Made by a program: the position numbers and the translations under genes
Shown: piece after piece, positions 1-64,000 of the stretch
How positions within the stretch are numbered: the stretch's first letter is position 1
How the letters are laid out: each line of letters begins with the position of its first letter
Notes under the pieces: generated by a model
What the model saw: the letters and a program-made list of their open reading frames with translations, nothing else
Databases searched by the model: none
What the model was told of the DNA's origin: nothing
Source of the DNA: Candidatus Roizmanbacteria bacterium RIFCSPLOWO2_01_FULL_35_13
GTDB lineage: Bacteria > Patescibacteriota > Microgenomatia > UBA1406 > GWC2-37-13
NCBI GenBank assembly: GCA_001789635.1
Contig: MGAF01000026.1
Location: 5,055-69,054 of the forward strand
Reading direction: 5' to 3'
DNA length: 64,000 bases

Positions 1-2
1 TT

Positions 3-191
3 CAAGATAACACTGAGGTTTTTATGGAAGCAATAAACGAAGTTAGCGAGCCGTTTTACTACTATTGGGATAAGATTCAATATCGCAATATAATTCCAGG
101 AGACATAAATCCGAAGGAGTTCTGGTATATTGTCAAACAGGTCCGAAAATATTCTTCTAGAAAAACCAAAATAAAAGCTGAAAATGGATAA
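3..191 (+). CDS. Fic-family protein, N-terminal fragment (5' end outside window), ended by in-frame TAA at 189-191
   Basis: Frame 3 is open from the window edge (..PKEFWYIVKQVRKYSS..) to TAA 189-191. The same frame then reopens and runs without a stop into the Fic ORF. Confidence 0.45.
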   Translation, partial: QDNTEVFMEAINEVSEPFYYYWDKIQYRNIIPGDINPKEFWYIVKQVRKYSSRKTKIKAENG

Positions 192-386
192 TATTACTCT
201 TGGTTACACTTAAGTTATACGGAAGAATTTCTGCATAAGTTAGATACTCAATTAGTAACAAATGAATTAGTTACTCTCGGCAAAACCTCTTTTGATGCAG
301 AACAAAGAAAAAAGTTTTTAACGAAAAGTATTATAGAGGAAGCCATTGCATCCAGTCAATTAGAAGGAGCAGCGACAACAACAAGT

Positions 387-1289
387 ATGGCAAAAAAATT
401 ACTTGCAGAAAAAAGAACGCCTACAGATAGATCAGAAAGAATGATAGTTAATAACTATAAAACAATGCAGGCATTAAATTCAGAATACAAAGATAAAAAA
501 CTTTCGCATGAAGTTTTGTTTGATTTGCACCGTTTAATTACAAGAGATACCTTAGAACAAGATAAACAGGGAAGATATAGAAAAGATTCAGATGATATTA
601 CGATTAACGATAAATTGAAATTTATTTATTATATTCCTCCTAAAGAGGTCTTTGTAGCTCAAGAGATTAAAGAATTAATAAAGTTTGCTAATGATGCGGA
701 TGGTCGAGGTTTTACCCACCCAATTATTAAGGCCATATTTCTACATTTTTGGATAGGAATACTGCACCCTTTTTGTGATGGGAATGGGAGATTGGCAAGA
801 ACAATATTCTATTGGTATCTTTTGAAAAAAGGTTATGGAGTTATGCAATATTTACCTATATCTTTAGTTATTAAAGAAGCGCCAATACAATATGGTATGG
901 CCTATGTTTATAGTGAACAGGATGATTTTGACTTAACTTATTTTTATGATTTTCATATGAGAAAACTTATGCAGGCTTTAAGAAATTTTAAGGCTTATTT
1001 ACAAAGAAAAATTGAGGAGAATAAGAATATTCAAAATCTTTTCAGTGAGGATTATGCTTTAAATTCTAGACAGATTCAAGCACTACACTACTTATTAACC
1101 AAAGGAGAGGGATATTATATAAACCCTTCATCCTATGAAGCCCTGTGTGGAATTAGTCGAACCACAGCAATTTCGGATTTAAAAATGATTCAAAGACTAA
1201 ATTTAGTTATGAGAAAAAAAGTAGGGAAATACGTTCGTTATTATGGCTCTGCTTTATTAAAAGAATCTTTAAATAAAAATGCCAAATAA
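387..1289 (+). CDS. Fic/DOC family protein (AMPylase-type Fido domain); probably the distal part of a disrupted longer gene
   Basis: Canonical Fic motif HPFCDGNGRLAR (HxFx[D/E]GNGRxxR). The in-frame sequence upstream of the ATG (192-386) encodes EAIASSQLEGAATT, which is typical of Fic N-terminal regions. Confidence 0.85.
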   Translation: MAKKLLAEKRTPTDRSERMIVNNYKTMQALNSEYKDKKLSHEVLFDLHRLITRDTLEQDKQGRYRKDSDDITINDKLKFIYYIPPKEVFVAQEIKELIKFANDADGRGFTHPIIKAIFLHFWIGILHPFCDGNGRLARTIFYWYLLKKGYGVMQYLPISLVIKEAPIQYGMAYVYSEQDDFDLTYFYDFHMRKLMQALRNFKAYLQRKIEENKNIQNLFSEDYALNSRQIQALHYLLTKGEGYYINPSSYEALCGISRTTAISDLKMIQRLNLVMRKKVGKYVRYYGSALLKESLNKNAK

Positions 1290-1334
1290 GGCTAACTTTA
1301 AATGCGAAGTCCCGATTGTTTGTCGGGACGAAGT

Positions 1335-1362
1335 GTGGAGCACAGCGAATTATAATCTTGAG
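1335..1362 (+). repeat. 28-bp direct repeat GTGGAGCACAGCGAATTATAATCTTGAG (left copy)
   Basis: 27/28 identical to 2156-2183. The two copies bracket ORF 1489..1713, GIY-YIG gene 1 and a hairpin array. Confidence 0.8.
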
Positions 1363-1488
1363 CAAAGTCGAAAGACAAAGTTTATAACTTTTTTACATCG
1401 GTGATGTGTTAATCCCGCAAAGTCAGAATTACTTTTCTATACAAATGGCGCTTGTTAGAAGTACAAATCAATAATATAATATTTCCAA

Positions 1489-1713
1489 ATGGAAAATAGA
1501 ACTTTGCTTTGTAGGTGTAAAAAAATTATACCTATTGAAGGAGATGGTGCCGGAAATACGTTAGTTCATTATTTACGGGTTATTTACCATTTAAAAGGAC
1601 CTCCTCATAATTTTAAATATCCTGTTCATTTGTCAACCGGAGCAGACGGTAAATATGAAAGATTTGGAGACGATATTAAACCAGGTTTCGTAGTAAGTCT
1701 TGAAAGAAAATAA
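1489..1713 (+). CDS. hypothetical protein (74 aa)
   Basis: ORF only; no motif recognised. Confidence 0.3.
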   Translation: MENRTLLCRCKKIIPIEGDGAGNTLVHYLRVIYHLKGPPHNFKYPVHLSTGADGKYERFGDDIKPGFVVSLERK

Positions 1714-1761
1714 CTCTAAATTAGATTTAAATATTTTTTAAAGTTCTTTTTATAAATTCTT

Positions 1762-2019
1762 TTAATTGTTTTCTTCCAACCCGCTTTTCAAAAATACTTC
1801 TCTTGCTTTTGCATCTTCAATATTAATGAAGTATTCGTAGTGAATTAATTTAAAAGGAGTTCGGAATTTTGTTGAAGTAACTAATCCTTTTGCATGTTTG
1901 ATTAATCGTAATTTTAAGTCAGTTGTAAATCCTGTGTAGAAGTTGTGATCTTTTAATGAATATAGAGTGTAAACGTAATACCGTTCTTTTTTATTTTGTG
2001 AAGTATTATATTTCTGCAT
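1762..2019 (-). CDS. GIY-YIG nuclease family protein (small, UPF0213-like)
   Basis: YYVYTLYSLKDHNFYTGFTTDLKLRLIKH matches the GIY-(10-11 aa)-YIG pattern. ATG at 2019 is preferred over GTG at 2025. Confidence 0.8.
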   Translation of the reverse strand: MQKYNTSQNKKERYYVYTLYSLKDHNFYTGFTTDLKLRLIKHAKGLVTSTKFRTPFKLIHYEYFINIEDAKAREVFLKSGLEENN

Positions 2020-2022
2020 ATT

Positions 2023-2232
2023 CACCGAGTCTGACTCGGTGGCGACGTCTGACGTCGCAAGAAAAAAGAATATATGGAAAGTGCCAAGTCTAACTTGGTC
2101 ACCTTCGTCAAACTCGTCTTTGCCAAGAGTACTTGGCGCAGCCGAGTCTGACTCGGTGGAGCACAGCGAATTATAATCCTGAGAGAATGTAATTAGTCGA
2201 AGGACCAGGTCAGGTGCCAGACGGCATCTGAC
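2023..2232. repeat. Array of six short GC-rich hairpins, most centred on TCTGA/TCTAA
   Basis: CACCGAGT-CTG-ACTCGGTG (2023-2041), GCGACGT-CTG-ACGTCGC (2042-2058), an imperfect hairpin at 2081-2102, GCCAAG-AGTA-CTTGGC (2122-2137), CCGAGT-CTG-ACTCGG (2142-2156), GTCAG..CTGAC (2209-2232). Confidence 0.8.
2156..2183 (+). repeat. 28-bp direct repeat (right copy)
   Basis: GTGGAGCACAGCGAATTATAATCCTGAG, 27/28 identical to 1335-1362. Confidence 0.8.
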
Positions 2233-2271
2233 GAAGTTAATAAATTTATTTACTTATTTAGAAAAGTCATT

Positions 2272-2756
2272 CTATTTTAATTTCATTTCTAGTTCAAATA
2301 TATCTCTCAAGGGAATATCTTGGTTGCCAATAAGCGGTATTTGTGGTTTTATTTTTCTTACTTGTTCTATGATGTCAGGATAAATAGCGATAATTTTAAA
2401 TCCTCTTTTTTGGTAAAATTTTAGAGCATTAAGGTTATCATTGGTAGTTTCTAATAATAATCTTGAAATGTCTTTATCTTTAACATTTTGTTTCAATTTC
2501 TCTAAAAGTAATGTGCCTATTCCTTCATTTTGTTTTAAACTGTTGAAAGTGATTATTCTGCATTCGGTATTTTCAATAATGTAAGTCAAAAATCCTACAG
2601 TTTCACTTTTTTTTCCGCTATTAAACCAGGTAAATCAATTGGTTTATACTTCTTAAGTTGAGCGGTAACAATAAAATCAGAACACCATTCTTTTATGAGA
2701 AAGGTATTAATCCATTCAAAGTCATTATCTGATTTTGGTCTGATATTTATTCTCAT
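2272..2756 (-). pseudogene. GNAT N-acetyltransferase split by a frameshift in an A8 run
   Basis: An N-terminal piece (ATG 2756 to TAG 2595) encodes MRINIRPKSDNDFEWINTFLIKEW..LIAEKKVKL*. The C-terminal piece 2272..2589 carries the GNAT core (NEGIGTLLLEKL, QKRGFKI). One extra A in the run at about 2606-2613 would join them. Confidence 0.65.
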
Positions 2757-2799
2757 GAAGATAATCTTATCAAATTAATTAAATTAATCTTTTATTTCT

Positions 2800-2836
2800 C
2801 CCCACTTCGTTACAAAGAACTTCGTTTGGGACGAAA
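2800..2836 (+). repeat. CCCCACTTCG-N-CTTCGTT-N-GGGA element (left copy)
   Basis: Same architecture as 3139-3172. The two copies are direct repeats bracketing GIY-YIG gene 2. Confidence 0.65.
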
Positions 2837-3070
2837 TTAAATCAAGCGTTTATTTCGAAATGCAAAACCGGATGGAGTTTTCAGATATTTTTCAAAATGT
2901 AATGCTTTTAGTTTTGAGGTAAAAGATGCATAAAAAATTAGCTTTGGTTCTAGATTTTTGGTATGAATTATTTTATTTTTAATGTGATCATTAACTCTTT
3001 GTTTTAAATTATCTGAATATCCGATGTAATGTGTTTGGTTTTTTAGAAGGAGTATATAAACATAATGCAT
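2837..3070 (-). CDS. GIY-YIG nuclease family protein (77 aa)
   Basis: MHYVYILLLKNQTHYIGYSDNLKQRVNDH matches the GIY-YIG pattern. Confidence 0.8.
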   Translation of the reverse strand: MHYVYILLLKNQTHYIGYSDNLKQRVNDHIKNKIIHTKNLEPKLIFYASFTSKLKALHFEKYLKTPSGFAFRNKRLI

Positions 3071-3138
3071 GAAAATAAATTAAGAGTAATTTAAAAAGAA
3101 GTCAATGGATTATAAGCTACAAAGGAATTGGAATAAAG

Positions 3139-3172
3139 CCCCACTTCGCCCAAAAGGCTTCGTTAGGGATAC
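3139..3172 (+). repeat. CCCCACTTCG-N-CTTCGTT-N-GGGA element (right copy)
   Basis: CCCCACTTCGCCCAAAAGGCTTCGTTAGGGA. A further degenerate copy starts at 3242. Confidence 0.6.
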
Positions 3173-3365
3173 ACTTCGCGTGAAAAAAATATAGTTTGGT
3201 TAATTAATTAGTGGCCGTGCCACAATGTAGAAAATAAATTGTCCCACTTCGTTCCTTCGGAACTATGTTGAGGACACCACTTCTAGGTGGTAGTTGTAAG
3301 GTTGGATAATAATTATTGGTGCCGAGCACCTAACGTAGCTCTGTACCATTTGGTACAGAGCGAAG

Positions 3366-3789
3366 TGGTGGAGGTGCCGGGAATTGAACCCGGGTCCGGA
3401 AGGGCCATTTTAAAAATGTTTAGGTAGAGATAGATTATTTAAATTAAATTCAAATGACAAATAATCAAATGTCAAATGAACGACGATTGATGTTTTTTTG
3501 ACTAATTCGTCAATCGTAAACACGAATTTCGCCTCACCTTAATTGGTTTATCTCTTAATTAAGTTGAACTAAGGGAAACTTAATCAGAGGATCTCAAAGT
3601 TTAGCCTGCGTAAACGAAGGCCTGCTTTTGAGCATATTGGGCAGCAATTACGCCTTCCAATTGCTCTCTAGCGAACGCTCTAAGATCAGCAAAAATATCA
3701 TTCTTTGCTGTTGATTTTTCTGTTTAACGGACAGGTCCGCTCTACCGATTTTTAAAAGTGCATGCTTTCCGTCGATTCCTTTCACCCCC
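3366..3789 (-). ncRNA. ssrA: tmRNA (SsrA), about 424 nt
   Basis: The minus strand starts GGGGGTGAAAGGAATCGACGG and ends ..CCGGGTTCAATTCCCGGCACCTCCACCA. It has a 7-bp acceptor stem with G3-U70, a T-arm and a CCA end. smpB lies immediately upstream on the same strand. Confidence 0.9.
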
Positions 3790-3921
3790 TGTTAGAAACT
3801 GTTTGTGATTTCGACAAAGTCGAAAACACATTATAGTTTCTTACATCCGCCAGCAAACGCTCTTCGAGTCGCAGTTCAAATGAACTAAGGCGAGAAGTAA
3901 GTTGCGGCGGACACTCTATCG

Positions 3922-4371
3922 TTAACTTTTTAAATATTCCTTTGCTTCCCGTTCTTCGTCTAATGCAATATCTCTCTTTTTCTCCAGCTTCTTCTTTTCT
4001 AACCCTTTTCTTCCTTTAGCTAAGGCTATTTCCAGCTTGATTAAACTGTCCTTATTATAACATGAGACAGGCACGATTGTCAATCCGCCCGGACCTGCTA
4101 ATTTCGTCTTTAAGCGTATTATTTCCCTTTTATGAAGTAGTAATTTTCGCGTTCTTCTCGAATCATATCCCTGCGGACGGGCATACTCATAAACTGAGAT
4201 TTCGGCATTGATCAGATAAACTTCAGAACCCATAATTTTGGCGAAACTGTCCTCAAGTCTTATTCTTCCGGCTCTTACAGATTTTACCTCGGGTCCGGTT
4301 AAAGCAATTCCAACCTCATACTTTTCTACCTCCTGATAGTCTCTGCGGAATTTGCGATTATAGATTCTCAT
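3922..4371 (-). CDS. smpB: SsrA-binding protein SmpB
   Basis: Typical SmpB sequence (GIALTGPEVKSVRAG, RTRKLLLHKREI) with a basic C-terminal tail, next to the tmRNA. Confidence 0.9.
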   Translation of the reverse strand: MRIYNRKFRRDYQEVEKYEVGIALTGPEVKSVRAGRIRLEDSFAKIMGSEVYLINAEISVYEYARPQGYDSRRTRKLLLHKREIIRLKTKLAGPGGLTIVPVSCYNKDSLIKLEIALAKGRKGLEKKKLEKKRDIALDEEREAKEYLKS

Positions 4372-4460
4372 GCAAGAATTTTAGCAGATTTATTTAAGTT
4401 GATACTTAATCTATGATAGGATTGTCTCTGTCAATCTCTTTCACTGCGGGGGTGTTAAGG

Positions 4461-5369
4461 TTAATTTTTTAAGTCAAGAAAATCATCAATCACTTTCTTC
4501 ATTTTTTCAAATTGAATAAAGGGAGTTAGGTGGCCGGTTCCATGGAAGATATAAACTTTTGCCCCAGGATAATATTTTTTAAACATTCCATCATCTTGAG
4601 CTAGCGGGTCATCGCTGGTTTTTATTATCAGGATATTTTTACTCCATCCGGAAAAAACATTTCCATTCCAGGTTTTTTCCTCTCTTTCCATGTTTGTTCC
4701 CAATCTGTAAAATGAATTTAAATACTCTCTGTTTAAAAAATCCAGTCCAAAACGGTTAATAAATTCCATCCGTCTTTCTAAATTGATTTTTGGCGAATAT
4801 TTTTTCCATAAACTTGGTACATCCAAATCTCCAACCTGAGCTTTGCCCGCATTTTTTCTAACCAAAAAGCGAAGCAATGTCAGAGGAATTATCGGAAGAA
4901 AAAAATAAGCAATCTTTCCCGGTATTATTACTTTTTTAATTACTGTTTTTGACTTAGTAGATGCGGTGTGGACGAGTATCAATTTAATTACTCTTTTTTT
5001 GTTTACCCTGACGTAGTGTTGAGCAATAAATCCGCCCAAAGAAAGTCCATAGACTATTATTTTATTAACTTTCTCGATTTCCAGGATTTTATTAATAAAA
5101 GTAAAAAAAGTTTTTAGATCAGAAAATCCGGCAATACTTAAAGAAATTACTTTGTACTTTTTTTCATAGACATCAATCAAGTCGTAACTGGAATACATAT
5201 CCTGACCGCCTCCGGGGAAAATAATAAGTCCGGTTTCACTTTTCCCACATGATATATATTTACCAACAACATTATTGATTGTTAAACTTTTAACAGGATG
5301 TTTGTTAATAAACTCGTCGATAAAAGTCATAGACAAATTATACTCGCTGGATTTCAGATAACTCTTCAT
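4461..5369 (-). CDS. alpha/beta hydrolase
   Basis: Nucleophile elbow GLSLGG, and GHLTPF near the C-terminus. Confidence 0.7.
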   Translation of the reverse strand: MKSYLKSSEYNLSMTFIDEFINKHPVKSLTINNVVGKYISCGKSETGLIIFPGGGQDMYSSYDLIDVYEKKYKVISLSIAGFSDLKTFFTFINKILEIEKVNKIIVYGLSLGGFIAQHYVRVNKKRVIKLILVHTASTKSKTVIKKVIIPGKIAYFFLPIIPLTLLRFLVRKNAGKAQVGDLDVPSLWKKYSPKINLERRMEFINRFGLDFLNREYLNSFYRLGTNMEREEKTWNGNVFSGWSKNILIIKTSDDPLAQDDGMFKKYYPGAKVYIFHGTGHLTPFIQFEKMKKVIDDFLDLKN

Positions 5370-5419
5370 CCCAAAAGCAAAGTATTGATATAATTGGCCT
5401 ATTAAAACTTTTTACTAAA

Positions 5420-6346
5420 ATGCCGGAAAATTCACTTAAATTAGTTAGAAAAAGAAAAATTCTTGTTAAAGAATTCGCACCCACTGTCAATAATTTTCCC
5501 ATAATCGGTATTCAATCGCCCGAGACAAGATCCTTAAATGTGGGCTATATTGAAAAACAAGGACGTAGGTCGTCATTTATTCCCTGCCGGTTGAATTTAG
5601 GAGGCTTCTGTGAGACGATGGCAGAAGCAGCAACTATCCAGAGTTTGAATACTCCATTGATAAAGAAAATAATTACGCAATATAATCCGTCTGAAATATC
5701 AACCATTACGATTTTGCGGGAAGCGGCTGCCTGCCATCTCTCAACCGCACTCTATCAAGTCGGTGTTAATAACTATTATAGCGACTGTTTTATTGGCGCT
5801 ACCCACGTTAAAAAAGCCAATTTAATTACAGCCAGTTATCAATACGAGAATAAAGAAGGTTTGTGTAAGGGTGGTTTTTGGATTATCGCCGACAGTATTG
5901 CCGCCGGTCGCAATCTCACAGTCACTTTAAAGTCATTGTTGCCGAAGTATCAACCTAAAGAAATTTTATTCCTGGTTCCTATAGGTAACCGCTGGGGCAT
6001 CAATCGGCTCAGTCAACTCCTGAATAAGCATAAAATTAAAGCGACTTTTTTAGTCTGGGGTGCTTTATTCGGTCTTAATCCTGAAAATCGGTATGATGAA
6101 CCCTGGGGATTGCCTGATTGTGAACCGATTGATTATCGCGACCAGCAAACATTCATTAGTATCTACGGACCTGACTTGTGCGTCGGAGGAGATTTCGGAA
6201 ATGATTTTTATTGTGTGTACTTAGCTCTAGAATTATATAAAGAGCAACTGAAAAAATTGAAAATCAAACCTAAAATTCCTTCCCTAGAACAGGTACTAAA
6301 AATATATAAACCCGACGAACTAATCGTAAAATTACCTTTGAAATAA
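5420..6346 (+). CDS. divergent phosphoribosyltransferase-like protein (UPRTase-like motifs)
   Basis: ILREAAA, WIIADSIAAGRNL (PRPP-loop-like) and GGDFGNDFY resemble the UPRTase ILRAG, DPMLATGGS and GDAGDR motifs. Judged by eye only. Confidence 0.4.
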   Translation: MPENSLKLVRKRKILVKEFAPTVNNFPIIGIQSPETRSLNVGYIEKQGRRSSFIPCRLNLGGFCETMAEAATIQSLNTPLIKKIITQYNPSEISTITILREAAACHLSTALYQVGVNNYYSDCFIGATHVKKANLITASYQYENKEGLCKGGFWIIADSIAAGRNLTVTLKSLLPKYQPKEILFLVPIGNRWGINRLSQLLNKHKIKATFLVWGALFGLNPENRYDEPWGLPDCEPIDYRDQQTFISIYGPDLCVGGDFGNDFYCVYLALELYKEQLKKLKIKPKIPSLEQVLKIYKPDELIVKLPLK

Positions 6347-6822
6347 ATCTCACTTATTCATTTTTCTCTAAATGAGTTGTTGCTCCTGCTTAGGTTTTGC
6401 TATACTTCTAAAATGAATAATGGGTTTGTTTAACACGTCTTAACCGACGGAACAGACGGAGAAAAATGGTTGAAAAAAATTCTTTCAAAAGAACTTAGCT
6501 TTGATCCAAAACGAATTTATAAATGGTGTTTTTTTCAAACAGTTTTATCAGGTGTTTGGACAATTGACAGTTCAAAAGACATATCTCATGCCCTTAAGGT
6601 AGTCCGCGCCTTGAATAGATTGTAATTTAATTTATATCTAAAAAATCTTCTAGATTTATCTGACAATCTATATCATTCCGGAGGTAATACCATAATTTTT
6701 TTTCTCCGATAGTCTTAAAGCATGATTTTATGCAAATTAAATATTTGTTACTTGGAGTATAACCCGTAACGACTTAAAGGTGATATTTCTTTAATGATAA
6801 GAGATAATAATGTTTAAGCCCT

Positions 6823-7611
6823 ATGTGGCAATATATTAAATTTGTATTAGCAGCGGTTGGATTCATAAGCATTTGCATAATTATTTTTTTTCTACCTAAT
6901 TTATTCCTCGAGGCTAAATACTCAAATGTACAACCCACACCAATTCTCACTCAGGAAATTCTCATTCCAACAATGAGATTGAGAGGATATTGTAATAGAT
7001 CAACACCCTATAAACAAAAGGCAGAATTTGGAAGAGCTTTAGGTTTAATTATGCAAAGAACTTATAACAATGAACGCCCGTTTTTTATGTTCACCGAAGG
7101 TGGTTATAGGGATATAATTAACTGCACACAAGTTGTTTACTCTAATAGTAGAGAAAGCTTTGGGGCGGAAGGTTTCTTTGAATTCAATCCTCAAAAGGCT
7201 AATCATTCTTATTTACCAATTTATGTTGATCAAAATTACAAAGAGGCTGATGACATATTAACCGCTGTTCTTCTATCACATGAGATGATGCATGCGCTTC
7301 AATTCCTTGATAAACTGAACGGAGAACTTACACTTTCATGTTATGATCAAGAAGTAAGCGCCTATTTAACGCAAGCGTTTTTTATTCACTCCTTAAATAA
7401 AGAAGAAATTAATTCCCTAGAATCTAGGATTAATCAACAAGGAACTCATCCTCAACTTCAAATAATTAAAAATTTAGAGAATTTATTAATAGAGTCGTTG
7501 AATTATTGCGGATACCAAAATACGAATTGTTGGTTAGATCGATTTAAAGCTAATATATCAAATATGGTTTCCAGTAATCAATTTTATCAAGAACAATGTA
7601 AAGGGCGCTGA
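6823..7611 (+). CDS. membrane-anchored putative zinc metalloprotease
   Basis: N-terminal TM helix and an HExxH motif (SHEMMHALQ). Confidence 0.45.
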   Translation: MWQYIKFVLAAVGFISICIIIFFLPNLFLEAKYSNVQPTPILTQEILIPTMRLRGYCNRSTPYKQKAEFGRALGLIMQRTYNNERPFFMFTEGGYRDIINCTQVVYSNSRESFGAEGFFEFNPQKANHSYLPIYVDQNYKEADDILTAVLLSHEMMHALQFLDKLNGELTLSCYDQEVSAYLTQAFFIHSLNKEEINSLESRINQQGTHPQLQIIKNLENLLIESLNYCGYQNTNCWLDRFKANISNMVSSNQFYQEQCKGR

Positions 7612-7705
7612 AAAAACTTGTTTTTGGTTTAATACTTATTCATTAAATCTCAATCATTCGCTTGACTGTATTTAAATAAAGGATTATTATTGCGATGTTT
7701 TAACT

Positions 7706-7996
7706 ATGGAAAAAATATTTAAGATCTTAATTATCATATTAGTTTTGTTTAGTTTTCTTTTGTTTACAGAAAATGCTAATGCTTTTCGTATTAATATTCC
7801 TTTCTTACGAAAAGCTGTAAAGCCGTCATGTATTGCGCATAAAAAATGTAAACCAAAACAAACTTCGACTCCAACATCTACACCTACTCTAACTCCAACA
7901 AATACACCAATCCCTACACCTGCCATTATTGTTTTTGCCCAAAATCGACCAGCATCTTTTAATACCGATCCCTTTTCAATTCCTTTAGGTTATTGA
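7706..7996 (+). CDS. secreted protein fragment: signal peptide plus T/P-rich linker, ended by TGA at 7994-7996
   Basis: Signal-like MEKIFKILIIILVLFSFLLFTENANA, then TSTPTSTPTLTPTNTPIPTP. Same frame as 8057..8512. Confidence 0.55.
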   Translation: MEKIFKILIIILVLFSFLLFTENANAFRINIPFLRKAVKPSCIAHKKCKPKQTSTPTSTPTLTPTNTPIPTPAIIVFAQNRPASFNTDPFSIPLGY

Positions 7997-8056
7997 TCAA
8001 TAACCTTTAATGTTTTTTCTACAGACTTTATTATCAACTGGGCACCACAAGTAAGC

Positions 8057-8512
8057 ATGGATGGCGGAACCACTTATAAGGAACAACATAGATTTCGTTG
8101 TAGTGGAGGAACTTGTCCAGTTGTAACAATTCCAATCTTAAATAATTCATATATCTTTAGCACTGGAACTTCTGCTGGTAATATAACGGCAATTGGAACT
8201 CTTAATATTGAACCAGAAGCACAAGTTATAATATTAGGAAATAGTGTTGATCTCCCCTTTACTTCAAGTAGTTTTGACTCGACAGGTTTTACTTCAATTA
8301 CTGTTACAGTGGGACAAGGTAATCCTCAAAATCTAACTGGAATATCTTTACAAAGGTTTGAAAGCGGTTCATTTGTTGAAAAAGTCCATCTAAATTGCGA
8401 CGGAGGAGCAGAATGTCCTCTTCAAAGTATGAATTTAATAGGGGGAAATTATCAGGTGGTAGTAGAAGGATCAGGTTCAGATGCGTTAGTAGGTTCAATA
8501 TTGAGACCTTAA
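8057..8512 (+). CDS. beta-rich extracellular-type domain, probably the continuation of 7706..7996
   Basis: In frame with the upstream ORF, with no stop between 7997 and 8056 and no signal peptide of its own. Confidence 0.5.
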   Translation: MDGGTTYKEQHRFRCSGGTCPVVTIPILNNSYIFSTGTSAGNITAIGTLNIEPEAQVIILGNSVDLPFTSSSFDSTGFTSITVTVGQGNPQNLTGISLQRFESGSFVEKVHLNCDGGAECPLQSMNLIGGNYQVVVEGSGSDALVGSILRP

Positions 8513-8631
8513 TTTTTTCTTCGCAGATTACGATTGAGATTTTGGACTAATTTTTCTCCCCAAAGTTTCTTTTTAAACTTATTTTTCTTTTTAACGACTT
8601 TTTTAAGTATTCTCATTATTTAATTTTAAAA

Positions 8632-8850
8632 TTATTTCTGAATATTTACTTGAATTAACGATTTCGGGTCTTCTTTAATGCCTATAAATTCAAGCTTTTT
8701 TTGATATATATCTTTGCTTATTTTCCAGTAAGCTTTTGTAATCTCAACCATTTGGGGAGGTCTACCCTTGTAAGTACAAGTAGAATACGAGTCAATCCAA
8801 AGCTCTTCTAGTTGCATTAGTCTAATAAGATAGGCTGTAATTTGAATCAT
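8632..8850 (-). CDS. hypothetical protein (72 aa)
   Basis: ORF only. Confidence 0.3.
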   Translation of the reverse strand: MIQITAYLIRLMQLEELWIDSYSTCTYKGRPPQMVEITKAYWKISKDIYQKKLEFIGIKEDPKSLIQVNIQK

Positions 8851-8954
8851 ATAGTTGAGCTTGATTTGTTTGCTAATAGGTTCGAATAGCGTTCATGTCT
8901 GACAGTTTCATTTAAAAATTTGGCAAAAATATGATTTGTCTTGAAGTCATAAAA

Positions 8955-9003
8955 AAGTTATAAACTTCGTCCTTCGATTACTTCGACTTCGCTCGGTATA
9001 AAT
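8955..9003 (-). repeat. Copy of the AAGTTATAAACTT..TCGAAGGAC.. element family
   Basis: AAGTTATAAACTTCGTCCTTCGATTACTTCGACTTCGCTCGGTATAA aligns with the reverse complement of 1351-1392. Confidence 0.55.
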
Positions 9004-9006
9004 TTA

Positions 9007-9231
9007 CTAGAGAAGTTTTTGAAATTCTTTAGGAGTTAATTTAACGTCATTGAGTATTGAGCGCATTAAGCCTCTTCCAATATCTTTACCCTTGTGAAAA
9101 GGAACTACTGTGGTTCTACCGTCTGGATGTTTAAAGAAAATATGACTTCCTTCCTGGCGAATTTTATTAAAACCTAATTTGTTTAGAATTTTTATGAGCC
9201 GTTGAGGTTTGAGCATTGGTAGTCGGCTCAT
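9007..9231 (-). CDS. hicA: type II toxin HicA (mRNA interferase)
   Basis: KPQRLIKILNKLGFNKIRQEGSHIFFKHPDGRTTVVPFH is the classic HicA/YcfA pattern. Confidence 0.85.
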   Translation of the reverse strand: MSRLPMLKPQRLIKILNKLGFNKIRQEGSHIFFKHPDGRTTVVPFHKGKDIGRGLMRSILNDVKLTPKEFQKLL

Positions 9232-9237
9232 ATAAAA

Positions 9238-9501
9238 TTAAAAAGAAGGAATTAATATACTGCTTATACTAATCATTCGAGGAGATTTAGCAGATTCAAA
9301 ATCGATACTTTCTTTATAATCCTGGTCTTCTTCAGCTATCTTTAGACATAAAGTAACAGCTTCTTTTATATTTTTTTCAGCTTCTTCATAAGTTGATCCT
9401 TGTGAGTGACAGCCAGGAATAGATGGACAATCAGCAACATATATGCCATCCTCATCTTGAGTAATAACTACATTGAAATTGAGATATTTTTGGTTTTTCA
9501 T
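9238..9501 (-). CDS. hicB: type II antitoxin HicB
   Basis: VVITQDEDGIYVADCPSIPGCHSQGSTYEEA is a HicB N-terminal fold signature. ATG at 9501 is preferred. Confidence 0.8.
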   Translation of the reverse strand: MKNQKYLNFNVVITQDEDGIYVADCPSIPGCHSQGSTYEEAEKNIKEAVTLCLKIAEEDQDYKESIDFESAKSPRMISISSILIPSF

Positions 9502-9617
9502 ACCTACTATTTTACTATAAAGCAGTAAGAACTTAAAGATCAAAATAGAGGATGATATTTTTATTACTTCAGATTTTCGAGGGTGGTCAGGATGTCGTCG
9601 CCTTCAGGACACTCTCC

Positions 9618-10439
9618 CTAAATGGGTTTGAATACGAGTAAAACTGCTTCCCCTGTCCCAAAAAATTTATTAACAAACGAAAGAGTTCTAAAATACGACT
9701 TCTTCATTAACGGATAATCCTGTCTTCCGTCATCGGAAAAATATTTTTCAATAACTTTTAAATCTAAACGTTTAAAAAGACTTATTAAATATTTTGTATT
9801 AAAATGCCAGATGTGTTCATTGGGCATAAGTGGTTCCCAGTATTTCTGCCTAAGATAAAAAATAATGTTACTCGTATTTGGGACTCCTAGAATTAATATT
9901 CCACCCCTTTTGAGTATTTTTTTAGCTAAATTAATTTCTTCAACAGGATCTTCAATGTGTTCTAGGACATGATTGTAGATAATGCAGTCAAATTTTTTTT
10001 TATTTCTTCCTAAGAAATCCTGTAATGTTCCTGAAAAAATATCTTTTCCTAATTTATTTTTGGCTATGGAGAAAGCTTTTTTATTTGGCTCGATTCCTTT
10101 GATGTTAAATTCCTCTTTTTTAAGCAGAGTTAATAAAATACCCGAAGAACAGCCAACGTCTAAAATTGTACCGCTCTTTTTATGCTTTTTTATTAAATTA
10201 ACAATCGGTTTGAAAAGCCCTATAAATTTTTCCTGGGAATTATCATAAAATTCGGCCCGGCTTTGCTTTGGGTTAAATTTAACTCCTGATTCAGGAGGAA
10301 ATGTTTTTAATATTCCGCAATTCTCACACTTTCCAATAACTATTCCCTCAAACTCTTTGAAAACTGTTTCATTTTTATAGGAAATAAATTTCCTAAAGTA
10401 AGATTTTTTTCCGTTATCACATATACAGGAAGAAATCAT
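9618..10439 (-). CDS. class I SAM-dependent methyltransferase with an N-terminal Cys-rich region
   Basis: Motif I ILDVGCSSGILL, and CENCG upstream of it. Confidence 0.75.
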   Translation of the reverse strand: MISSCICDNGKKSYFRKFISYKNETVFKEFEGIVIGKCENCGILKTFPPESGVKFNPKQSRAEFYDNSQEKFIGLFKPIVNLIKKHKKSGTILDVGCSSGILLTLLKKEEFNIKGIEPNKKAFSIAKNKLGKDIFSGTLQDFLGRNKKKFDCIIYNHVLEHIEDPVEEINLAKKILKRGGILILGVPNTSNIIFYLRQKYWEPLMPNEHIWHFNTKYLISLFKRLDLKVIEKYFSDDGRQDYPLMKKSYFRTLSFVNKFFGTGEAVLLVFKPI

Positions 10440-11077
10440 AATTCATTTTTTAGTTTTTCTATATCATTGATTATTATGGTTCTGTTTTTTGAACTAACAA
10501 GCTTTTTATTTACCAGCTTTTTCCATTCGCGGCTGGTAGTCTCCCGTGATAATCCGGCCAGTGAAGCAATATCTTTATGGGTAAACATTTCCTGAATTAT
10601 TATCTTATTTTCTTTTTTTTCTCCAAAGTGTTTTGTCAAAAAGATAAGGATAGAGGCGAGTCTGGCAGAAGCCTTTGAGGTTGTGAGCTGTTCGATCCTT
10701 AATGTTAACTTATCCAGACCATTAAGCAGGCGATGAGTAAGATCAAATAAAACATCCGGATTTTTTTGCAGAAAATTAAGGATTTTTTCTTTTGGAGCAA
10801 CATAAAGTTCTATAGGAGTAAGCGCTTCATAATGGAATCTGTTAGGAATATCACTAATAATCCACATCATGGGAAAGTAGGAATTGTTCGCGAACAAATG
10901 GATTGTCGTTTCCACTCCCTGGGGAGAAATTGCATAAGTTTTGACATAACCGTTTTTTATGTAGTAGGCTCCTTGCGGATTTTGATTCGGATGAATGATA
11001 GCCTGGCCCTTTTTATGTTTATGCAGTTCAAAATTAGAAAAAAAAGCATGCACTTTATTTTTAATTTTTTCTTCCAT
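10436..11077 (-). CDS. Crp/Fnr family transcriptional regulator
   Basis: cNMP-binding-like N-terminal domain and a C-terminal HTH (DIASLAGLSRETTSREWKKL). Confidence 0.8.
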   Translation of the reverse strand: MEEKIKNKVHAFFSNFELHKHKKGQAIIHPNQNPQGAYYIKNGYVKTYAISPQGVETTIHLFANNSYFPMMWIISDIPNRFHYEALTPIELYVAPKEKILNFLQKNPDVLFDLTHRLLNGLDKLTLRIEQLTTSKASARLASILIFLTKHFGEKKENKIIIQEMFTHKDIASLAGLSRETTSREWKKLVNKKLVSSKNRTIIINDIEKLKNEL

Positions 11078-11099
11078 ACAAGTGTATTTTACTCCTTAC

Positions 11100-11115
11100 T
11101 GTGATTTTTATCACT
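11100..11115. promoter_or_regulatory. CRP/FNR-type palindrome TGTGA-TTTTTA-TCACT
   Basis: 16-bp inverted repeat 23 bp upstream of the Crp/Fnr gene ATG, in the divergent spacer with csoR. Nearly identical to 17149-17164. Confidence 0.55.
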
Positions 11116-11203
11116 GAAATATGATCATAAGCAATATATCCTATGGGGAGGGAAGGGATCTGAATAAATTTCTAAATCCTAATTACTAATTCCAAAAAAC
11201 AAA

Positions 11204-11464
11204 ATGACAACGTATAAAGGAAATTTACTTCACAGACTTAAAATAGCTAGGGGGCATTTTAATAAAGTCATAAATATGGTAGAGGAAGATGAGTACTGTC
11301 TTGATGTAACCCAGCAGACATATGCTATCCAAAATGCACTCAAAAAAATTGATGAAGTAATTCTTGAGCATCATCTAAAAACCTGTGTTAAGGATGCAAT
11401 TGTCAGCGATAAACAGGTCGACGAAAAAGTCGCTGAAATATTACAAGTTTTTAAAAGAAAGTAA
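11204..11464 (+). CDS. csoR: CsoR/RcnR-family metal-sensing repressor
   Basis: DUF156 pattern with the C-H-C ligand set (YCLDV..., EHHLKTC). Confidence 0.85.
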   Translation: MTTYKGNLLHRLKIARGHFNKVINMVEEDEYCLDVTQQTYAIQNALKKIDEVILEHHLKTCVKDAIVSDKQVDEKVAEILQVFKRK

Positions 11465-11466
11465 AA

Positions 11467-11970
11467 ATGTCAAAATCTTTTCTTTTCGGAATTATCATTT
11501 TTTCTCTGGTTGTTATCGGAGGTTCGTATTTTTTAATTGCCGGAAATAAACAAAAAAATTCCAGTACATTACCGGTTGTTTATAGTTTAAAAGACAAAGA
11601 AAAACCAAAAGCGGAAATTAAAGTATCAAGTAAAAATCTGGGAGATATGAAAGTATCTGAGCAAAAATCAGAAGATTTTATAGTTAAAAATGTTGGTAAT
11701 AAACCACTCACACTTTTTAATATTTCCTCAAGCTGTGGCTGCACGGTCGGTCAGATTATTATCGACGGCAAGACAAGTGAAGAGTTTGGCATGCACGCAC
11801 AAAGCGATAAAACCTTTGAGCTTGTACAGGGCAAAGAGGCTACAGTAAAGGTAACGTATCGACCCTATGTTATGCCAGTATCCGGCAAAGTTGACAGACA
11901 GGTTTTTATTGAAACCAACGATCCGGAAAACCCGAGAATAGAATTCAAAGTTACAGCTAATGTAAAGTAA
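11467..11970 (+). CDS. DUF1573 domain protein, membrane-anchored
   Basis: N-terminal TM helix and SSSCGCTV in a NxGxxPL..SCGCT context. Confidence 0.75.
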   Translation: MSKSFLFGIIIFSLVVIGGSYFLIAGNKQKNSSTLPVVYSLKDKEKPKAEIKVSSKNLGDMKVSEQKSEDFIVKNVGNKPLTLFNISSSCGCTVGQIIIDGKTSEEFGMHAQSDKTFELVQGKEATVKVTYRPYVMPVSGKVDRQVFIETNDPENPRIEFKVTANVK

Positions 11971-11971
11971 A

Positions 11972-12781
11972 ATGGAAAATAATTTATTGTTGGGATTTTC
12001 CTTAACCGCTTCTTTTTTAGCGGGATCTTTAGCATTATTTGCACCCTGTTGCATAACTTTTCTTTTTCCATCTTATTTGGGGACAATTTTCAAGGAACAA
12101 AGAAAGGTTATGTTTTATACAATTATTTTTGCCTTAGGATTATCTGTAATCTTAATTCCAATTGCTCTTGGATTCAGATTCTTCATGTATTTTTTTGACC
12201 AATATCATAAGGAAGTATATTATCTGGGAGCAATCGTGCTTATATTTATGGGAGTTATGACAGTAAAGCCTTTTTTTGCAATTCCTCAATTTTTTCATTT
12301 TAAACCCAATATCAACAAAAAAATAAATGTCGGATCGGTTTTTGGCTTAGGATTTATGTCCGGCCTGACTTCATCATGCTGCGCACCGGTGCTTTTTGCC
12401 GCTGTAACTCTCACTAGTCTTTCTCCCAATATGTTTCAGGCATTTCTTGTTTCCTTTGCCTATGTTTTGGGAATTGTCTTTCCGCTTTTTATTCTTTCGT
12501 TGATTTATCAAAAAACTACCCGATCAATAACAGGTGTAATGAGGCATAAAATTCATACCATATTTACATGGTTTGGGGCAGTAATATTTATTCTTTCCGG
12601 AGTCCTAATTGCGGTTTTTACTTATCTGGATAAAATCCAGATGTATCAGATGGAAGGATACAGTAAAAACATCCGTATGTTCATATTTCAATTCGGAAAG
12701 TATTTCCAAAATCCTATTATAGACGTCGGTGCATTCATATTAATAATTTTTATTTTTTATAAGTTAATAAAAAAGAGGTAA
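11972..12781 (+). CDS. CcdA/DsbD-like thiol-disulfide transporter
   Basis: Polytopic, with FAPCC and SSCCAPV Cys motifs in TM helices. Confidence 0.65.
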   Translation: MENNLLLGFSLTASFLAGSLALFAPCCITFLFPSYLGTIFKEQRKVMFYTIIFALGLSVILIPIALGFRFFMYFFDQYHKEVYYLGAIVLIFMGVMTVKPFFAIPQFFHFKPNINKKINVGSVFGLGFMSGLTSSCCAPVLFAAVTLTSLSPNMFQAFLVSFAYVLGIVFPLFILSLIYQKTTRSITGVMRHKIHTIFTWFGAVIFILSGVLIAVFTYLDKIQMYQMEGYSKNIRMFIFQFGKYFQNPIIDVGAFILIIFIFYKLIKKR

Positions 12782-12882
12782 AATTCCCTACGCTGACATT
12801 TGTCTTTCCTGATTTTGCCTGAGTGAATTGGAAGAAATTAAAGATCTCAATAACTTATAATTTATTACCGGGATTATTTTAT

Positions 12883-13239
12883 ATGGATAAAATACTTGTC
12901 GGACTGTTCAGTGTTGCCGGAATGTTTTTTACTTATTGGTTTTTTCTAATGAAAAAAGAGGATGTGATTTCTGTGACTGATTCTGTGGATATAACTGTTG
13001 AGGGAGGATATTCTCCAAACATTATTTCAATCTCGCTGGGTAAAACAATAAAGATTAATTTTTTCCGTAAAGATCCATCAAGCTGTTTGGAGGAGGTAGT
13101 TCTTGGTGATTTTAAAATCAGAAAATATTTGCCCTTAAATCAAAAAATAACTATTGAAGTTACTGCGAAGGAAAAAGGCGAATTTGCTTTTACCTGCGGC
13201 ATGGGAATGTTTCACGGAAAAATTGTGGTTAGTGATTAG
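12883..13239 (+). CDS. cupredoxin-like domain protein (membrane-anchored)
   Basis: TM helix plus a C-terminal FTCGMGMFHGKIVV motif. ATG at 12883 is preferred over GTG at 12823. Confidence 0.6.
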   Translation: MDKILVGLFSVAGMFFTYWFFLMKKEDVISVTDSVDITVEGGYSPNIISISLGKTIKINFFRKDPSSCLEEVVLGDFKIRKYLPLNQKITIEVTAKEKGEFAFTCGMGMFHGKIVVSD

Positions 13240-13243
13240 TAAT

Positions 13244-13640
13244 TAGTAGCTAGTGTTTAGTCGTTAAAAATATGAAATCCTATAAAGAGTTGATTGTCTG
13301 GCAAAAAGCAATAAGCTTAACTGAATTAATCTATAAAACTACTTGGAATTTTCCGAAGGCAGAGATTTACGGATTGACTTCTCAAATAAGAAGATGCTCT
13401 GTTGCTATTCCTTCAAATATTGCAGAAGGATTTCACCGAGGTCATAGAAATGAATATATACAGTTTCTTAGAATTGCATATAGTTCAGGTGCTGAACTGG
13501 AAACTCAACTTTTAATTGCTTTAAGGATTAATTATCTAAAACAAGAAGAATTCGAAAAATTAAATAATCTTCTGCAAGAAATTATGAAAATGTTAAATGT
13601 ACTAATTTTTAAATTGACTGATTCTAAACACTAACCACTA
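13244..13640 (+). mobile_element. Four-helix-bundle gene cassette bounded by 17-bp inverted repeats
   Basis: TAGTAGCTAGTGTTTAG (13244-13260) matches the reverse complement of 13624-13640 (TAGTGGTTAGTGTTTAG) at 15/17 positions. It fills the gap between the cupredoxin stop and the copA ATG. Confidence 0.5.
13272..13634 (+). CDS. four-helix-bundle protein (23S rRNA intervening-sequence protein family)
   Basis: [10 protein letters not shown]...[35 protein letters not shown] is the typical family pattern. Confidence 0.85.
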
Positions 13641-15922
13641 TGCCCTACAAACTAACTAAGCGATCTTTTGTTATTAAAGGAATGCATTGCGCAAGTTGTG
13701 TGCGTGTGACAGAACGGGCACTCAAAAAAACACCCGGCGTTACTGACGCCGTGGTTAATCTTGCTACGCAAAAAGCAATGGTCACTTATGATGAAGATAA
13801 CTGCACACAAGAACAGCTTGCAAATTCTATAGCAAAAACCGGTTACACATTAGAACTTGAACAAAAAGGTGAAACAGTGATTCAGGAAGAAAAGAAAAAA
13901 GAATTGCAAATTTTAAGAAATAAGGTAGTTATAAGTCTCGGACTTGGCTTTTTAATATTCTGGGGAAGTTTTCCGGTTCTCATGGAGACTGCACCGGCAA
14001 TTCTACGCAACTTCTTTGTGCAGTTATTATTAGCTACTCCTGTCCAATTCTGGGCAGGGCAGGAATTTTACCGCGCAACTATTCCGGCTCTAAAACACAG
14101 GACTGCAAATATGGATACATTGGTCGCGTTGGGTACAACGGTCGCTTATTTTTATTCGGCTTTTGTTACTTTTTTTCCGCAAGTCATAATGAATTTAGGT
14201 ATGGATCCTATGCCATATTTTGATGTCGCAGTTATTGTCATTGGTCTAATACTTCTCGGAAGATATTTTGAAGCAAAAGCCAAAGCCGGAACTTCGCAGG
14301 CAATTAAAAAGTTAATCGGACTTCAGGCAAAAACAGCAAGAGTCCTTCGGCAAGCTCCCTCCTTCGCTGGAGCTTCGAAGGGCAGGCAGGATAAATTAAT
14401 TGAAGTTGATATTCCAATTGATCAAGTGCAGATTGGAGATATTATCCGGGTCAGGCCGGGAGAAAAAATTCCGGTTGACGGAATTATTACCGTTGGTGAA
14501 TCAAGTATAGATGAATCAATGATTACGGGAGAATCTATTCCAATTGACAAAACAAAAGGCGATACGGTTGTCGGAGCCACGATGAATAAATCTGGAACTT
14601 TTACCTATAAGGCTACCAAGGTCGGAAATGAAACAATGCTGGCGCAGATTATAAAACTGGTTGAAGAAGCCCAGGGCAGCAAAGCTCCTATTCAAAGATT
14701 GGCTGACGTTGTATCGTCTTACTTTGTTCCTGTTGTTATTATGCTGGCGTTTTTGACATTTGGAGTCTGGTATATCTTTGGTCCGCAGCCTTCATTTTTA
14801 TTTGCGATGCTCAATACAGTCGCCGTTCTGATTATTGCCTGTCCCTGTGCAATGGGTCTGGCTACGCCTACGGCGATTATGGTTGGCACAGGAATCGGGG
14901 CAGAGCATGGTATTCTCATAAAAGATGCCGAATCTTTAGAAACTGCACATAAGATTAATACAATTATTTTTGACAAGACCGGAACACTGACGAAAGGAAA
15001 ACCAGAAGTAACAGATATTATATCTTTGAATAAAACAAACAAAGATGAAATATTAAAACTAGCCGCATCTATTGAAAAAGGTTCTGAACATTCTTTAGCT
15101 GAAGCTATTGTTAAAGAAGCAGAAAAGCAAAAGCTTGTCCTGAACAAAGTTGAAGGATTTAAAGCAATTGCCGGATATGGAGTTGAGGGACTACTCGAAA
15201 AAAACCAATTGTTTTTAGGTAACAGAAGATTAATGAATAAAGAAAATGTTTCTGTAGCCTCATATAATAGTGAAATAACCCGATTAGAAGGAGGAGGTAA
15301 AACCGTAATGATGCTTGCAATAAATAGAAAACTTGCGGGTCTAATCGCCGTCGCAGATACAGTTAAAGATTCTGCAAAAGAAGGGGTTGCTCAACTTCAA
15401 AAACTTGGGATAGAGGTCGTAATGATAACAGGAGATAATGAGAAAACAGCACAAGCAATTGCAAAACAAGTGGGAGTAAACCGTGTTTTGGCTGAAGTAT
15501 TACCCGACCAAAAAGAACTAGAGATAAGAAAAATACAAAAAGAAGGAAAAAAAGTAGCAATGGTAGGAGATGGTATCAATGATGCTCCAGCCTTAACTGC
15601 TGCAGATGTTGGTATAGCGATGGGTACGGGTACTGACGTTGCAATAGAAGCGGCAGATATAACGCTTATCAATAAAGATCTGAAAAGTGTTGCTTCTGCG
15701 ATTGAACTTTCCAAAAAAACCATGCGGACTATAAAGTTAAATCTGATCTGGGCATTCGGTTATAATATTATTTTGATTCCTGTTGCTATGGGTATTCTTT
15801 ACCCGTTCTTTGGTATTTTATTGAATCCGATTCTGGCCTCAGTAGCTATGGCAACATCAAGCATTTCGGTTGTCTCAAATTCGTTATTGCCTAAGAGATT
15901 TAAAATAAATTATGACAATTAA
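13640..15922 (+). CDS. copA: copper-translocating P1B-type ATPase
   Basis: N-terminal HMA domain (GMHCASC), CPC motif ([11 protein letters not shown]), [15 protein letters not shown]. Confidence 0.95.
14344..14390 (+). repeat. GC-rich palindromic element inserted in frame in copA (encodes [13 protein letters not shown])
   Basis: CCTTCG-GCA-AGCTCC-[loop]-GGAGCT-T-CGAAGG. Homologous copies lie at 21771-21808 and 21061-21094. Confidence 0.7.
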
Positions 15923-16934
15923 TTTTTGGACAATTTTTCTAACAGGACTTTTTACGGGCGGATTAACATGCCTTGCGGTGCAAGGAGGTCTGCTTGCGGC
16001 AACCATCGCACAACAGGAAGAAGAAAAGTTAAAGGAAAAAACAAAGCTGACAGGAAATGCCTTGCCAGTGACTGCATTTCTAGTAGCAAAACTTATTGCC
16101 TATACCGGATTAGGATTTTTTCTTGGCTGGTTTGGTTCTTTTTTTCAAATATCATTGGCTTTTCAGGTTTTAATGCAGTTTGCAGTCGTTGTTTTTATGA
16201 TCGGAACGGCTTTGAATCTCTTAAATATCCATCCGATATTCCGGTATTTTGTCATACAACCCCCTAAATTTTTAACCCGTCTTATAAGAAGACAATCTAA
16301 AAATAAAAATTTATTTGCGCCAATTCTATTGGGAGCATTTACGGTTTTTATTCCCTGCGGAACTACACAGGCTATGATGGTTCTCGCTATAGGATCAGGC
16401 AGTCCTGCATTGGGAGCCGCAATTCTTTTTGCATTTGTTATCGGTACATCGCCGCTTTTTTTTACACTCGGATATTTTGCAATGAAGTTGGGTGATTCGC
16501 TTCAGCAAAAGTTTATGAAATTAGCGGCCTATTCATTGATCCTTCTTGCTATTTTTAATTTAAACGGCGCAATTGCGCTTACCGGAAGCAGTTTTACTTT
16601 TGAAAATATCGGAAGTAATTTTTGGTGTTATTTGACTTCCTGCAAAGGAAACACTTTGGGAGCTGCAGTTACAGAAGCTGTAATTGAGTTTAACGCGGGG
16701 TATTATAATCCCAGTTTGATTACGGTTAAGACAAATTCAGAAGTCAAACTTAATTTGGTGAATAAAGACGGAAGCAGCTGTATGCAGTCTTTTGTTATAC
16801 CATCTCTGGGCATTCTAAGAATGGTTCAATACGGAACTTCGGATATTGTAGAGTTTACTGCTCCTAAAGAGGTTGGAAGGCTGACTTTTATGTGTGGGAT
16901 GGGAATGTATAGAGGAGTAATTAACGTTATTTAA
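15912..16934 (+). CDS. DsbD_2/TauE-like membrane domain fused to a C-terminal cupredoxin-like domain
   Basis: [13 protein letters not shown] and FIPCGTTQA in TM helices. C-terminal [14 protein letters not shown] parallels ORF 12883..13239. Overlaps the copA stop by 11 bp. Confidence 0.6.
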
Positions 16935-16939
16935 TTTTT

Positions 16940-17149
16940 ATGGTCAAAAAAGTTTTTAAAATTCAAGGTATGCACTGTACAGCCTGCGCTATGGACATTG
17001 ATGGTGAGTTGGAAGATACAGAAGGAATCAAAGAGTCGAATACCAATTATGCCAAGCAGTTGTCTGAAATTATTTTTGATCCCGGCAAAGTGTCGGAAGA
17101 AAAAATAAGAGATATTATCAAAGGACTTGGTTATAATGCTACTTATTAA
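16940..17149 (+). CDS. copZ: heavy-metal-associated domain copper chaperone
   Basis: GMHCTACAMDI (MxCxxC) in a 69-aa protein. Confidence 0.85.
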   Translation: MVKKVFKIQGMHCTACAMDIDGELEDTEGIKESNTNYAKQLSEIIFDPGKVSEEKIRDIIKGLGYNATY

Positions 17150-17164
17150 GTGATTCTTATCACT
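17149..17164. promoter_or_regulatory. CRP/FNR-type palindrome AGTGA-TTCTTA-TCACT
   Basis: Perfect 5-6-5 inverted repeat about 34 bp upstream of the VKOR ATG. GTGATTNTTATCACTGA is shared with 11101-11117. Confidence 0.55.
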
Positions 17165-17197
17165 GAGTAAACTATCAGAATGTAATAAAATTTATTC

Positions 17198-17617
17198 ATG
17201 TCTAAGGAAAAAATATTTTATTACGTCAAAATTTTAGCAATAATAGGCTTATTACTCTCAACATACCTTCTCTGGCAGCAATTTTTTCACCCGGCATTCC
17301 AACCCTGTAATATAAATAGTTGGATAAACTGTGACGCGGTAATTTCTGGACCTGTGGCAAAAACCTTAGGAATTCCGACACCACTGTACGGATTTATCGG
17401 GTATATTATTATTTTTTTTGCAGCATTATTCCGTAAAACAAAATTAATGTTGGGGATGGCTGGTTTTGGTTTGATTTTTTGTCTGTGGATTGCCTATCAG
17501 GAACTTTTCCTACTTAGGGTAATTTGCCCGGTTTGTATATCCTGCCAGATAGTTATGATTTCTATTTTTATACTTTCGCTAAAAGTAAGGAAAATTCCTA
17601 CGGATAACAGATTGTAA
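17198..17617 (+). CDS. vitamin K epoxide reductase (VKOR) family protein
   Basis: Four hydrophobic helices, a loop Cys pair (CNINSWINC) and an active-site CxxC (CPVC). Confidence 0.75.
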   Translation: MSKEKIFYYVKILAIIGLLLSTYLLWQQFFHPAFQPCNINSWINCDAVISGPVAKTLGIPTPLYGFIGYIIIFFAALFRKTKLMLGMAGFGLIFCLWIAYQELFLLRVICPVCISCQIVMISIFILSLKVRKIPTDNRL

Positions 17618-17636
17618 ACTCTGATAAAATAAATTG

Positions 17637-18104
17637 ATGAATAAACTTAGAGTTGGTTGGTTTTCTTTTTCCTGCTGTGAAGACTCTACTATAATTTTTA
17701 CCGAGCTCCTAAATAATCACTATTTGGAATGGAAAAAGAAACTTGAGTTTGTGCACGCGAAAGTCTTAAAAAGGAGTCCTGACATTATTCCGGATATGGA
17801 TATTGCATTTGTCGAGGGAGCCATTACCTCGGATTCGCAGGAAAAAAAACTCAGAAATATCAGGGAAAAAGCAAAAATAATTGTGGCGATTGGAGCCTGT
17901 GCCGTAATCGGCTCTCCCTCAAACCAGAGAAATTTTTTTAATGAAAAACAATCGGAAGAAATAAAATCTATTCTAGAAAATTTCAAATATAAAGATAAAG
18001 TTTTTAAGGTATCGGATATTGTTAAAGTGGATGAAGTCGTTCCCGGCTGTCCGATGAATGAAGAAATATTTTTAAGAATTGTTAATAAATATCTGAACCA
18101 ATAG
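17637..18104 (+). CDS. [NiFe]-hydrogenase small subunit-like protein (NuoB/HoxY-type, short)
   Basis: FSFSCCEDS, GACAVIGSP and VPGCP Cys motifs, and it pairs with the adjacent large subunit. No twin-arginine signal. Confidence 0.6.
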   Translation: MNKLRVGWFSFSCCEDSTIIFTELLNNHYLEWKKKLEFVHAKVLKRSPDIIPDMDIAFVEGAITSDSQEKKLRNIREKAKIIVAIGACAVIGSPSNQRNFFNEKQSEEIKSILENFKYKDKVFKVSDIVKVDEVVPGCPMNEEIFLRIVNKYLNQ

Positions 18105-18109
18105 TTTTA

Positions 18110-18178
18110 GTCATTCTGGGGAGCGAAGCGACTCCAGAATCGTAGTTTAAACAACGATTCCGGACAAGCCGGAATGAC
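18110..18178 (+). repeat. GTCATTC..GAATGAC miniature inverted-repeat element (full copy)
   Basis: Terminal inverted repeat GTCATTCTGG/CCGGAATGAC. Internal hairpins TTCTGGGGAG..CTCCAGAA and ATTCCGG-ACAAG-CCGGAAT. Confidence 0.75.
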
Positions 18179-18188
18179 GTGAATAATA

Positions 18189-19499
18189 ATGCACGATATA
18201 AATGACAGTTTTGATATAAATCTGGACGAAGTTTCCAAAGTGGAGGGGGCTGCTTCTCTTGAAATAAAAGTAAGAAACAGAAAAATCGAGGATCTGAAAT
18301 TTTATATCTCCGAATGGAAGCGTTTCTATACCCAGGCGATTCAGGGAAAACCGGTAGTTGCAGCACCTCAGTTGGTAGCCAGAATTTGCGGAACCTGTTC
18401 CAATGCTCATCTTCTGTGTTCTATAAAAGCTATAGAAAATGCTTTTGGAATAATTCCGTCTCCTCAAACAATGCTTTTAAGAAAATTACTTTATTATGGT
18501 TTGATTATCAGGGACCACGGATTGCACCTTTATATTTTTTCTATGCCGGATCTGTTCGGTAAAAATTCCATACTTGATTTTGATGAAAACATTCCTGCGG
18601 AAAAAGAGCTTCTGGAAGAAACATTTTCGGTGAAAGAAGTGGGCAATCTGCTTTCGATTGTTGTTGGCGGCAGATCGGTTCATGCTCCAATGCCAACTAT
18701 CGGTGGATTTCTAAAATTACCTAAACTTGATGATCTTAAAAATCTTGTTCCAAAACTAAACGAAATCAGACCGAAAATTCTAAAATTGATAAAAATATTT
18801 GCCGAAGCCCCTTTGAATTTAAAAACTTCAGCAAAACTGAATTTCAGCAGTCTTGTTTCGCCGGACTTTTCTTTTCTTGAGGGAAAACTGAAAAATTCAA
18901 TAGGAGAGACGATGCTAACTAACGAACTGTCTAGCTATCTGGAAACAGTAATCATACCTTATTCGCATGCCCGCGGTTTTAAACTTCAGGGAAATCTGAT
19001 GATGGTGGGAGCTTTAGCAAGACTGAATTTGGCTAAGGATAATCTTCATTCTAAAACTAAACTGGACTCAGCCAAATATCTAAGTTTTTTTCCGTCAACC
19101 GATTTATTTCACAATAATTTAGCACAAGCAATAGAAATGCTTCATTCGGTTGATTCTTCAATTGATTTAATCCAGAGTCTGAGCATTATAAATGATGAAA
19201 AACCTCAAAAATTAATTCCCAAAAAATCAGTCGGTGTTGGAACAATTGAAGCTCCAAGAGGGACACTTTTTCATAAATACGAAATTGATGAACACGGAAC
19301 AATTAAAAAAGCCGAGATTATAGTCCCGACCGGTCAAAATCATGTACTTATGGAGAGAGGAATTTTTGAACAGACTAAAAAACTATTATTGGAAAAAGCG
19401 GATAAAGAAAAAATTATCTTTGAAGCAGAAAGACTGATCCGCGCTTTTGATCCCTGCATGTCCTGCGCCTCACACTTTTTGAAAGTTAAGTGGAAATAA
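18189..19499 (+). CDS. [NiFe]-hydrogenase large subunit
   Basis: N-terminal RICGTCSNAH (RxCGxCxxxH) and C-terminal DPCMSCASH (DPCxxCxxH), followed by a 7-aa tail. Confidence 0.85.
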   Translation: MHDINDSFDINLDEVSKVEGAASLEIKVRNRKIEDLKFYISEWKRFYTQAIQGKPVVAAPQLVARICGTCSNAHLLCSIKAIENAFGIIPSPQTMLLRKLLYYGLIIRDHGLHLYIFSMPDLFGKNSILDFDENIPAEKELLEETFSVKEVGNLLSIVVGGRSVHAPMPTIGGFLKLPKLDDLKNLVPKLNEIRPKILKLIKIFAEAPLNLKTSAKLNFSSLVSPDFSFLEGKLKNSIGETMLTNELSSYLETVIIPYSHARGFKLQGNLMMVGALARLNLAKDNLHSKTKLDSAKYLSFFPSTDLFHNNLAQAIEMLHSVDSSIDLIQSLSIINDEKPQKLIPKKSVGVGTIEAPRGTLFHKYEIDEHGTIKKAEIIVPTGQNHVLMERGIFEQTKKLLLEKADKEKIIFEAERLIRAFDPCMSCASHFLKVKWK

Positions 19500-19872
19500 C
19501 GTTCCTAATAAGCGTAGTTAAATGTATCATCTTTGTACGATCGAGCAAAGATGGTATGCCTATAATTTTTACTGAATTAATTCTTTTTAACTTTTTCAAT
19601 AATAAAAGATGCATCCCGAGATCGTAATCATGGGGTGAGTTGGGAGATTTTTGAATATTTTGCAGATCATTTAGGCCGAACATTTTCGGTTTTTTTATTC
19701 CTTTAATCGTATCAATAATTACCAAATCTTTTTCATTTTCCGGAGGAAAATTTTCATTCGGGTCTACGATTTCAAACTCTATTTTCGGGAAAGTTTTTTT
19801 AAGTTCAGGAAGGATTTTTACGGGTAAATTGTCTGCTTTAACTAACGGATTGCCAAACACATAAATTTTCAT
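19486..19872 (-). CDS. hydrogenase maturation endopeptidase (HycI/HoxW-like)
   Basis: MKIYVFGNPLVKADNLP (GNxL..D pattern), the right size, and adjacent to the large subunit. Convergent 14-bp overlap with it. Confidence 0.6.
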   Translation of the reverse strand: MKIYVFGNPLVKADNLPVKILPELKKTFPKIEFEIVDPNENFPPENEKDLVIIDTIKGIKKPKMFGLNDLQNIQKSPNSPHDYDLGMHLLLLKKLKRINSVKIIGIPSLLDRTKMIHLTTLIRNVIST

Positions 19873-19882
19873 ATTTTTTCCT

Positions 19883-19942
19883 GTCATTCCCACGAAAGTG
19901 GGAATCCAGATTAAATAGATTCCGCATCAAGTGCGGAATGAC
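19883..19942 (+). repeat. GTCATTCC..GGAATGAC miniature inverted-repeat element (full copy)
   Basis: ATTCCCAC-GAAA-GTGGGAAT and ATTCCGCA-TCAAG-TGCGGAAT hairpins between the terminal inverted repeats. Confidence 0.75.
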
Positions 19943-19947
19943 ATTGA

Positions 19948-20727
19948 TCAACTATTAAAGAATTCTATTGCTTTTTTTGTATAAAAATCTAAATTTTTCA
20001 CCTGAATTAGAGTTAAAACATCACATACAAAACCCCAGTGAAAGCTGACCCAGTCGCCAACCTTCAATACCGGTAAGAAAGACTTTCCTTTGTAATCGAT
20101 TTTTAATTCTTTTATGTCTGGTCTACTCATTATTAATTGATAGTTGTTAATAGTTAATTGTTTCGCTTTGACTAAAATATTTTTGATTTTTGATCTGTTT
20201 TTTTGATTTTTAATATTTGATATTTGATATTCTCCAAGATTAATGATTTGTCCAAAACCTATTCGGCAACTATCCATAGTTTCTAAAGTATGGTTTACGA
20301 CCATAATTCCAGTTCTTTTGAAGATATTAAAAACATGAAAAGCATGGTGTGGATAAAACTTACTCGACAATATTTTTGATTTTACTTTTTGAAATTTTAT
20401 ATCTCCCATTTTTTTCTCCAGGTTAAGTTCTTCCTGCAGCAGATATGAGTAGTTTTTATTTGAAATATTGTCTAAAAGGGAATTTCCGATCCAGTAGGCT
20501 TCCACGACTTTTTCATTAAACGGATCAGGAATTTTATTTTCTGTTGAAATAAGTTTTAGGTATGAATATAAAGTCTCAAACTGCGACAGTATTATTTTTA
20601 CTTCTTTATCGGCAACTTTTTCTTTCAAGTGATCTATCAAACTAGCGTTTTCCTCCGGTCCGCAGTAGCCGAAAAAATTGGGAGCCGAAGAATATTTTAC
20701 GCAAAGCAGTAGTCCTTTTGGGTCCAT
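19948..20727 (-). CDS. conserved hypothetical protein with a HypC-like C-terminal motif
   Basis: C-terminal VGDWVSFHWGFVCDVL resembles HypC/HupF GDYVLVHVGFAI. Family not identified. Confidence 0.4.
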   Translation of the reverse strand: MDPKGLLLCVKYSSAPNFFGYCGPEENASLIDHLKEKVADKEVKIILSQFETLYSYLKLISTENKIPDPFNEKVVEAYWIGNSLLDNISNKNYSYLLQEELNLEKKMGDIKFQKVKSKILSSKFYPHHAFHVFNIFKRTGIMVVNHTLETMDSCRIGFGQIINLGEYQISNIKNQKNRSKIKNILVKAKQLTINNYQLIMSRPDIKELKIDYKGKSFLPVLKVGDWVSFHWGFVCDVLTLIQVKNLDFYTKKAIEFFNS

Positions 20728-20756
20728 TTTAATTTTTGAGCCTTATAGCCAGCCGA

Positions 20757-20785
20757 TTATCAACCGCTGCGGTTGAAAAAAAGGT
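20757..20785 (-). repeat. CCAACCTTTTTTTCAACCGCAGCGGTTGA repeat (copy 1)
   Basis: The reverse complement matches 32216-32244. Contains the hairpin CAACCGC-N-GCGGTTG. Confidence 0.7.
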
Positions 20786-20797
20786 TGGCAAAACAAC

Positions 20798-21733
20798 CTA
20801 TTTTGATTGCAAAAAATGTAATTTTTTAACAAGGGAAGGGACGAGAATTATCAATAGGGCTAGGCTAATTAATAGAGAAGTATTTATATCTTTCGGAAGA
20901 ATTCTTACTCCTGCAAATGAACCATTTAAAATGTTTCCAACAACAACCGCAAAAGTAAGAATTAATGAAACTAAACTGGCAGGCGCGTATTTAAGCGCTT
21001 TGTACCAGGTGAAGACGTAAAAGAAAAGAATTGTGCCGCCAATAAATACAATTGTTAATTGCTTGCCCGCCGAAGCTTCAGCGGAGGCGGGTTGATTAAA
21101 AATATTCAATAATAAAGGGCCTTTTCCAGTTAAAATAGTCGTTAACATTAATAAACTTCCGCCGATTCCCATCCGGAATAATCCAACTAATTCCGACGAA
21201 ACATTTTTTAAAACTTTTTTTGCCAAAATATTTTCCCCACTCCAAAGTAATGTGGCAGCTAAGACCATGATTTCGCCTCGACCCAAGGAAAGACTCAATT
21301 TTCCCAGGAAAAAATTGGCGATAATGATTAAGGTAAAACTAATAAGGTAAGTAATATTTAATTTTTCCTTGAGAAATATTACGGCCAAAATTGTTACCCA
21401 AATAAATAAAGATTTTTGAATTAAATTAGCGCTAATCGCTGGAATAAATTGCAATCCGGTGAAAAATAGATAGAAAGGTAAAGCTCCTCCGATTAAACCA
21501 ATTAAAGAAAGTAAAACAAACTGTTTTTTTGATAACTTTTTTAATTCATGCAATTTACCTGAAAATAAAAACAGAAGCAAAAACAAAATTCCTACATAAA
21601 AATTACGTGATGAAGTCAGGACTAAGGGAGAAATTTGCGATACAGAAATTTTTGAATAAAAAATTGCAATACCTGAAATTAGTGAGGCTAGGAATGCTAA
21701 TAAAACTCCTTTTGTAACATTGTTTTTTTGCAT
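20798..21733 (-). CDS. EamA/DMT family transporter
   Basis: About 10 hydrophobic helices in two EamA-like halves. ATG at 21733 is preferred. Confidence 0.7.
   Translation of the reverse strand: MQKNNVTKGVLLAFLASLISGIAIFYSKISVSQISPLVLTSSRNFYVGILFLLLFLFSGKLHELKKLSKKQFVLLSLIGLIGGALPFYLFFTGLQFIPAISANLIQKSLFIWVTILAVIFLKEKLNITYLISFTLIIIANFFLGKLSLSLGRGEIMVLAATLLWSGENILAKKVLKNVSSELVGLFRMGIGGSLLMLTTILTGKGPLLLNIFNQPASAEASAGKQLTIVFIGGTILFFYVFTWYKALKYAPASLVSLILTFAVVVGNILNGSFAGVRILPKDINTSLLISLALLIILVPSLVKKLHFLQSK
21061..21094 (-). repeat. GC-rich palindromic element inserted in frame in the EamA gene (encodes QPASAEASAGKQ)
   Basis: The coding-strand CCGCCTCCGCTGAAGCTTCGGCGGGCAAGC matches the copA element at 24/30 positions, in the same reading frame. 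Confidence 0.65.
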
Positions 21734-21753
21734 ATTTGAAAAAGTAGATTCTG

Positions 21754-21874
21754 TCACTCGTGATCCCTTCTCTCCCACCTTCGCTAAAGCTTCGGACGGG
21801 CACGCCTGCTTGCGCTTCCTTGCCCCTCAAAGTCTGAAAGACGAAGTGGGGTCGGAGAGTCACCTCACTCGTGA
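21754..21874 (+). repeat. About 100-bp GC-rich element flanked by the 10-bp direct repeat TCACTCGTGA
   Basis: TCACTCGTGA occurs at 21754-21763 and 21865-21874. The interior contains CTCCCACCTTCGCTAAAGCTTCGGACGGGCA (the copA-element family) and CGAAGTGGGG. Confidence 0.55.
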
Positions 21875-21906
21875 CACCTACTTTTGTTTTTTTATTAAAT
21901 ACCTAA

Positions 21907-22083
21907 CTAAAAAGTAACTTGTTTTGGTTCAATTTTTTGAATTATTAGGTTTCCGTAAACTATTACTAAATCATCGACTTTTATTTTACCGGCGTTTTTA
22001 TCATAAACGGCTTTAATCCCATTTTCAAGAAAGGCTTTTTTACCTTCGATTTTTTTTACCTTAAGGGGCCTTAAATAACACAT
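21907..22083 (-). CDS. HypC/HupF-like hydrogenase assembly chaperone (58 aa; below the ORF-track cutoff)
   Basis: Hand translation gives MCYLRPLKVKKIEGKKAFLENGIKAVYDKNAGKIKVDDLVIVYGNLIIQKIEPKQVTF. It has the Met-Cys start and the HypC layout. Confidence 0.5.
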   Translation of the reverse strand: MCYLRPLKVKKIEGKKAFLENGIKAVYDKNAGKIKVDDLVIVYGNLIIQKIEPKQVTF

Positions 22084-22092
22084 AATACAATT

Positions 22093-23484
22093 TTATTCTT
22101 TAATCAATTCAACTGCAACGACCATATTTGGAGGCATTATTATTGATCTTTGCAGAGTTCCTCCGGGTATTTTTATGTTTTTAACCGGAATTATTCTGCC
22201 GTCGATATAGACAGTGTTCATAGTATATGTTCCGGCTGAAAGATTGTTAAAAGTAATCGGAACCGCTTCGGTATTTTTATTATTCTGGTCATAATTTACC
22301 AGAATTATATTGATTACATTTTCATAAGTACTCGCAAGTCCTTTGACAAAAGTTCCTTCTCCCTCAATCATAATTTCATCTCCCTGCAATTGGTTAAGAA
22401 ATTTTAAGGCGGCGTAGCGGGGTTTTTCTTTGCCATCATATGAAAGGATTCCCCAGCGGGGAGTAGGACCGTCTTTAATTTCAAAAAGAAATGCAAGTTC
22501 GACATTCTGTCTGAAAAAATTTCTTATTGATGCGATAGTATGAGCTGCTCCAATATTGCTGTCGGCAATCGGATTGGGATCAGAGTCATATCCCCATTCG
22601 CTTAATATTTTTGGTAAGTTGCGGTAAGGTTCATATTGTGCATCTGTAAGCCAAAAATCCAGCTGCTGAATCCGGTAGGCAATACTCTGCGTGTCTTTTG
22701 AGTAGTGATGCCAGGAAATAAAATCAATCCGCAGATTATTTTCTTTTATAAAGTCCAATAATCTGGTTATCCAGTTACGATAGAGAGACGTAGTTGCGGG
22801 ACCGCCGATTAAAAATTTATTAACGTTTGCGGCTTTTTGCGCTCCCAATGATGAATAAAAATAAAGAGTTTTATAATCATTTTGTGTCCATTTCCCAAAA
22901 GTCTCAAGATCGGGTTCGTTCCAGACTTCATAATATATATCCGTTAACCAGGGACCTGATATCTGACCACAAAGTCTGGTTATAGTGCCGCTATATCTCT
23001 CAACTGTTTTTTGAACAAGAAAAGACCACTCTTCCCAATTATTGGGTTTGGATACCAAAGATCCGTCTGATGATAATGCCGGCGGCATATAACCTAAAGA
23101 AAAAAAGGGCTTGGCTCCGGTGTGAAAAATATCACAGACTGTTTCATCCAGCTTTTGCCAATTTAATTGTATGGCTCCTTTGTTATCTCGGTTAACAACA
23201 TTATAGTAGTCGTAGATATGGTCAAGCCTGATATAGCGGGGATACAAAGCTGCTGTCTGAGGAATGACATTAGCAAGCATTCTGATTCCGATTTCTTCGC
23301 CGCCTTGTGCAAGGGCTTTCCATTTATCCGGAATAGGGCCTATGATTTTTTTGACATCAATTTCGATATTGGCTTTGACCGGAAAAGCCAGACTCAAATA
23401 CGTGCTGTTTAGAAGAAAATAAATAGGCAGAAAAATAATAATAAGAATTACAATTCCGATAATAACCGCATATCTAATGCTCAT
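22093..23484 (-). CDS. membrane-anchored clan GH-A glycoside hydrolase (GH5/GH39-like)
   Basis: N-terminal TM helix, YYEVWNEPD (acid/base NEP motif), SEWGY (candidate nucleophile). Confidence 0.5.
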   Translation of the reverse strand: MSIRYAVIIGIVILIIIFLPIYFLLNSTYLSLAFPVKANIEIDVKKIIGPIPDKWKALAQGGEEIGIRMLANVIPQTAALYPRYIRLDHIYDYYNVVNRDNKGAIQLNWQKLDETVCDIFHTGAKPFFSLGYMPPALSSDGSLVSKPNNWEEWSFLVQKTVERYSGTITRLCGQISGPWLTDIYYEVWNEPDLETFGKWTQNDYKTLYFYSSLGAQKAANVNKFLIGGPATTSLYRNWITRLLDFIKENNLRIDFISWHHYSKDTQSIAYRIQQLDFWLTDAQYEPYRNLPKILSEWGYDSDPNPIADSNIGAAHTIASIRNFFRQNVELAFLFEIKDGPTPRWGILSYDGKEKPRYAALKFLNQLQGDEIMIEGEGTFVKGLASTYENVINIILVNYDQNNKNTEAVPITFNNLSAGTYTMNTVYIDGRIIPVKNIKIPGGTLQRSIIMPPNMVVAVELIKE

Positions 23485-23501
23485 AGTATAATTATTACAT
23501 A

Positions 23502-25211
23502 ATGTTGGCACTTTTATTCTTTGCATTTATTTCGGGATTAGTTACAATTCTTGCTCCCTGCATCTGGCCGCTTTTACCGATTGTTCTTTCGTCGACGACC
23601 GCTGGGGGAAAATCCAAGCCATTAGGAATTACTTTGGGAATAGTTACGAGTTTTGCTTTTTTCACTCTAACCATTTCCTATATCGTTAAAATAATTCCTT
23701 TTGACCCGAATATTTTGCGGTTGTTTGCAGTTTTAGTCATTGGATTTTTAGGATTGACCCTTATCGTTCCTAAATTAACCCAAATTATTGAGGGGTGGGT
23801 AAGTAGATTTAGTGCCAGGCACTATCCAGTACCTGGTTATACCAAAATAAAAGATCAAGGTTTTCGTGGTGGATTAATAACGGGTTTAGCTCTTGGAGTA
23901 GTTTGGTCTCCTTGTGCCGGGCCGATCCTGGCAACTATTGCAACTCTTGCGGCAACCCAGTCAGTAAATCTGGGAATTATTTTAGTCACATTAGTTTACG
24001 TAATTGGCGTAGGAATTCCTTTATTTGCTTTTGCAACTCTTGGTTCTGAATTTTTTTCCAAGAGTCGGGTGCTTTCACCTTATACCGGGCAAATTCAAAA
24101 AGTTTTTGGCGTGATTATGATTTTGACGGCACTAGCAATTTTTACAAACTATGATAAAACCATTCAGGTAAAGCTTTTAGATCTTTTTCCGTCTTATTCA
24201 AATTTTTTGTTTAAGTTAGAAAGTAATCAATCGGTTAAGCAACAACTGAATATTTTAAAAGGTAAGAAAGAAATGCCCAAAGAGGCTCCGATGAATAAAA
24301 GTATAATCATGATTACGCCTTCATCATCCCTGCCAAATCTCGGTCCGGCGCCGGAGTTTACCGGTATTTATAAGTGGCTAAATGTAGATAAGCCTTTAAC
24401 AATTAAGGGACTCAAGGGAAAGGTTGTCTTGATCGACTTTTGGACTTATACCTGCATTAACTGTATTCGGACTTTGCCTTTTGTTACCAGCTGGTATGAA
24501 AAATATAAAGATAAAGGGTTTGCAGTGATCGGAGTGCATACTCCGGAATTTGAATTCGAAAAAAATACAAAAAATGTACTAGGCGCAATAAAGCAATATA
24601 AAATTAATTACCCGGTCGCACAGGATAACGACTATAAAACCTGGAATGCCTATGACAATCACTATTGGCCGGCAAAATATCTGATTGATACTAATGGGAA
24701 TATCCGTTATACCCATTTTGGTGAAGGAGATTATGAAGAGACGGAGATGCATATAAAAACACTTTTAAAAGAAGCGGGAGAACAAGTGGATGAAGCAACA
24801 ATCAAACTTGAAGATCAGTCACCAAGAATGCGTATGACTCCGGAGACATATCTTGGATCCGCGAGGAGAGAGGTAGGCACTTTTAATTTGCAGGGAAAGT
24901 GGGATGTGCAGGATGAGTATTCATCTTCTTCAAAAGGATCGGTTTTGGAAATCAATTTTTTTGCGGATAAGGTATTTTTAGTTATTACTCCAAAAAACAT
25001 AAACGATAGAGTAAAAGTAGTTGTTGACGGAGAGGTTGTTAATGTCCAAAACGCGGGAGAAGATATAAAAGACGGATATGTCCTATTTAAAGAAGATCAC
25101 CCAAACAATCTATACAATCTGATAGATCTAAAGGGAAATCCAAGTGATCATTTGCTTCGGTTGGAGTTTGAAACAGAAGGAACAAAAATTTTTGCCTTTA
25201 CTTTTGGTTAG
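23502..25211 (+). CDS. DipZ-like protein: CcdA/DsbD membrane domain fused to a thioredoxin-like domain
   Basis: TILAPCIWP and WSPCAGP in TM helices; redoxin motif WTYTCINCIRTLP. Confidence 0.75.
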   Translation: MLALLFFAFISGLVTILAPCIWPLLPIVLSSTTAGGKSKPLGITLGIVTSFAFFTLTISYIVKIIPFDPNILRLFAVLVIGFLGLTLIVPKLTQIIEGWVSRFSARHYPVPGYTKIKDQGFRGGLITGLALGVVWSPCAGPILATIATLAATQSVNLGIILVTLVYVIGVGIPLFAFATLGSEFFSKSRVLSPYTGQIQKVFGVIMILTALAIFTNYDKTIQVKLLDLFPSYSNFLFKLESNQSVKQQLNILKGKKEMPKEAPMNKSIIMITPSSSLPNLGPAPEFTGIYKWLNVDKPLTIKGLKGKVVLIDFWTYTCINCIRTLPFVTSWYEKYKDKGFAVIGVHTPEFEFEKNTKNVLGAIKQYKINYPVAQDNDYKTWNAYDNHYWPAKYLIDTNGNIRYTHFGEGDYEETEMHIKTLLKEAGEQVDEATIKLEDQSPRMRMTPETYLGSARREVGTFNLQGKWDVQDEYSSSSKGSVLEINFFADKVFLVITPKNINDRVKVVVDGEVVNVQNAGEDIKDGYVLFKEDHPNNLYNLIDLKGNPSDHLLRLEFETEGTKIFAFTFG

Positions 25212-25812
25212 TTGTATTTCTTAGTTTTCTAACTTCCTTATATAGATTTATTAAAGTTTTATTTTTTAATTTTCTATCGTTGAAGTTAAAGAATTCTTGT
25301 AATTCATTATTACGTTTATTATATTGATGTTCGTAAATTACAGCTTGAAAAGCCATTTCCATATAATCGATTTGTCTAATTAATTGTGATTCAGGAGTTA
25401 CCCCTTCTTCATATTCTTTCCAAAGAGCAATGTAATTTTTTCCGTTAGGAATTTTGGAAAATATTTCAGTTACGGCCTTATATTCCCATTCGTGCTTAGT
25501 TTCTTTTGATATATGGTCATGCGGGGTTACATCTCCAATATATATCTCACCAAGTTCATGAATTAAAACCATTTTTAAAAGTTTTATCATGTCAAGAGAT
25601 TCAAAATAACTATCTACAATAATTAGTGCGAGTATTGACGTTCCAAAAAGATGGTCGGCTACACTTTCACATTTATTCTCAGGAATTCCTTTTAATAACC
25701 AGCCTTGTCTGAAGAGTTGCTTCAGATGATTCAGTTCAAAATAAAATTCAATAATAGGGTTGACTTTTTTTCCTTGAAGAAGAAGCGCGGGGTTTCTGTT
25801 TTTTGTTTTCAT
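25198..25812 (-). CDS. HD-superfamily phosphohydrolase (YfbR-like; HD replaced by HE)
   Basis: ESVADHLFG ... LIHELGEIYIGD parallels the YfbR H...HD...D motifs. Confidence 0.55.
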   Translation of the reverse strand: MKTKNRNPALLLQGKKVNPIIEFYFELNHLKQLFRQGWLLKGIPENKCESVADHLFGTSILALIIVDSYFESLDMIKLLKMVLIHELGEIYIGDVTPHDHISKETKHEWEYKAVTEIFSKIPNGKNYIALWKEYEEGVTPESQLIRQIDYMEMAFQAVIYEHQYNKRNNELQEFFNFNDRKLKNKTLINLYKEVRKLRNTTNQK

Positions 25813-25828
25813 ACGTTACAATTGTATC

Positions 25829-26725
25829 ATGAGATACCCCAAAATATTAGAGTTAGGAGCCACACCGATTTTAGATATTTTTAAATACGATGTAATCGTG
25901 GAGGAAAAAGTCGACGGATCGCTTTTCCGTTTTGGAAAAACAAAAAAAGGAGAGTTTTTCATGGGCAGCAAATCTGTGGATATCTATGAGGATAACATTC
26001 CAAAAATGTTTGAGAAAGCCTGCAATTACGCCTTAAAGATAAAAGATAAAATTACTAATGGTTTTGTTTTTTTTTGTGAATATCTGGAAAAACCAAAACA
26101 TAATGTTTTAGTCTACGGAAGAATTCCTAAAAATAACCTGATGCTTTTTGAAGTGTGGGACGGGGAAAAATTTTTGTTTGAAATAAAAGAAAAATGGGCT
26201 AAGAAATTTAATATAGAGACGAGTTCAGTTTTATTTAAAGGCAAAATAAAATCAGTTGAAGATATAAATCATCTCTTGGAAAAAGAAAGTCTTTTGGGAA
26301 AAGAAAAAGTCGAAGGTCTGATTGCAAAAAACTATCGCGATTTTTATCTTCTGGGCGGCAAAGCCGAGCCGATGTTTGGGAAATATGTCAGAGAACAATT
26401 TAAAGAGCGCCACGCTACAGAATGGAAAATTAAGACAACAAAAGGAAAACTGGAATCCTATATTGAAAGCTTTAGGAATGAAAACCGCTGGATGAAGGCA
26501 ATCTTTCATTTACGCGATCAGGAAAAATTAGAGTTTGAACCCCGTGATATTGGAAAATTACTTAAAGAAGTTGAAGGAGATATTAAAGAAGAAGAAAAAG
26601 AAAAAATTAAAGAATATTTGTACAGAAATTATATCGATCAGATTATCCGTACAGCTACCAAAGGCTTTCCGGAATTTTATAAGAAGTGGCTATTGGAGAG
26701 AGGATTAAAAGTTAAAAGATCTTAA
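25829..26725 (+). CDS. ATP-dependent RNA/DNA ligase-like nucleotidyltransferase
   Basis: Motif I EEKVDGSLF (KxDG), FCEYL, EGLIAKN. Confidence 0.6.
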   Translation: MRYPKILELGATPILDIFKYDVIVEEKVDGSLFRFGKTKKGEFFMGSKSVDIYEDNIPKMFEKACNYALKIKDKITNGFVFFCEYLEKPKHNVLVYGRIPKNNLMLFEVWDGEKFLFEIKEKWAKKFNIETSSVLFKGKIKSVEDINHLLEKESLLGKEKVEGLIAKNYRDFYLLGGKAEPMFGKYVREQFKERHATEWKIKTTKGKLESYIESFRNENRWMKAIFHLRDQEKLEFEPRDIGKLLKEVEGDIKEEEKEKIKEYLYRNYIDQIIRTATKGFPEFYKKWLLERGLKVKRS

Positions 26726-27145
26726 AAATTCGTCAGGAGTCAGTGACTCTAGTTCTTTAAATTGTTTAAATCCTTTATCGTAAGTTATGAGAGTGTTAAT
26801 TTTATAACGTAAGGAAGAAGCAATATGAATAAAATCCCTACTTTCAACTTGTTTAAGATGTGCATACTTTTTTAATAAGACTAAATACAAATTAATTGTT
26901 TCTTTATCAACTGGAAGCAACAATTGAATAAGCTCCAGGAGAGTATTTGCGGTTTTTAAACCAGTAGTAATTTTCTTAGTTTTTTTAGAAAGATGAATAA
27001 TTTCTTGGATAGTTTCCGTACTAGTTGCTAAATCAATGTTTTTTTTTAAAGAATACTCTAAAAGATTATTGCATTTTGAGAAAAATGGAGAATTGGCTTG
27101 GCTTGAATAGACGAAGATATTCGTATCCAAATAAATCGTATTCAT
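26705..27145 (-). CDS. vapC: PIN-domain toxin
   Basis: IYLDTNIFVY N-terminal PIN motif, and ITYD near the C-terminus. Confidence 0.75.
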   Translation of the reverse strand: MNTIYLDTNIFVYSSQANSPFFSKCNNLLEYSLKKNIDLATSTETIQEIIHLSKKTKKITTGLKTANTLLELIQLLLPVDKETINLYLVLLKKYAHLKQVESRDFIHIASSLRYKINTLITYDKGFKQFKELESLTPDEFLRSFNF

Positions 27146-27405
27146 AATAGATGACTTTCGTATCTGGATTCAAAGATCCTTTTCATTTTTTTTATAGACA
27201 TACTTGGTAGTCCGATTTGGCTTAATTCCTTTAGAGCCTTCAGTTTTCGTTTAATATCATTTTTGTCATTCACATTTTCTAACTTAACCTTCATTAATTT
27301 TCCGCTCTTTTTAAGAAATACCTCTTTTCCTTGCTCCGCTCGTTTTATAAACTCAAAAAAATTTTGTCTTGCTTGAGTTGGTGTAAATACAGTTTGATCT
27401 TGCAT
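27142..27405 (-). CDS. Phd/YefM-like antitoxin
   Basis: TPTQARQNFFEFIKRAEQGKEV. 4-bp overlap with the PIN gene. Confidence 0.6.
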   Translation of the reverse strand: MQDQTVFTPTQARQNFFEFIKRAEQGKEVFLKKSGKLMKVKLENVNDKNDIKRKLKALKELSQIGLPSMSIKKMKRIFESRYESHLL

Positions 27406-27462
27406 ATGTACATAGTGTACAGCTGCTGATTTTATTTGTCAACTGGTAAAATTATACTTATT

Positions 27463-28098
27463 ATGAAGCCTCTAATTATTTTTTTCGACTGTGATGGAGT
27501 TTTAGTTACCGATCCTCTTTGGCCAAAATTACATCGGGCGGTCGGGCTTCCTATAGATTTGGATAAAAAATGGTATGGAGAATTTTATGCAGGCCAAATC
27601 AGCAATGAACAGTGGGTGAAAAATCTCACTGATTTTTACAGAAAACAGAGGCTTAATAAAAAATTATTTGAGAAAACACTTAGTGACATTAAAATTAATC
27701 CGGAGGCTTATGAAATTATTAAGTACTTAAAAAGTAAAAAGATTAAAACCGCGATTATCTCAAGCGGAATTGACTATTACATTGAAAAAGTAGCCCGTGT
27801 ACTAAATTTTGACTATTGGAGGGCAAACGCTACCTTTCATTTTAATAAAAAAGGCTTATTTACTAAGATAGATTATCTAACTGATGACCCAACAGCCAAA
27901 GTTGTTCAGGTAAAAGAAATTTGTTCACTACTTAAAGTAAAATCTACAGAAACAATTTTTGTCGGGGACTCAGATAATGATCTCGCAGCTTTTAAGCTAA
28001 CAAAACACGGAGTCTTATATAGAGGAAAAAACAAAGATCACGAAAAACTTGCCTGGAAAACAATAGAGAATCTGGCGGAATTAAGAAAAATGTTTTAA
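27463..28098 (+). CDS. HAD-superfamily hydrolase (SerB-like)
   Basis: FFDCDGVL (DxDxV) and GDSDNDL. Confidence 0.7.
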   Translation: MKPLIIFFDCDGVLVTDPLWPKLHRAVGLPIDLDKKWYGEFYAGQISNEQWVKNLTDFYRKQRLNKKLFEKTLSDIKINPEAYEIIKYLKSKKIKTAIISSGIDYYIEKVARVLNFDYWRANATFHFNKKGLFTKIDYLTDDPTAKVVQVKEICSLLKVKSTETIFVGDSDNDLAAFKLTKHGVLYRGKNKDHEKLAWKTIENLAELRKMF

Positions 28099-28179
28099 TC
28101 GTTTTTAATATTGACATCTATGGAAAAAGTAGTAAACTTTAAATAAAGTTATACTTATTATTAAAAGTTAGAAAAGAAT

Positions 28180-28479
28180 ATGCTTTTACCACAAATAGTT
28201 GATGTTTCGGAAAAAGGTCAAATTTTGATACCTGTAGCAATAAGAAAAGCTTTGGGAATTCGGCCAAAAGGCAAAGTCTTTCTGTATCCAAAAGTTGAAG
28301 AAAAAAAAATGTTGTTGGAACCGCTTGAGGGAAACGATATTATTGAGTCAACTTTCGGAATGTTAGCTAAGGATAAATCCAGAGGAAAGTCGATGACGCA
28401 AAAGTTGCTTGAGGAAAGACGTCGAGACCTTGCGGGGGAAGAAACGACATTTATTCACCGGGATAAAAAGAAAAAATGA
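28180..28479 (+). CDS. AbrB/MazE/SpoVT-type antitoxin
   Basis: SEKGQILIPVAIRKALGI. 4-bp overlap with the PIN gene. Confidence 0.7.
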   Translation: MLLPQIVDVSEKGQILIPVAIRKALGIRPKGKVFLYPKVEEKKMLLEPLEGNDIIESTFGMLAKDKSRGKSMTQKLLEERRRDLAGEETTFIHRDKKKK

Positions 28480-28880
28480 AAAGCAAAATAGTATTGGACA
28501 GTTATGCAATTTTGGCCTATTTGGAAAACGAATCCGGCGGAGTCTTGGTAAAGAAAATTCTTAATAACGTAAAAAAAGTAAATTCGATTTTATTTTTATC
28601 CTTTATAAATCTGGCCGAAATATATTATTCAGTAATCCGCGATCATGGAATAAATACTGCAAAAACCACCTTGAGTACAATAAGAAAAATGCCAATAAAA
28701 ATCGTTTCAGCTACCGATGACCTAGTTCTAAGAGCGGCCGAGGTAAAAGGATTCTATTCTATCGCTTTAGGTGATTGTTTTGCGGTTGCTTTAGCTCTCC
28801 AGGAGAAAGCGACGATTTTAACCGGTGACCCTGAATTTAAAAAAGTAGCGAAGTTGGTAAAGTTGAAATGGTTGATTTAA
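28476..28880 (+). CDS. vapC: PIN-domain toxin
   Basis: VLDSYAILAYL..., GDCFAVALA and LTGDPEF are PIN acidic-residue contexts. Confidence 0.7.
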   Translation: MKSKIVLDSYAILAYLENESGGVLVKKILNNVKKVNSILFLSFINLAEIYYSVIRDHGINTAKTTLSTIRKMPIKIVSATDDLVLRAAEVKGFYSIALGDCFAVALALQEKATILTGDPEFKKVAKLVKLKWLI

Positions 28881-28994
28881 AGACAAAAGTGATAAATTTT
28901 TAAATTCAAATTTAAAATAAGACAAAGTTTTTCAATAAGAATGAATTTTTTTACTTTTATCAAAAAATAGCGATTTTTGTTAGAAATGGTCATT

Positions 28995-29969
28995 ATGAAA
29001 ATTTCTATAAAAGAACTTGAAAAATTTATTAAAAAAGCACTCTTAAGAAAATACGATGAAAAAGAAACAGATTTAATTACTAAAGTTGTGATGTTTGGTG
29101 AACTTTCAGGTAAAACTTCACATGGAATTGTTCGTTTAGAAGGTATTCTTGCAGAAAAACCTAAGGGAAAACCAAAATTAATTTCAAAAACAAAAGTTTC
29201 TTCAATTATTGTGGGAAATGGGAATCCGGGAATGTTGATTGGATCGCTTGCGATGGATGAAATAATACGATTAGCAGAAGAAAACAGCGTAGGTTTTGTT
29301 GGTGCAAGAGGTACTTTTTCTTCATCTGGATCACTCTCGTATTATTTGGAAAAAATAGCTAAGGCAAATCTTATAGCAATCATAATGGCTCAGTCTCCAG
29401 AGTCAACACCACCATTGGGAGGAATACAGCCTCTTTTTGGAACAAATCCCATTGCTTTCGGGTTCCCCTCTAAAAATAATCCCTTTATTTTCGATATGGG
29501 TACATCCGCAATTAGTTATGGCGCATTATTAAAAGCAAAAGCTCTCGGGCAAAATATTCCGAAAGATTCTGCAATAGATAAGGATGGTAATATGACCACT
29601 GATCCAAATAAAGCGATTGATGGTGCAACTCTACCTTTTGTTAATTCATATAAGGGTGCAGGACTCGCAATGATAGTAGAGATATTAGCAGGACTATGGC
29701 CTAACGCTTGGTTTACCATTCATAATAAAACTGCCGGTTGGGGGAATATTTTTATTGCAATGTCTCCAACCTTATTAATGGATGAACATGAATTTAAAGA
29801 AAAATTAAGCTTAATGATCGAAACAGTAAGAAATTCAAAAACTAAAGACGGAAATAAAGTAAGAATTTCAGGAGAAAAAACTATTATTACAAGAGATAAA
29901 AACTTAAAAAGAGGTTACGTAGAAATAGAAGAAGTTTTAATTAATAAATTAAGAAAGTTCATAAATTAA
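28995..29969 (+). CDS. Ldh_2 family (malate/L-lactate/sulfolactate-type) dehydrogenase
   Basis: GKTSHGIVRL and the overall family layout. Confidence 0.65.
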   Translation: MKISIKELEKFIKKALLRKYDEKETDLITKVVMFGELSGKTSHGIVRLEGILAEKPKGKPKLISKTKVSSIIVGNGNPGMLIGSLAMDEIIRLAEENSVGFVGARGTFSSSGSLSYYLEKIAKANLIAIIMAQSPESTPPLGGIQPLFGTNPIAFGFPSKNNPFIFDMGTSAISYGALLKAKALGQNIPKDSAIDKDGNMTTDPNKAIDGATLPFVNSYKGAGLAMIVEILAGLWPNAWFTIHNKTAGWGNIFIAMSPTLLMDEHEFKEKLSLMIETVRNSKTKDGNKVRISGEKTIITRDKNLKRGYVEIEEVLINKLRKFIN

Positions 29970-29974
29970 TTTAG

Positions 29975-30916
29975 ATGAAAATTACTATTTTCAACCCGCA
30001 ATCAGATTTTTCAAAGAGTCAGCAAAAACAACTCAGTTCATTAGGAGAAGTTGTCTATACTAAAAATCGCGAAGAGTTATCATTAGATAAACTTTTAAAA
30101 ATGGCGGGGGGGGCAATCATAGGAGTTGACCCAGATCCATTAGGCGGTTTTGAAAAAGCTAAAGAAAAATTAACTAAAGTTATGGAGTCTCTCCCCAGTC
30201 TTAAAGGTATTTGTCTTTCTACGACATCTTTTGGTTGGGTGGATTTAGATTACTGCAAAAAAAGAAAAATTACCGTAAGTAATATTCCGGGCTATTCTAG
30301 AGAATCGGTCGCAGAACACGCAATTACAATATTACTCGGACTGGCAAAAAGAATTTTTGTATCAGATAGAAGAACTCAAAAAGGTAAATTCATTTTGGAT
30401 AAAGGGTTTGAACTGAAGGGAAAAACTCTAGGCATTATAGGCTTGGGAAATATTGGAAGTAGAGCTGCCGAGCTAGGAAATGGAATTGGCATGAAAGTAA
30501 TTGCTTATAACCGTTCTCCAAAGAAAATGAAAAATGTAAAAATGGTAAATATGGATTTTTTACTAAAAGAAGCAGATGCAATTTCTCTACACACTACTCA
30601 TGAAGAAAGTAATAACCATATGATTGGTAAAAAAGAGCTTATGAAGATGAAGAAGGGTGTGATTGTAGTGAATACGGTAGATAGAGAATTAGTTGACGAG
30701 ACAGCAATGGCACAAGCGTTAAAATCAGGAAAGGTTGATTCTTATGGATATGAAGGAGAAGATTTAGTAAATACTCCACTAGCTAAATTGGAAAATGCAA
30801 TCGGGTTAAAAGGGTTCGCATGGTATACCAAGGAAGCTCTTGAGAATCTATATAAAATTTGGGTAGCTAATCTAATAGCTCTATCTAAAAATAAACCTCA
30901 AAATCGTGTAGTTTAA
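29975..30916 (+). CDS. D-isomer-specific 2-hydroxyacid dehydrogenase
   Basis: Rossmann motif GIIGLGNIGSRAA. Confidence 0.8.
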   Translation: MKITIFNPQSDFSKSQQKQLSSLGEVVYTKNREELSLDKLLKMAGGAIIGVDPDPLGGFEKAKEKLTKVMESLPSLKGICLSTTSFGWVDLDYCKKRKITVSNIPGYSRESVAEHAITILLGLAKRIFVSDRRTQKGKFILDKGFELKGKTLGIIGLGNIGSRAAELGNGIGMKVIAYNRSPKKMKNVKMVNMDFLLKEADAISLHTTHEESNNHMIGKKELMKMKKGVIVVNTVDRELVDETAMAQALKSGKVDSYGYEGEDLVNTPLAKLENAIGLKGFAWYTKEALENLYKIWVANLIALSKNKPQNRVV

Positions 30917-30941
30917 ATTATTTCTTTCTTTTTCTTCTAAT

Positions 30942-31340
30942 TTATTCATCTAATTTTTTTGAGTGTTTTTTTAACCACGAAGATATTTTTTCCAGATTCC
31001 ATTTTTTATTTTCAATGCTTAGTGCTGTTGAAACCAAATTGTCTTGTGTTGTTGAAAAAGAGTAACCGTTCAGTTCGAGGAATACCAGTGCTGAAGCAAT
31101 AGCGTTTCTTTTATTTCCATCGACAAAAGGATGGTTGAGGAGTAATGAATGGATGAGGGAAGCGGCTTTATCAAATATTGAAGGGTAAAGATCTACTCCT
31201 CCAAAAGTTGTTTGTGGTCGAAGTATAGCTGATTCAAGTAATGCAAAGTCACGAATTCCATGACTACCTCCATATTTGTCTATTTGATCTTCATGAATTA
31301 ATAATATTTGTTCGAGTGTCAGATAAATTATTGTTCTCAC
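30942..31340 (-). CDS. doc: Doc (death-on-curing) toxin, Fic fold
   Basis: HPFVDGNKRNA motif. Confidence 0.85.
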   Translation of the reverse strand: MRTIIYLTLEQILLIHEDQIDKYGGSHGIRDFALLESAILRPQTTFGGVDLYPSIFDKAASLIHSLLLNHPFVDGNKRNAIASALVFLELNGYSFSTTQDNLVSTALSIENKKWNLEKISSWLKKHSKKLDE

Positions 31341-31342
31341 AT

Positions 31343-31591
31343 TTATTTAGTCCTGGCAAGAGCTTTAAAAGCGGGTTCGTACTTTTTATTTATTTTTTCA
31401 ACCACTCTAAGAAAATCAGGAGTTATCGAAGATGCAGATTTTTTACCATTTTTACTTAGAGTAATAGTATTACCGTTCGGATCTTTTTGTACAAAAACTT
31501 TATTTCCAGGTTTTAAGCCAGTATCAGTCATTATTTTTTTGGGAATAATAACTCCGTAAGAATTGCCGATTTGTATGATGGTTTGTTCCAT
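31343..31591 (-). CDS. AbrB/MazE-type antitoxin partner of Doc
   Basis: IQIGNSYGVIIPKKIM, 2 bp upstream of doc. Confidence 0.7.
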   Translation of the reverse strand: MEQTIIQIGNSYGVIIPKKIMTDTGLKPGNKVFVQKDPNGNTITLSKNGKKSASSITPDFLRVVEKINKKYEPAFKALARTK

Positions 31592-31638
31592 AGTTATAAC
31601 TTATGTTATAACGCCAAAGAATAAAAGTCAAATGAATT

Positions 31639-32172
31639 TTAGATGAGTTTTTCTTCGAGCAGAACTTTAACCCAGGGAGCCATTTTAATTTCCAATTTCC
31701 AATTTCTAATTTCTAATAGATTAACTAATCTATAACCGTAGGCGAAGTCGTAGTTGGGAGTGGGGAGATTTTTCAGAGTTCCTTCATAGATATAGTCGAT
31801 TTCGTGATCATAAAAGACACTCTGAGGATCTTTGGCTTTGTAGTAAATCTGACCGATTTTTTTGGGAACTGCAGTTAAACCTGATTTTTCCAGATTCCAC
31901 TCTCTTTTTAATGTTTTGTAAATTGCTGTTAAATCATCTTCTAAGGTGTCGTTAATAAATATCTGATGTGACGAAAAAGAAAGGTCAAAGTAACCGTCAA
32001 AGACCGGATGCCTGCGGTGTTGGATAACAATTTTATCCTGAAAATAAAGAATCATGGTGAAGGCTCGGTGCAAAACTGCTTTTTTGTGAGCCTCCCACTT
32101 TTCCACTTTTCCGATTATTTTATCATTTTTATCAACTTGAGCAATAAATTGTTTTTCTTTGTAATAATCCAT
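31639..32172 (-). CDS. Nudix-fold protein, isopentenyl-diphosphate isomerase-like
   Basis: HKKAVLHRAFTMILYF...SFSSH resembles the type 1 IDI N-terminal pattern. Confidence 0.45.
   Translation of the reverse strand: MDYYKEKQFIAQVDKNDKIIGKVEKWEAHKKAVLHRAFTMILYFQDKIVIQHRRHPVFDGYFDLSFSSHQIFINDTLEDDLTAIYKTLKREWNLEKSGLTAVPKKIGQIYYKAKDPQSVFYDHEIDYIYEGTLKNLPTPNYDFAYGYRLVNLLEIRNWKLEIKMAPWVKVLLEEKLI
31686..31716. repeat. Tandem heptamer array AATTTCC AATTTCC AATTTCT AATTTCT inside a CDS
   Basis: Read directly from the sequence. Encodes ..EIRNWKLEIK.. near the C-terminus of ORF 31639..32172. Confidence 0.8.
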
Positions 32173-32215
32173 TGAGATATTATAACAGATTAACTATTTA
32201 AGTTGTTATACCAAC

Positions 32216-32244
32216 CTTTTTTTCAACCGCAGCGGTTGAAATTT
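32216..32244 (+). repeat. CCAACCTTTTTTTCAACCGCAGCGGTTGA repeat (copy 2)
   Basis: Identical to the reverse complement of 20757-20785. Confidence 0.7.
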
Positions 32245-32261
32245 AAGTTGTGGTAAGGCTT

Positions 32262-33089
32262 TTAAGTGTGGAGCTTTTGGGACTTTTTTCTCAAAAATAA
32301 TAAATAGATTATTAGTATGTAAATACCCATGATTGCTAATTTTATGAAACTAAATTGCTGCTCAAGGCCAAAGATATTTTTGACAAAATGGCCTATAAAC
32401 GATGACTTTTCGGGTAAAAAAGTTAACTTCATAGGGAGAATATTTGCAAGATTAATATCAAAGTACACTTCGAACAATTCTGTAAATCCATTTTTTACAA
32501 AAGAAGCGCCTAAAATTACAATTAGATATTCGGTTATTTTAAAAACTTTACTGATCGGGAATTTTAAATAAGCGAGAAACGTTAAAACTCCAAGAACTGA
32601 TGAAAGTGCAAATCCTACAAATAGTCCTGCAAGATTTTCCATAAATTTGGAAAAAAGAGAGGTGGTAGCAGTGAACAGGGCAATCTCAAAGCCTTCCCTG
32701 ATAATAAAAAAAACAATAGTCAGGAATAAAGATATATCAAAGATATTTTTCTGCAATTTTTGGTGTGCGTCAATGATTGTCTTCGATCGTTTTAAGACAA
32801 AAAAATTATGTAAAGAAAAGATTACATAGGCGATGAAAAATCCGGAAAATATCATGAGGTATCCTTCGAGCAGGTCGGCATTTTTTTCGGTAAGGATTTC
32901 CCTGGCTTTATCTCCAAGCAGAAAAGTTGTGATCGGTAGCATGAAGGATATAGCTATTCCAATAATACTGGCCAGGACAATTTCTTTTTCTCTATGTATT
33001 TTTAGTTTTCTGGATATGCCAAGAAAAACGCCAATGATGAGAAAAACCTCAAGGAATTCACGCAGTGAAATCACCAAAGTTGTCAACAT
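32262..33089 (-). CDS. FTR1-family iron permease
   Basis: Two RExxE-type motifs (LREFLEV, IREGFEI) in TM helices. Confidence 0.75.
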   Translation of the reverse strand: MLTTLVISLREFLEVFLIIGVFLGISRKLKIHREKEIVLASIIGIAISFMLPITTFLLGDKAREILTEKNADLLEGYLMIFSGFFIAYVIFSLHNFFVLKRSKTIIDAHQKLQKNIFDISLFLTIVFFIIREGFEIALFTATTSLFSKFMENLAGLFVGFALSSVLGVLTFLAYLKFPISKVFKITEYLIVILGASFVKNGFTELFEVYFDINLANILPMKLTFLPEKSSFIGHFVKNIFGLEQQFSFIKLAIMGIYILIIYLLFLRKKSQKLHT

Positions 33090-33125
33090 AAGATTGTATA
33101 ATAAACAACAATTAGGAATTAGTGC

Positions 33126-33180
33126 TATTGTTCGAGCTTGTCGAGAACAAATTCTTCTCGACTAATCGCTCGAAGAATAA
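33126..33180 (+). repeat. TATTGTTCGAG..CTCGAAGAATAA miniature inverted-repeat element (copy 1)
   Basis: Terminal inverted repeat TTATTGTTCGAG/CTCGAAGAATAA and internal hairpin GTCGAGAA..TTCTCGAC. Confidence 0.7.
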
Positions 33181-33205
33181 TGTTCTTTTATTATAATAAT
33201 ACCTT

Positions 33206-34324
33206 ATGTATGATCCTCGAGTCAAGAAAGTAAGGGAGACATTAGCGGAAAAAAATATTGATTCTTTATTGGTTTCAAATTTCTACAATATTTTTTACCT
33301 GACAGGATTCAAAACTCTTACTACCGATGAGAGGGAAGCTTTTATTTTGATAACAAAGAATAGTGTCTACCTTTTTTCTGATGAACGATATATTTCAAAG
33401 AATTTCCCTGCCTCGCCGGCAGGCAGGCAATTACCAATTTCTAATTTCCAATGTAGATTAATCGAACCGGGGAAGGGATTGATTTTTCATCTGCAGGAAA
33501 TCATTAAGAGTGAACAGATAAAAACTCTGGGATTTGAAGCAGAAGATTTAAAATATTCAGAGTATCAAAAAATAAAGGAATTTTTGGGAAATGTTAATCT
33601 AACTTCAACAGACAGATTAATCATAACCATCCGTGAAATAAAAGATCAACAAGAAATAGATTTGGTTGAAAAAGCTTGTGAGATTGGAGATCAGTGTCTA
33701 TCGGACATAATCAAAATTATTAAATTTGGTGTTTCGGAAAAAGAAATTGCGTTCAAGATGGAGATGTGGATTAAAGAGAAAGGTTATGATATCTCGTTTG
33801 ATCCGATTGTGGCGATCGATGCCAACTCTGCAGTTGCTCATTACAATACCAAAACCGGAGAGGGAAAAATTAAGAACGGTTCGGTTATACTTTTGGATTT
33901 CGGGGTTAAGTATAAAGACTATCTTTCCGATATGACGCGGATGGTTTTTTTTGGAAAGTCAAACAATGAAGTAGAAAACGCATATCAAGTTTTATTGAAT
34001 GCACAGGAAAAAACAGTTGAAAAAGTCGCAGATTTTGATTTTTTAAAAGATATTGATAATTTTTGCCGAAAACAGATAACTGACAGCCGATTACCAAATT
34101 ATCCTCACTCTACCGGTCACGGGGTAGGACTTGAAATACACGAATATCCAAAAGTTTCTTTTAACTCTCCTGACCGAAAGATTATAGGACAGGTTATAAC
34201 TATTGAACCCGGAGTTTATTTTCCCGGTAAATTCGGAATGAGAGTGGAGGATATGGTAGTAATCGACAAAGACTTAAAACCAAAAATCCTGACAAAATTC
34301 CCAAAGACTTTATTGATTATTTAA
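33206..34324 (+). CDS. Xaa-Pro aminopeptidase (M24B)
   Basis: HSTGHGVGLEIHEYP, and VEDMVVI near the C-terminus. Confidence 0.85.
   Translation: MYDPRVKKVRETLAEKNIDSLLVSNFYNIFYLTGFKTLTTDEREAFILITKNSVYLFSDERYISKNFPASPAGRQLPISNFQCRLIEPGKGLIFHLQEIIKSEQIKTLGFEAEDLKYSEYQKIKEFLGNVNLTSTDRLIITIREIKDQQEIDLVEKACEIGDQCLSDIIKIIKFGVSEKEIAFKMEMWIKEKGYDISFDPIVAIDANSAVAHYNTKTGEGKIKNGSVILLDFGVKYKDYLSDMTRMVFFGKSNNEVENAYQVLLNAQEKTVEKVADFDFLKDIDNFCRKQITDSRLPNYPHSTGHGVGLEIHEYPKVSFNSPDRKIIGQVITIEPGVYFPGKFGMRVEDMVVIDKDLKPKILTKFPKTLLII
33406..33453 (+). repeat. In-frame composite insertion in the M24 peptidase gene: GC-rich palindrome plus heptamer array (encodes PASPAGRQLPISNFQ)
   Basis: CTGCC-TCGCC-GGCAG, then AATTTCT AATTTCC. 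The GGCAGGCAATTA end matches the EamA copy (GGCAAGCAATTA). Confidence 0.6.
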
Positions 34325-34343
34325 CCCACCTTACGTAGAGTTT

Positions 34344-34415
34344 TATTGTTCGAGCGTAGCGATTAGCGAAGTCGAGAACTTCTCGATTCGGCTTTCAGCC
34401 TCACTCGAAGAATAA
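34344..34415 (+). repeat. TATTGTTCGAG..CTCGAAGAATAA miniature inverted-repeat element (copy 2)
   Basis: Same termini and the GTCGAGAA core as 33126-33180, in direct orientation on the other side of the peptidase gene. Confidence 0.7.
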
Positions 34416-34430
34416 AGTGTGCAATATGAG

Positions 34431-34814
34431 TTATTTAAGATGAGATTTTGTCTTTGAAAGGAGTTTTTCAACATATTCGATGAATTCTTTAGCTTTTTTA
34501 TAGATTTTTTGAGCAAGTTCTTCTTTATAAGTGTGGACTGTAAGATTCCTGTCTTTAAGAAATTCAAACCAAACAGAAGGATCATCAATTAATCCCAGTT
34601 TTGCAGCTTCGCGGATTATAGTTTTTACCCCATAAACAGCTATGTCATTTTCGCGCTCAATTGACTGCATTACTTTCCAACATAGTTCAAAAGTAAACTC
34701 AAAGCGTTGGATGGTCGCATCCTGATTAATAATGGTAGATGGGAGATTGGAGGCCTCTTTCAATCGTTTAAAAGCTTTCTCCAAATCTTCATATTGGGTT
34801 TGTAGTTTTGTCAT
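34431..34814 (-). CDS. HEPN-type nucleotidyltransferase substrate-binding protein (HI0074 family)
   Basis: Typical helical protein (RFEFTFELCWK), paired with the MNT gene upstream. Confidence 0.7.
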   Translation of the reverse strand: MTKLQTQYEDLEKAFKRLKEASNLPSTIINQDATIQRFEFTFELCWKVMQSIERENDIAVYGVKTIIREAAKLGLIDDPSVWFEFLKDRNLTVHTYKEELAQKIYKKAKEFIEYVEKLLSKTKSHLK

Positions 34815-34815
34815 A

Positions 34816-35109
34816 TCAGTTCAAGTAAATTACTTTTTGTTTAGCAACTTTTTTAAATTTATCTGACACATCGGAAAAATCTACTACGTCTACAGTGTAG
34901 GGTATGTCGGATTCTTCGAAAAGTTCTTTTATCTCTTCGATCGTTGAGCCTCGAATTTTTCTTTTTGTTTCAATACCAATATCTATATCGCTGAACTTCA
35001 TAGCTTTGTCCGAAGCTCTTGACCCAAAGATAAACACCTTGTCTCTTTTAGGATCGAGAAAGCGGAAGACGATTTTATTTATTTGCCCAATAATATTTTT
35101 ATTTAACAT
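34816..35109 (-). CDS. minimal nucleotidyltransferase (MNT) partner
   Basis: GSRASDKAMKFSDIDIG (GS..D.D motif). Confidence 0.8.
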   Translation of the reverse strand: MLNKNIIGQINKIVFRFLDPKRDKVFIFGSRASDKAMKFSDIDIGIETKRKIRGSTIEEIKELFEESDIPYTVDVVDFSDVSDKFKKVAKQKVIYLN

Positions 35110-35156
35110 GTAATAATTGTAACATATTAGAAGTTTATAAAGTATAATTTGTCTAT

Positions 35157-35435
35157 ATGAAGCCTTATTTTATTTGGGATTATGATCTGACAGAAAAAGA
35201 CGTAAAAAAAATTCTGAAAGACGGTAACGAGTTTAGCCGAATCTGGTTGATATCAAGGATATTGGAAAGTGCCAAATATGAAGACGTCTGGAAATATGTC
35301 AAACTTGATGAAGTTTTACAAATTTTCCCAAGACTTAAATTGAAAAAACCGATAAAAAACGCCTGGCTGAATGCCTTTAAAGCTTGGGGAGTTAATAACA
35401 ATATAAATGACAATTATCACACCATCACAAAGTAA
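35157..35435 (+). CDS. hypothetical protein, likely partner of the downstream AbiEii-like gene
   Basis: 29-bp overlap with the next ORF. No motif recognised. Confidence 0.4.
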   Translation: MKPYFIWDYDLTEKDVKKILKDGNEFSRIWLISRILESAKYEDVWKYVKLDEVLQIFPRLKLKKPIKNAWLNAFKAWGVNNNINDNYHTITK

Positions 35436-36063
35436 ATTTTTAGAGAGTTTTTTTTCTACCCATTTAAAAAAAGATTTTTTTTTAACAGGTGGAACCGCTT
35501 TAGCCGAATTTTATTTTCATCACCGTAAAAGTGAAGATATAGACCTTTTTACTATAAATCAAGATATTAGTTTTGACGGCGTAAACGCTGAAATTCTCAA
35601 TATTATAAATAGTTATAAGGCTCATATAGAGCATCAGGTTTTTGGTCCTACCTTTCTTCAATATATTTTGAAAATTGGAAATGATTCTCTGAAGATTGAT
35701 ATGGTTAAAGATACTCCGCCGCATTTTGGGGAAGTAAGAGTTTTAGAGAGTTTACGGATTGATTCGCTAGAAAACATTGCTGTCGGAAAACTGTTAGCGC
35801 TATTTGGACGAGCCGACACTAAAGATTTTATAGATATATATTTTCTTTTAGAGATTGAGAAAAAATTTACTCTGACTGAGCTTTTCAAGATGGCAAAAAA
35901 GAAAGATTCTGGCTTAGATGAGTTTTATCTGGCAGAAATGATGACAAAAGCGACTGATATAAAACTTTTCCCAAAAATTCTCAGACCTTTTGATAAAAAA
36001 AAGCTGGTCAAATTTTACCTCGATCTTTCCGACAAACTCTTCAAAAAAATAAAACCTGTATGA
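35407..36063 (+). CDS. nucleotidyltransferase AbiEii/AbiGii toxin family (DUF1814-like)
   Basis: FFLTGGTALAEFYFHHRKSEDIDLF. Confidence 0.7.
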   Translation: MTIITPSQSKFLESFFSTHLKKDFFLTGGTALAEFYFHHRKSEDIDLFTINQDISFDGVNAEILNIINSYKAHIEHQVFGPTFLQYILKIGNDSLKIDMVKDTPPHFGEVRVLESLRIDSLENIAVGKLLALFGRADTKDFIDIYFLLEIEKKFTLTELFKMAKKKDSGLDEFYLAEMMTKATDIKLFPKILRPFDKKKLVKFYLDLSDKLFKKIKPV

Positions 36064-36135
36064 GAGTGAAAAATATAAATGTATATCGTGTTATCAGTAG
36101 GTACGGCCAAAATTTCCCAAGTCATAACTGATAAT

Positions 36136-36816
36136 CTAACTTTTTCTCTTCAGGAAAAATTTAATAGCTAATGTCGTTGTAATATGAATTACTAATGATA
36201 ATAATAAATAAAAATTAATCTGTGTTAAAAATGCAACAACCGATTGTCTTAAATTGTCATTCCGGAAAACAATATCAATTTTTATATCAAATACATATAT
36301 TATGCCGCCAATTAATATGAGGACAGGTGGAATGTAAATAAGATCAATAAGATCCTGCTTTGACGAAAACATGGTAGAGGAAATTACAAAGATTAAATAA
36401 ACAATTAATATGTTTAGAAATACATTTTGATTGGGAAATAATTTCCAACCAAAAAGAGCAAGAAAAAATAAGAGACCAACAAATAAAGGCGCTAAACCGA
36501 CTAATACTCCTCTGAGAAAATCTTTCTTCTCATATAATACATGGCCTAATTTCAGATGATTGTCTTTCCACTCCGGAAATACTTTTATATCCCTTACTCT
36601 TAAAAATAAAATAATCGCTGCAAAAAAATGTGCCAGTTCATGTATGGTGGTGCCGGGAAAAAAGATAAAAGAAATTATACTGAATACTGTTTTATCATTT
36701 TTAAAAAATCTTCTGAGAAAAAAGAATAGTTGATTAATAGTGTTTCTGGAAATAAAAAAAAGCGTTATTAGAAGTAAGATTAAAACCCCGAATTGTAATG
36801 GTAGATAACTTAGCAT
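36136..36816 (-). CDS. polytopic membrane protein with HExxH (putative metalloprotease)
   Basis: GTTIHELAHFF within a hydrophobic context. Confidence 0.4.
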   Translation of the reverse strand: MLSYLPLQFGVLILLLITLFFISRNTINQLFFFLRRFFKNDKTVFSIISFIFFPGTTIHELAHFFAAIILFLRVRDIKVFPEWKDNHLKLGHVLYEKKDFLRGVLVGLAPLFVGLLFFLALFGWKLFPNQNVFLNILIVYLIFVISSTMFSSKQDLIDLIYIPPVLILIGGIIYVFDIKIDIVFRNDNLRQSVVAFLTQINFYLLLSLVIHITTTLAIKFFLKRKS

Positions 36817-36983
36817 TATTTGAATTATAGTATATATTCCTGTAGTCTTTTTATACCACTATGCTTGTTATAAGTCTATAAAATCAATGACGGCTTCGTT
36901 GGGTATTTACCTACATTGATGATCTGACGGGTATAATGCCTCGAAGCTATCATTCTATTTGATTGATAGTGAAGTGGCATTGT

Positions 36984-37361
36984 ATGGATACGAATGTAAA
37001 AACCGACGACTCCAGTAATGCGGAAGAGTTCAGAAAGATGATAGAAGTGGAGGTTCTTAAAATTATTAAGGATCTGGCTGAAAATGGATTGACTCCTAAA
37101 GAAAGAATTCAGGAAATAGCCGAATCGACTCTTAATTTAATAAAACCAGGAATGAATATAGAGGAGCTGTATGGGAGTGCGGTAAAGTTGGATGATCGCC
37201 ATTCCGAACTGGCTCCGGTAGTGTTTAAAATCATGAAAGAATATGAGGAGAAGTTTGAAAAAAAAGCCTTGGTGCATGTAAGCCAACTGGTTAAGGAAGG
37301 TAATTTTGACAAAGCTCAGGATATGGTCAAAAAAGTTTTACTATTTAAGTCGTTAAGTTAA
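36984..37361 (+). CDS. hypothetical helical protein, first gene of the giant-protein operon
   Basis: ORF with ATG at 36984; its stop lies 1 nt before the next start codon. Confidence 0.5.
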   Translation: MDTNVKTDDSSNAEEFRKMIEVEVLKIIKDLAENGLTPKERIQEIAESTLNLIKPGMNIEELYGSAVKLDDRHSELAPVVFKIMKEYEEKFEKKALVHVSQLVKEGNFDKAQDMVKKVLLFKSLS

Positions 37362-37362
37362 T

Positions 37363-38256
37363 ATGACAGCAATCGTAAATCCCGAACCGGCCGTAGCATT
37401 ACAAACTACTCCCGAGGCGCGTCCTGCGGGTCGTTTCACTCCATTGAAGGAAAGATTACAGGGATTATTTTTTCGACAAGATAAACAGAAAGTTATAACT
37501 ACGGCAGAAGCGGGAATTAAAAATGGCAGAGATGAGTCAAGAAGAGCTTTACTTTTAATCAGAGATTTTATTCAGGGAGTAAGAATAAAGGAAAATATAA
37601 GTAGTGTGGTGGCAATGATGGATAGTAAATTGCGGGTATACGAGTCAAGCAATGATCCTAAAGACAAAGTATTGGGTTTGTCTTTGAAAAAAGCAATAAG
37701 ACAGTGGCAGATCGCACAGCTTAATTCACTCGTCAAACAAAAACAAAATGCAATCGATAAGGGTGACCTTATCCCATCACAAAAGGCAGAACTTGAGTCG
37801 GAGATGTCCGATCTGCAAAAACAGATTAACGGCAGTAAAGAATCTGAATCCGGAGAAGCAAAAGGAGGAATTGTTCAGGAAATAAAAGTACTGGATGAAA
37901 CTAAAGCTAAAATTGGAACAGATATTCCCGATCCATTCACAGAGCTCGCTAACTTATTGGAAGTTCCGGCCGAGATGATGGCGGAAAATCCCCTCGATAC
38001 CGTGGTTAGAGTGATGCAGCTTAGGTCAAAGGATGTTAAAGACGAAAGACAGTTTGCCGATTATTTAAAGAAAAAAGGAACACCCAAAGATGTTATAGCC
38101 GCTTACCAGAATGCTCTGCGGGTATTGAAAGGAGAGCCGACCAAGGCTGAAAAATCCAAAAAAATAATCTTAGTCGGCAGCGGCTTGGCCGCTTTGTTTA
38201 GTTTTATACTGTTGTGGAAAGGGGCAACCGGTGAAAAAAATCAAGCGTATGCTTGA
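37363..38256 (+). CDS. hypothetical tail-anchored protein
   Basis: Long helical/charged region and a single C-terminal hydrophobic helix, IILVGSGLAALFSFILLW. Confidence 0.55.
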   Translation: MTAIVNPEPAVALQTTPEARPAGRFTPLKERLQGLFFRQDKQKVITTAEAGIKNGRDESRRALLLIRDFIQGVRIKENISSVVAMMDSKLRVYESSNDPKDKVLGLSLKKAIRQWQIAQLNSLVKQKQNAIDKGDLIPSQKAELESEMSDLQKQINGSKESESGEAKGGIVQEIKVLDETKAKIGTDIPDPFTELANLLEVPAEMMAENPLDTVVRVMQLRSKDVKDERQFADYLKKKGTPKDVIAAYQNALRVLKGEPTKAEKSKKIILVGSGLAALFSFILLWKGATGEKNQAYA

Positions 38257-38372
38257 TTTTTATTTTTAGTTCGATGATAATGAATTAAGTTTCGTTTATG
38301 CCTTGTAGCCCGATTAAGTTCGGAGTGTAGTGGTATTAATTCGAGTTATTTATTGTTATATGAAAAAATAAA

Positions 38373-41300
38373 ATGGGTGAACCTAACTTTAACCAGTCTG
38401 GAGAAATTACCCAACCTAATTTAGGCAAACCGGAAAACAAATTCTGGATAAATTCAAAAGGTGAAAAGATAATTGCAGAAAAAGGCAAGGTACCTACATT
38501 AGTGGATGTTTTTAATCACCGCTATCAACAGTATGAGCAGAAAATGAAAAAGTTGTATGAAAAAGCAGAACTTGCTAAGCAAAATCCAAATGATCCTGAA
38601 AAACAATTAACTCAAAGGGAATTTCTTCAGCTTTTTAAATTTGAAAATACAAAAGCCGGTAAAAGAGAAGTTCTGGATAAAAATAAAAAGATAATCTCTC
38701 TCCCTTTAATTGATCCTAATAGTCCGGATCCGAGCAACCCTTTAAAAATTGAGTCTCAAGAAGGCCCGGCAGCGGATGGGTTAATAGATTTTCTTAAAAC
38801 TGAAATAACACCCACTCAAAAAGATATACAAAAAGTAATCGAAGATCTTACATTTCTTGATCAAAATACCGAAGATTTTAATAAATTACACGCTGATAAA
38901 GTCAAAGACCCTAAATTCTATAAAGCAAGATTAGATTTTGAGGCTCATGCTATTTCAGAATTTCGAGCACGTATGGGTTTGTCACCCGATAAAAATCTTG
39001 ATTGGGAGTTGGCAGAAAGAATCTTAAGTGAAAGAAAAGAATTGACATTTAAAGTCGAAAGAAATGAGCCTCAAAAAGTAGAAGTTATCCAAGCAAAAGA
39101 GATCCCAAAGGTAGAGAAATTAACCAAGTCTGATGTCCGAAAAGTATTCCAGGAATCTTTTGCAGAATACAGCAAATCGATGGAGAGGTTACTTAAGGAA
39201 CCTGATCCTGGTAGGTTAACGGCTGATGAAAGAAAAAGGATTGAAGATTATCAGGAAACTAAAAAAGCATGGGAGGATCTGCAAAATAACAAAAGAAAAG
39301 AAATTACCTGGAAAGACAAAAGAGGGATTGATCATAAAACTACCCAAAACATTCCCATAGGCGGAATGATAGAAAATTTAAGGGACGAGATAGTTAATCT
39401 TCAACTTAAAGTAAATGAAATAGGCAGTAAGGATGGTAAAGAACTGGATAGGCTTAAAAAACAAATAAAGAAACATGAAAAGAATTTGTCGATTCTTGAA
39501 GAGAGCAGTATTCCTGCAAGCAGAGTTAAGGGATCTGAAAAATATACTGTCACAAATCCGAATGACCCACAGGAGCATCTGAATATTTTGCTGAAAAATC
39601 AGAGAGCTTTAAAAGGTAAAAAAGTATTAATCCTGTCGGAAGAAGATACAGCGGTAAAAACCGCAGAAAAAAGATCTGCAGCTTCAAAAAGAGTTAAACC
39701 TGCCCCATCCGGTCAAGGAGTTGGTCTTCCGGCACCAATAACATCGGATGCAGCAAGACAACAGTTAGAAGATATTTCCGGGAAACCACCTTCAACAACT
39801 GAATCAAGTGAAGACTTACCTCCAACAGTTGAAACCGGTAAACCCGCTCCGATGCCAGAGGTACCTGAGTTAAAAACGCTGGCAAAAAAAATCAGAGTGT
39901 CGTTTGTAGCGGATGATGTTACATCAGAACAGAATGTAGCCCAGGTTGCACAGCATCTCCGAGCAGGGGATAAACCGACTTTTACAGGAAAAGATAAATG
40001 GCTGATGCCATTGCTTCATCCTGTGACTTATATTAAAAACGCCATACAAAATACGTATCTTGATAACTCTTTTGATCACCGGGAAACTCTATTCGTCATG
40101 CAGATGACGCAAGTTGGGCGAAAGCTTGCAGGGCTTGACGCAAGCGTATCACTTAATCTCAAAAAGGAAGTTGTCCAGGAAGCTAAAAATAAAGGGAAAG
40201 AAATAGTTAAAAAAGCAACAGGTTGGCAAGGGTTTAAGTTTGGAGTAAGGAATTTCTTTGCATCGTTCCTTGCGCCTGTTCAAACAGCCGAGATGCAACA
40301 GGCTTTGCAATGGTTTGATCAAAATGGAAAACAAATGATTGAACAATCTAAACAGATAAGCATAGCAAGTCAGACTTCTTTAGCCGACAGATTTTCACTC
40401 GAGGGAAAAGACGAAAATATCATTTCAGAAAAATTGGGAGAGAAAAGATACAGCTTGAATACTTTGATTATCGATCCGACTTTGCAACAAACTATTCAAG
40501 GGCAACTGAAAGATTTTGTTAAAGTATACGCAACAACTAATCTGAGTGATGAGGATTTTATAAAAAAAGTTAACCTCTATTATCATTCGGATATCCTTAA
40601 AAAAATTCCACCGGAAAAGGTAAAGGAAATTGACGGTTTACAAATTTCGCAAAATCTGCTTCGGGTTGCACAGGAGATGAAGCGTGAACCGGATGTCGGA
40701 CGAGATGAAAAGAAAACTTTGTATCAAAGATACCAGGATGAAAAAGCCTGGGATGATTTGGAATTGGATATTGTTGTTGGTAAAGGTAGAGCAGAGGCAG
40801 TTAGAGGGGATATTGAACTTTCAAGATCGGAAAGAAATTTGTTGAGATTGATTCAAAAGCGGGATTATCGGACTGATCCGAATGTTAAAGCAGGTGCAAT
40901 CTATGATGAGACTGCGATTAATTCCCAACTAGGTTACACGGCATTATATACGGCTTCATTTTTAACAGGATATGGTATTGGAGCCGCTAAATTCGGCAGA
41001 GGTACGATTCTAAAATTTTTTCATTTTAATCCGCTTATAACAGGAATTGCAGCAACCGGACTAACGGCAGCAGCCAGGGAAGGCGCAATTGGATCGTACA
41101 AGGGAAAGTTGTATGGATTGGGAGGAAGGACAGCCAAGGAATATGAGCAGATATCGAGAGAAACTGCACAGGGAAGAGAGGCAATAGCAGGTGCAAATCG
41201 CCGTAAAGAGTTTGAATCGGCATTGATGCAGCAAAAATCGGCAACAGAGTTGACTGAGGCTATTAATAGTTTTGTAAATAAGGAAGGAGAGTTGAACGAG

Positions 41301-44300
41301 CAGGATCGGAAAAGTTTGGTTATGGCAATAGCCCATGTCAAAGCAAGAATGAAATTGACCGACACGTCTTCAATCAAGGAAAAGGGATTGTTAAAAGTCA
41401 GAATGACGCAAAATCTGATCGGTTATACCGAAGATAAAAGAACCGAGGAGTTTACGCAGTTAACTTCTTCTATTTTACAAGGATTAAACAGGCTAGGAGA
41501 TTCTCCCGAAGCGTTGGATCTTGATCGAGCGCAGTCATTGATGGAAGCCCAATTAACAGTTGGAAGCGCCAGACAAAAAGTGGAGATGGAAGTAGCACAG
41601 AGATTGAAGATTAACTCTGCTGAAGCGCATGAACTGACGGATAAATACCTTGAAACATTAAATCTGCACATAGGTGAAGATGAAAAAAATGTCTCGATGA
41701 ACAGAGCGGCAAATAATTTAGCAAAATTATCCTGGAAACGATTTGGCACTTCTCTTGCAACCACTGCGATTGCCGCACCGATTCTTGGTCTTGAAGCAAA
41801 ATTATTGTATGAAGGAGCTGCAAATGTTTTTGGTACAGGTGTGGACATAGGTCAGACTATAGTAACCGGAGAACCGGCAGGAATTATTAAAGATGTAACT
41901 ACCTGGAAACAGGATTGGGATAATGTGATGGATGGCGAGATACCGATGAAGATCGATTCTACAACAGGTCAAGTTGTTTCGGATTTGTCACCACTTGAAG
42001 CGACTTTAATAAAAGTCGAAAATTATTTTGAGCCTCCGATTTTAGAAAAAGGGCATGACGTGAATATTGACGGTGTTACCGTAAGATTGCCAGAGCATTG
42101 GGAATATCGGCCGGTTGATCTGGTGGGTAATGACGGAGTTTCTGACCATGATGTAATCGTTGATCTGCGGGAAAGAGAGGTAATAGTGGATCTGACAGGT
42201 CTGACAGTTTACGCAAAGGATACGGATGGTGATGGAGTACAAGAGCTTGTTGCCTATGATAAAAGTGGACAGACAGTTACTGATTTTTTTGAGAGTCATG
42301 GAGTGAATGTCAAAGTCGGACCGGTTGTAACTCAGACTGATATTGGCACAAGAGAGATGGGAGAAACCAAAGAGTCAGTCCATGTAGTTGAACAAACTGA
42401 AACGATTGCAGCATTCGGACCCGAAGGAATTTTCACCAATCATAGTACTGAAATCGGTGGTGGAGGATCTTTGGGTAGAGAATGGGTAAGTACTTTAAAG
42501 GATTATAAAAATCCATTATATATGTGGAAAGATGCAGAAGGTAATCCGGTTGTTGACTTTACCGGCATGGCAGGCAGCGAATATAAAAATACCGGGGTTG
42601 ATATAAATCATCCGGTTGGTGTTGATAACTTTTTAGGAAAATTACAGGAAAGAACCGGGGAAGCTGTCGGTCCCGGTGAACATTTTGGAGTTGTATTTTC
42701 AACCGCCAATGCTCATGAAGGAATCGCAGTTGTAGACGGTGATAATAATGGTCTTATTGAATTAAAGGAAGGATCTGCAGATTATTCGATGAAGTGGGAT
42801 GGTGCACACTATGTTAAAACCCAGTTAGACCTGGAAGATCTGGGGAAATCACTAGCTGCAAATGACGAATGGAATAATCTTCCTCCCGGGAGAGTATATT
42901 TGGAAAATAAAGAATTGGTTAATATGGATGGGTTAAGTCAGGTAAATTTGCTGGCGCCGGGACAATCGGGATATGGAACGATTGAGGTAGCAAAGTTTGG
43001 AGACAATATGACAGAAGATTTTAACGGAGTTCATCCTACTCTTAAGGTATATTCAACGGTTCGGGGAACAGGATCACTACATGATGTTGTTGAAACTGAG
43101 CAAGTTGAAGTCAGGGACGATGATGATGCTGGCGAAAGAATACCGGTTGAAGTCGAAAAGAAAACCACAACATTTATCTTAGAACCCAGTAATAAAGATG
43201 AGACTGGTGAAGGTAGTCTTGATCTTGATTTAAGAAAGATAGGAAAAGAAATCAGTGAAGGAGTCGGTGAATGGGTTGATCGGAATGAAGGCGCAATTCC
43301 CTTGATTCCAATTGTTTCAAGACAGAATATCGAGCAGAGTATTGGCGCTGCTGTGGCTGTAGCGCGAAGTGCTACAGCGGAACAACCGCCAGCAGGCGGA
43401 ATTGATACGGAAAAAGATAAAAAAGAAAAAGCTAGATGGTTGGCTGCACAAAGGGAATTGGAACAAGATCTTCAAAAAGTAAAAGAAGATCCTACAAAGA
43501 AAGCGGATTTTAAAGATAAATGGGGTGTTTCAAGCACAGATGCTGAAGAAGATAAAAAAAGAACTACTGACGCTTATTATGTAATCAGCCATTTTGGCAA
43601 AGATGTAAAAGACAAATATGAAGCTGAAGCATTAAAAGAGGAATCAATCGAGGATCAAGCATTTATGCAAAGCATGGCCCAAATACTCGATCAAAATAAG
43701 ACTGAAATGGCAAATGTTGCCCAAAAAATTGAAACTGAGAATTTAGACGACTCAACTCCCGAAGGGAGAACTGAAATTGCAGAGATTGTCGAAACGGAAT
43801 CAGGTAAGAAAATCAAGAAAGAAAACTTTATACATTATCTTGAAATTCAAAATAAAATAAAACAAAAAGCCATCGAAAGAAGAGCGGCCGAGGAAAAACA
43901 GATGACAGAGCAGGTTAAAAAATGGGAAACTGAACCGGTCGAATCCGCAGAGTCTTCAGTAAAGCCTCCGCAAGAAGATGAAGAAAAAAAGTCAGATGAA
44001 GTTTTGAAAAAAGAGTATTTTGATCGTAAAAATAAAGCCTTAAGTGATTTAGCAGACGTTAAGAATAATACGATGGGTATAAAAGAATTTGAAGATAAGT
44101 GGGGTATTCAGGGGCAATTTGAAATTTTATCCAAGGCAAATGATGATCCTCGATCATTTGTTAAAAGCATATTTATAGCAAGAGAACTAAAAAGACGGTT
44201 CGGTCGCGATCAACAGGATTTAGTCGAGAGTCAAATAGTTGAACAATTACCCAATGAAAGAAAAAATGCATATATAAAAGTAGAAGAATTATTTAATAAT

Positions 44301-45857
44301 AATCAAAATACTTTTAATTCGGCTATTACCAAATATAAAGAAGAAGTCCGGAAAAGAGGAGAATCTTTAACTTCAATTGAACGTGAGTTGATTTATACAA
44401 AAACATTTCTAGAATTTTTTAAGGATGAATTATCTGAGCAGGAAATTTTGGAACATGATAGAGTTTCAGGTTTGATAATGGAAGCTAATGTAAAAAAGCA
44501 AGTAGAGATAATGAGCGAGTTGAATGGAAAAATTGATCAGTGGGAAGCTGAATCCGCAGAATCTTCAGTGACTCCGCCAAAAGTAGATAAAGAGAAATTA
44601 AAAGAAAAAATTAGAATAGTCAATCGTGATGTGTTTGAAAAAGCAGGAAAAAGGAGTAAAGAAGAGATGACTAAATTAGTTGACGAAGTTTCTAAGGCCC
44701 ATTATGAAATGCTTGTCCAGGGTAAGGGAAAAATAGGAAACACAATTGATGAAACAGAGAAAAAAGGTTATGAAAAAATAGTTTGTGAAGGATTTGTGAC
44801 ATATATTCCAAAAGGCGCAGGAGAGTTAGTTGTTGTTGGTGATTTGCATGGTGATTTTGCAGCTTTCGAAAAAATAATAAATAAAAATCAATTTGTAGAG
44901 AATATGGAGTCTGACTCTCCTTCAAAGGTAATTGTTTTTGAAGGTGATTATCTTGATCGCGGTGAAAAAGACGTACAACTAATGGAGGCTTTACTTGAGC
45001 TTAAGAAAAGATATCCAAATAATGTGGTTTTAATGAAAGCAGATCATGAAGTACGAAAAGGAGTAGTTAGCGATCAAACATATTTTGATAAGACAAAAAA
45101 ACAATACGGTGACGAAACGGTTTTTGATGAGTTGAATAATAAAATATTTAGTATTTTGCCTAGGGCCGTATTCTGTGGTAATGGGGTAGTTATGGCACAT
45201 GGTGGTCCTTTATATTACGATTTAGATTTAAGACAAATGGCGAGTCTTAGAGATAGTGGAGGAAATAATGTGGCTACTTCTGCTTTTGATGAGGTGATGA
45301 CCTGGGCAGATCCTCAACCAATGACAGATGCTGAAATTGATTTAATTCAAAAAGAAAGCCTCAAATATATAGAAGAGTTGGATAAGGCAATTCCTTTGGC
45401 ACAAGCTGCATCTGATAAAACTATAGATTTCCGCGGTCAAAAATGGGATCTAGATCACCTAGAAAGAATTAAGAAAAGAATTGAAACTGCCCCCAAAAAT
45501 GGATTTTGGTTTAATCCGAGAAGAGTTAATGTAAAAGGAAGAAAAGCAGATGTAATTGATGCGGCCTTGAATAATACAGTTATATATTCAGAACAAGGAT
45601 TAGAATATTTTTTAAATAAAGTTGGAGGTAAAGTATTAATTAGAGGTCATCAAGTAACAGAAAAAGTTAACGGTGGAAATCCTTTCTCAAAAAATATTTT
45701 GTGGACGATCCATTCAACAGGGGAAGGGAGCCCAGACAGTGCATATACAAGTCAGGATATGAGTGAGGAACTAAACCCAAGTTATGCAGTTTTTGACAGG
45801 AATGCAGATGTTGCTCTAATTGATCCGGCAAAGAATATAGTTCCAGTCTGGAATTGA
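38373..45857 (+). CDS. giant multidomain protein (2,494 aa) with a C-terminal PPP-family metallophosphatase domain
   Basis: Uninterrupted 7.5-kb ORF. C-terminal motifs GDLHG, GDYLDRG, ADHE (GNHE position), AHGG and RGH. Central hydrophobic hairpin. Confidence 0.85.
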   Translation: MGEPNFNQSGEITQPNLGKPENKFWINSKGEKIIAEKGKVPTLVDVFNHRYQQYEQKMKKLYEKAELAKQNPNDPEKQLTQREFLQLFKFENTKAGKREVLDKNKKIISLPLIDPNSPDPSNPLKIESQEGPAADGLIDFLKTEITPTQKDIQKVIEDLTFLDQNTEDFNKLHADKVKDPKFYKARLDFEAHAISEFRARMGLSPDKNLDWELAERILSERKELTFKVERNEPQKVEVIQAKEIPKVEKLTKSDVRKVFQESFAEYSKSMERLLKEPDPGRLTADERKRIEDYQETKKAWEDLQNNKRKEITWKDKRGIDHKTTQNIPIGGMIENLRDEIVNLQLKVNEIGSKDGKELDRLKKQIKKHEKNLSILEESSIPASRVKGSEKYTVTNPNDPQEHLNILLKNQRALKGKKVLILSEEDTAVKTAEKRSAASKRVKPAPSGQGVGLPAPITSDAARQQLEDISGKPPSTTESSEDLPPTVETGKPAPMPEVPELKTLAKKIRVSFVADDVTSEQNVAQVAQHLRAGDKPTFTGKDKWLMPLLHPVTYIKNAIQNTYLDNSFDHRETLFVMQMTQVGRKLAGLDASVSLNLKKEVVQEAKNKGKEIVKKATGWQGFKFGVRNFFASFLAPVQTAEMQQALQWFDQNGKQMIEQSKQISIASQTSLADRFSLEGKDENIISEKLGEKRYSLNTLIIDPTLQQTIQGQLKDFVKVYATTNLSDEDFIKKVNLYYHSDILKKIPPEKVKEIDGLQISQNLLRVAQEMKREPDVGRDEKKTLYQRYQDEKAWDDLELDIVVGKGRAEAVRGDIELSRSERNLLRLIQKRDYRTDPNVKAGAIYDETAINSQLGYTALYTASFLTGYGIGAAKFGRGTILKFFHFNPLITGIAATGLTAAAREGAIGSYKGKLYGLGGRTAKEYEQISRETAQGREAIAGANRRKEFESALMQQKSATELTEAINSFVNKEGELNEQDRKSLVMAIAHVKARMKLTDTSSIKEKGLLKVRMTQNLIGYTEDKRTEEFTQLTSSILQGLNRLGDSPEALDLDRAQSLMEAQLTVGSARQKVEMEVAQRLKINSAEAHELTDKYLETLNLHIGEDEKNVSMNRAANNLAKLSWKRFGTSLATTAIAAPILGLEAKLLYEGAANVFGTGVDIGQTIVTGEPAGIIKDVTTWKQDWDNVMDGEIPMKIDSTTGQVVSDLSPLEATLIKVENYFEPPILEKGHDVNIDGVTVRLPEHWEYRPVDLVGNDGVSDHDVIVDLREREVIVDLTGLTVYAKDTDGDGVQELVAYDKSGQTVTDFFESHGVNVKVGPVVTQTDIGTREMGETKESVHVVEQTETIAAFGPEGIFTNHSTEIGGGGSLGREWVSTLKDYKNPLYMWKDAEGNPVVDFTGMAGSEYKNTGVDINHPVGVDNFLGKLQERTGEAVGPGEHFGVVFSTANAHEGIAVVDGDNNGLIELKEGSADYSMKWDGAHYVKTQLDLEDLGKSLAANDEWNNLPPGRVYLENKELVNMDGLSQVNLLAPGQSGYGTIEVAKFGDNMTEDFNGVHPTLKVYSTVRGTGSLHDVVETEQVEVRDDDDAGERIPVEVEKKTTTFILEPSNKDETGEGSLDLDLRKIGKEISEGVGEWVDRNEGAIPLIPIVSRQNIEQSIGAAVAVARSATAEQPPAGGIDTEKDKKEKARWLAAQRELEQDLQKVKEDPTKKADFKDKWGVSSTDAEEDKKRTTDAYYVISHFGKDVKDKYEAEALKEESIEDQAFMQSMAQILDQNKTEMANVAQKIETENLDDSTPEGRTEIAEIVETESGKKIKKENFIHYLEIQNKIKQKAIERRAAEEKQMTEQVKKWETEPVESAESSVKPPQEDEEKKSDEVLKKEYFDRKNKALSDLADVKNNTMGIKEFEDKWGIQGQFEILSKANDDPRSFVKSIFIARELKRRFGRDQQDLVESQIVEQLPNERKNAYIKVEELFNNNQNTFNSAITKYKEEVRKRGESLTSIERELIYTKTFLEFFKDELSEQEILEHDRVSGLIMEANVKKQVEIMSELNGKIDQWEAESAESSVTPPKVDKEKLKEKIRIVNRDVFEKAGKRSKEEMTKLVDEVSKAHYEMLVQGKGKIGNTIDETEKKGYEKIVCEGFVTYIPKGAGELVVVGDLHGDFAAFEKIINKNQFVENMESDSPSKVIVFEGDYLDRGEKDVQLMEALLELKKRYPNNVVLMKADHEVRKGVVSDQTYFDKTKKQYGDETVFDELNNKIFSILPRAVFCGNGVVMAHGGPLYYDLDLRQMASLRDSGGNNVATSAFDEVMTWADPQPMTDAEIDLIQKESLKYIEELDKAIPLAQAASDKTIDFRGQKWDLDHLERIKKRIETAPKNGFWFNPRRVNVKGRKADVIDAALNNTVIYSEQGLEYFLNKVGGKVLIRGHQVTEKVNGGNPFSKNILWTIHSTGEGSPDSAYTSQDMSEELNPSYAVFDRNADVALIDPAKNIVPVWN

Positions 45858-45888
45858 CTTTAGTTAAAAATTTAATTATTCTATCAAT

Positions 45889-46401
45889 ATGGCAGATCAG
45901 AATCAAAATACACAACAGCCAAATCAGCAACCGAACCAATTGACAACCCAGCCGAGTGAGAGGGCGATCAAGGACCAGATTGCCTTGATAAGACACATTG
46001 ATGATCTAATCAAACTGAGGAATGATCCGCATGTTACACCGGAAAAGCTGCCGGCAGTCAAGACTCTGCTTCTCAAGGAGATTAACGAATGGATCAACAG
46101 GCATCTGATTACCAAGCTGGATGATCAAGGTCAGATCGAACTGGAAAAACTGTTGAATAGTAATGAGTCGGACGAAGAACTGGATAAATTTTTCAGCCAG
46201 AAAATTCCCAATCTCCAATCAGAAATTGCCTCGGTATTATTCAACTTCAGAACCGCATATCTATATCCGGTAAGAGAAAGAATAGCAGCAGAGGCTAAAG
46301 CAAAAACTGCTCAAAATCAAACAACCCAAAATAATGAAAGTTCTCAAAATGATTTTTCTGACGTAGGACCGCCTGCTCCTATTGTCAATAAGTCTAATTA
46401 A
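45889..46401 (+). CDS. hypothetical small helical protein with Q/N-rich ends
   Basis: ORF 31 bp after the giant gene. The core ..ELEKLLNSNESDEELDKFFSQKIPNLQSEI.. resembles small helical proteins I recall from CPR genomes; family unverified. Confidence 0.5.
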   Translation: MADQNQNTQQPNQQPNQLTTQPSERAIKDQIALIRHIDDLIKLRNDPHVTPEKLPAVKTLLLKEINEWINRHLITKLDDQGQIELEKLLNSNESDEELDKFFSQKIPNLQSEIASVLFNFRTAYLYPVRERIAAEAKAKTAQNQTTQNNESSQNDFSDVGPPAPIVNKSN

Positions 46402-46406
46402 GGGAT

Positions 46407-48401
46407 TTATTGTATTGTGACATCCAGTGTTTTATCTTTACTATTTATACTTAGATCCAGGTTTTTCAAGACTCTCCTACCTTTTATTTGTTTCTGTAAA
46501 TATAAACGAAGTTCTTCCTTTATTTTATATTTCCTTAAATTGTCTGCAACAAGACTTTGAAAGTTATCTGGTTGAACCGAAATACCAGAGGGCACTATAT
46601 CCTTATTATCATCAGAGTTTTTAAACTCAATATCTATACCGATATTTATAGGCATCAACAAAAATTTACCTTCAGCTCCGATTTTACCTTTTACTGTTCC
46701 CTTGCCTGAGTTACCAGATTGGTCTATCGCAAAATTTGTTTTTTTTATATCATCGGTAATTTGTGGATTAAATTTTTTAGCAGCGGGGTTTTTGGATTTT
46801 ACTGAATCTAATATTGCCTTAGGTAATAAATCAAGAAGCCCTGCTTCAGTTATTGAAATATTTTGGATTTCATCTGGTTGACCTTTATCTAAAATACCCA
46901 AAATTTCTTTTAAACTATTTATTTTTACTATTTTTGGTTTTTCAGCTAATGGTGTAGTTTCTAATTGCGTGGGTTTAGAAGTTGGTTGTTCGATTTTGGC
47001 AAATTGATCTGTACTATTAGTAGATACAGTTTTAAATGTTCCAGCCGGAACTTCATCTACTTCACTTTCGTCAACCACTTTTTGAAAATGCTCTTCACTT
47101 AAATAAAATTTATCGCCTTCTTTATCATAGTACAACCCCTGTTCAATAAGAAATTCTGGAGTAAGCTCAGGTTCATTATGATACGCATTATATTTTTTAC
47201 TAATTTCCGCAAGAGTATAACTAGGTATCCAATGGGCCTTTTGTTTTTTGAATTTATCAGCAAATAGATCTGATTGTTTTTGAATACTTTGTGTAGACGT
47301 TTCAGGCGTTATTGGTAATGAAAATTTAATGACTGGGAATCCATCATAGTTTGGAATTAATTCACCATGTTCTTCTGCTATTTTTTTATTTTCATCAGAC
47401 AAAGAGTTGTAATCAATAATAATATATCCGGTATGACCGATATCTTTAGCATTTGCTGAGGTAGATAATGTCCTTATATTTAAATCCCAAAAACGTTCAG
47501 CTGCAAAAACGAGTAGAGGCTCAACTAATTCCCTGATTTGTGACCGTTTTGTAATCATTAAATTTCTAGATTTTTCTATAGCTTTAATTTCTCCAAATGG
47601 AACATCTTTAAGTTCTTGTTTTATATTTTCAGGAATAGATTCTAATTCCAGATTGTCTTTTTTAGTAGTTTGAATTTCTTGAGCTTTTTTAAATAGTTTT
47701 TCTAGATGTGGTTTGTGGATATCTTGAACTGTATTAATTTCTTTATTAGCTTCTGTAACATATTTTTTTGGATCACCTTTGAAATTTATCCAGTGAGTTA
47801 TATATTTTTGGATTATTTCATCGCCTTCTTCACCGAAGAATTTGCGGCTGAAAAGTCTGATGCCATCGATGTCCCGGTTATATGCTTCAAAGTCGAAGTT
47901 GCCGCTGGAAGCATAACGTTCGATAATGTCATCGGCAAATACTTCATATTTTGTACCCTGGTTTACAACATCAAAATATTTTTTATAGTATGTTATTACT
48001 TGTTCAGTTGTAAAATCAGATGCTTCATCTAAACCCAAAAAATTTTGAATCTGTTTTTTTAGGGGTTTGATCCTATTAAATCTTTCAGAAGCGTCGCTTG
48101 CCCATTCTGTTACGGCCGTAGTAAGATGTTCGCTCGCTACACCATTTTTTTTACGTCTTTCGTCATCAGATACTTCATTTAAGATTTTTAAATTATATTT
48201 TTTGCGGTCAGTTTGAATATCCTGTTCTGTAATAGCCGCCACATCTTTTTTATTAGGATCTAAAATAGGGTGGAATTTATCGAAGTTACTTACCGTCAGA
48301 AGAATACGTGATCCAAGAGAATCGTATGAAGGTTGATAGAGTATTTCTTTAGCTTTTGGCTGAGCCGCCGGATTCTTTATTGTTACTGGTACTTCTTCCA
48401 T
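46407..48401 (-). CDS. hypothetical protein (664 aa), convergent on the operon end
   Basis: Long ORF; no motif, signal peptide or TM segment recognised. Confidence 0.6.
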   Translation of the reverse strand: MEEVPVTIKNPAAQPKAKEILYQPSYDSLGSRILLTVSNFDKFHPILDPNKKDVAAITEQDIQTDRKKYNLKILNEVSDDERRKKNGVASEHLTTAVTEWASDASERFNRIKPLKKQIQNFLGLDEASDFTTEQVITYYKKYFDVVNQGTKYEVFADDIIERYASSGNFDFEAYNRDIDGIRLFSRKFFGEEGDEIIQKYITHWINFKGDPKKYVTEANKEINTVQDIHKPHLEKLFKKAQEIQTTKKDNLELESIPENIKQELKDVPFGEIKAIEKSRNLMITKRSQIRELVEPLLVFAAERFWDLNIRTLSTSANAKDIGHTGYIIIDYNSLSDENKKIAEEHGELIPNYDGFPVIKFSLPITPETSTQSIQKQSDLFADKFKKQKAHWIPSYTLAEISKKYNAYHNEPELTPEFLIEQGLYYDKEGDKFYLSEEHFQKVVDESEVDEVPAGTFKTVSTNSTDQFAKIEQPTSKPTQLETTPLAEKPKIVKINSLKEILGILDKGQPDEIQNISITEAGLLDLLPKAILDSVKSKNPAAKKFNPQITDDIKKTNFAIDQSGNSGKGTVKGKIGAEGKFLLMPINIGIDIEFKNSDDNKDIVPSGISVQPDNFQSLVADNLRKYKIKEELRLYLQKQIKGRRVLKNLDLSINSKDKTLDVTIQ

Positions 48402-48572
48402 TAGGTTTTATTATTATCTTCTGATTTAGCTTTGTCAACCTTGGTTGATGGGATAGGTTGATTTTCTTCAGATTTTTTTCCTCCGGCACCGGTTCCGACC
48501 GATAAATCAAACTAATCCTGAATTTTTAGTTACTCTTGACATTTCGGTGGCTTTTATTTACCATTTCAGTAA

Positions 48573-49178
48573 ATGGACAAAATTATGCAATATCTGAAAT
48601 GGGATAAATTTAGGGATACCTTGCTGGATAAAGAAATACTTTATTTTAGTCTTTATGATTTAGAAACCTTATTCAAGGCGCACTCAAAAAGCCTTAGTAG
48701 ATTTATTTCGCGCAAAGCACAGGAGGGCAAGCTAACCCGGCTTAAAAAAAATTTATACTGCCTTTCGGAGAAGATACCCGGTGACTTCACTCTAGCCAAT
48801 ATTGTTTATCAACCATCCTATGTATCTTTGGAGTCGGCCCTTTCCCATTATTCGATTATTCCAGAATCTGTCTACGCCATTACCTCGATCACAACAAAAC
48901 CTACAAGGGAGTTTGGCATTACCGGAAGGAGTTTTTACTATCAGACTATTAAAAAGTCGGCTTTTTTAGGTTATGAGCCAACGGTTATCTTTAATGAGAC
49001 GGTTTTATTGGCCACAAAAGAAAAAGCTTTAGCTGATTATCTGTATTTTGTTAGCAGAGGGACAAAAAGTCCCAATGATAGAACAGATTGGAGAAGAGTT
49101 GATATAAACAAAGTCAAATCATATTTAAGAAAAGATTTTAATCTTGCAGAGTTAAAAATTCAAAAACTGATTCCGTGA
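48573..49178 (+). CDS. AbiEi-type antitoxin/transcriptional regulator
   Basis: N-terminal wHTH-like region (LSRFISRKAQEGKLTRLKKNLY). 4-bp overlap with the AbiEii gene. Confidence 0.65.
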   Translation: MDKIMQYLKWDKFRDTLLDKEILYFSLYDLETLFKAHSKSLSRFISRKAQEGKLTRLKKNLYCLSEKIPGDFTLANIVYQPSYVSLESALSHYSIIPESVYAITSITTKPTREFGITGRSFYYQTIKKSAFLGYEPTVIFNETVLLATKEKALADYLYFVSRGTKSPNDRTDWRRVDINKVKSYLRKDFNLAELKIQKLIP

Positions 49179-49879
49179 TTGATCGCGAGTTCATCAGAAG
49201 GTTAAGCGTAAAGTGGCAGACTTCGGAAACCAATGTTGCCAGAGAATATCTCCAGCATAATTTTTTAAGAATTTTTTACCAGCAAAAAAAGTCGCATCAA
49301 ATATTTTTTAAAGGCGGGACTGCTTTGCGATTGGTGTTTGATTCGCCTCGATTTTCCGAGGATCTTGATTTTAGTTCACTTGTGACATCGGTCAAAACAA
49401 TTGAGGATCTTCTAGGAGAAACGTTGCTTCAACTAAGTTATCAGCAGATAAGTTTAGATATGACAGAAGCAAAATCGACATCAGGCGGTTATCTATTTTA
49501 TGCAAAGACGATACTCTTTGATAAAGAAATAAATCTTAAACTTAATTTTGTCATAAAAAAAAGCGCAGCTAATCAAACGGAAACGGTTAAATCAATTTTC
49601 ATGTCGCCCTACAGTCTGGTTGTGTTAAGGACACGAGAGCTAATAAGCGAAAAGGTTGAGGCTTTTTTGACCAGACATAAGGTCCGGGATTATTTTGATC
49701 TTTATTATGTTCTGCGGGCGAATCTTGAACGTAACGTAATATTGGCACGACGCGTAGAGATTATCAAAGTTATAAATTCTTCAAAACTTAACTTGGGTGA
49801 ACTAAAAGTTTTTTTACCCCGAACTTTTCTGCTGCTGCTTAAAGATCTAAAAAATAGCTTGTTGCGAGAACTACGGTGA
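49175..49879 (+). CDS. AbiEii/AbiGii nucleotidyltransferase toxin
   Basis: FFKGGTALRLVFDSPRFSEDLDFS. Confidence 0.75.
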   Translation: MIDREFIRRLSVKWQTSETNVAREYLQHNFLRIFYQQKKSHQIFFKGGTALRLVFDSPRFSEDLDFSSLVTSVKTIEDLLGETLLQLSYQQISLDMTEAKSTSGGYLFYAKTILFDKEINLKLNFVIKKSAANQTETVKSIFMSPYSLVVLRTRELISEKVEAFLTRHKVRDYFDLYYVLRANLERNVILARRVEIIKVINSSKLNLGELKVFLPRTFLLLLKDLKNSLLRELR

Positions 49880-49892
49880 AGCCTGTTATTGG

Positions 49893-52800
49893 CTATTTTT
49901 TATTTTCATCCGGTTTTTTTGCTTCAGATTCTTCTCCGGCTGGATTTTGAGCATTTTCCCTAGTTGGTTTGCTTTCGGCAGATTTTTCTTCCGGTTCTTT
50001 TATTTCCATTTCTTCTTTCATCTCCATAACTTTTTCCTGTTCTTCGGCTTTGGGCTTATCAACATCGATAAATTCTTCCTCTTTCTTTTCTTCGACTTCT
50101 TCTTTTATTTCCTGTTCTTTTGTCTGAAGCTCTTCGACTTCTTTGGCGGCTTCGAGTTTGGCTTTCAGATAGACCATTAATTGTTCACCCTTCAAATTAT
50201 TAATTAAGAATATGGGTAGAATATAACCGATATCATCCAATCCCTGTTGTTTTATTTCAGGAGAATCCGAAACTAGTTTATTAAGAACATTAGTAATAAA
50301 GACAACATCCTGGCCGACCCATTGATCCCTGGATTTGATGATATCGGAAACAGGCACCTCGCCTCTGACATACTGGTCTTTCCACATTTTTTTAACCTGT
50401 TCATACTCATCAAGCGAGACAGAGGCCGGAACGGAAATCATAGATTCGACGTGTTTTTCCGGCTCAGTCACCATCGGTATCTGGTTATTGACGATTTTTT
50501 GCAGATCTTTTTCTTTAATATTTTCTTTTTGCAGAATCTGTCTCACGGTATCTTTGGAAGTCTTGAGGTTATTGACTGCAGTATTGATAACCCTGGTAAC
50601 TTTTTCTTTCTCAATACCTGTTTGAGTTGAGATATTATTGATTGAAGTCGACATTGGCTGGTTGATATTTTCCGTAAAGACGTTGAGAATTTTAGTTACC
50701 TGGCCAGCCTGCAGATTAGTCTGTTGTTCCAGTTGTTTGATAAACGTGCGATCGCTTGAGATGCTTGATAATAAAGTTTTCATTACTATTGTTGTTTTTT
50801 CAACCGGAAGTCCTGACTGAGATGCAATCATATTAACTACAGTTTCTTTTTCCCCAGTGGATGTAGAAGGTATGGCAGATAGTGTTGTTTGTATAACTTC
50901 CCTGACCTTTTCTTTCGTAACTCCAGTTTGGGTTGAGATATTGTTTATAGATGTCTCAAGTGGCTGATTGAGATTTTGAGTGTAGGTATTCAGAATATTG
51001 CTAATCTGGCTTATAGGAAGATTAGTTTGTTTCTCAATTTGTTTGACAAAGGTCTGGCTCTTTGAAACGCTGTTGATCATTGACTGAGTAATTGGAGCTT
51101 CTCTAGTTAATGATGTGGCAACAGTTGAGAGGATTTTTTCAACCCGTTCTACCGTAACCTGTTCTTTAACAGCAATATTATTAACAAGTTGCGACTGTCT
51201 TAGGTTGTTAACTGCGGTATTTATTACTTCTCTGACCTTTTCTTTCTCAACTTTAGTTTGAGAAGCAATATTGTTTACAGAAGTTGTTATAGGTTGGTTG
51301 ATGTTTTGAGTAAAGCTGTTAAGAATTGTTTTTACCTGGCTTGCCGGCAGATTAGTCTGTTTTTCCAGCTCTTTGACAAATGTATTATCAGTGGAAGCGT
51401 TTGATAACAGGGTTTTTGTTATAGAATTTACCTTTTCTACCGGGATTCCTGTCTGAGTTGAAATTGAAGTTGTAACTGTTTCTTTTTCATGATCAGTAAC
51501 TGCCGTAGAAATTGAGGAGAGGATTTTTTCAACATTTTGCGTTGTAACCTGTTCTTTTGTAGCAATTTTGTCAACCAGCTGGGATTGGCGAACGACATTA
51601 GTTGTGTTTTGAATAATACTTGAGACTTTTTCTTTGGTAACACCTGTTTGATTGGCTACATTTTGCAGTATGTTAGATACCGGCTGGGACATATTCTGAC
51701 TGAAAGAATTGAGCACTGACTGTACTTTTGTCTGAGGAGTCTGGGTAATCTGGGAGATTGATTGTGTCATATTATTATTGTTGGACACAGACTGCATAAA
51801 GGAAGAAGTCACTGACTGGACTTTTTCGGTCGGAATATTTACTTTGACCGATACAAGATGGGTTACCGGAACAGATTGAGTTGTTGTCTTTAGCATCTCT
51901 TCCCGTCTCTGCAGCTGTTCGACTTTTGAAGTGGAAATGGAAGAAAGAACCTGTTTGGCGGTTTTATCCTCTTTAACTGCCCGGCTGAACAGTTCGGATC
52001 TGATATTCATATATTTTTGCCGTTCGGTCGGGGTCTCGGCCTTCATCGGATTCTGCAGGAAATTAATATTTTTAGTTATGGTTTCGTTATTCTGTTTATT
52101 AGTCTCGAATCTGGCTATATCAGTAAGTTTGGACGCTGAGAATTGCATTGAGCGTGTAATATCTTCGGTCCTGGTTCTTTTGATTTCTTCGGTTGTTTCA
52201 AGTTTTGTTACAGTCCGCATCCGGTCGTCTCTGGGAATCTGCATGGCTGTTCCTGTAGACAAACCTGAAGGAGCAGGGATAGGAACCGGTCCCGGGCCAA
52301 ACGGAGTCGATCCACCCCGCATTTGGTCGTACATCGATAACAAAATATTTTTGGTTGCATAGATTCCGTCACAGCAGTAATCCCTGAAGATTCTTAGCAG
52401 CCACCACGGGAATATTGTAACCGCCCAAAGCATGACTAGTGCAATTATGTATTCGGCATAAGTATCCGTGTAGTTAGATGAGTTTAAAAGATCCAATTTT
52501 TGTGCAGGGCCTCCATAAAGAATATTAATAGTAGTGGGATAGACAAAGCCTTCTATCTTGTTGGCGCGGGAAAAATCAAAATTATAGGGAATATGAGATG
52601 GAGAGCCCCAAATTGCAGCGAGTCCCCCCAGGAATAGTCCAAAAAGAGGACCGTAAAAAACCCACTGGAAAAAGACTCCGATCCAGATCCATCCGGCATT
52701 CCTGATAAAAACAAAAGGCATGAGCAGGGCCAAAAATGGTGAAACAAAAAGCAGCAGCCAGAGAACCACTTTTCTTAAAATAAACATGATGCCGACCATA

Positions 52801-53522
52801 TAATAGGTCATATTGGTGAAGTGGACCATAAATTTGGAGGTTTTAACTGAATCCAAAAGTTCGATATTCAGATTGCTGCAGCCTTTAAAAGTTTTATAAG
52901 CGGTTTCGCTGTCCAGAATTACGCTGCCTCCCTGAGAAGATAAAAAGAAAATATTAAAAAGATTTTTCACTCCGAGTCTTTCAATAAAAAACAACATCAT
53001 CGTGTCCGAGAGTTGTATTACCAGTAAGACTATACTTGCAGAAAATGTGACATATAAAAGAAGAAGACCGATTTTTAAAATAAGAGGCCAGACTTCAATT
53101 TTAAGATTAAAATTTGACCGTTGGCCGATAATAATTCCCAAACCAAAAATTGCAACAATTAAGATAAGAAAAAAGTAAACTATATTTCTGGCAAACGACC
53201 AGACAGATAAGATAACCGGATGATTATCAATAGACCGGTGGGTAAGAGTCCAGTATAAAAACTGCCGTGATCTTTCTCCGGCTTTTCCTAATGCTGTAAC
53301 ATCCGGATCGCTGACCCACAGATTCTGCGATTTATTTCTCTCCCAGTCTGCAAAACTGGCTGCGCAGGTATAGTTAATTCCGGTAATTAACGGGCACCAA
53401 GCCCCTAAACAGGGTTCATAGGCAGGAGTAGGAGTTGCTGGTATAGCTTGTGCCGATACAGGCCGTATCAGCGGAATAATAAGAAAAAAGAGGAAAATAA
53501 AAAGTAAAAGAATTTTTTTCAT
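49893..53522 (-). CDS. large polytopic membrane protein (1,209 aa) with a signal peptide, about 8 TM helices and a long repeat-rich tail
   Basis: Signal MKKILLLFIFLFFLIIPLIRPVSAQA, Trp-rich TM block, repeats, and a K/E-rich C-terminus. Confidence 0.8.
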   Translation of the reverse strand: MKKILLLFIFLFFLIIPLIRPVSAQAIPATPTPAYEPCLGAWCPLITGINYTCAASFADWERNKSQNLWVSDPDVTALGKAGERSRQFLYWTLTHRSIDNHPVILSVWSFARNIVYFFLILIVAIFGLGIIIGQRSNFNLKIEVWPLILKIGLLLLYVTFSASIVLLVIQLSDTMMLFFIERLGVKNLFNIFFLSSQGGSVILDSETAYKTFKGCSNLNIELLDSVKTSKFMVHFTNMTYYMVGIMFILRKVVLWLLLFVSPFLALLMPFVFIRNAGWIWIGVFFQWVFYGPLFGLFLGGLAAIWGSPSHIPYNFDFSRANKIEGFVYPTTINILYGGPAQKLDLLNSSNYTDTYAEYIIALVMLWAVTIFPWWLLRIFRDYCCDGIYATKNILLSMYDQMRGGSTPFGPGPVPIPAPSGLSTGTAMQIPRDDRMRTVTKLETTEEIKRTRTEDITRSMQFSASKLTDIARFETNKQNNETITKNINFLQNPMKAETPTERQKYMNIRSELFSRAVKEDKTAKQVLSSISTSKVEQLQRREEMLKTTTQSVPVTHLVSVKVNIPTEKVQSVTSSFMQSVSNNNNMTQSISQITQTPQTKVQSVLNSFSQNMSQPVSNILQNVANQTGVTKEKVSSIIQNTTNVVRQSQLVDKIATKEQVTTQNVEKILSSISTAVTDHEKETVTTSISTQTGIPVEKVNSITKTLLSNASTDNTFVKELEKQTNLPASQVKTILNSFTQNINQPITTSVNNIASQTKVEKEKVREVINTAVNNLRQSQLVNNIAVKEQVTVERVEKILSTVATSLTREAPITQSMINSVSKSQTFVKQIEKQTNLPISQISNILNTYTQNLNQPLETSINNISTQTGVTKEKVREVIQTTLSAIPSTSTGEKETVVNMIASQSGLPVEKTTIVMKTLLSSISSDRTFIKQLEQQTNLQAGQVTKILNVFTENINQPMSTSINNISTQTGIEKEKVTRVINTAVNNLKTSKDTVRQILQKENIKEKDLQKIVNNQIPMVTEPEKHVESMISVPASVSLDEYEQVKKMWKDQYVRGEVPVSDIIKSRDQWVGQDVVFITNVLNKLVSDSPEIKQQGLDDIGYILPIFLINNLKGEQLMVYLKAKLEAAKEVEELQTKEQEIKEEVEEKKEEEFIDVDKPKAEEQEKVMEMKEEMEIKEPEEKSAESKPTRENAQNPAGEESEAKKPDENKK
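50480..51900 (-). repeat. Nested coding repeats: about 14 copies of a ~27-aa unit organised in ~105-110-aa super-repeats
   Basis: The AGATTAGTYTGTT cores recur at about 50715, 51023 and 51350. Peptide units follow Q-T-G/N-x-x-x-E/Q-K/Q-V-x-x-[IV]-[IL]-N. Confidence 0.8.
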
Positions 53523-53575
53523 TTTAACAGGTCATTGACAAGATTCAAAAGTTAGATTAGTATAATATTAATTGT

Positions 53576-55375
53576 ATGATAAAGAAATTATTTTTAACAA
53601 TATTTGTATTTTTATTCTTCTTATTTATTTCTAACAAAAATGCTGGTACGGTTCAAGCGCAAGCAAATACAGCGTCTTCAGCTCAATTATGGCGATGTCT
53701 GCAGGCCAGTACGGTTAATGAACAAACACCCAGACCTCCAAAGACAGTTGACTTAAATTTAACCGGCAAAGGTTTTCCTTCATTTCAGGATACTTATATT
53801 GTTTTATGTATTCCGCCACCAAAAAATTCAGGACGAACCAGTTATAAATGCAGTACAGGAAGTCCCGAAAGCGATAAGTTTATATTTGGTTCTGATTTAA
53901 CCCTATCTTTGAGTCCGGTTGCGCTTGAGATCCCGCCGGGTTCTTCACCACCATTACCGATTCAAGCCGCCGGAGATACGATTCAAACTATTGTACGTAT
54001 GTTAATTCCTCAAGGTCACGTCAGTTACGCTTATTTTGGCGTAACAGTAAGTGAACCTAAGGTAATTCCGGGTCAGGGCAGTACGATTCAATATGGAACT
54101 TTTGAGTTCCAGCAGGATCCGAAAGTGCAGGGTTGTGTCAGTATCAGATGGGATCCGTTCGGACGTGTATTTGACAGTCAAAGCCTGGAGCCGATCTCAA
54201 ATGTTACGGTAACATTATTGGATAAAAACAAAATATTTGCCGATATGCCTGGACTTTCAAATCCTGAAATTACCGAAGCTGACGGAATATATAATTTCTT
54301 CGTCGATATAAAAGGCAAAGATCCGGAAACATTTTACGTATCTCCCTTCAAATCGACTCATACTTTTACCGCTACCCCAAACTTAAATCCGAATTATAAC
54401 AAAGCTTATTATGACATTTACAAGCCGGGTGATCCGATTGTCGAAGCACCGGGTGTGCCCGAACATCGGGATATTCCTTTGGATCCGGGAACAAATCCGC
54501 CTTTCAGGTCAGATCCGGTCAGTATGACTGCTGCCGCAGTAAGACTAGGCAGATATATCCGGTACGAGGGGACTGTTTCACACCCTCTTTCCATAGTGAC
54601 ATTGATAGGAAAAAATAGCCAGACTGAAGTTGCAAGGACAATAGCCGACAGGGAAGGCTTTTGGACAATTTTAGTTCCTCATGACAGTGTTCCTCAAAAC
54701 GAATCTCTTAAAATGCAGATTATCAAAGTTGACATAGCCAATTTTTCCGGTTTTTCACAAGACTCATCCGAAAAATTATTTAACCGTATAGTCAGGGGAT
54801 TTTTATCTGTTATAAGTAGAAAAGTCTCGGCGCAACCTGTAAGTACAGATAGCGATGATGAATTTAAACCTATTCTTTCTTATGTTGAAGGATTTGCCAG
54901 AGATAAGAATGGAAATATAATTCCCAATGCAACCGTGAATGTAAAACTTGAGATGTCCGATGGTCTGTATTACCAAACGACAGCCGATGAGAACGGTTTT
55001 TTTACGGTCCCCCCTGATAGATTGCCGATTTTTAACTATTACATTGAGTTTGTTTCTCCGAGTTCGGCTGTAGCCGAAAAAATATCTACGGTAGAGTTTG
55101 TTAATGATAATGAAGAATATCTGACGGAAAATAAAGTCAATCTGATGGCCGCAACTAAAAATGGGGAATCACTACTTCCTCCTTTGCCTCCCGCTGAAGA
55201 AACTCAGCCTGATTCCAGTCCGGTTCCCGAAACAAATACTCCAGGATCATTTTTCGCAGGGAGGAGTGTTAATTTGATCCTGACAGTTATCGCACTTATT
55301 GTACTTCTTGGTGTTACAGGCGGAGTACTGATGTATATTAAAAAGAAAAAGTCTGAATCAGACGACCTTCTCTGA
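53576..55375 (+). CDS. secreted, C-terminally anchored surface protein with CarboxypepD_reg-like beta-sandwich modules
   Basis: Signal peptide ..NAGTVQAQA. GRVFDSQSLEPISNVTVTLLD and GFARDKNGNIIPNATVNVKL..DENGFFTV. Pro-rich stalk, TM helix and KKKK tail. Confidence 0.7.
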   Translation: MIKKLFLTIFVFLFFLFISNKNAGTVQAQANTASSAQLWRCLQASTVNEQTPRPPKTVDLNLTGKGFPSFQDTYIVLCIPPPKNSGRTSYKCSTGSPESDKFIFGSDLTLSLSPVALEIPPGSSPPLPIQAAGDTIQTIVRMLIPQGHVSYAYFGVTVSEPKVIPGQGSTIQYGTFEFQQDPKVQGCVSIRWDPFGRVFDSQSLEPISNVTVTLLDKNKIFADMPGLSNPEITEADGIYNFFVDIKGKDPETFYVSPFKSTHTFTATPNLNPNYNKAYYDIYKPGDPIVEAPGVPEHRDIPLDPGTNPPFRSDPVSMTAAAVRLGRYIRYEGTVSHPLSIVTLIGKNSQTEVARTIADREGFWTILVPHDSVPQNESLKMQIIKVDIANFSGFSQDSSEKLFNRIVRGFLSVISRKVSAQPVSTDSDDEFKPILSYVEGFARDKNGNIIPNATVNVKLEMSDGLYYQTTADENGFFTVPPDRLPIFNYYIEFVSPSSAVAEKISTVEFVNDNEEYLTENKVNLMAATKNGESLLPPLPPAEETQPDSSPVPETNTPGSFFAGRSVNLILTVIALIVLLGVTGGVLMYIKKKKSESDDLL

Positions 55376-55605
55376 TGATTAGATTCTACGAACATCATAA
55401 AAGATCTTTAGTCAAAACACTTAGTTTTCGCATTCTGGTTATGTTTTTCGATTTTTTTATTATAGTAATAATTACCAAGCGTTATGACATAGCCTTAGGA
55501 GTTTTACTTTTTTCCAATTTTTCGAGCACCGTTTTGTATTTTTTCCACGAAAGAATCTGGAACAATATTAATTGGGGTAAACAAAATCAGATCAATACCC
55601 GGTAA
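55375..55605 (+). CDS. DUF2061-type small membrane protein
   Basis: KRSLVKTLSFRI...YFFHERIWNNINWG. TGATG overlap with the upstream gene. Confidence 0.65.
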   Translation: MIRFYEHHKRSLVKTLSFRILVMFFDFFIIVIITKRYDIALGVLLFSNFSSTVLYFFHERIWNNINWGKQNQINTR

Positions 55606-56326
55606 ATTTTTCTTTCCTAATTTTTAGAACGTCTATTCCCAAAGTTTTTAAAATATTATCCACAGCATCTACCATCAAAGGCGGACCAGCAATGTAAAAG
55701 ATTGACGATTTATAGCCTGGTATATTATTTATTATGAAATTTTTATTAATTCTGCCGGTTTTTCCTGGCCAGGGTAACTTTGAATTTTCCGGCTGAGTTA
55801 TAGTTTCAATAAATCTAAACCAGGATTTTTTAGAAGCGATTTCTTTTAATTCAGCCTGAAATACAATATCTTCCACAACACTTGATGAAACCAAAAGCGT
55901 AATTGGAATTTTGAGGTTTGAATCTGCGGTATAACGGACCATACAGCGAAAGGGAGTAATGCCAATACCTCCGGCAAGCAAAACATGAGGAATTGTTTCT
56001 TCGGGATTTAATATAAAAGATCCGTATGGCAAACTCATCTGAACTTTTGAATTTACTTTAAGATTCAACAAAGTTTGTTTAAAGTCGCTGTCACGGATCC
56101 GTACCGTAATCATGAGAAATTGCTTTTCCGATGGAGAAGAAGCAATTGAGAAAAATCTTCCGTTACCCCTGTCTGAGGATTGGGGTATACTCAGAAATAA
56201 TCGCAAAAACTGTCCTGGGTAAAAATCCAAGTCTCTGGGTCTTTCAAAATAAAAAGAATAGGTGTTAAGTGCGACATGTTCCTTTTTTAAAAGTTTTGTC
56301 TCAATTTTTCGAGCAATTATTGCCAT
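55592..56326 (-). CDS. FNR-like FAD/NAD(P)-binding oxidoreductase
   Basis: RFFSIASSP (RxYS-type FAD motif) and LLAGGIGITPF. Confidence 0.65.
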   Translation of the reverse strand: MAIIARKIETKLLKKEHVALNTYSFYFERPRDLDFYPGQFLRLFLSIPQSSDRGNGRFFSIASSPSEKQFLMITVRIRDSDFKQTLLNLKVNSKVQMSLPYGSFILNPEETIPHVLLAGGIGITPFRCMVRYTADSNLKIPITLLVSSSVVEDIVFQAELKEIASKKSWFRFIETITQPENSKLPWPGKTGRINKNFIINNIPGYKSSIFYIAGPPLMVDAVDNILKTLGIDVLKIRKEKFTGY

Positions 56327-56360
56327 GGTATAAATGTATATTATATAATTTTATCTGGAT

Positions 56361-57149
56361 ATGCTCCGCCTGTTTAAAACCCCAAAGATGCTGTTAGTTC
56401 TCACATTGCTTATAATTTCTGCAACCATATTTCTTAGACAACCATCCGTAGAGTTATTCATCCGTTTTGTTTTGACTCTTTTTATTGCCGTAGTCAGCGA
56501 TATACTTTTGGTCAGATTCAGAAAGATAGAATCTTTTTTTCCATCTGCCGCCATAGTCTCCGGGATAATTATTTTTTTACTATTACCTCCTGATGCATCC
56601 ATCTTAGAGCTATTCATAACGGTCCTCATTGCATTATCAGCGAAACAGTTTATCAGGATCAATAAAAAACATATATTCAATCCGGCGGTTTTTGGTTTAT
56701 TTGTAGGCGGATTGATATTTAATCATATTGTTTCCTGGTGGGGAGTTGCATGGCAACAACTGAAATTGAATAATATTCCGGCAATTATAAATTTTGCGAT
56801 TCTTCTATTACCATTTTATGTGTCTGCGATAAAGATGAGACGCTTAAAAATAATAGCCTCTTTTTTGTTAATATATAATTTATATAATTACTTTTTTGCC
56901 GGAGTTTTGACTATTTTTGACCCGACTGTTATATTTTTTTCTTTTGTGATGTTGCCTGAGCCCATGACAACTCCCAGTAATCATAAATCACAAATTATTT
57001 TTGGAATTTTTGTAGCTCTGTTTGCCATATTAGTATCATATCAATCTTTCATTTTTATACCCGACTCCTTAATCTTAGCTCTTTTGGTTGGTAACACAGT
57101 TTTTTTTAAATGGAGAAAGAATGAAGTTGTTTTGAAAGCAGGTAAATAG
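56361..57149 (+). CDS. RnfD/NqrB-family-like membrane protein
   Basis: PSAAIVSGIIIFLLLPP ... HIFNPAVFG ... PEPMTTP. Confidence 0.5.
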   Translation: MLRLFKTPKMLLVLTLLIISATIFLRQPSVELFIRFVLTLFIAVVSDILLVRFRKIESFFPSAAIVSGIIIFLLLPPDASILELFITVLIALSAKQFIRINKKHIFNPAVFGLFVGGLIFNHIVSWWGVAWQQLKLNNIPAIINFAILLLPFYVSAIKMRRLKIIASFLLIYNLYNYFFAGVLTIFDPTVIFFSFVMLPEPMTTPSNHKSQIIFGIFVALFAILVSYQSFIFIPDSLILALLVGNTVFFKWRKNEVVLKAGK

Positions 57150-57193
57150 GTATAATTGAATATGCAAAATAATGAAAGGCGGGTGATTAATTT

Positions 57194-57676
57194 ATGAATA
57201 ATAAAGCGCTTTTATTTTTAATAGGAGTTTTACTTCTGGGTGGTGTATTTGTTTTGGCGAAAAATCAGAATAAGACTGCTCCTGCAGTACAAAATCAGGA
57301 AGACGCACTTGAGGCAGGAGATGAAGGAGTTAATGAAGAGCAGTTGGAAGATGGAATCGAAGGGGTAGAAAATGATGGTGGGACAGTAGAGGAAGGCGAT
57401 GAGGCAGAAAGCGTTAAAGTTTCGGTAACAGACGCAGGTTTTGAACCGCAAACAGTTAATGTAAAAGTTGGATCTAAGGTTGTTTGGACTAATAATACTC
57501 AGGCAACTGCCGATGTCAGTTCAGCGCAGCATCCAACCCATCTGGTTTACCCGCCGCTTAATTTAGGAAATTTTGAACCCGAAGAAAAAGTAAGATTGGT
57601 TTTTGAAGAAGCCGGAACCTATAAATATCATGATCATTTGAATCCGAGCATGTTTGGTACAGTGGTGGTGGAGTAA
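57194..57676 (+). CDS. membrane-anchored cupredoxin-fold protein
   Basis: TM helix, acidic linker, and C-terminal GTYKYHDHLNPSMFGTVVV. Confidence 0.45.
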   Translation: MNNKALLFLIGVLLLGGVFVLAKNQNKTAPAVQNQEDALEAGDEGVNEEQLEDGIEGVENDGGTVEEGDEAESVKVSVTDAGFEPQTVNVKVGSKVVWTNNTQATADVSSAQHPTHLVYPPLNLGNFEPEEKVRLVFEEAGTYKYHDHLNPSMFGTVVVE

Positions 57677-57693
57677 AGTTGGTAATTTTGTAT

Positions 57694-57818
57694 AGATTCT
57701 AACCCGCCTATTCTCAGCATTCGCCTTTCCCGCCTGCAACGCTATGCGTAGCATTGCGGGCAGGTCAGTTCTATTCGAACACGGCTTATGCTTCGAATTT
57801 AGGCGGGTATAAGAATCT
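57694..57818 (+). repeat. 125-bp GC-rich element with 17-19-bp terminal inverted repeats
   Basis: AGATTCTAACCCGCCTA matches the reverse complement of 57800-57818 (AGATTCTTATACCCGCCTA). Internal hairpin ATTCGAA..TTCGAAT. Confidence 0.65.
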
Positions 57819-57864
57819 GTAAAATTCACTTTTAATAAGTTAAAAGTTCATTACAGATTCTAAT

Positions 57865-58047
57865 ATGTGTTATAACTGTGGGTGCGGAGTGCCGGATGAC
57901 GACATGGGTAAAGGAAAAATATCAGAAGGAGGCGCATCTTTAACCGAGGATGATTTTAAATTGCTTGCTGAGAAGTGGAGTATGAGCGAAGAAGAAGCTA
58001 AGCAAAATGTATTAGACCTATTAAAAAAGGTACTCGCTAAAAATTAA
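57865..58047 (+). CDS. small Cys-rich protein (60 aa), candidate metal-binding partner of the downstream transporter
   Basis: N-terminus MCYNCGCGVPDD. Lies 6 bp upstream of the NiCoT-like gene. Confidence 0.45.
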   Translation: MCYNCGCGVPDDDMGKGKISEGGASLTEDDFKLLAEKWSMSEEEAKQNVLDLLKKVLAKN

Positions 58048-58053
58048 ATCACG

Positions 58054-58776
58054 ATGTCGATAAACTTTTCTCAATTGTCAGTATTTTTTTTAGCTCTACT
58101 ACTTGGGCTTCGACACGGTATAGATTGGGATCATATTGCTGCAATTACCGATGTAACAGGCACGTCTGATCATCGACACGAAGCCTTATTTTCGGGTTTT
58201 CTCTACATAATTGGGCATGCGTTTGTCGTAATTATTCTAGGTTTAGCGGCAATTGCTGTTGGTGTTAATCTCCCGGACTGGGTTGATCCGATAATGGAAA
58301 AATTCGTAGGAATCACTTTAGTTTTGGTTGGTGTATGGCTTTTAATTTCGATTTTAAGATACGGAAAAAATTTCAAGCTGAAAAGCAGGTGGATCTTAGT
58401 TCTGGATTTTGTAAATAAAATATCGCTTTTTTTGCATAATAAAATTCCCCATAAGCACGAGCACCAGGAACTCCAGCAGGTAGAGGGTAAAAATGTCTGG
58501 AAAGCTGCTTTTACAATTGGCATGATTCACGGGGTAGGGGCTGAAACTCCTACACAAGTTTTACTTTTTGTAACCGCAGCAGGAGTTGGCCATGGAATTG
58601 GTGGAATTTTATTATTGTTTACGTTTGTGTTTGGGTTGGCATTATCAAATACGGCGATTTCCCTATTTTCAATATTCGGTTTTGCCAAAGCCAAGAAAAA
58701 TTCTAATATTTATGTAGGACTAGGATTAATAACGGCTTGTTTTAGTCTATTTGTTGGGTTATCATACTTTTTATGA
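58054..58776 (+). CDS. NicO/NiCoT-family nickel/cobalt transporter-like protein
   Basis: RHGIDWDHI has the same spacing as the NiCoT HAxDADHI motif. Polytopic, with a His-rich loop (HNKIPHKHEHQE). Confidence 0.55.
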   Translation: MSINFSQLSVFFLALLLGLRHGIDWDHIAAITDVTGTSDHRHEALFSGFLYIIGHAFVVIILGLAAIAVGVNLPDWVDPIMEKFVGITLVLVGVWLLISILRYGKNFKLKSRWILVLDFVNKISLFLHNKIPHKHEHQELQQVEGKNVWKAAFTIGMIHGVGAETPTQVLLFVTAAGVGHGIGGILLLFTFVFGLALSNTAISLFSIFGFAKAKKNSNIYVGLGLITACFSLFVGLSYFL

Positions 58777-59705
58777 AAAATAATTTACAGTTAGTTAATT
58801 TTCAAACTCCGGACAGTCTCACTTTACCCGGACTTTTGTATGAACCTGAAAAAAAGACAGATAAAGTTTTAATCTATCTGCACGGCAATGGAAGCGCATC
58901 GATATTTTATAGTCCAGAAACAATGAAATTATGCGGCGAGTATTTGAATAAAATTGGAGTAGCTTTTTTTCCGTTTAATAACAGGGGTGCCCACTGGATT
59001 AAAAAATTAAAGAAAAAAGTCGGAGATAAAGAAGAAGGAATTCCATACGGAATGACTTATGAACTGATTAATGAATGCATATATGATATTGATGGAGCTG
59101 TGGATTTCCTAAGAGATATAGGTTATAAGACATTTTATTTAGCCGGTGTTTCAACGGGTGCTAATAAAATCGTTGTTTACAATTATTATAAATCCCAGGC
59201 AAAAGAAAAAAACCTTATCTCAAAATATATCTTAATCAGCGGAGGAGATGATGTCTCGGTTTACCTTAATTTTTATTTTAAAAGTGATAAAAAGATTTTT
59301 GCTGAAATGCTTAATAAATGCAAAGAAGAGATTCAAAAAGGACAAGGCAGAAGTTTTGTACCGCAAAATATTATTGCTGACCCGCTTATTTCTTACCAGT
59401 CTCTTTACGATACGATAAATCCTGACGGTAATTATAATATTTTTCCCTTTGACGACTATCTACACAATTTGAGACTTGGCAATAAACGACTGTTTAAAGA
59501 ATTCAAAACGCTAGAAAAACAAACGTTAATGATTTACGGTGGCAGCGACGAATACAGTCCGGCTCTGGTTTCAGACTGTGTGAATGTCTTAAAAAAAGAA
59601 TGCAGCCACCCCGGCCTTTTTACCTTTAAAATAATCAACGGCGCCGATCACGGATTTACCGGAAAAGAAAAGGAACTCGTAGAAATTATTTCAAAATGGT
59701 TGTAA
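58773..59705 (+). CDS. alpha/beta hydrolase
   Basis: YLHGNGSAS, AGVSTGA (GxSxG), GADHGF. Confidence 0.65.
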   Translation: MKNNLQLVNFQTPDSLTLPGLLYEPEKKTDKVLIYLHGNGSASIFYSPETMKLCGEYLNKIGVAFFPFNNRGAHWIKKLKKKVGDKEEGIPYGMTYELINECIYDIDGAVDFLRDIGYKTFYLAGVSTGANKIVVYNYYKSQAKEKNLISKYILISGGDDVSVYLNFYFKSDKKIFAEMLNKCKEEIQKGQGRSFVPQNIIADPLISYQSLYDTINPDGNYNIFPFDDYLHNLRLGNKRLFKEFKTLEKQTLMIYGGSDEYSPALVSDCVNVLKKECSHPGLFTFKIINGADHGFTGKEKELVEIISKWL

Positions 59706-59730
59706 TTCTGTAGCATTAGTTTATTCACTC

Positions 59731-60306
59731 TTATTTTATGTAGTGTTTAAGAAGATCAATAAATTTATCGTAATAGCGGTAATAAATATAAGCGTCCAAA
59801 AAAAGCAGTCCGGGAAAAATCATTGATTTTTCCATAAAGCTCGCAGTTCTTATCCTTAAAAATCTTAATGGAGGAAATCCGAATTTAAACGGTATCGGAA
59901 AAAGCCAGGGGACTCCTTCCTGAGTTAATGTGTCCATAATCAGATGAGTAATATATCCGATCATAAACGCTGACCAGACAATATTCATATCGACTAACAG
60001 AATCTGGCCGATTTTGGCAAATATAAATTTGGAAAGCCAGGCGAAAAATAAAATACCAATAATTGAGTGTGAGATGTTGCGGTGACCGCCTAGGAAAGGA
60101 TAAAAGATCCGGCCGATTACTGACCCGGCCGGCAATTTTCTCCAGAGATCGGCGGTGGGTTGATCAATATCCGGTGTCAGACCTCCGACAATTCCGACTA
60201 ATAAAGCCGTAATTCCCGTCGCTAAGGTAATGGTTTGTGGAGGTTGAGTCGCCACTACATAGCTGATTGCGGTGAATGTTGCCAGATCATGTGTTCGCCC
60301 CATCAT
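59731..60306 (-). CDS. YdjM/DUF457-like membrane-bound metal-dependent hydrolase
   Basis: MMGRTHDLATF start and His-rich TM protein. Confidence 0.5.
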   Translation of the reverse strand: MMGRTHDLATFTAISYVVATQPPQTITLATGITALLVGIVGGLTPDIDQPTADLWRKLPAGSVIGRIFYPFLGGHRNISHSIIGILFFAWLSKFIFAKIGQILLVDMNIVWSAFMIGYITHLIMDTLTQEGVPWLFPIPFKFGFPPLRFLRIRTASFMEKSMIFPGLLFLDAYIYYRYYDKFIDLLKHYIK

Positions 60307-60339
60307 AGACTATTATTGTAGCAAAAGTATTTTTCTTAT

Positions 60340-60366
60340 GTCATTCCCATGAAAATGGGAATCCAG
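60340..60366 (+). repeat. Solo half-copy of the GTCATTCC element
   Basis: GTCATTCCCAT-GAAA-ATGGGAATCCAG parallels 19883-19908. Confidence 0.7.
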
Positions 60367-60390
60367 TATATTTATCAAAGTATTCGTATT

Positions 60391-61764
60391 TTAATCTGAG
60401 GCGATTACTTTTATTTGGCAAAGTTCACGAAAGCCGATTGCACCGTGTTCTCTTCCCATACCTGAATCTTTATACCCCCCAAATGGAGTACAAGTGAGCC
60501 AGTGATTCCCAGAATTTATGTCAATTGTTCCAGCTTCAATTCTGCTTGCTACGCGACTGGCTCTTTTTTTATTACTTGTATAAATTTGTGTTCCCAATCC
60601 ATAATTTGTATCATTAGCTAGATTTACTGCTTCTTCTTCAGATTCAAACGGAACGATTATCAGCATGGGACCAAAAACTTCCTCATTCCAAACCCGCATA
60701 TTTTTTTTAATGTTTGTTAATATTGTCGGTAAATAATAAGCTCCTTTCAGATTTTTTGGACGCTTACCTCCAGTGACAATTTTCGCTCCTTTTTTTATTG
60801 CATCTTCGACCTGAGATTCAAGTAATTCAAGTTGTCTTTTAGCCACCAATGAACCCTTTTGGGTTTTTTCATTTTCGGGATCTCCCACAATTCTTGTTTC
60901 CGCTAATTCTTTTAGTTTATTTACGGTTTTGTCAAACAGCGACTTATGAACAAGAAGTCTTTTTAAGGCGTCACAGGTCTGTCCGCAATTTCCGAAACGC
61001 TTTGCATACAGCCTGTCAATAATTTCATTTATGTTTGCATCCTCAAAAACAACTGCCGGATTTGAACCGCCCATCTCCAGAATTGCCTTTATATATTTTT
61101 CTCCTGCTTTTTTGTAAAGAAATTTTCCGACTTTTGAGCTACCGGTAAACCAGATAAGATCTACATTTTGATCCACCAGTTGTTCACCGATTTTTCCATC
61201 GCCATAGACTTCTGAAAAAACTCCTTTTGGTAGCTTTGCTTTTCTAACTATTTTTTCACATAATTTACCGGTTAAAGGGCATTCTTCAGAATGTTTTAAA
61301 ATTACCGTGTTGCCTGCTATTAGGTTAGGAATTATTCCCCACATAAAATTTCCCCAAGGAAAATTCCAAGGAACAATTACTGCCGCGACGCCAAGAGGTT
61401 CGCAAACGACTTTATGGAACTGTTTACTATCTTTGTAGGTTGTTTCATCAGCTAAATATTTTTCCCCGTTTTCAAGAAACCATCTGAAATATTCTTCGTC
61501 CCAATTAAGATCTTCTAAGACATTATGAACAGGTGTCCCTATCTCTTTTGAAGTAAGCTCTGCAATTTCTTTTTTTCTATTATTGAATTCCTGATATATT
61601 GGTTGTAGCATTTGAATTCTTTTCTTCACTCCAAGTTCTTTCCATGCAAGTTTTGCATCATTAGCTTCTTTAACTTTTTTCTTTATTTTTTGCAATGTAG
61701 AAACATTGACAGATCCGACTACTTCATAATTTTTTGCTGGGTTAGTCGAAACAAGTTTTTTCAT
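60391..61764 (-). CDS. NAD(P)-dependent aldehyde dehydrogenase
   Basis: EMGGSNP and FGNCGQTCDA (catalytic Cys context). Confidence 0.85.
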   Translation of the reverse strand: MKKLVSTNPAKNYEVVGSVNVSTLQKIKKKVKEANDAKLAWKELGVKKRIQMLQPIYQEFNNRKKEIAELTSKEIGTPVHNVLEDLNWDEEYFRWFLENGEKYLADETTYKDSKQFHKVVCEPLGVAAVIVPWNFPWGNFMWGIIPNLIAGNTVILKHSEECPLTGKLCEKIVRKAKLPKGVFSEVYGDGKIGEQLVDQNVDLIWFTGSSKVGKFLYKKAGEKYIKAILEMGGSNPAVVFEDANINEIIDRLYAKRFGNCGQTCDALKRLLVHKSLFDKTVNKLKELAETRIVGDPENEKTQKGSLVAKRQLELLESQVEDAIKKGAKIVTGGKRPKNLKGAYYLPTILTNIKKNMRVWNEEVFGPMLIIVPFESEEEAVNLANDTNYGLGTQIYTSNKKRASRVASRIEAGTIDINSGNHWLTCTPFGGYKDSGMGREHGAIGFRELCQIKVIASD

Positions 61765-62339
61765 ACTAAAATACTTTCTATGTCTGACAATATTTTATCA
61801 AATTTAGCATAACCACTTCTTTTATTAAAATGTCCGGCTCCAGAAATGAAAGTTAGTTGGATTCCGAGCCTTTTTGCTATTTCTTTGCCATTATCTAAAC
61901 AGGTATAGGGATCGTTATCTGAATGGTATACGAAAAAATGCTGCGCATTTGATTTAATCTTTTTCCAATCGAATCCATAACCATGTGCAAATTTGAAACC
62001 AGATTCATAAAAAGTATAAGGTTTTATTCCAACTGAGCCGGAAACTATAAATGCCGCGAATACCGGCTTATCTAATTTTTCCAAGATGCGAAGTAAAAAC
62101 AGTCCTCCACGGCTGTGGCCAATAAAAACGGTATTTTCGTCAACAAGTTTTTTATGCTTATCCAATATTTTTAAACGTGCTTCCAGAGAATCGTTTTGCT
62201 GATTTGGGAATTGTGGAACAATTACGCTATTTCCTTTTATTTCAAGTTCTTGTTTTAGCCAAGGAAACCAATTTCCGAGAGGATTTCCGTCCGTACCATG
62301 AAGAATAAAAAAAGTTCTTTTCATGATCGAATTATACAT
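61761..62339 (-). CDS. YdeN/RBBP9-type serine hydrolase
   Basis: FILHGTDGNPLGNWFPWLK, GHSRGG, SDNDPY, GHF. Confidence 0.65.
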   Translation of the reverse strand: MYNSIMKRTFFILHGTDGNPLGNWFPWLKQELEIKGNSVIVPQFPNQQNDSLEARLKILDKHKKLVDENTVFIGHSRGGLFLLRILEKLDKPVFAAFIVSGSVGIKPYTFYESGFKFAHGYGFDWKKIKSNAQHFFVYHSDNDPYTCLDNGKEIAKRLGIQLTFISGAGHFNKRSGYAKFDKILSDIESILV

Positions 62340-63885
62340 CAGTACCTACTGCTTCCGCAATATTTTTAAATCCGTCCTTCTGCAATTTGTCAATTAATCC
62401 AAGATTAATTTGGGGAATTAATTGAGGGCCTTGATAGATCATACCCGTAATTAACTGAATTAATGAAGCGCCAAGCCTGATTTTAGTATAGGCATCTTCA
62501 GCTGAGAAAATTCCGCCACAGCCGATGATGACTAATTTTTTACCGAAGTTTTTATAAGCCAATTTAATTAATTCGTTGGAGCGGTTAAAAGTCGGTTTAC
62601 CGCTGAAATAGCCTACTTTCCATATTTTGACCTCTTCTTTTACTAACGTCGGATCGTTTTTGTTTTTCTGCAGATTGCCGATTATGACACCGGTTAATTT
62701 ATATTCTGAAATTACCTTTAGAATATTTAGTGTTTGATTATTGGATAATTCGATCGGCATTTTGATGAAGATAGGCTTTTTTATTCTTAATTTTTGCACC
62801 GCCGATAAAAGTTGAGAAAGATTACGAAGTGGATAAAAACTGATTTCACCACCATGAATAATATTTGGGCAACTAATATTTAGTTCATAATAACTATTAT
62901 TGACCTTAGATCTCTCGAATTTTTTAAAGGCCGTGACAATATCTTCAATACTTTTATCCAAAGTTGATAATTTTATGGAGTTTGTTCTCCCTATACTAAT
63001 TCCGATCAGGATATCAAACCCTTCGACACCGCTCAGGGCAAGTCTTTTAATAATTGAATCGGCGCCTGGATTCTTAAATCCTTTATTTACCATTAGTGAT
63101 TTTGACATTGGAAGACGACCCAGTCTTGGTTTGGGATTGCCTTCATAAGGCATATTAGTTATCGTTCCAATTGTTTGAAAACCAAAACCTAATGCAGAAG
63201 AAATTAAGGGGAGCTTTGCTTCGTAATCAAATCCGGCTGCCAACCCGACAGGTAATTCGAAAGTTAAACCGGCGATTTTTTGCTGCAAACTTTTGTCTTT
63301 ATAGCGCGTAATTCTATTGACTAAATATTTTACCGGAGTGAGCTTCCCCAATAATTCGCCGTTGTCCAACATCCTTTCGTGAATAAATTCCGGATCTATT
63401 AGAAAAAATATTTTTCGCAAGAAATTTTGATAAGAAAAACCAAAAAAATAAAACAAAATCTCTCTTTTTTCTTTTCGCATGAAAATCATGACTAAGCTAA
63501 AAATAATAAAGCTGATAATCGCTGAAAAAGTGCAATAAAGACAAAGACTTTTAATAATAATTAACTGAAGATACATGAAGTAGATGGAAGCAAAGACTCC
63601 TATGGTTGACTGCAAGATAACTAAATAACTAAATATTTTACTTTTCGTTTTTAAAGAGATTAAACTGATAAAAAATAATATTAAGTAATGGATTAATCCA
63701 ATCAAGGCCAAAGGAATTCCAAAAAAATACGAGTAGTGACTGCCTAATACTTTTCTGCAGTCAATAAAAACATTGGTTGAGCAGGGCGGAATTGTTTTCG
63801 CGTAATGTTCATACGTCAGGTATCCGGAATCAATTATTCCTAATAAAGCGAGAAATAAAATTAAAAATAATATTTTTTGTTTCAT
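62332..63885 (-). CDS. pyrD: VKOR domain fused to dihydroorotate dehydrogenase
   Basis: The N-terminal ~140 aa have 4 TM helices, a loop Cys pair (CSTNVFIDC) and CLYC. The C-terminal part has LAAGFDYEAK, GNPKPRLGRL, ELNISCPN and GCGGIFSAEDAY. Confidence 0.8.
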   Translation of the reverse strand: MKQKILFLILFLALLGIIDSGYLTYEHYAKTIPPCSTNVFIDCRKVLGSHYSYFFGIPLALIGLIHYLILFFISLISLKTKSKIFSYLVILQSTIGVFASIYFMYLQLIIIKSLCLYCTFSAIISFIIFSLVMIFMRKEKREILFYFFGFSYQNFLRKIFFLIDPEFIHERMLDNGELLGKLTPVKYLVNRITRYKDKSLQQKIAGLTFELPVGLAAGFDYEAKLPLISSALGFGFQTIGTITNMPYEGNPKPRLGRLPMSKSLMVNKGFKNPGADSIIKRLALSGVEGFDILIGISIGRTNSIKLSTLDKSIEDIVTAFKKFERSKVNNSYYELNISCPNIIHGGEISFYPLRNLSQLLSAVQKLRIKKPIFIKMPIELSNNQTLNILKVISEYKLTGVIIGNLQKNKNDPTLVKEEVKIWKVGYFSGKPTFNRSNELIKLAYKNFGKKLVIIGCGGIFSAEDAYTKIRLGASLIQLITGMIYQGPQLIPQINLGLIDKLQKDGFKNIAEAVGTDV

Positions 63886-63905
63886 TTTTGTATTATTATA
63901 TCAAC

Positions 63906-64000
63906 ATGTATGAACAATATTTAATCGTCTACTGTCTGGCGGCTTTTATAATCGACTCTAAAAATAGAATACTTATCGTGAAGAAATCTTCTAGTGAGCA
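63906..64000 (+). CDS. partial ORF (Nudix-like N-terminus?), runs off the window
   Basis: MYEQYLIVYCLAAFIIDSKNRILIVKKSSSE..; only 31 codons are visible. Confidence 0.3.
   Translation, partial: MYEQYLIVYCLAAFIIDSKNRILIVKKSSSE

Follow-up and report, generated by a model that had tools for sequence, protein, structure and literature searches.

A VKOR domain joined to a DHODH-like flavoenzyme

Near one end of the window (the whole 64,000-nucleotide stretch of DNA analysed, from Candidatus Roizmanbacteria bacterium RIFCSPLOWO2_01_FULL_35_13), a single intact open reading frame on the reverse strand (62332..63885) encodes a 517-residue protein, P0001, in which a VKOR domain precedes a DHODH-like flavoenzyme; the coordinates of its parts given below are on the same strand. 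Pfam matched both halves, VKOR at residues 8-132 (E 8e-28) and DHO_dh at residues 200-501 (E 3.7e-56), which bears out the fusion proposed in the first-pass annotation of this DNA. The translation contains no internal stop, neither a stop nor a frameshift separates two genes, and the one-chain architecture is repeated in full-length homologues. Because each of the 119 full-length relatives examined has PF07884 and PF01180 in one chain, with all four VKOR cysteines, the fusion is not an artefact of assembly or of a frameshift. The AF2 model of the full fusion had a mean pLDDT of 94 and a pTM of 0.91; when the VKOR part (1-145) and the flavin part (146-517) were folded as two chains, the predicted complex scored 0.01, which was counted neither way. 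We found no description of a VKOR-DHODH fusion in the literature on VKOR, DHODH and Patescibacteria/CPR.

The VKOR domain comprises residues 1-136 (63478..63885) and scores 97.7 bits with PF07884, above the curated cut-off of 27.5 (101 bits in the genome search). Its four transmembrane helices (2-29, 59-80, 83-111 and 116-135) are taken from the AF2 model, where their pLDDT exceeds 90. It aligns to Synechococcus VKOR (4nv2/3kp9, E 4e-9) over 4nv2 residues 21-141. Two cysteine pairs, one in a loop (C35...C43, 63757..63783) and one a CXXC motif at the start of TM4 (C115-L-Y-C118, 63532..63543, aligned with CMYC in Synechococcus), are invariant in 119/119 fused homologues. The profile match, the modelled helices and the cysteine conservation thus agree with the four-helix VKOR module, loop pair and CLYC motif first read from the sequence, and the N-terminal half is predicted to be a fully competent VKOR, a thiol:quinone oxidoreductase working with a thioredoxin-like partner.

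The four-helix core, loop pair and CXXC resemble those of the Synechococcus VKOR-thioredoxin fusion (3KP9/4NV2) and of the M. tuberculosis and Actinomyces oris VKORs, and both core termini are cytoplasmic in the fused VKOR as in bacterial homologues. The two fusions differ in the partner, which here is a cytoplasmic FMN enzyme placed right after TM4, whereas in Synechococcus it is an extracytoplasmic thioredoxin-like domain attached via a fifth transmembrane helix. The M. tuberculosis and A. oris VKORs re-oxidise DsbA/MdbA, and pilins and other surface proteins of CPR are folded by MdbA/VKOR-type systems. CPR bacteria reportedly use MdbA-like proteins plus VKOR, and the role proposed there, that of a quinone reductase generating disulfides for MdbA-like proteins, is likely for the fused domain as well (PMC6744442). 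The genome encodes two DsbA/MdbA-like Thioredoxin_4 proteins, both sited elsewhere than the fusion. It also has a stand-alone VKOR paralogue of 139 residues (17198..17617, forward strand; PF07884 E 6.5e-25), whose place next to the hydrogenase had been noted; it lies directly upstream of the genes for the small and large subunits of this NiFe enzyme (17634-18104, Oxidored_q6; 18189-19499, NiFeSe_Hases).

A class-2 scaffold with a remodelled substrate pocket

Downstream of the VKOR core, residues 137-198 (63292..63477) form a basic linker (RKEKRE) and the N-terminal helices of a class-2 DHODH, including the quinone-site His169, followed by an FMN-binding TIM barrel, the part matched by PF01180 (residues 199-517; 62335..63291), whose fold matches class-2 DHODHs. 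NCBIfam models of class-2, quinone-type DHODH span residues 150-516, and two exceed their curated cut-offs (NF003652, 285.2 versus 267 bits; TIGR01036, 232.6 versus 200 bits), while the score remains under the cut-offs of eight further class-2 equivalogs. With the class-1 models NF002702 (64 versus 301 bits) and TIGR01037 (84 versus 270 bits) the protein falls short of the class-1 signature. Together with the motifs LAAGFDYEAK, GNPKPRLGRL and ELNISCPN, and with the fold, these matches uphold the class-2-like character claimed for this half.

The first-pass annotation had placed the VKOR in the position of the quinone tunnel. That view does not hold, as the tunnel helices are retained at residues ~150-198 and the VKOR is added upstream of them. 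This region aligns with the N-terminal domain of the M. tuberculosis and H. pylori enzymes, and Foldseek superposes the model on full-length M. tuberculosis DHODH (8ofw) with a TMt of 0.94 and an rmsd of 1.8 A, N-terminal tunnel domain included. Mitochondrial DHODHs carry a single transmembrane anchor ahead of helices alpha1-alpha2; the VKOR sits where they have this anchor, so the architectures resemble each other. With class-2 PyrD (E. coli 1f76, M. tuberculosis 8ofw, H. pylori 6b8s, human 1d3g) the fusion shares the fold including the tunnel helices, the FMN-binding motifs, the quinone-site His/Arg and the second Lys (K375), but it differs in having a VKOR attached and no pyrimidine pathway around its gene.

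Conservation extends over both halves. The 119 fused homologues are invariant not only at C35, C43, C115 and C118, but also at the quinone-site residues H169 and R257 and at Y221, N267, K268, N336, N341, K375 and N404, and 118 of them have C339. This invariance of redox and active-site residues argues that both halves are under selection.

The substrate pocket departs from the class-2 pattern at several of these positions. Cys339 (codon TGC, 62869..62871) stands at the catalytic-base position, and alignments with PDB entries place NISCPN opposite NVSSPN (M. tuberculosis) and NLSSPN (H. pylori), which together with the codon confirms a cysteine where class 2 has serine. Tyr221 (63223..63225; Tyr in 119/119) replaces the class-2 lysine of AAGxDK (E. 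coli Lys66/human Lys100) and defines what we call the C/Y clade. The invariant Asn267-Lys268 (63082..63087) lies in a shortened substrate loop (VNKGF versus NRMGF), and other class-2 enzymes have Tyr or Met where Lys268 stands, giving a K/Y swap with residue 221 (37/37 versus 12/12) that, among the matches listed, also holds in other phyla. As for the substrate asparagines, N336, N341 and N404 align with class 2, while the first is shifted by one residue in a loop one residue shorter; the fusion further reads NLQ where class-2 DHODH reads NTT. PMC12197698 lists human K100 and Y147 with their roles in the active site. Judging from these alignments, K268 may be compensatory, and the DHO/orotate pocket is possibly preserved.

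Two other groups of enzymes have a cysteine at the base position. Class-1A DHODHs (L. lactis PyrDa, T. cruzi) share the Cys acid/base beside FMN, but they are soluble, lack a quinone tunnel and an N-terminal extension, and are only distantly similar to the fusion in sequence; being both DHO oxidases and fumarate reductases, they offer a precedent for enoate reduction at the orotate site. The Cys-type class-II DHODs of anaerobic fungi (Sch. japonicus, Dekkera, Neocallimastigomycetes), which do not depend on the respiratory chain for activity and can use free flavins (PMC8520639), combine the same class-2 scaffold with a Cys base in organisms or conditions without respiration. They differ from the fusion in being true pathway DHODHs without VKOR, some of them without the N-terminal domain.

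Phylogeny and distribution

A DHODH phylogeny, which the earlier reading of this DNA had proposed and which we built as a quick IQ-TREE tree, places the Ser-to-Cys change at the base of a larger, unfused clade. Among the matches listed, the cysteine is also found in unfused enzymes of CPR, DPANN archaea and some Flavobacteriaceae. Cys339 as a consequence of the fusion is ruled out, because the substitution is the older event in the tree, and the suggested tie between the two is further undone by its recurrence in unfused enzymes including those of anaerobic fungi (PMC8520639). The C/Y clade shows at least three gains or losses of the fusion. It was detected in 17 of the 251 genomes of a Microgenomatia survey and also in other classes of the phylum; spread beyond the phylum was sampled among the matches listed. 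DHO_dh frames of about 535 residues near pyrE (families f9/f26; G218, G138, G054, G024 and G172) have no VKOR part and are not fusions of this kind; the one tested, from G218, is a PyrD(1B)-PyrK fusion.

ORF clustering across 37 loci showed no neighbour family common beyond close kin. The Ser-hydrolase and aldehyde dehydrogenase genes downstream of the fusion recur at one other locus only, consistent with a same-genus genome.

Missing pyrimidine pathway, quinone synthesis and oxidases

The fusion had been proposed to couple pyrimidine synthesis to disulfide chemistry, and its genomic context speaks against this. Profile searches of its own genome (89.7% complete) did not find pyrB, pyrC, pyrE or pyrF, and in the same-genus genome G219 (98% complete) pyrB, pyrE and pyrF were likewise not found. 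The pyrE search gave sub-threshold PRTase matches only (28 versus 107 bits), the sole PF00215 (OMPdecase-family) match is a hexulose-6-phosphate synthase and not pyrF, the remaining DHO_dh match is DusB, and an FNR-like gene (55592-56326) was rejected as PyrK. Across the fusion-bearing Microgenomatia genomes, which are MAGs and, where related, non-independent samples, pyrB, pyrE and pyrF are all absent in 10/17. The three with pyrB (G206, G203 and G069) each have a separate DHODH, in G203 and G069 inside a pyr gene cluster. Presence of pyrE in carriers (7/17) follows the background (97/251), unlike that in genomes with class-1B-type PyrD, the positive control (35/35). In two carriers, G096 and G233, pyrE and pyrF occur and the fusion is the only DHODH, so that it may have real DHODH activity there.

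The first-pass annotation had also proposed to look for quinone biosynthesis. No menA was found in the 37 genomes of the C/Y clade, nor were cytochrome bd or heme-copper oxidase (COX1). Four UbiA-family matches were rejected as MenA/UbiA, three being decaprenyl-phosphate phosphoribosyltransferase-like and one a weak match to a generic prenyltransferase. The host thus differs from those of known bacterial VKOR systems in lacking both quinone synthesis and a respiratory chain. Since the pyrimidine pathway, quinone synthesis and a quinol oxidase are all missing, the flavin domain probably does not act as a pathway DHODH.

Linkage between VKOR and the C/Y enzyme

In 15 of the 17 fusion genomes, the fused VKOR is the sole VKOR. 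A link between the two activities also appears without fusion. In genus g22 (G007 and G089), a stand-alone VKOR gene comes directly after the unfused C/Y gene, in the order opposite to that of the fusion, and in G191 a VKOR gene lies 3 kb upstream. VKOR is present in about 16/23 genomes with an unfused C/Y enzyme versus about 69/211 elsewhere. Neither partner strictly needs the other, since VKOR was not found in 7 of the 23, and 69 genomes encode VKOR but not the C/Y enzyme. The functional link between the halves that had been suspected from the fusion is nevertheless supported by the independent adjacency in another genus.

A candidate electron outlet for VKOR

CPR/Patescibacteria make up a large share of bacterial diversity and have neither a respiratory chain nor quinone synthesis, which puts the destination of their VKOR electrons in question. 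Starting from the architecture, residue conservation, missing pathway context and VKOR linkage described above, we tentatively put forward, as somewhat less than an even chance, that the fusion is a two-part redox module sharing a scavenged quinone, with the flavin half serving as electron outlet of the VKOR. The VKOR would take electrons from extracytoplasmic DsbA/MdbA-type thiol oxidoreductases via its two cysteine pairs and pass them to a membrane quinone. After TM4 the chain would continue on the cytoplasmic side into the class-2-DHODH-type FMN domain, whose amphipathic tunnel helices and quinone-site His and Arg would let it trade electrons with the quinone pool used by VKOR, a small one presumably scavenged from a host. 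Most likely, the flavin domain would re-oxidise the quinol made by VKOR and hand the electrons via FMN to a soluble cytoplasmic acceptor, for which a fumarate-like enoate, a free flavin or O2 are candidates, with Cys339 as proton donor as in class-1A enzymes. Such a protein would give a cell that lacks a respiratory chain a self-contained means of generating disulfides.

We infer the direction of flow, the acceptor and the use of quinone, the first two by elimination. The only fumarate-lyase family member of the genome is argininosuccinate lyase, a fumarate source, which weakly supports the outlet. Against it, class-2 enzymes normally run from FMN to quinone, opposite to the flow proposed here, and the sequence still scores above the cut-offs of two NCBIfam class-2 DHODH models. 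That the halves literally share one quinone site, as was also suggested earlier, is unlikely, as the quinone and CXXC of VKOR would lie at the outer membrane face, judging from homology to solved VKORs, and the DHODH tunnel on the cytoplasmic side.

The logic of draining thiol electrons to a terminal acceptor via a flavin is that of Ero1, of Erv/ALR and of DsbB-menaquinone-fumarate reductase in anaerobic E. coli. This is an analogy only, since the folds are unrelated and here both steps would reside in one polypeptide, with quinone between them.

The best surviving alternative, in our judgement an unlikely one, is an ordinary quinone-dependent DHODH with VKOR as membrane anchor, in which the halves act independently on the same quinone, each reducing it, and DHO, possibly host-derived or from host-derived carbamoyl-aspartate, is oxidised for UMP synthesis. 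The two NCBIfam matches and the class-2 fold (TMt 0.94) fit it, as do the mitochondrial-like layout, the retained FMN- and quinone-site residues and the three of four asparagines kept, with K268 perhaps re-supplying the lysine. The sister C/K clade provides the only DHODH of the pathway-bearing genomes G030, G227 and G240, and G096 and G233 combine pyrE/pyrF with the fusion alone. However, orotate would have no onward route (no pyrE/pyrF) in the host genome and 10/17 carriers, which also lack a DHO source (pyrB, and in the host pyrC, not found), every pyrB-bearing carrier has a second DHODH, and the pyrE frequency is that of the background. Moreover, two quinone reducers without an oxidiser could not turn over.

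That last constraint, that without an oxidase whatever is reduced by one half must be re-oxidised by the other, would also be satisfied by coupling in the opposite sense, from a cytoplasmic reductant via FMN and quinone to the VKOR cysteines and extracytoplasmic disulfides, either as a DsbD/CcdA-like reducing or isomerising route or with external disulfides as electron sink. It would keep the normal class-2 direction, FMNH2 to quinone, and use all four conserved VKOR cysteines. We regard it as quite improbable. We know of no VKOR or DsbB that acts as a net reductase, and from established redox potentials the quinol-to-disulfide step should be thermodynamically unfavourable for menaquinone-type carriers. 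In addition, DsbD-type reductive transporters are already present in the window (11972-12781 and 15912-16934), and the DsbA/MdbA-like oxidases of the 15/17 carriers with no other VKOR need an oxidant.

That VKOR is a mere membrane anchor, or that the halves are independent and the fusion neutral, would suit its several gains or losses among close relatives and the lack of a conserved neighbourhood, but is very unlikely in view of the four invariant cysteines, the fused VKOR as sole VKOR in most carriers, the independent adjacency in opposite gene order and the enrichment of VKOR alongside the unfused enzyme.

Returning to the electron outlet, its most specific form appears possible but doubtful to us: an unrecognised disulfide machine running from exported thiols through VKOR and a captive scavenged quinone, which would bring the electrons over the membrane, to a DHODH scaffold that would act in the cytoplasm as quinol:enoate (fumarate-type) or quinol:flavin reductase. 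If true, this would be the first DHODH-family enzyme with a physiological role outside pyrimidine metabolism, using its quinone site in reverse. The conserved fusion and the independent adjacency tie VKOR to a quinone-site-bearing flavoenzyme stripped of its pathway context, and this link is a concrete, testable candidate for the missing outlet of VKOR electrons in CPR. A 'dihydroorotate dehydrogenase (quinone)' annotation in such genomes does not count as evidence of pyrimidine synthesis or of a quinone pool. The finding also supplies, from bacteria and archaea, a counterpart to the Cys-type class-II enzymes that anaerobic fungi have.

A VKOR domain ahead of a class-2-type flavoenzyme

The VKOR-DHODH fusion proposed in the first-pass annotation is borne out by an uninterrupted single reading frame of 517 aa (62332-63885, minus strand), in which Pfam assigns residues 8-132 to VKOR (E 8e-28) and residues 200-501 to DHO_dh (E 3.7e-56). 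Every sequence motif named in that annotation was found. Class-2 quinone-dependent DHODH models of NCBIfam cover residues ~150-516, two of them above curated cut-offs. Residues of the VKOR part, CXXC included, align with those of Synechococcus VKOR (4nv2/3kp9). In PDB alignments NISCPN falls without offset onto NVSSPN/NLSSPN in class-2 DHODH from M. tuberculosis and H. pylori, confirming cysteine at the catalytic-base position (TGC codon read in the window at 62869-62871, minus strand).

AlphaFold2, given 119 homologues, modelled the whole chain with high confidence (mean pLDDT 94, pTM 0.91), as four TM helices followed by helix 137-160, two more helices and a TIM barrel. By Foldseek, the C-terminal ~370 residues match class-2 DHODHs, among them full-length M. 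tuberculosis DHODH (TMt 0.94, rmsd 1.8 Å). The start of the NCBIfam models, the modelled helices and this match show that the class-2 N-terminal tunnel helices are kept, with VKOR placed ahead of them and not, as originally proposed, in their stead. The 4-TM topology of homologous VKORs and, by the positive-inside rule, the basic segments MKQK, KTKSK and RKEKRE would place the flavin domain in the cytoplasm.

A word-indexed protein search recovered over 100 proteins, ~515 aa long, each with PF07884 and PF01180; their named sources are Candidatus Roizmanbacteria or Woesebacteria, and databases annotate them as DHODH (quinone), nothing more. Among 119 full-length homologues, the four VKOR cysteines, the quinone-site residues His169 and Arg257, and Tyr221, Asn267, Lys268, Asn336, Asn341, Lys375 and Asn404 are invariant (119/119), and Cys339 is kept in 118. 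The fusion is widespread in Microgenomates (17 of 251 sampled Microgenomatia genomes) and present in further classes of the phylum. It is a new variant assembled from two known families, of which we found no description in the literature.

Origin of the cysteine and of the Lys/Tyr change

Class-2-like sequences of Microgenomatia sort into three motif groups, named after the catalytic-base residue and the AAGxDK-Lys position: canonical S/K (AAGFDK, NRMGF, NVSSPN, NTT), C/K (AAGFDK, VVxYGL, NISCPN, NLT) and C/Y (AAGFDY, VNKGF, ELNISCPN, NLQ). In a quick ML tree S/K is separate from the rest, C/K is basal and paraphyletic, and C/Y is a well-supported nested clade (SH-aLRT 99), with fused and unfused members intermixed; its well-supported branches require that the fusion was gained or lost three times or more. 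By this topology Ser to Cys preceded Lys to Tyr, and the VKOR fusion followed both. The cysteine is therefore not a product of the fusion: the change is older in the tree and found in unfused enzymes, including, among the matches listed, relatives from Saccharibacteria, Parcubacteria, Berkelbacteria and DPANN archaea.

At positions 221/268, canonical enzymes have K/(M or Y), C/K enzymes K/Y (12/12) and C/Y enzymes Y/K (37/37), a rule also valid in other phyla among the matches listed; the Lys/Tyr change is thus a swap between the two positions. The human equivalents, Lys100 and Tyr147, are both given as active-site residues (PMC12197698), which together with the swap suggests that the substrate pocket of C/Y enzymes may have been rebuilt instead of destroyed. 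A Cys base is compatible with true DHODH function, since the C/K enzyme is the only DHODH in three pathway-bearing genomes (G030, G227, G240). Cys-type class-II DHODs of anaerobic fungi function without dependence on respiration (PMC8520639).

Otherwise canonical class-2 DHODHs (AAGFDK, INRMGFNN) of Flavobacteriaceae (loci L131, L135, L154, L156, L179) carry NVSCPN, the same Ser to Cys change in aerobic Bacteroidota. Cys-type homologues in DPANN records titled Pacearchaeota, Woesearchaeota and Nanoarchaeota (L106, which is C/Y-type, L109, L114, L117, L118, L120) suggest CPR-DPANN exchange.

Pyrimidine genes in fusion-carrying genomes

Gene content did not support the proposed coupling of pyrimidine synthesis to disulfide chemistry. 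The fusion is the sole DHODH of the window's source genome (1.45 Mb, 89.7% complete), where the other, weak match is DusB; pyrB and pyrC were not found there, and pyrE only as PRTase matches below threshold. Its only OMPdecase-family match, rejected as pyrF, is a hexulose-6-phosphate synthase of the RuMP pathway (G000:C19:34420-35001; L008:4397-5074), which could pass for pyrF if judged by Pfam alone. Neither pyrB, pyrE nor pyrF was found in same-genus genome G219 (98% complete), nor in 10 of the 17 fusion-carrying Microgenomatia genomes.

All three fusion genomes with pyrB have a second DHODH: a class-1B PyrD (G203) or a divergent DHODH-like protein (G069) within the pyr gene cluster, or a divergent DHODH on a contig separate from pyrB and pyrE/F (G206). 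Fusion genomes G232 and G124 have pyrE and pyrF alongside class-1B PyrD (adjoined by PyrK in G232); in G096 and G233, also with pyrE and pyrF, the fusion is the only DHODH. As a positive control, pyrE matched in 35/35 genomes with class-1B-type PyrD, and its frequency in fusion carriers was near background (7/17 vs 97/251), all counts being of mutually related MAGs and descriptive of the searched genomes, not statistics. A true DHODH with VKOR merely its anchor, which G096 and G233 would accommodate and the ten carriers would not favour, is unlikely.

Association with VKOR beyond the fusion

The fused VKOR is the sole VKOR in 15/17 fusion genomes, the source genome and G203 having a second. 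In genus g22 (G007 and G089; a further case in G068 was left out) a stand-alone VKOR gene directly follows an unfused C/Y gene, an event independent of the fusion because the gene order is opposite. VKOR lies 3 kb upstream of the unfused C/Y gene in G191, and G061 has a split or frameshifted form. VKOR is present in ~16/23 genomes with an unfused C/Y enzyme vs ~69/211 without that enzyme. Two DsbA/MdbA-like Thioredoxin_4 proteins of the source genome agree with the proposal that CPR use MdbA together with VKOR (PMC6744442).

Of the first-pass reading, a link between the halves thus stands as probable, on the fusion and the g22 adjacency; pyrimidine synthesis as its object does not.

Proposed electron path

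One chain holds two complete redox-residue sets: facing outward, the dithiol relay of VKOR; facing inward, FMN, the quinone tunnel and a substrate pocket with Cys, Asn and Lys. We infer that both halves use membrane quinone. A single pocket common to both, as first suggested, is unlikely because the two sites would face opposite leaflets. In the 37 genomes carrying the C/Y clade, fused or unfused, menA had no match, and neither cytochrome bd nor heme-copper oxidase was found; the quinone would have to be scavenged. UbiA-family genes of the source genome were rejected as quinone-synthesis genes, being cell-wall-type phosphoribosyltransferases.

In the absence of an oxidase and of any further evident quinone enzyme, turnover would be possible only if the product reduced by one half were oxidised by the other. 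All VKORs and DsbBs characterised so far are, to our knowledge, quinone reductases; we therefore favour a flavin half that would pass electrons from quinol through FMN to a soluble acceptor. The thiol at position 339 would suit proton donation in enoate reduction, for which class-1A DHODH, reducing fumarate at the orotate site, offers a precedent. Argininosuccinate lyase, encoded in the source genome, is a possible, weakly indicated fumarate source. Reverse electron flow, with external disulfides being reduced, would equally close the quinone cycle, runs counter to characterised VKORs, and seems distinctly improbable. A neutral VKOR anchor, which repeated gain or loss might allow, is very doubtful beside the invariant cysteines. 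Quinol oxidation by the flavin half remains our preferred reading.

Other genes of the window and other DHODH-like proteins

At 17198-19499 (plus strand) a NiFe-hydrogenase small-subunit gene (Oxidored_q6) is preceded, at a distance of 16 nt, by a stand-alone VKOR gene and followed by the large-subunit gene. In another family, four genomes (G062, G135, G164, G104) have a VKOR gene 2.3-2.8 kb away from the hydrogenase and in the same orientation. Pairing of cytoplasmic redox enzymes with VKOR as their partner in the membrane may recur within Microgenomatia.

One DHODH-like protein, divergent and 355-380 aa long, matches PF01180 only in part (55-83 bits; L095 in G069:C2, L096 in G206:C5, L094 in G009:C5, L097, L098). 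In G069, G009 and G014 its gene is close to pyrB, pyrC or pyrE, within pyr regions of many genes, and in many Microgenomatia it may serve as the functional DHODH. Proteins of ~535 aa (L051 in G218:C5, L053, L056, L057), with genes adjoining pyrE in G218, G138 and G024, include a single-chain fusion of class-1B PyrD and PyrK, the electron-transfer subunit, in G218, the one copy tested. Eleven genomes (including G232, G124, G167, G154, G176, G029, G133, G149) have class-1B PyrD and pyrE, with pyrB not found, which looks like a truncated pathway starting at dihydroorotate or a divergent pyrB that was missed.

A copper/thiol cluster (11972-16934, plus strand) encodes a DsbD_TM-like, a cupredoxin-like and a 23S-rRNA-IVP/bAvd-like protein, a Cu-type P1B ATPase with HMA domain and a DsbD_2-cupredoxin fusion. 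An incomplete Rnf/Nqr-type set at 55592-57676 comprises an FNR-like FAD/NAD-binding protein (244 aa; rejected as PyrK) and a lone RnfD/NqrB-like membrane protein (262 aa), with another cupredoxin-like protein. Two ORFs are very large, at 38373-45857 (plus strand, 2494 aa) and 49893-53522 (minus strand, 1209 aa).
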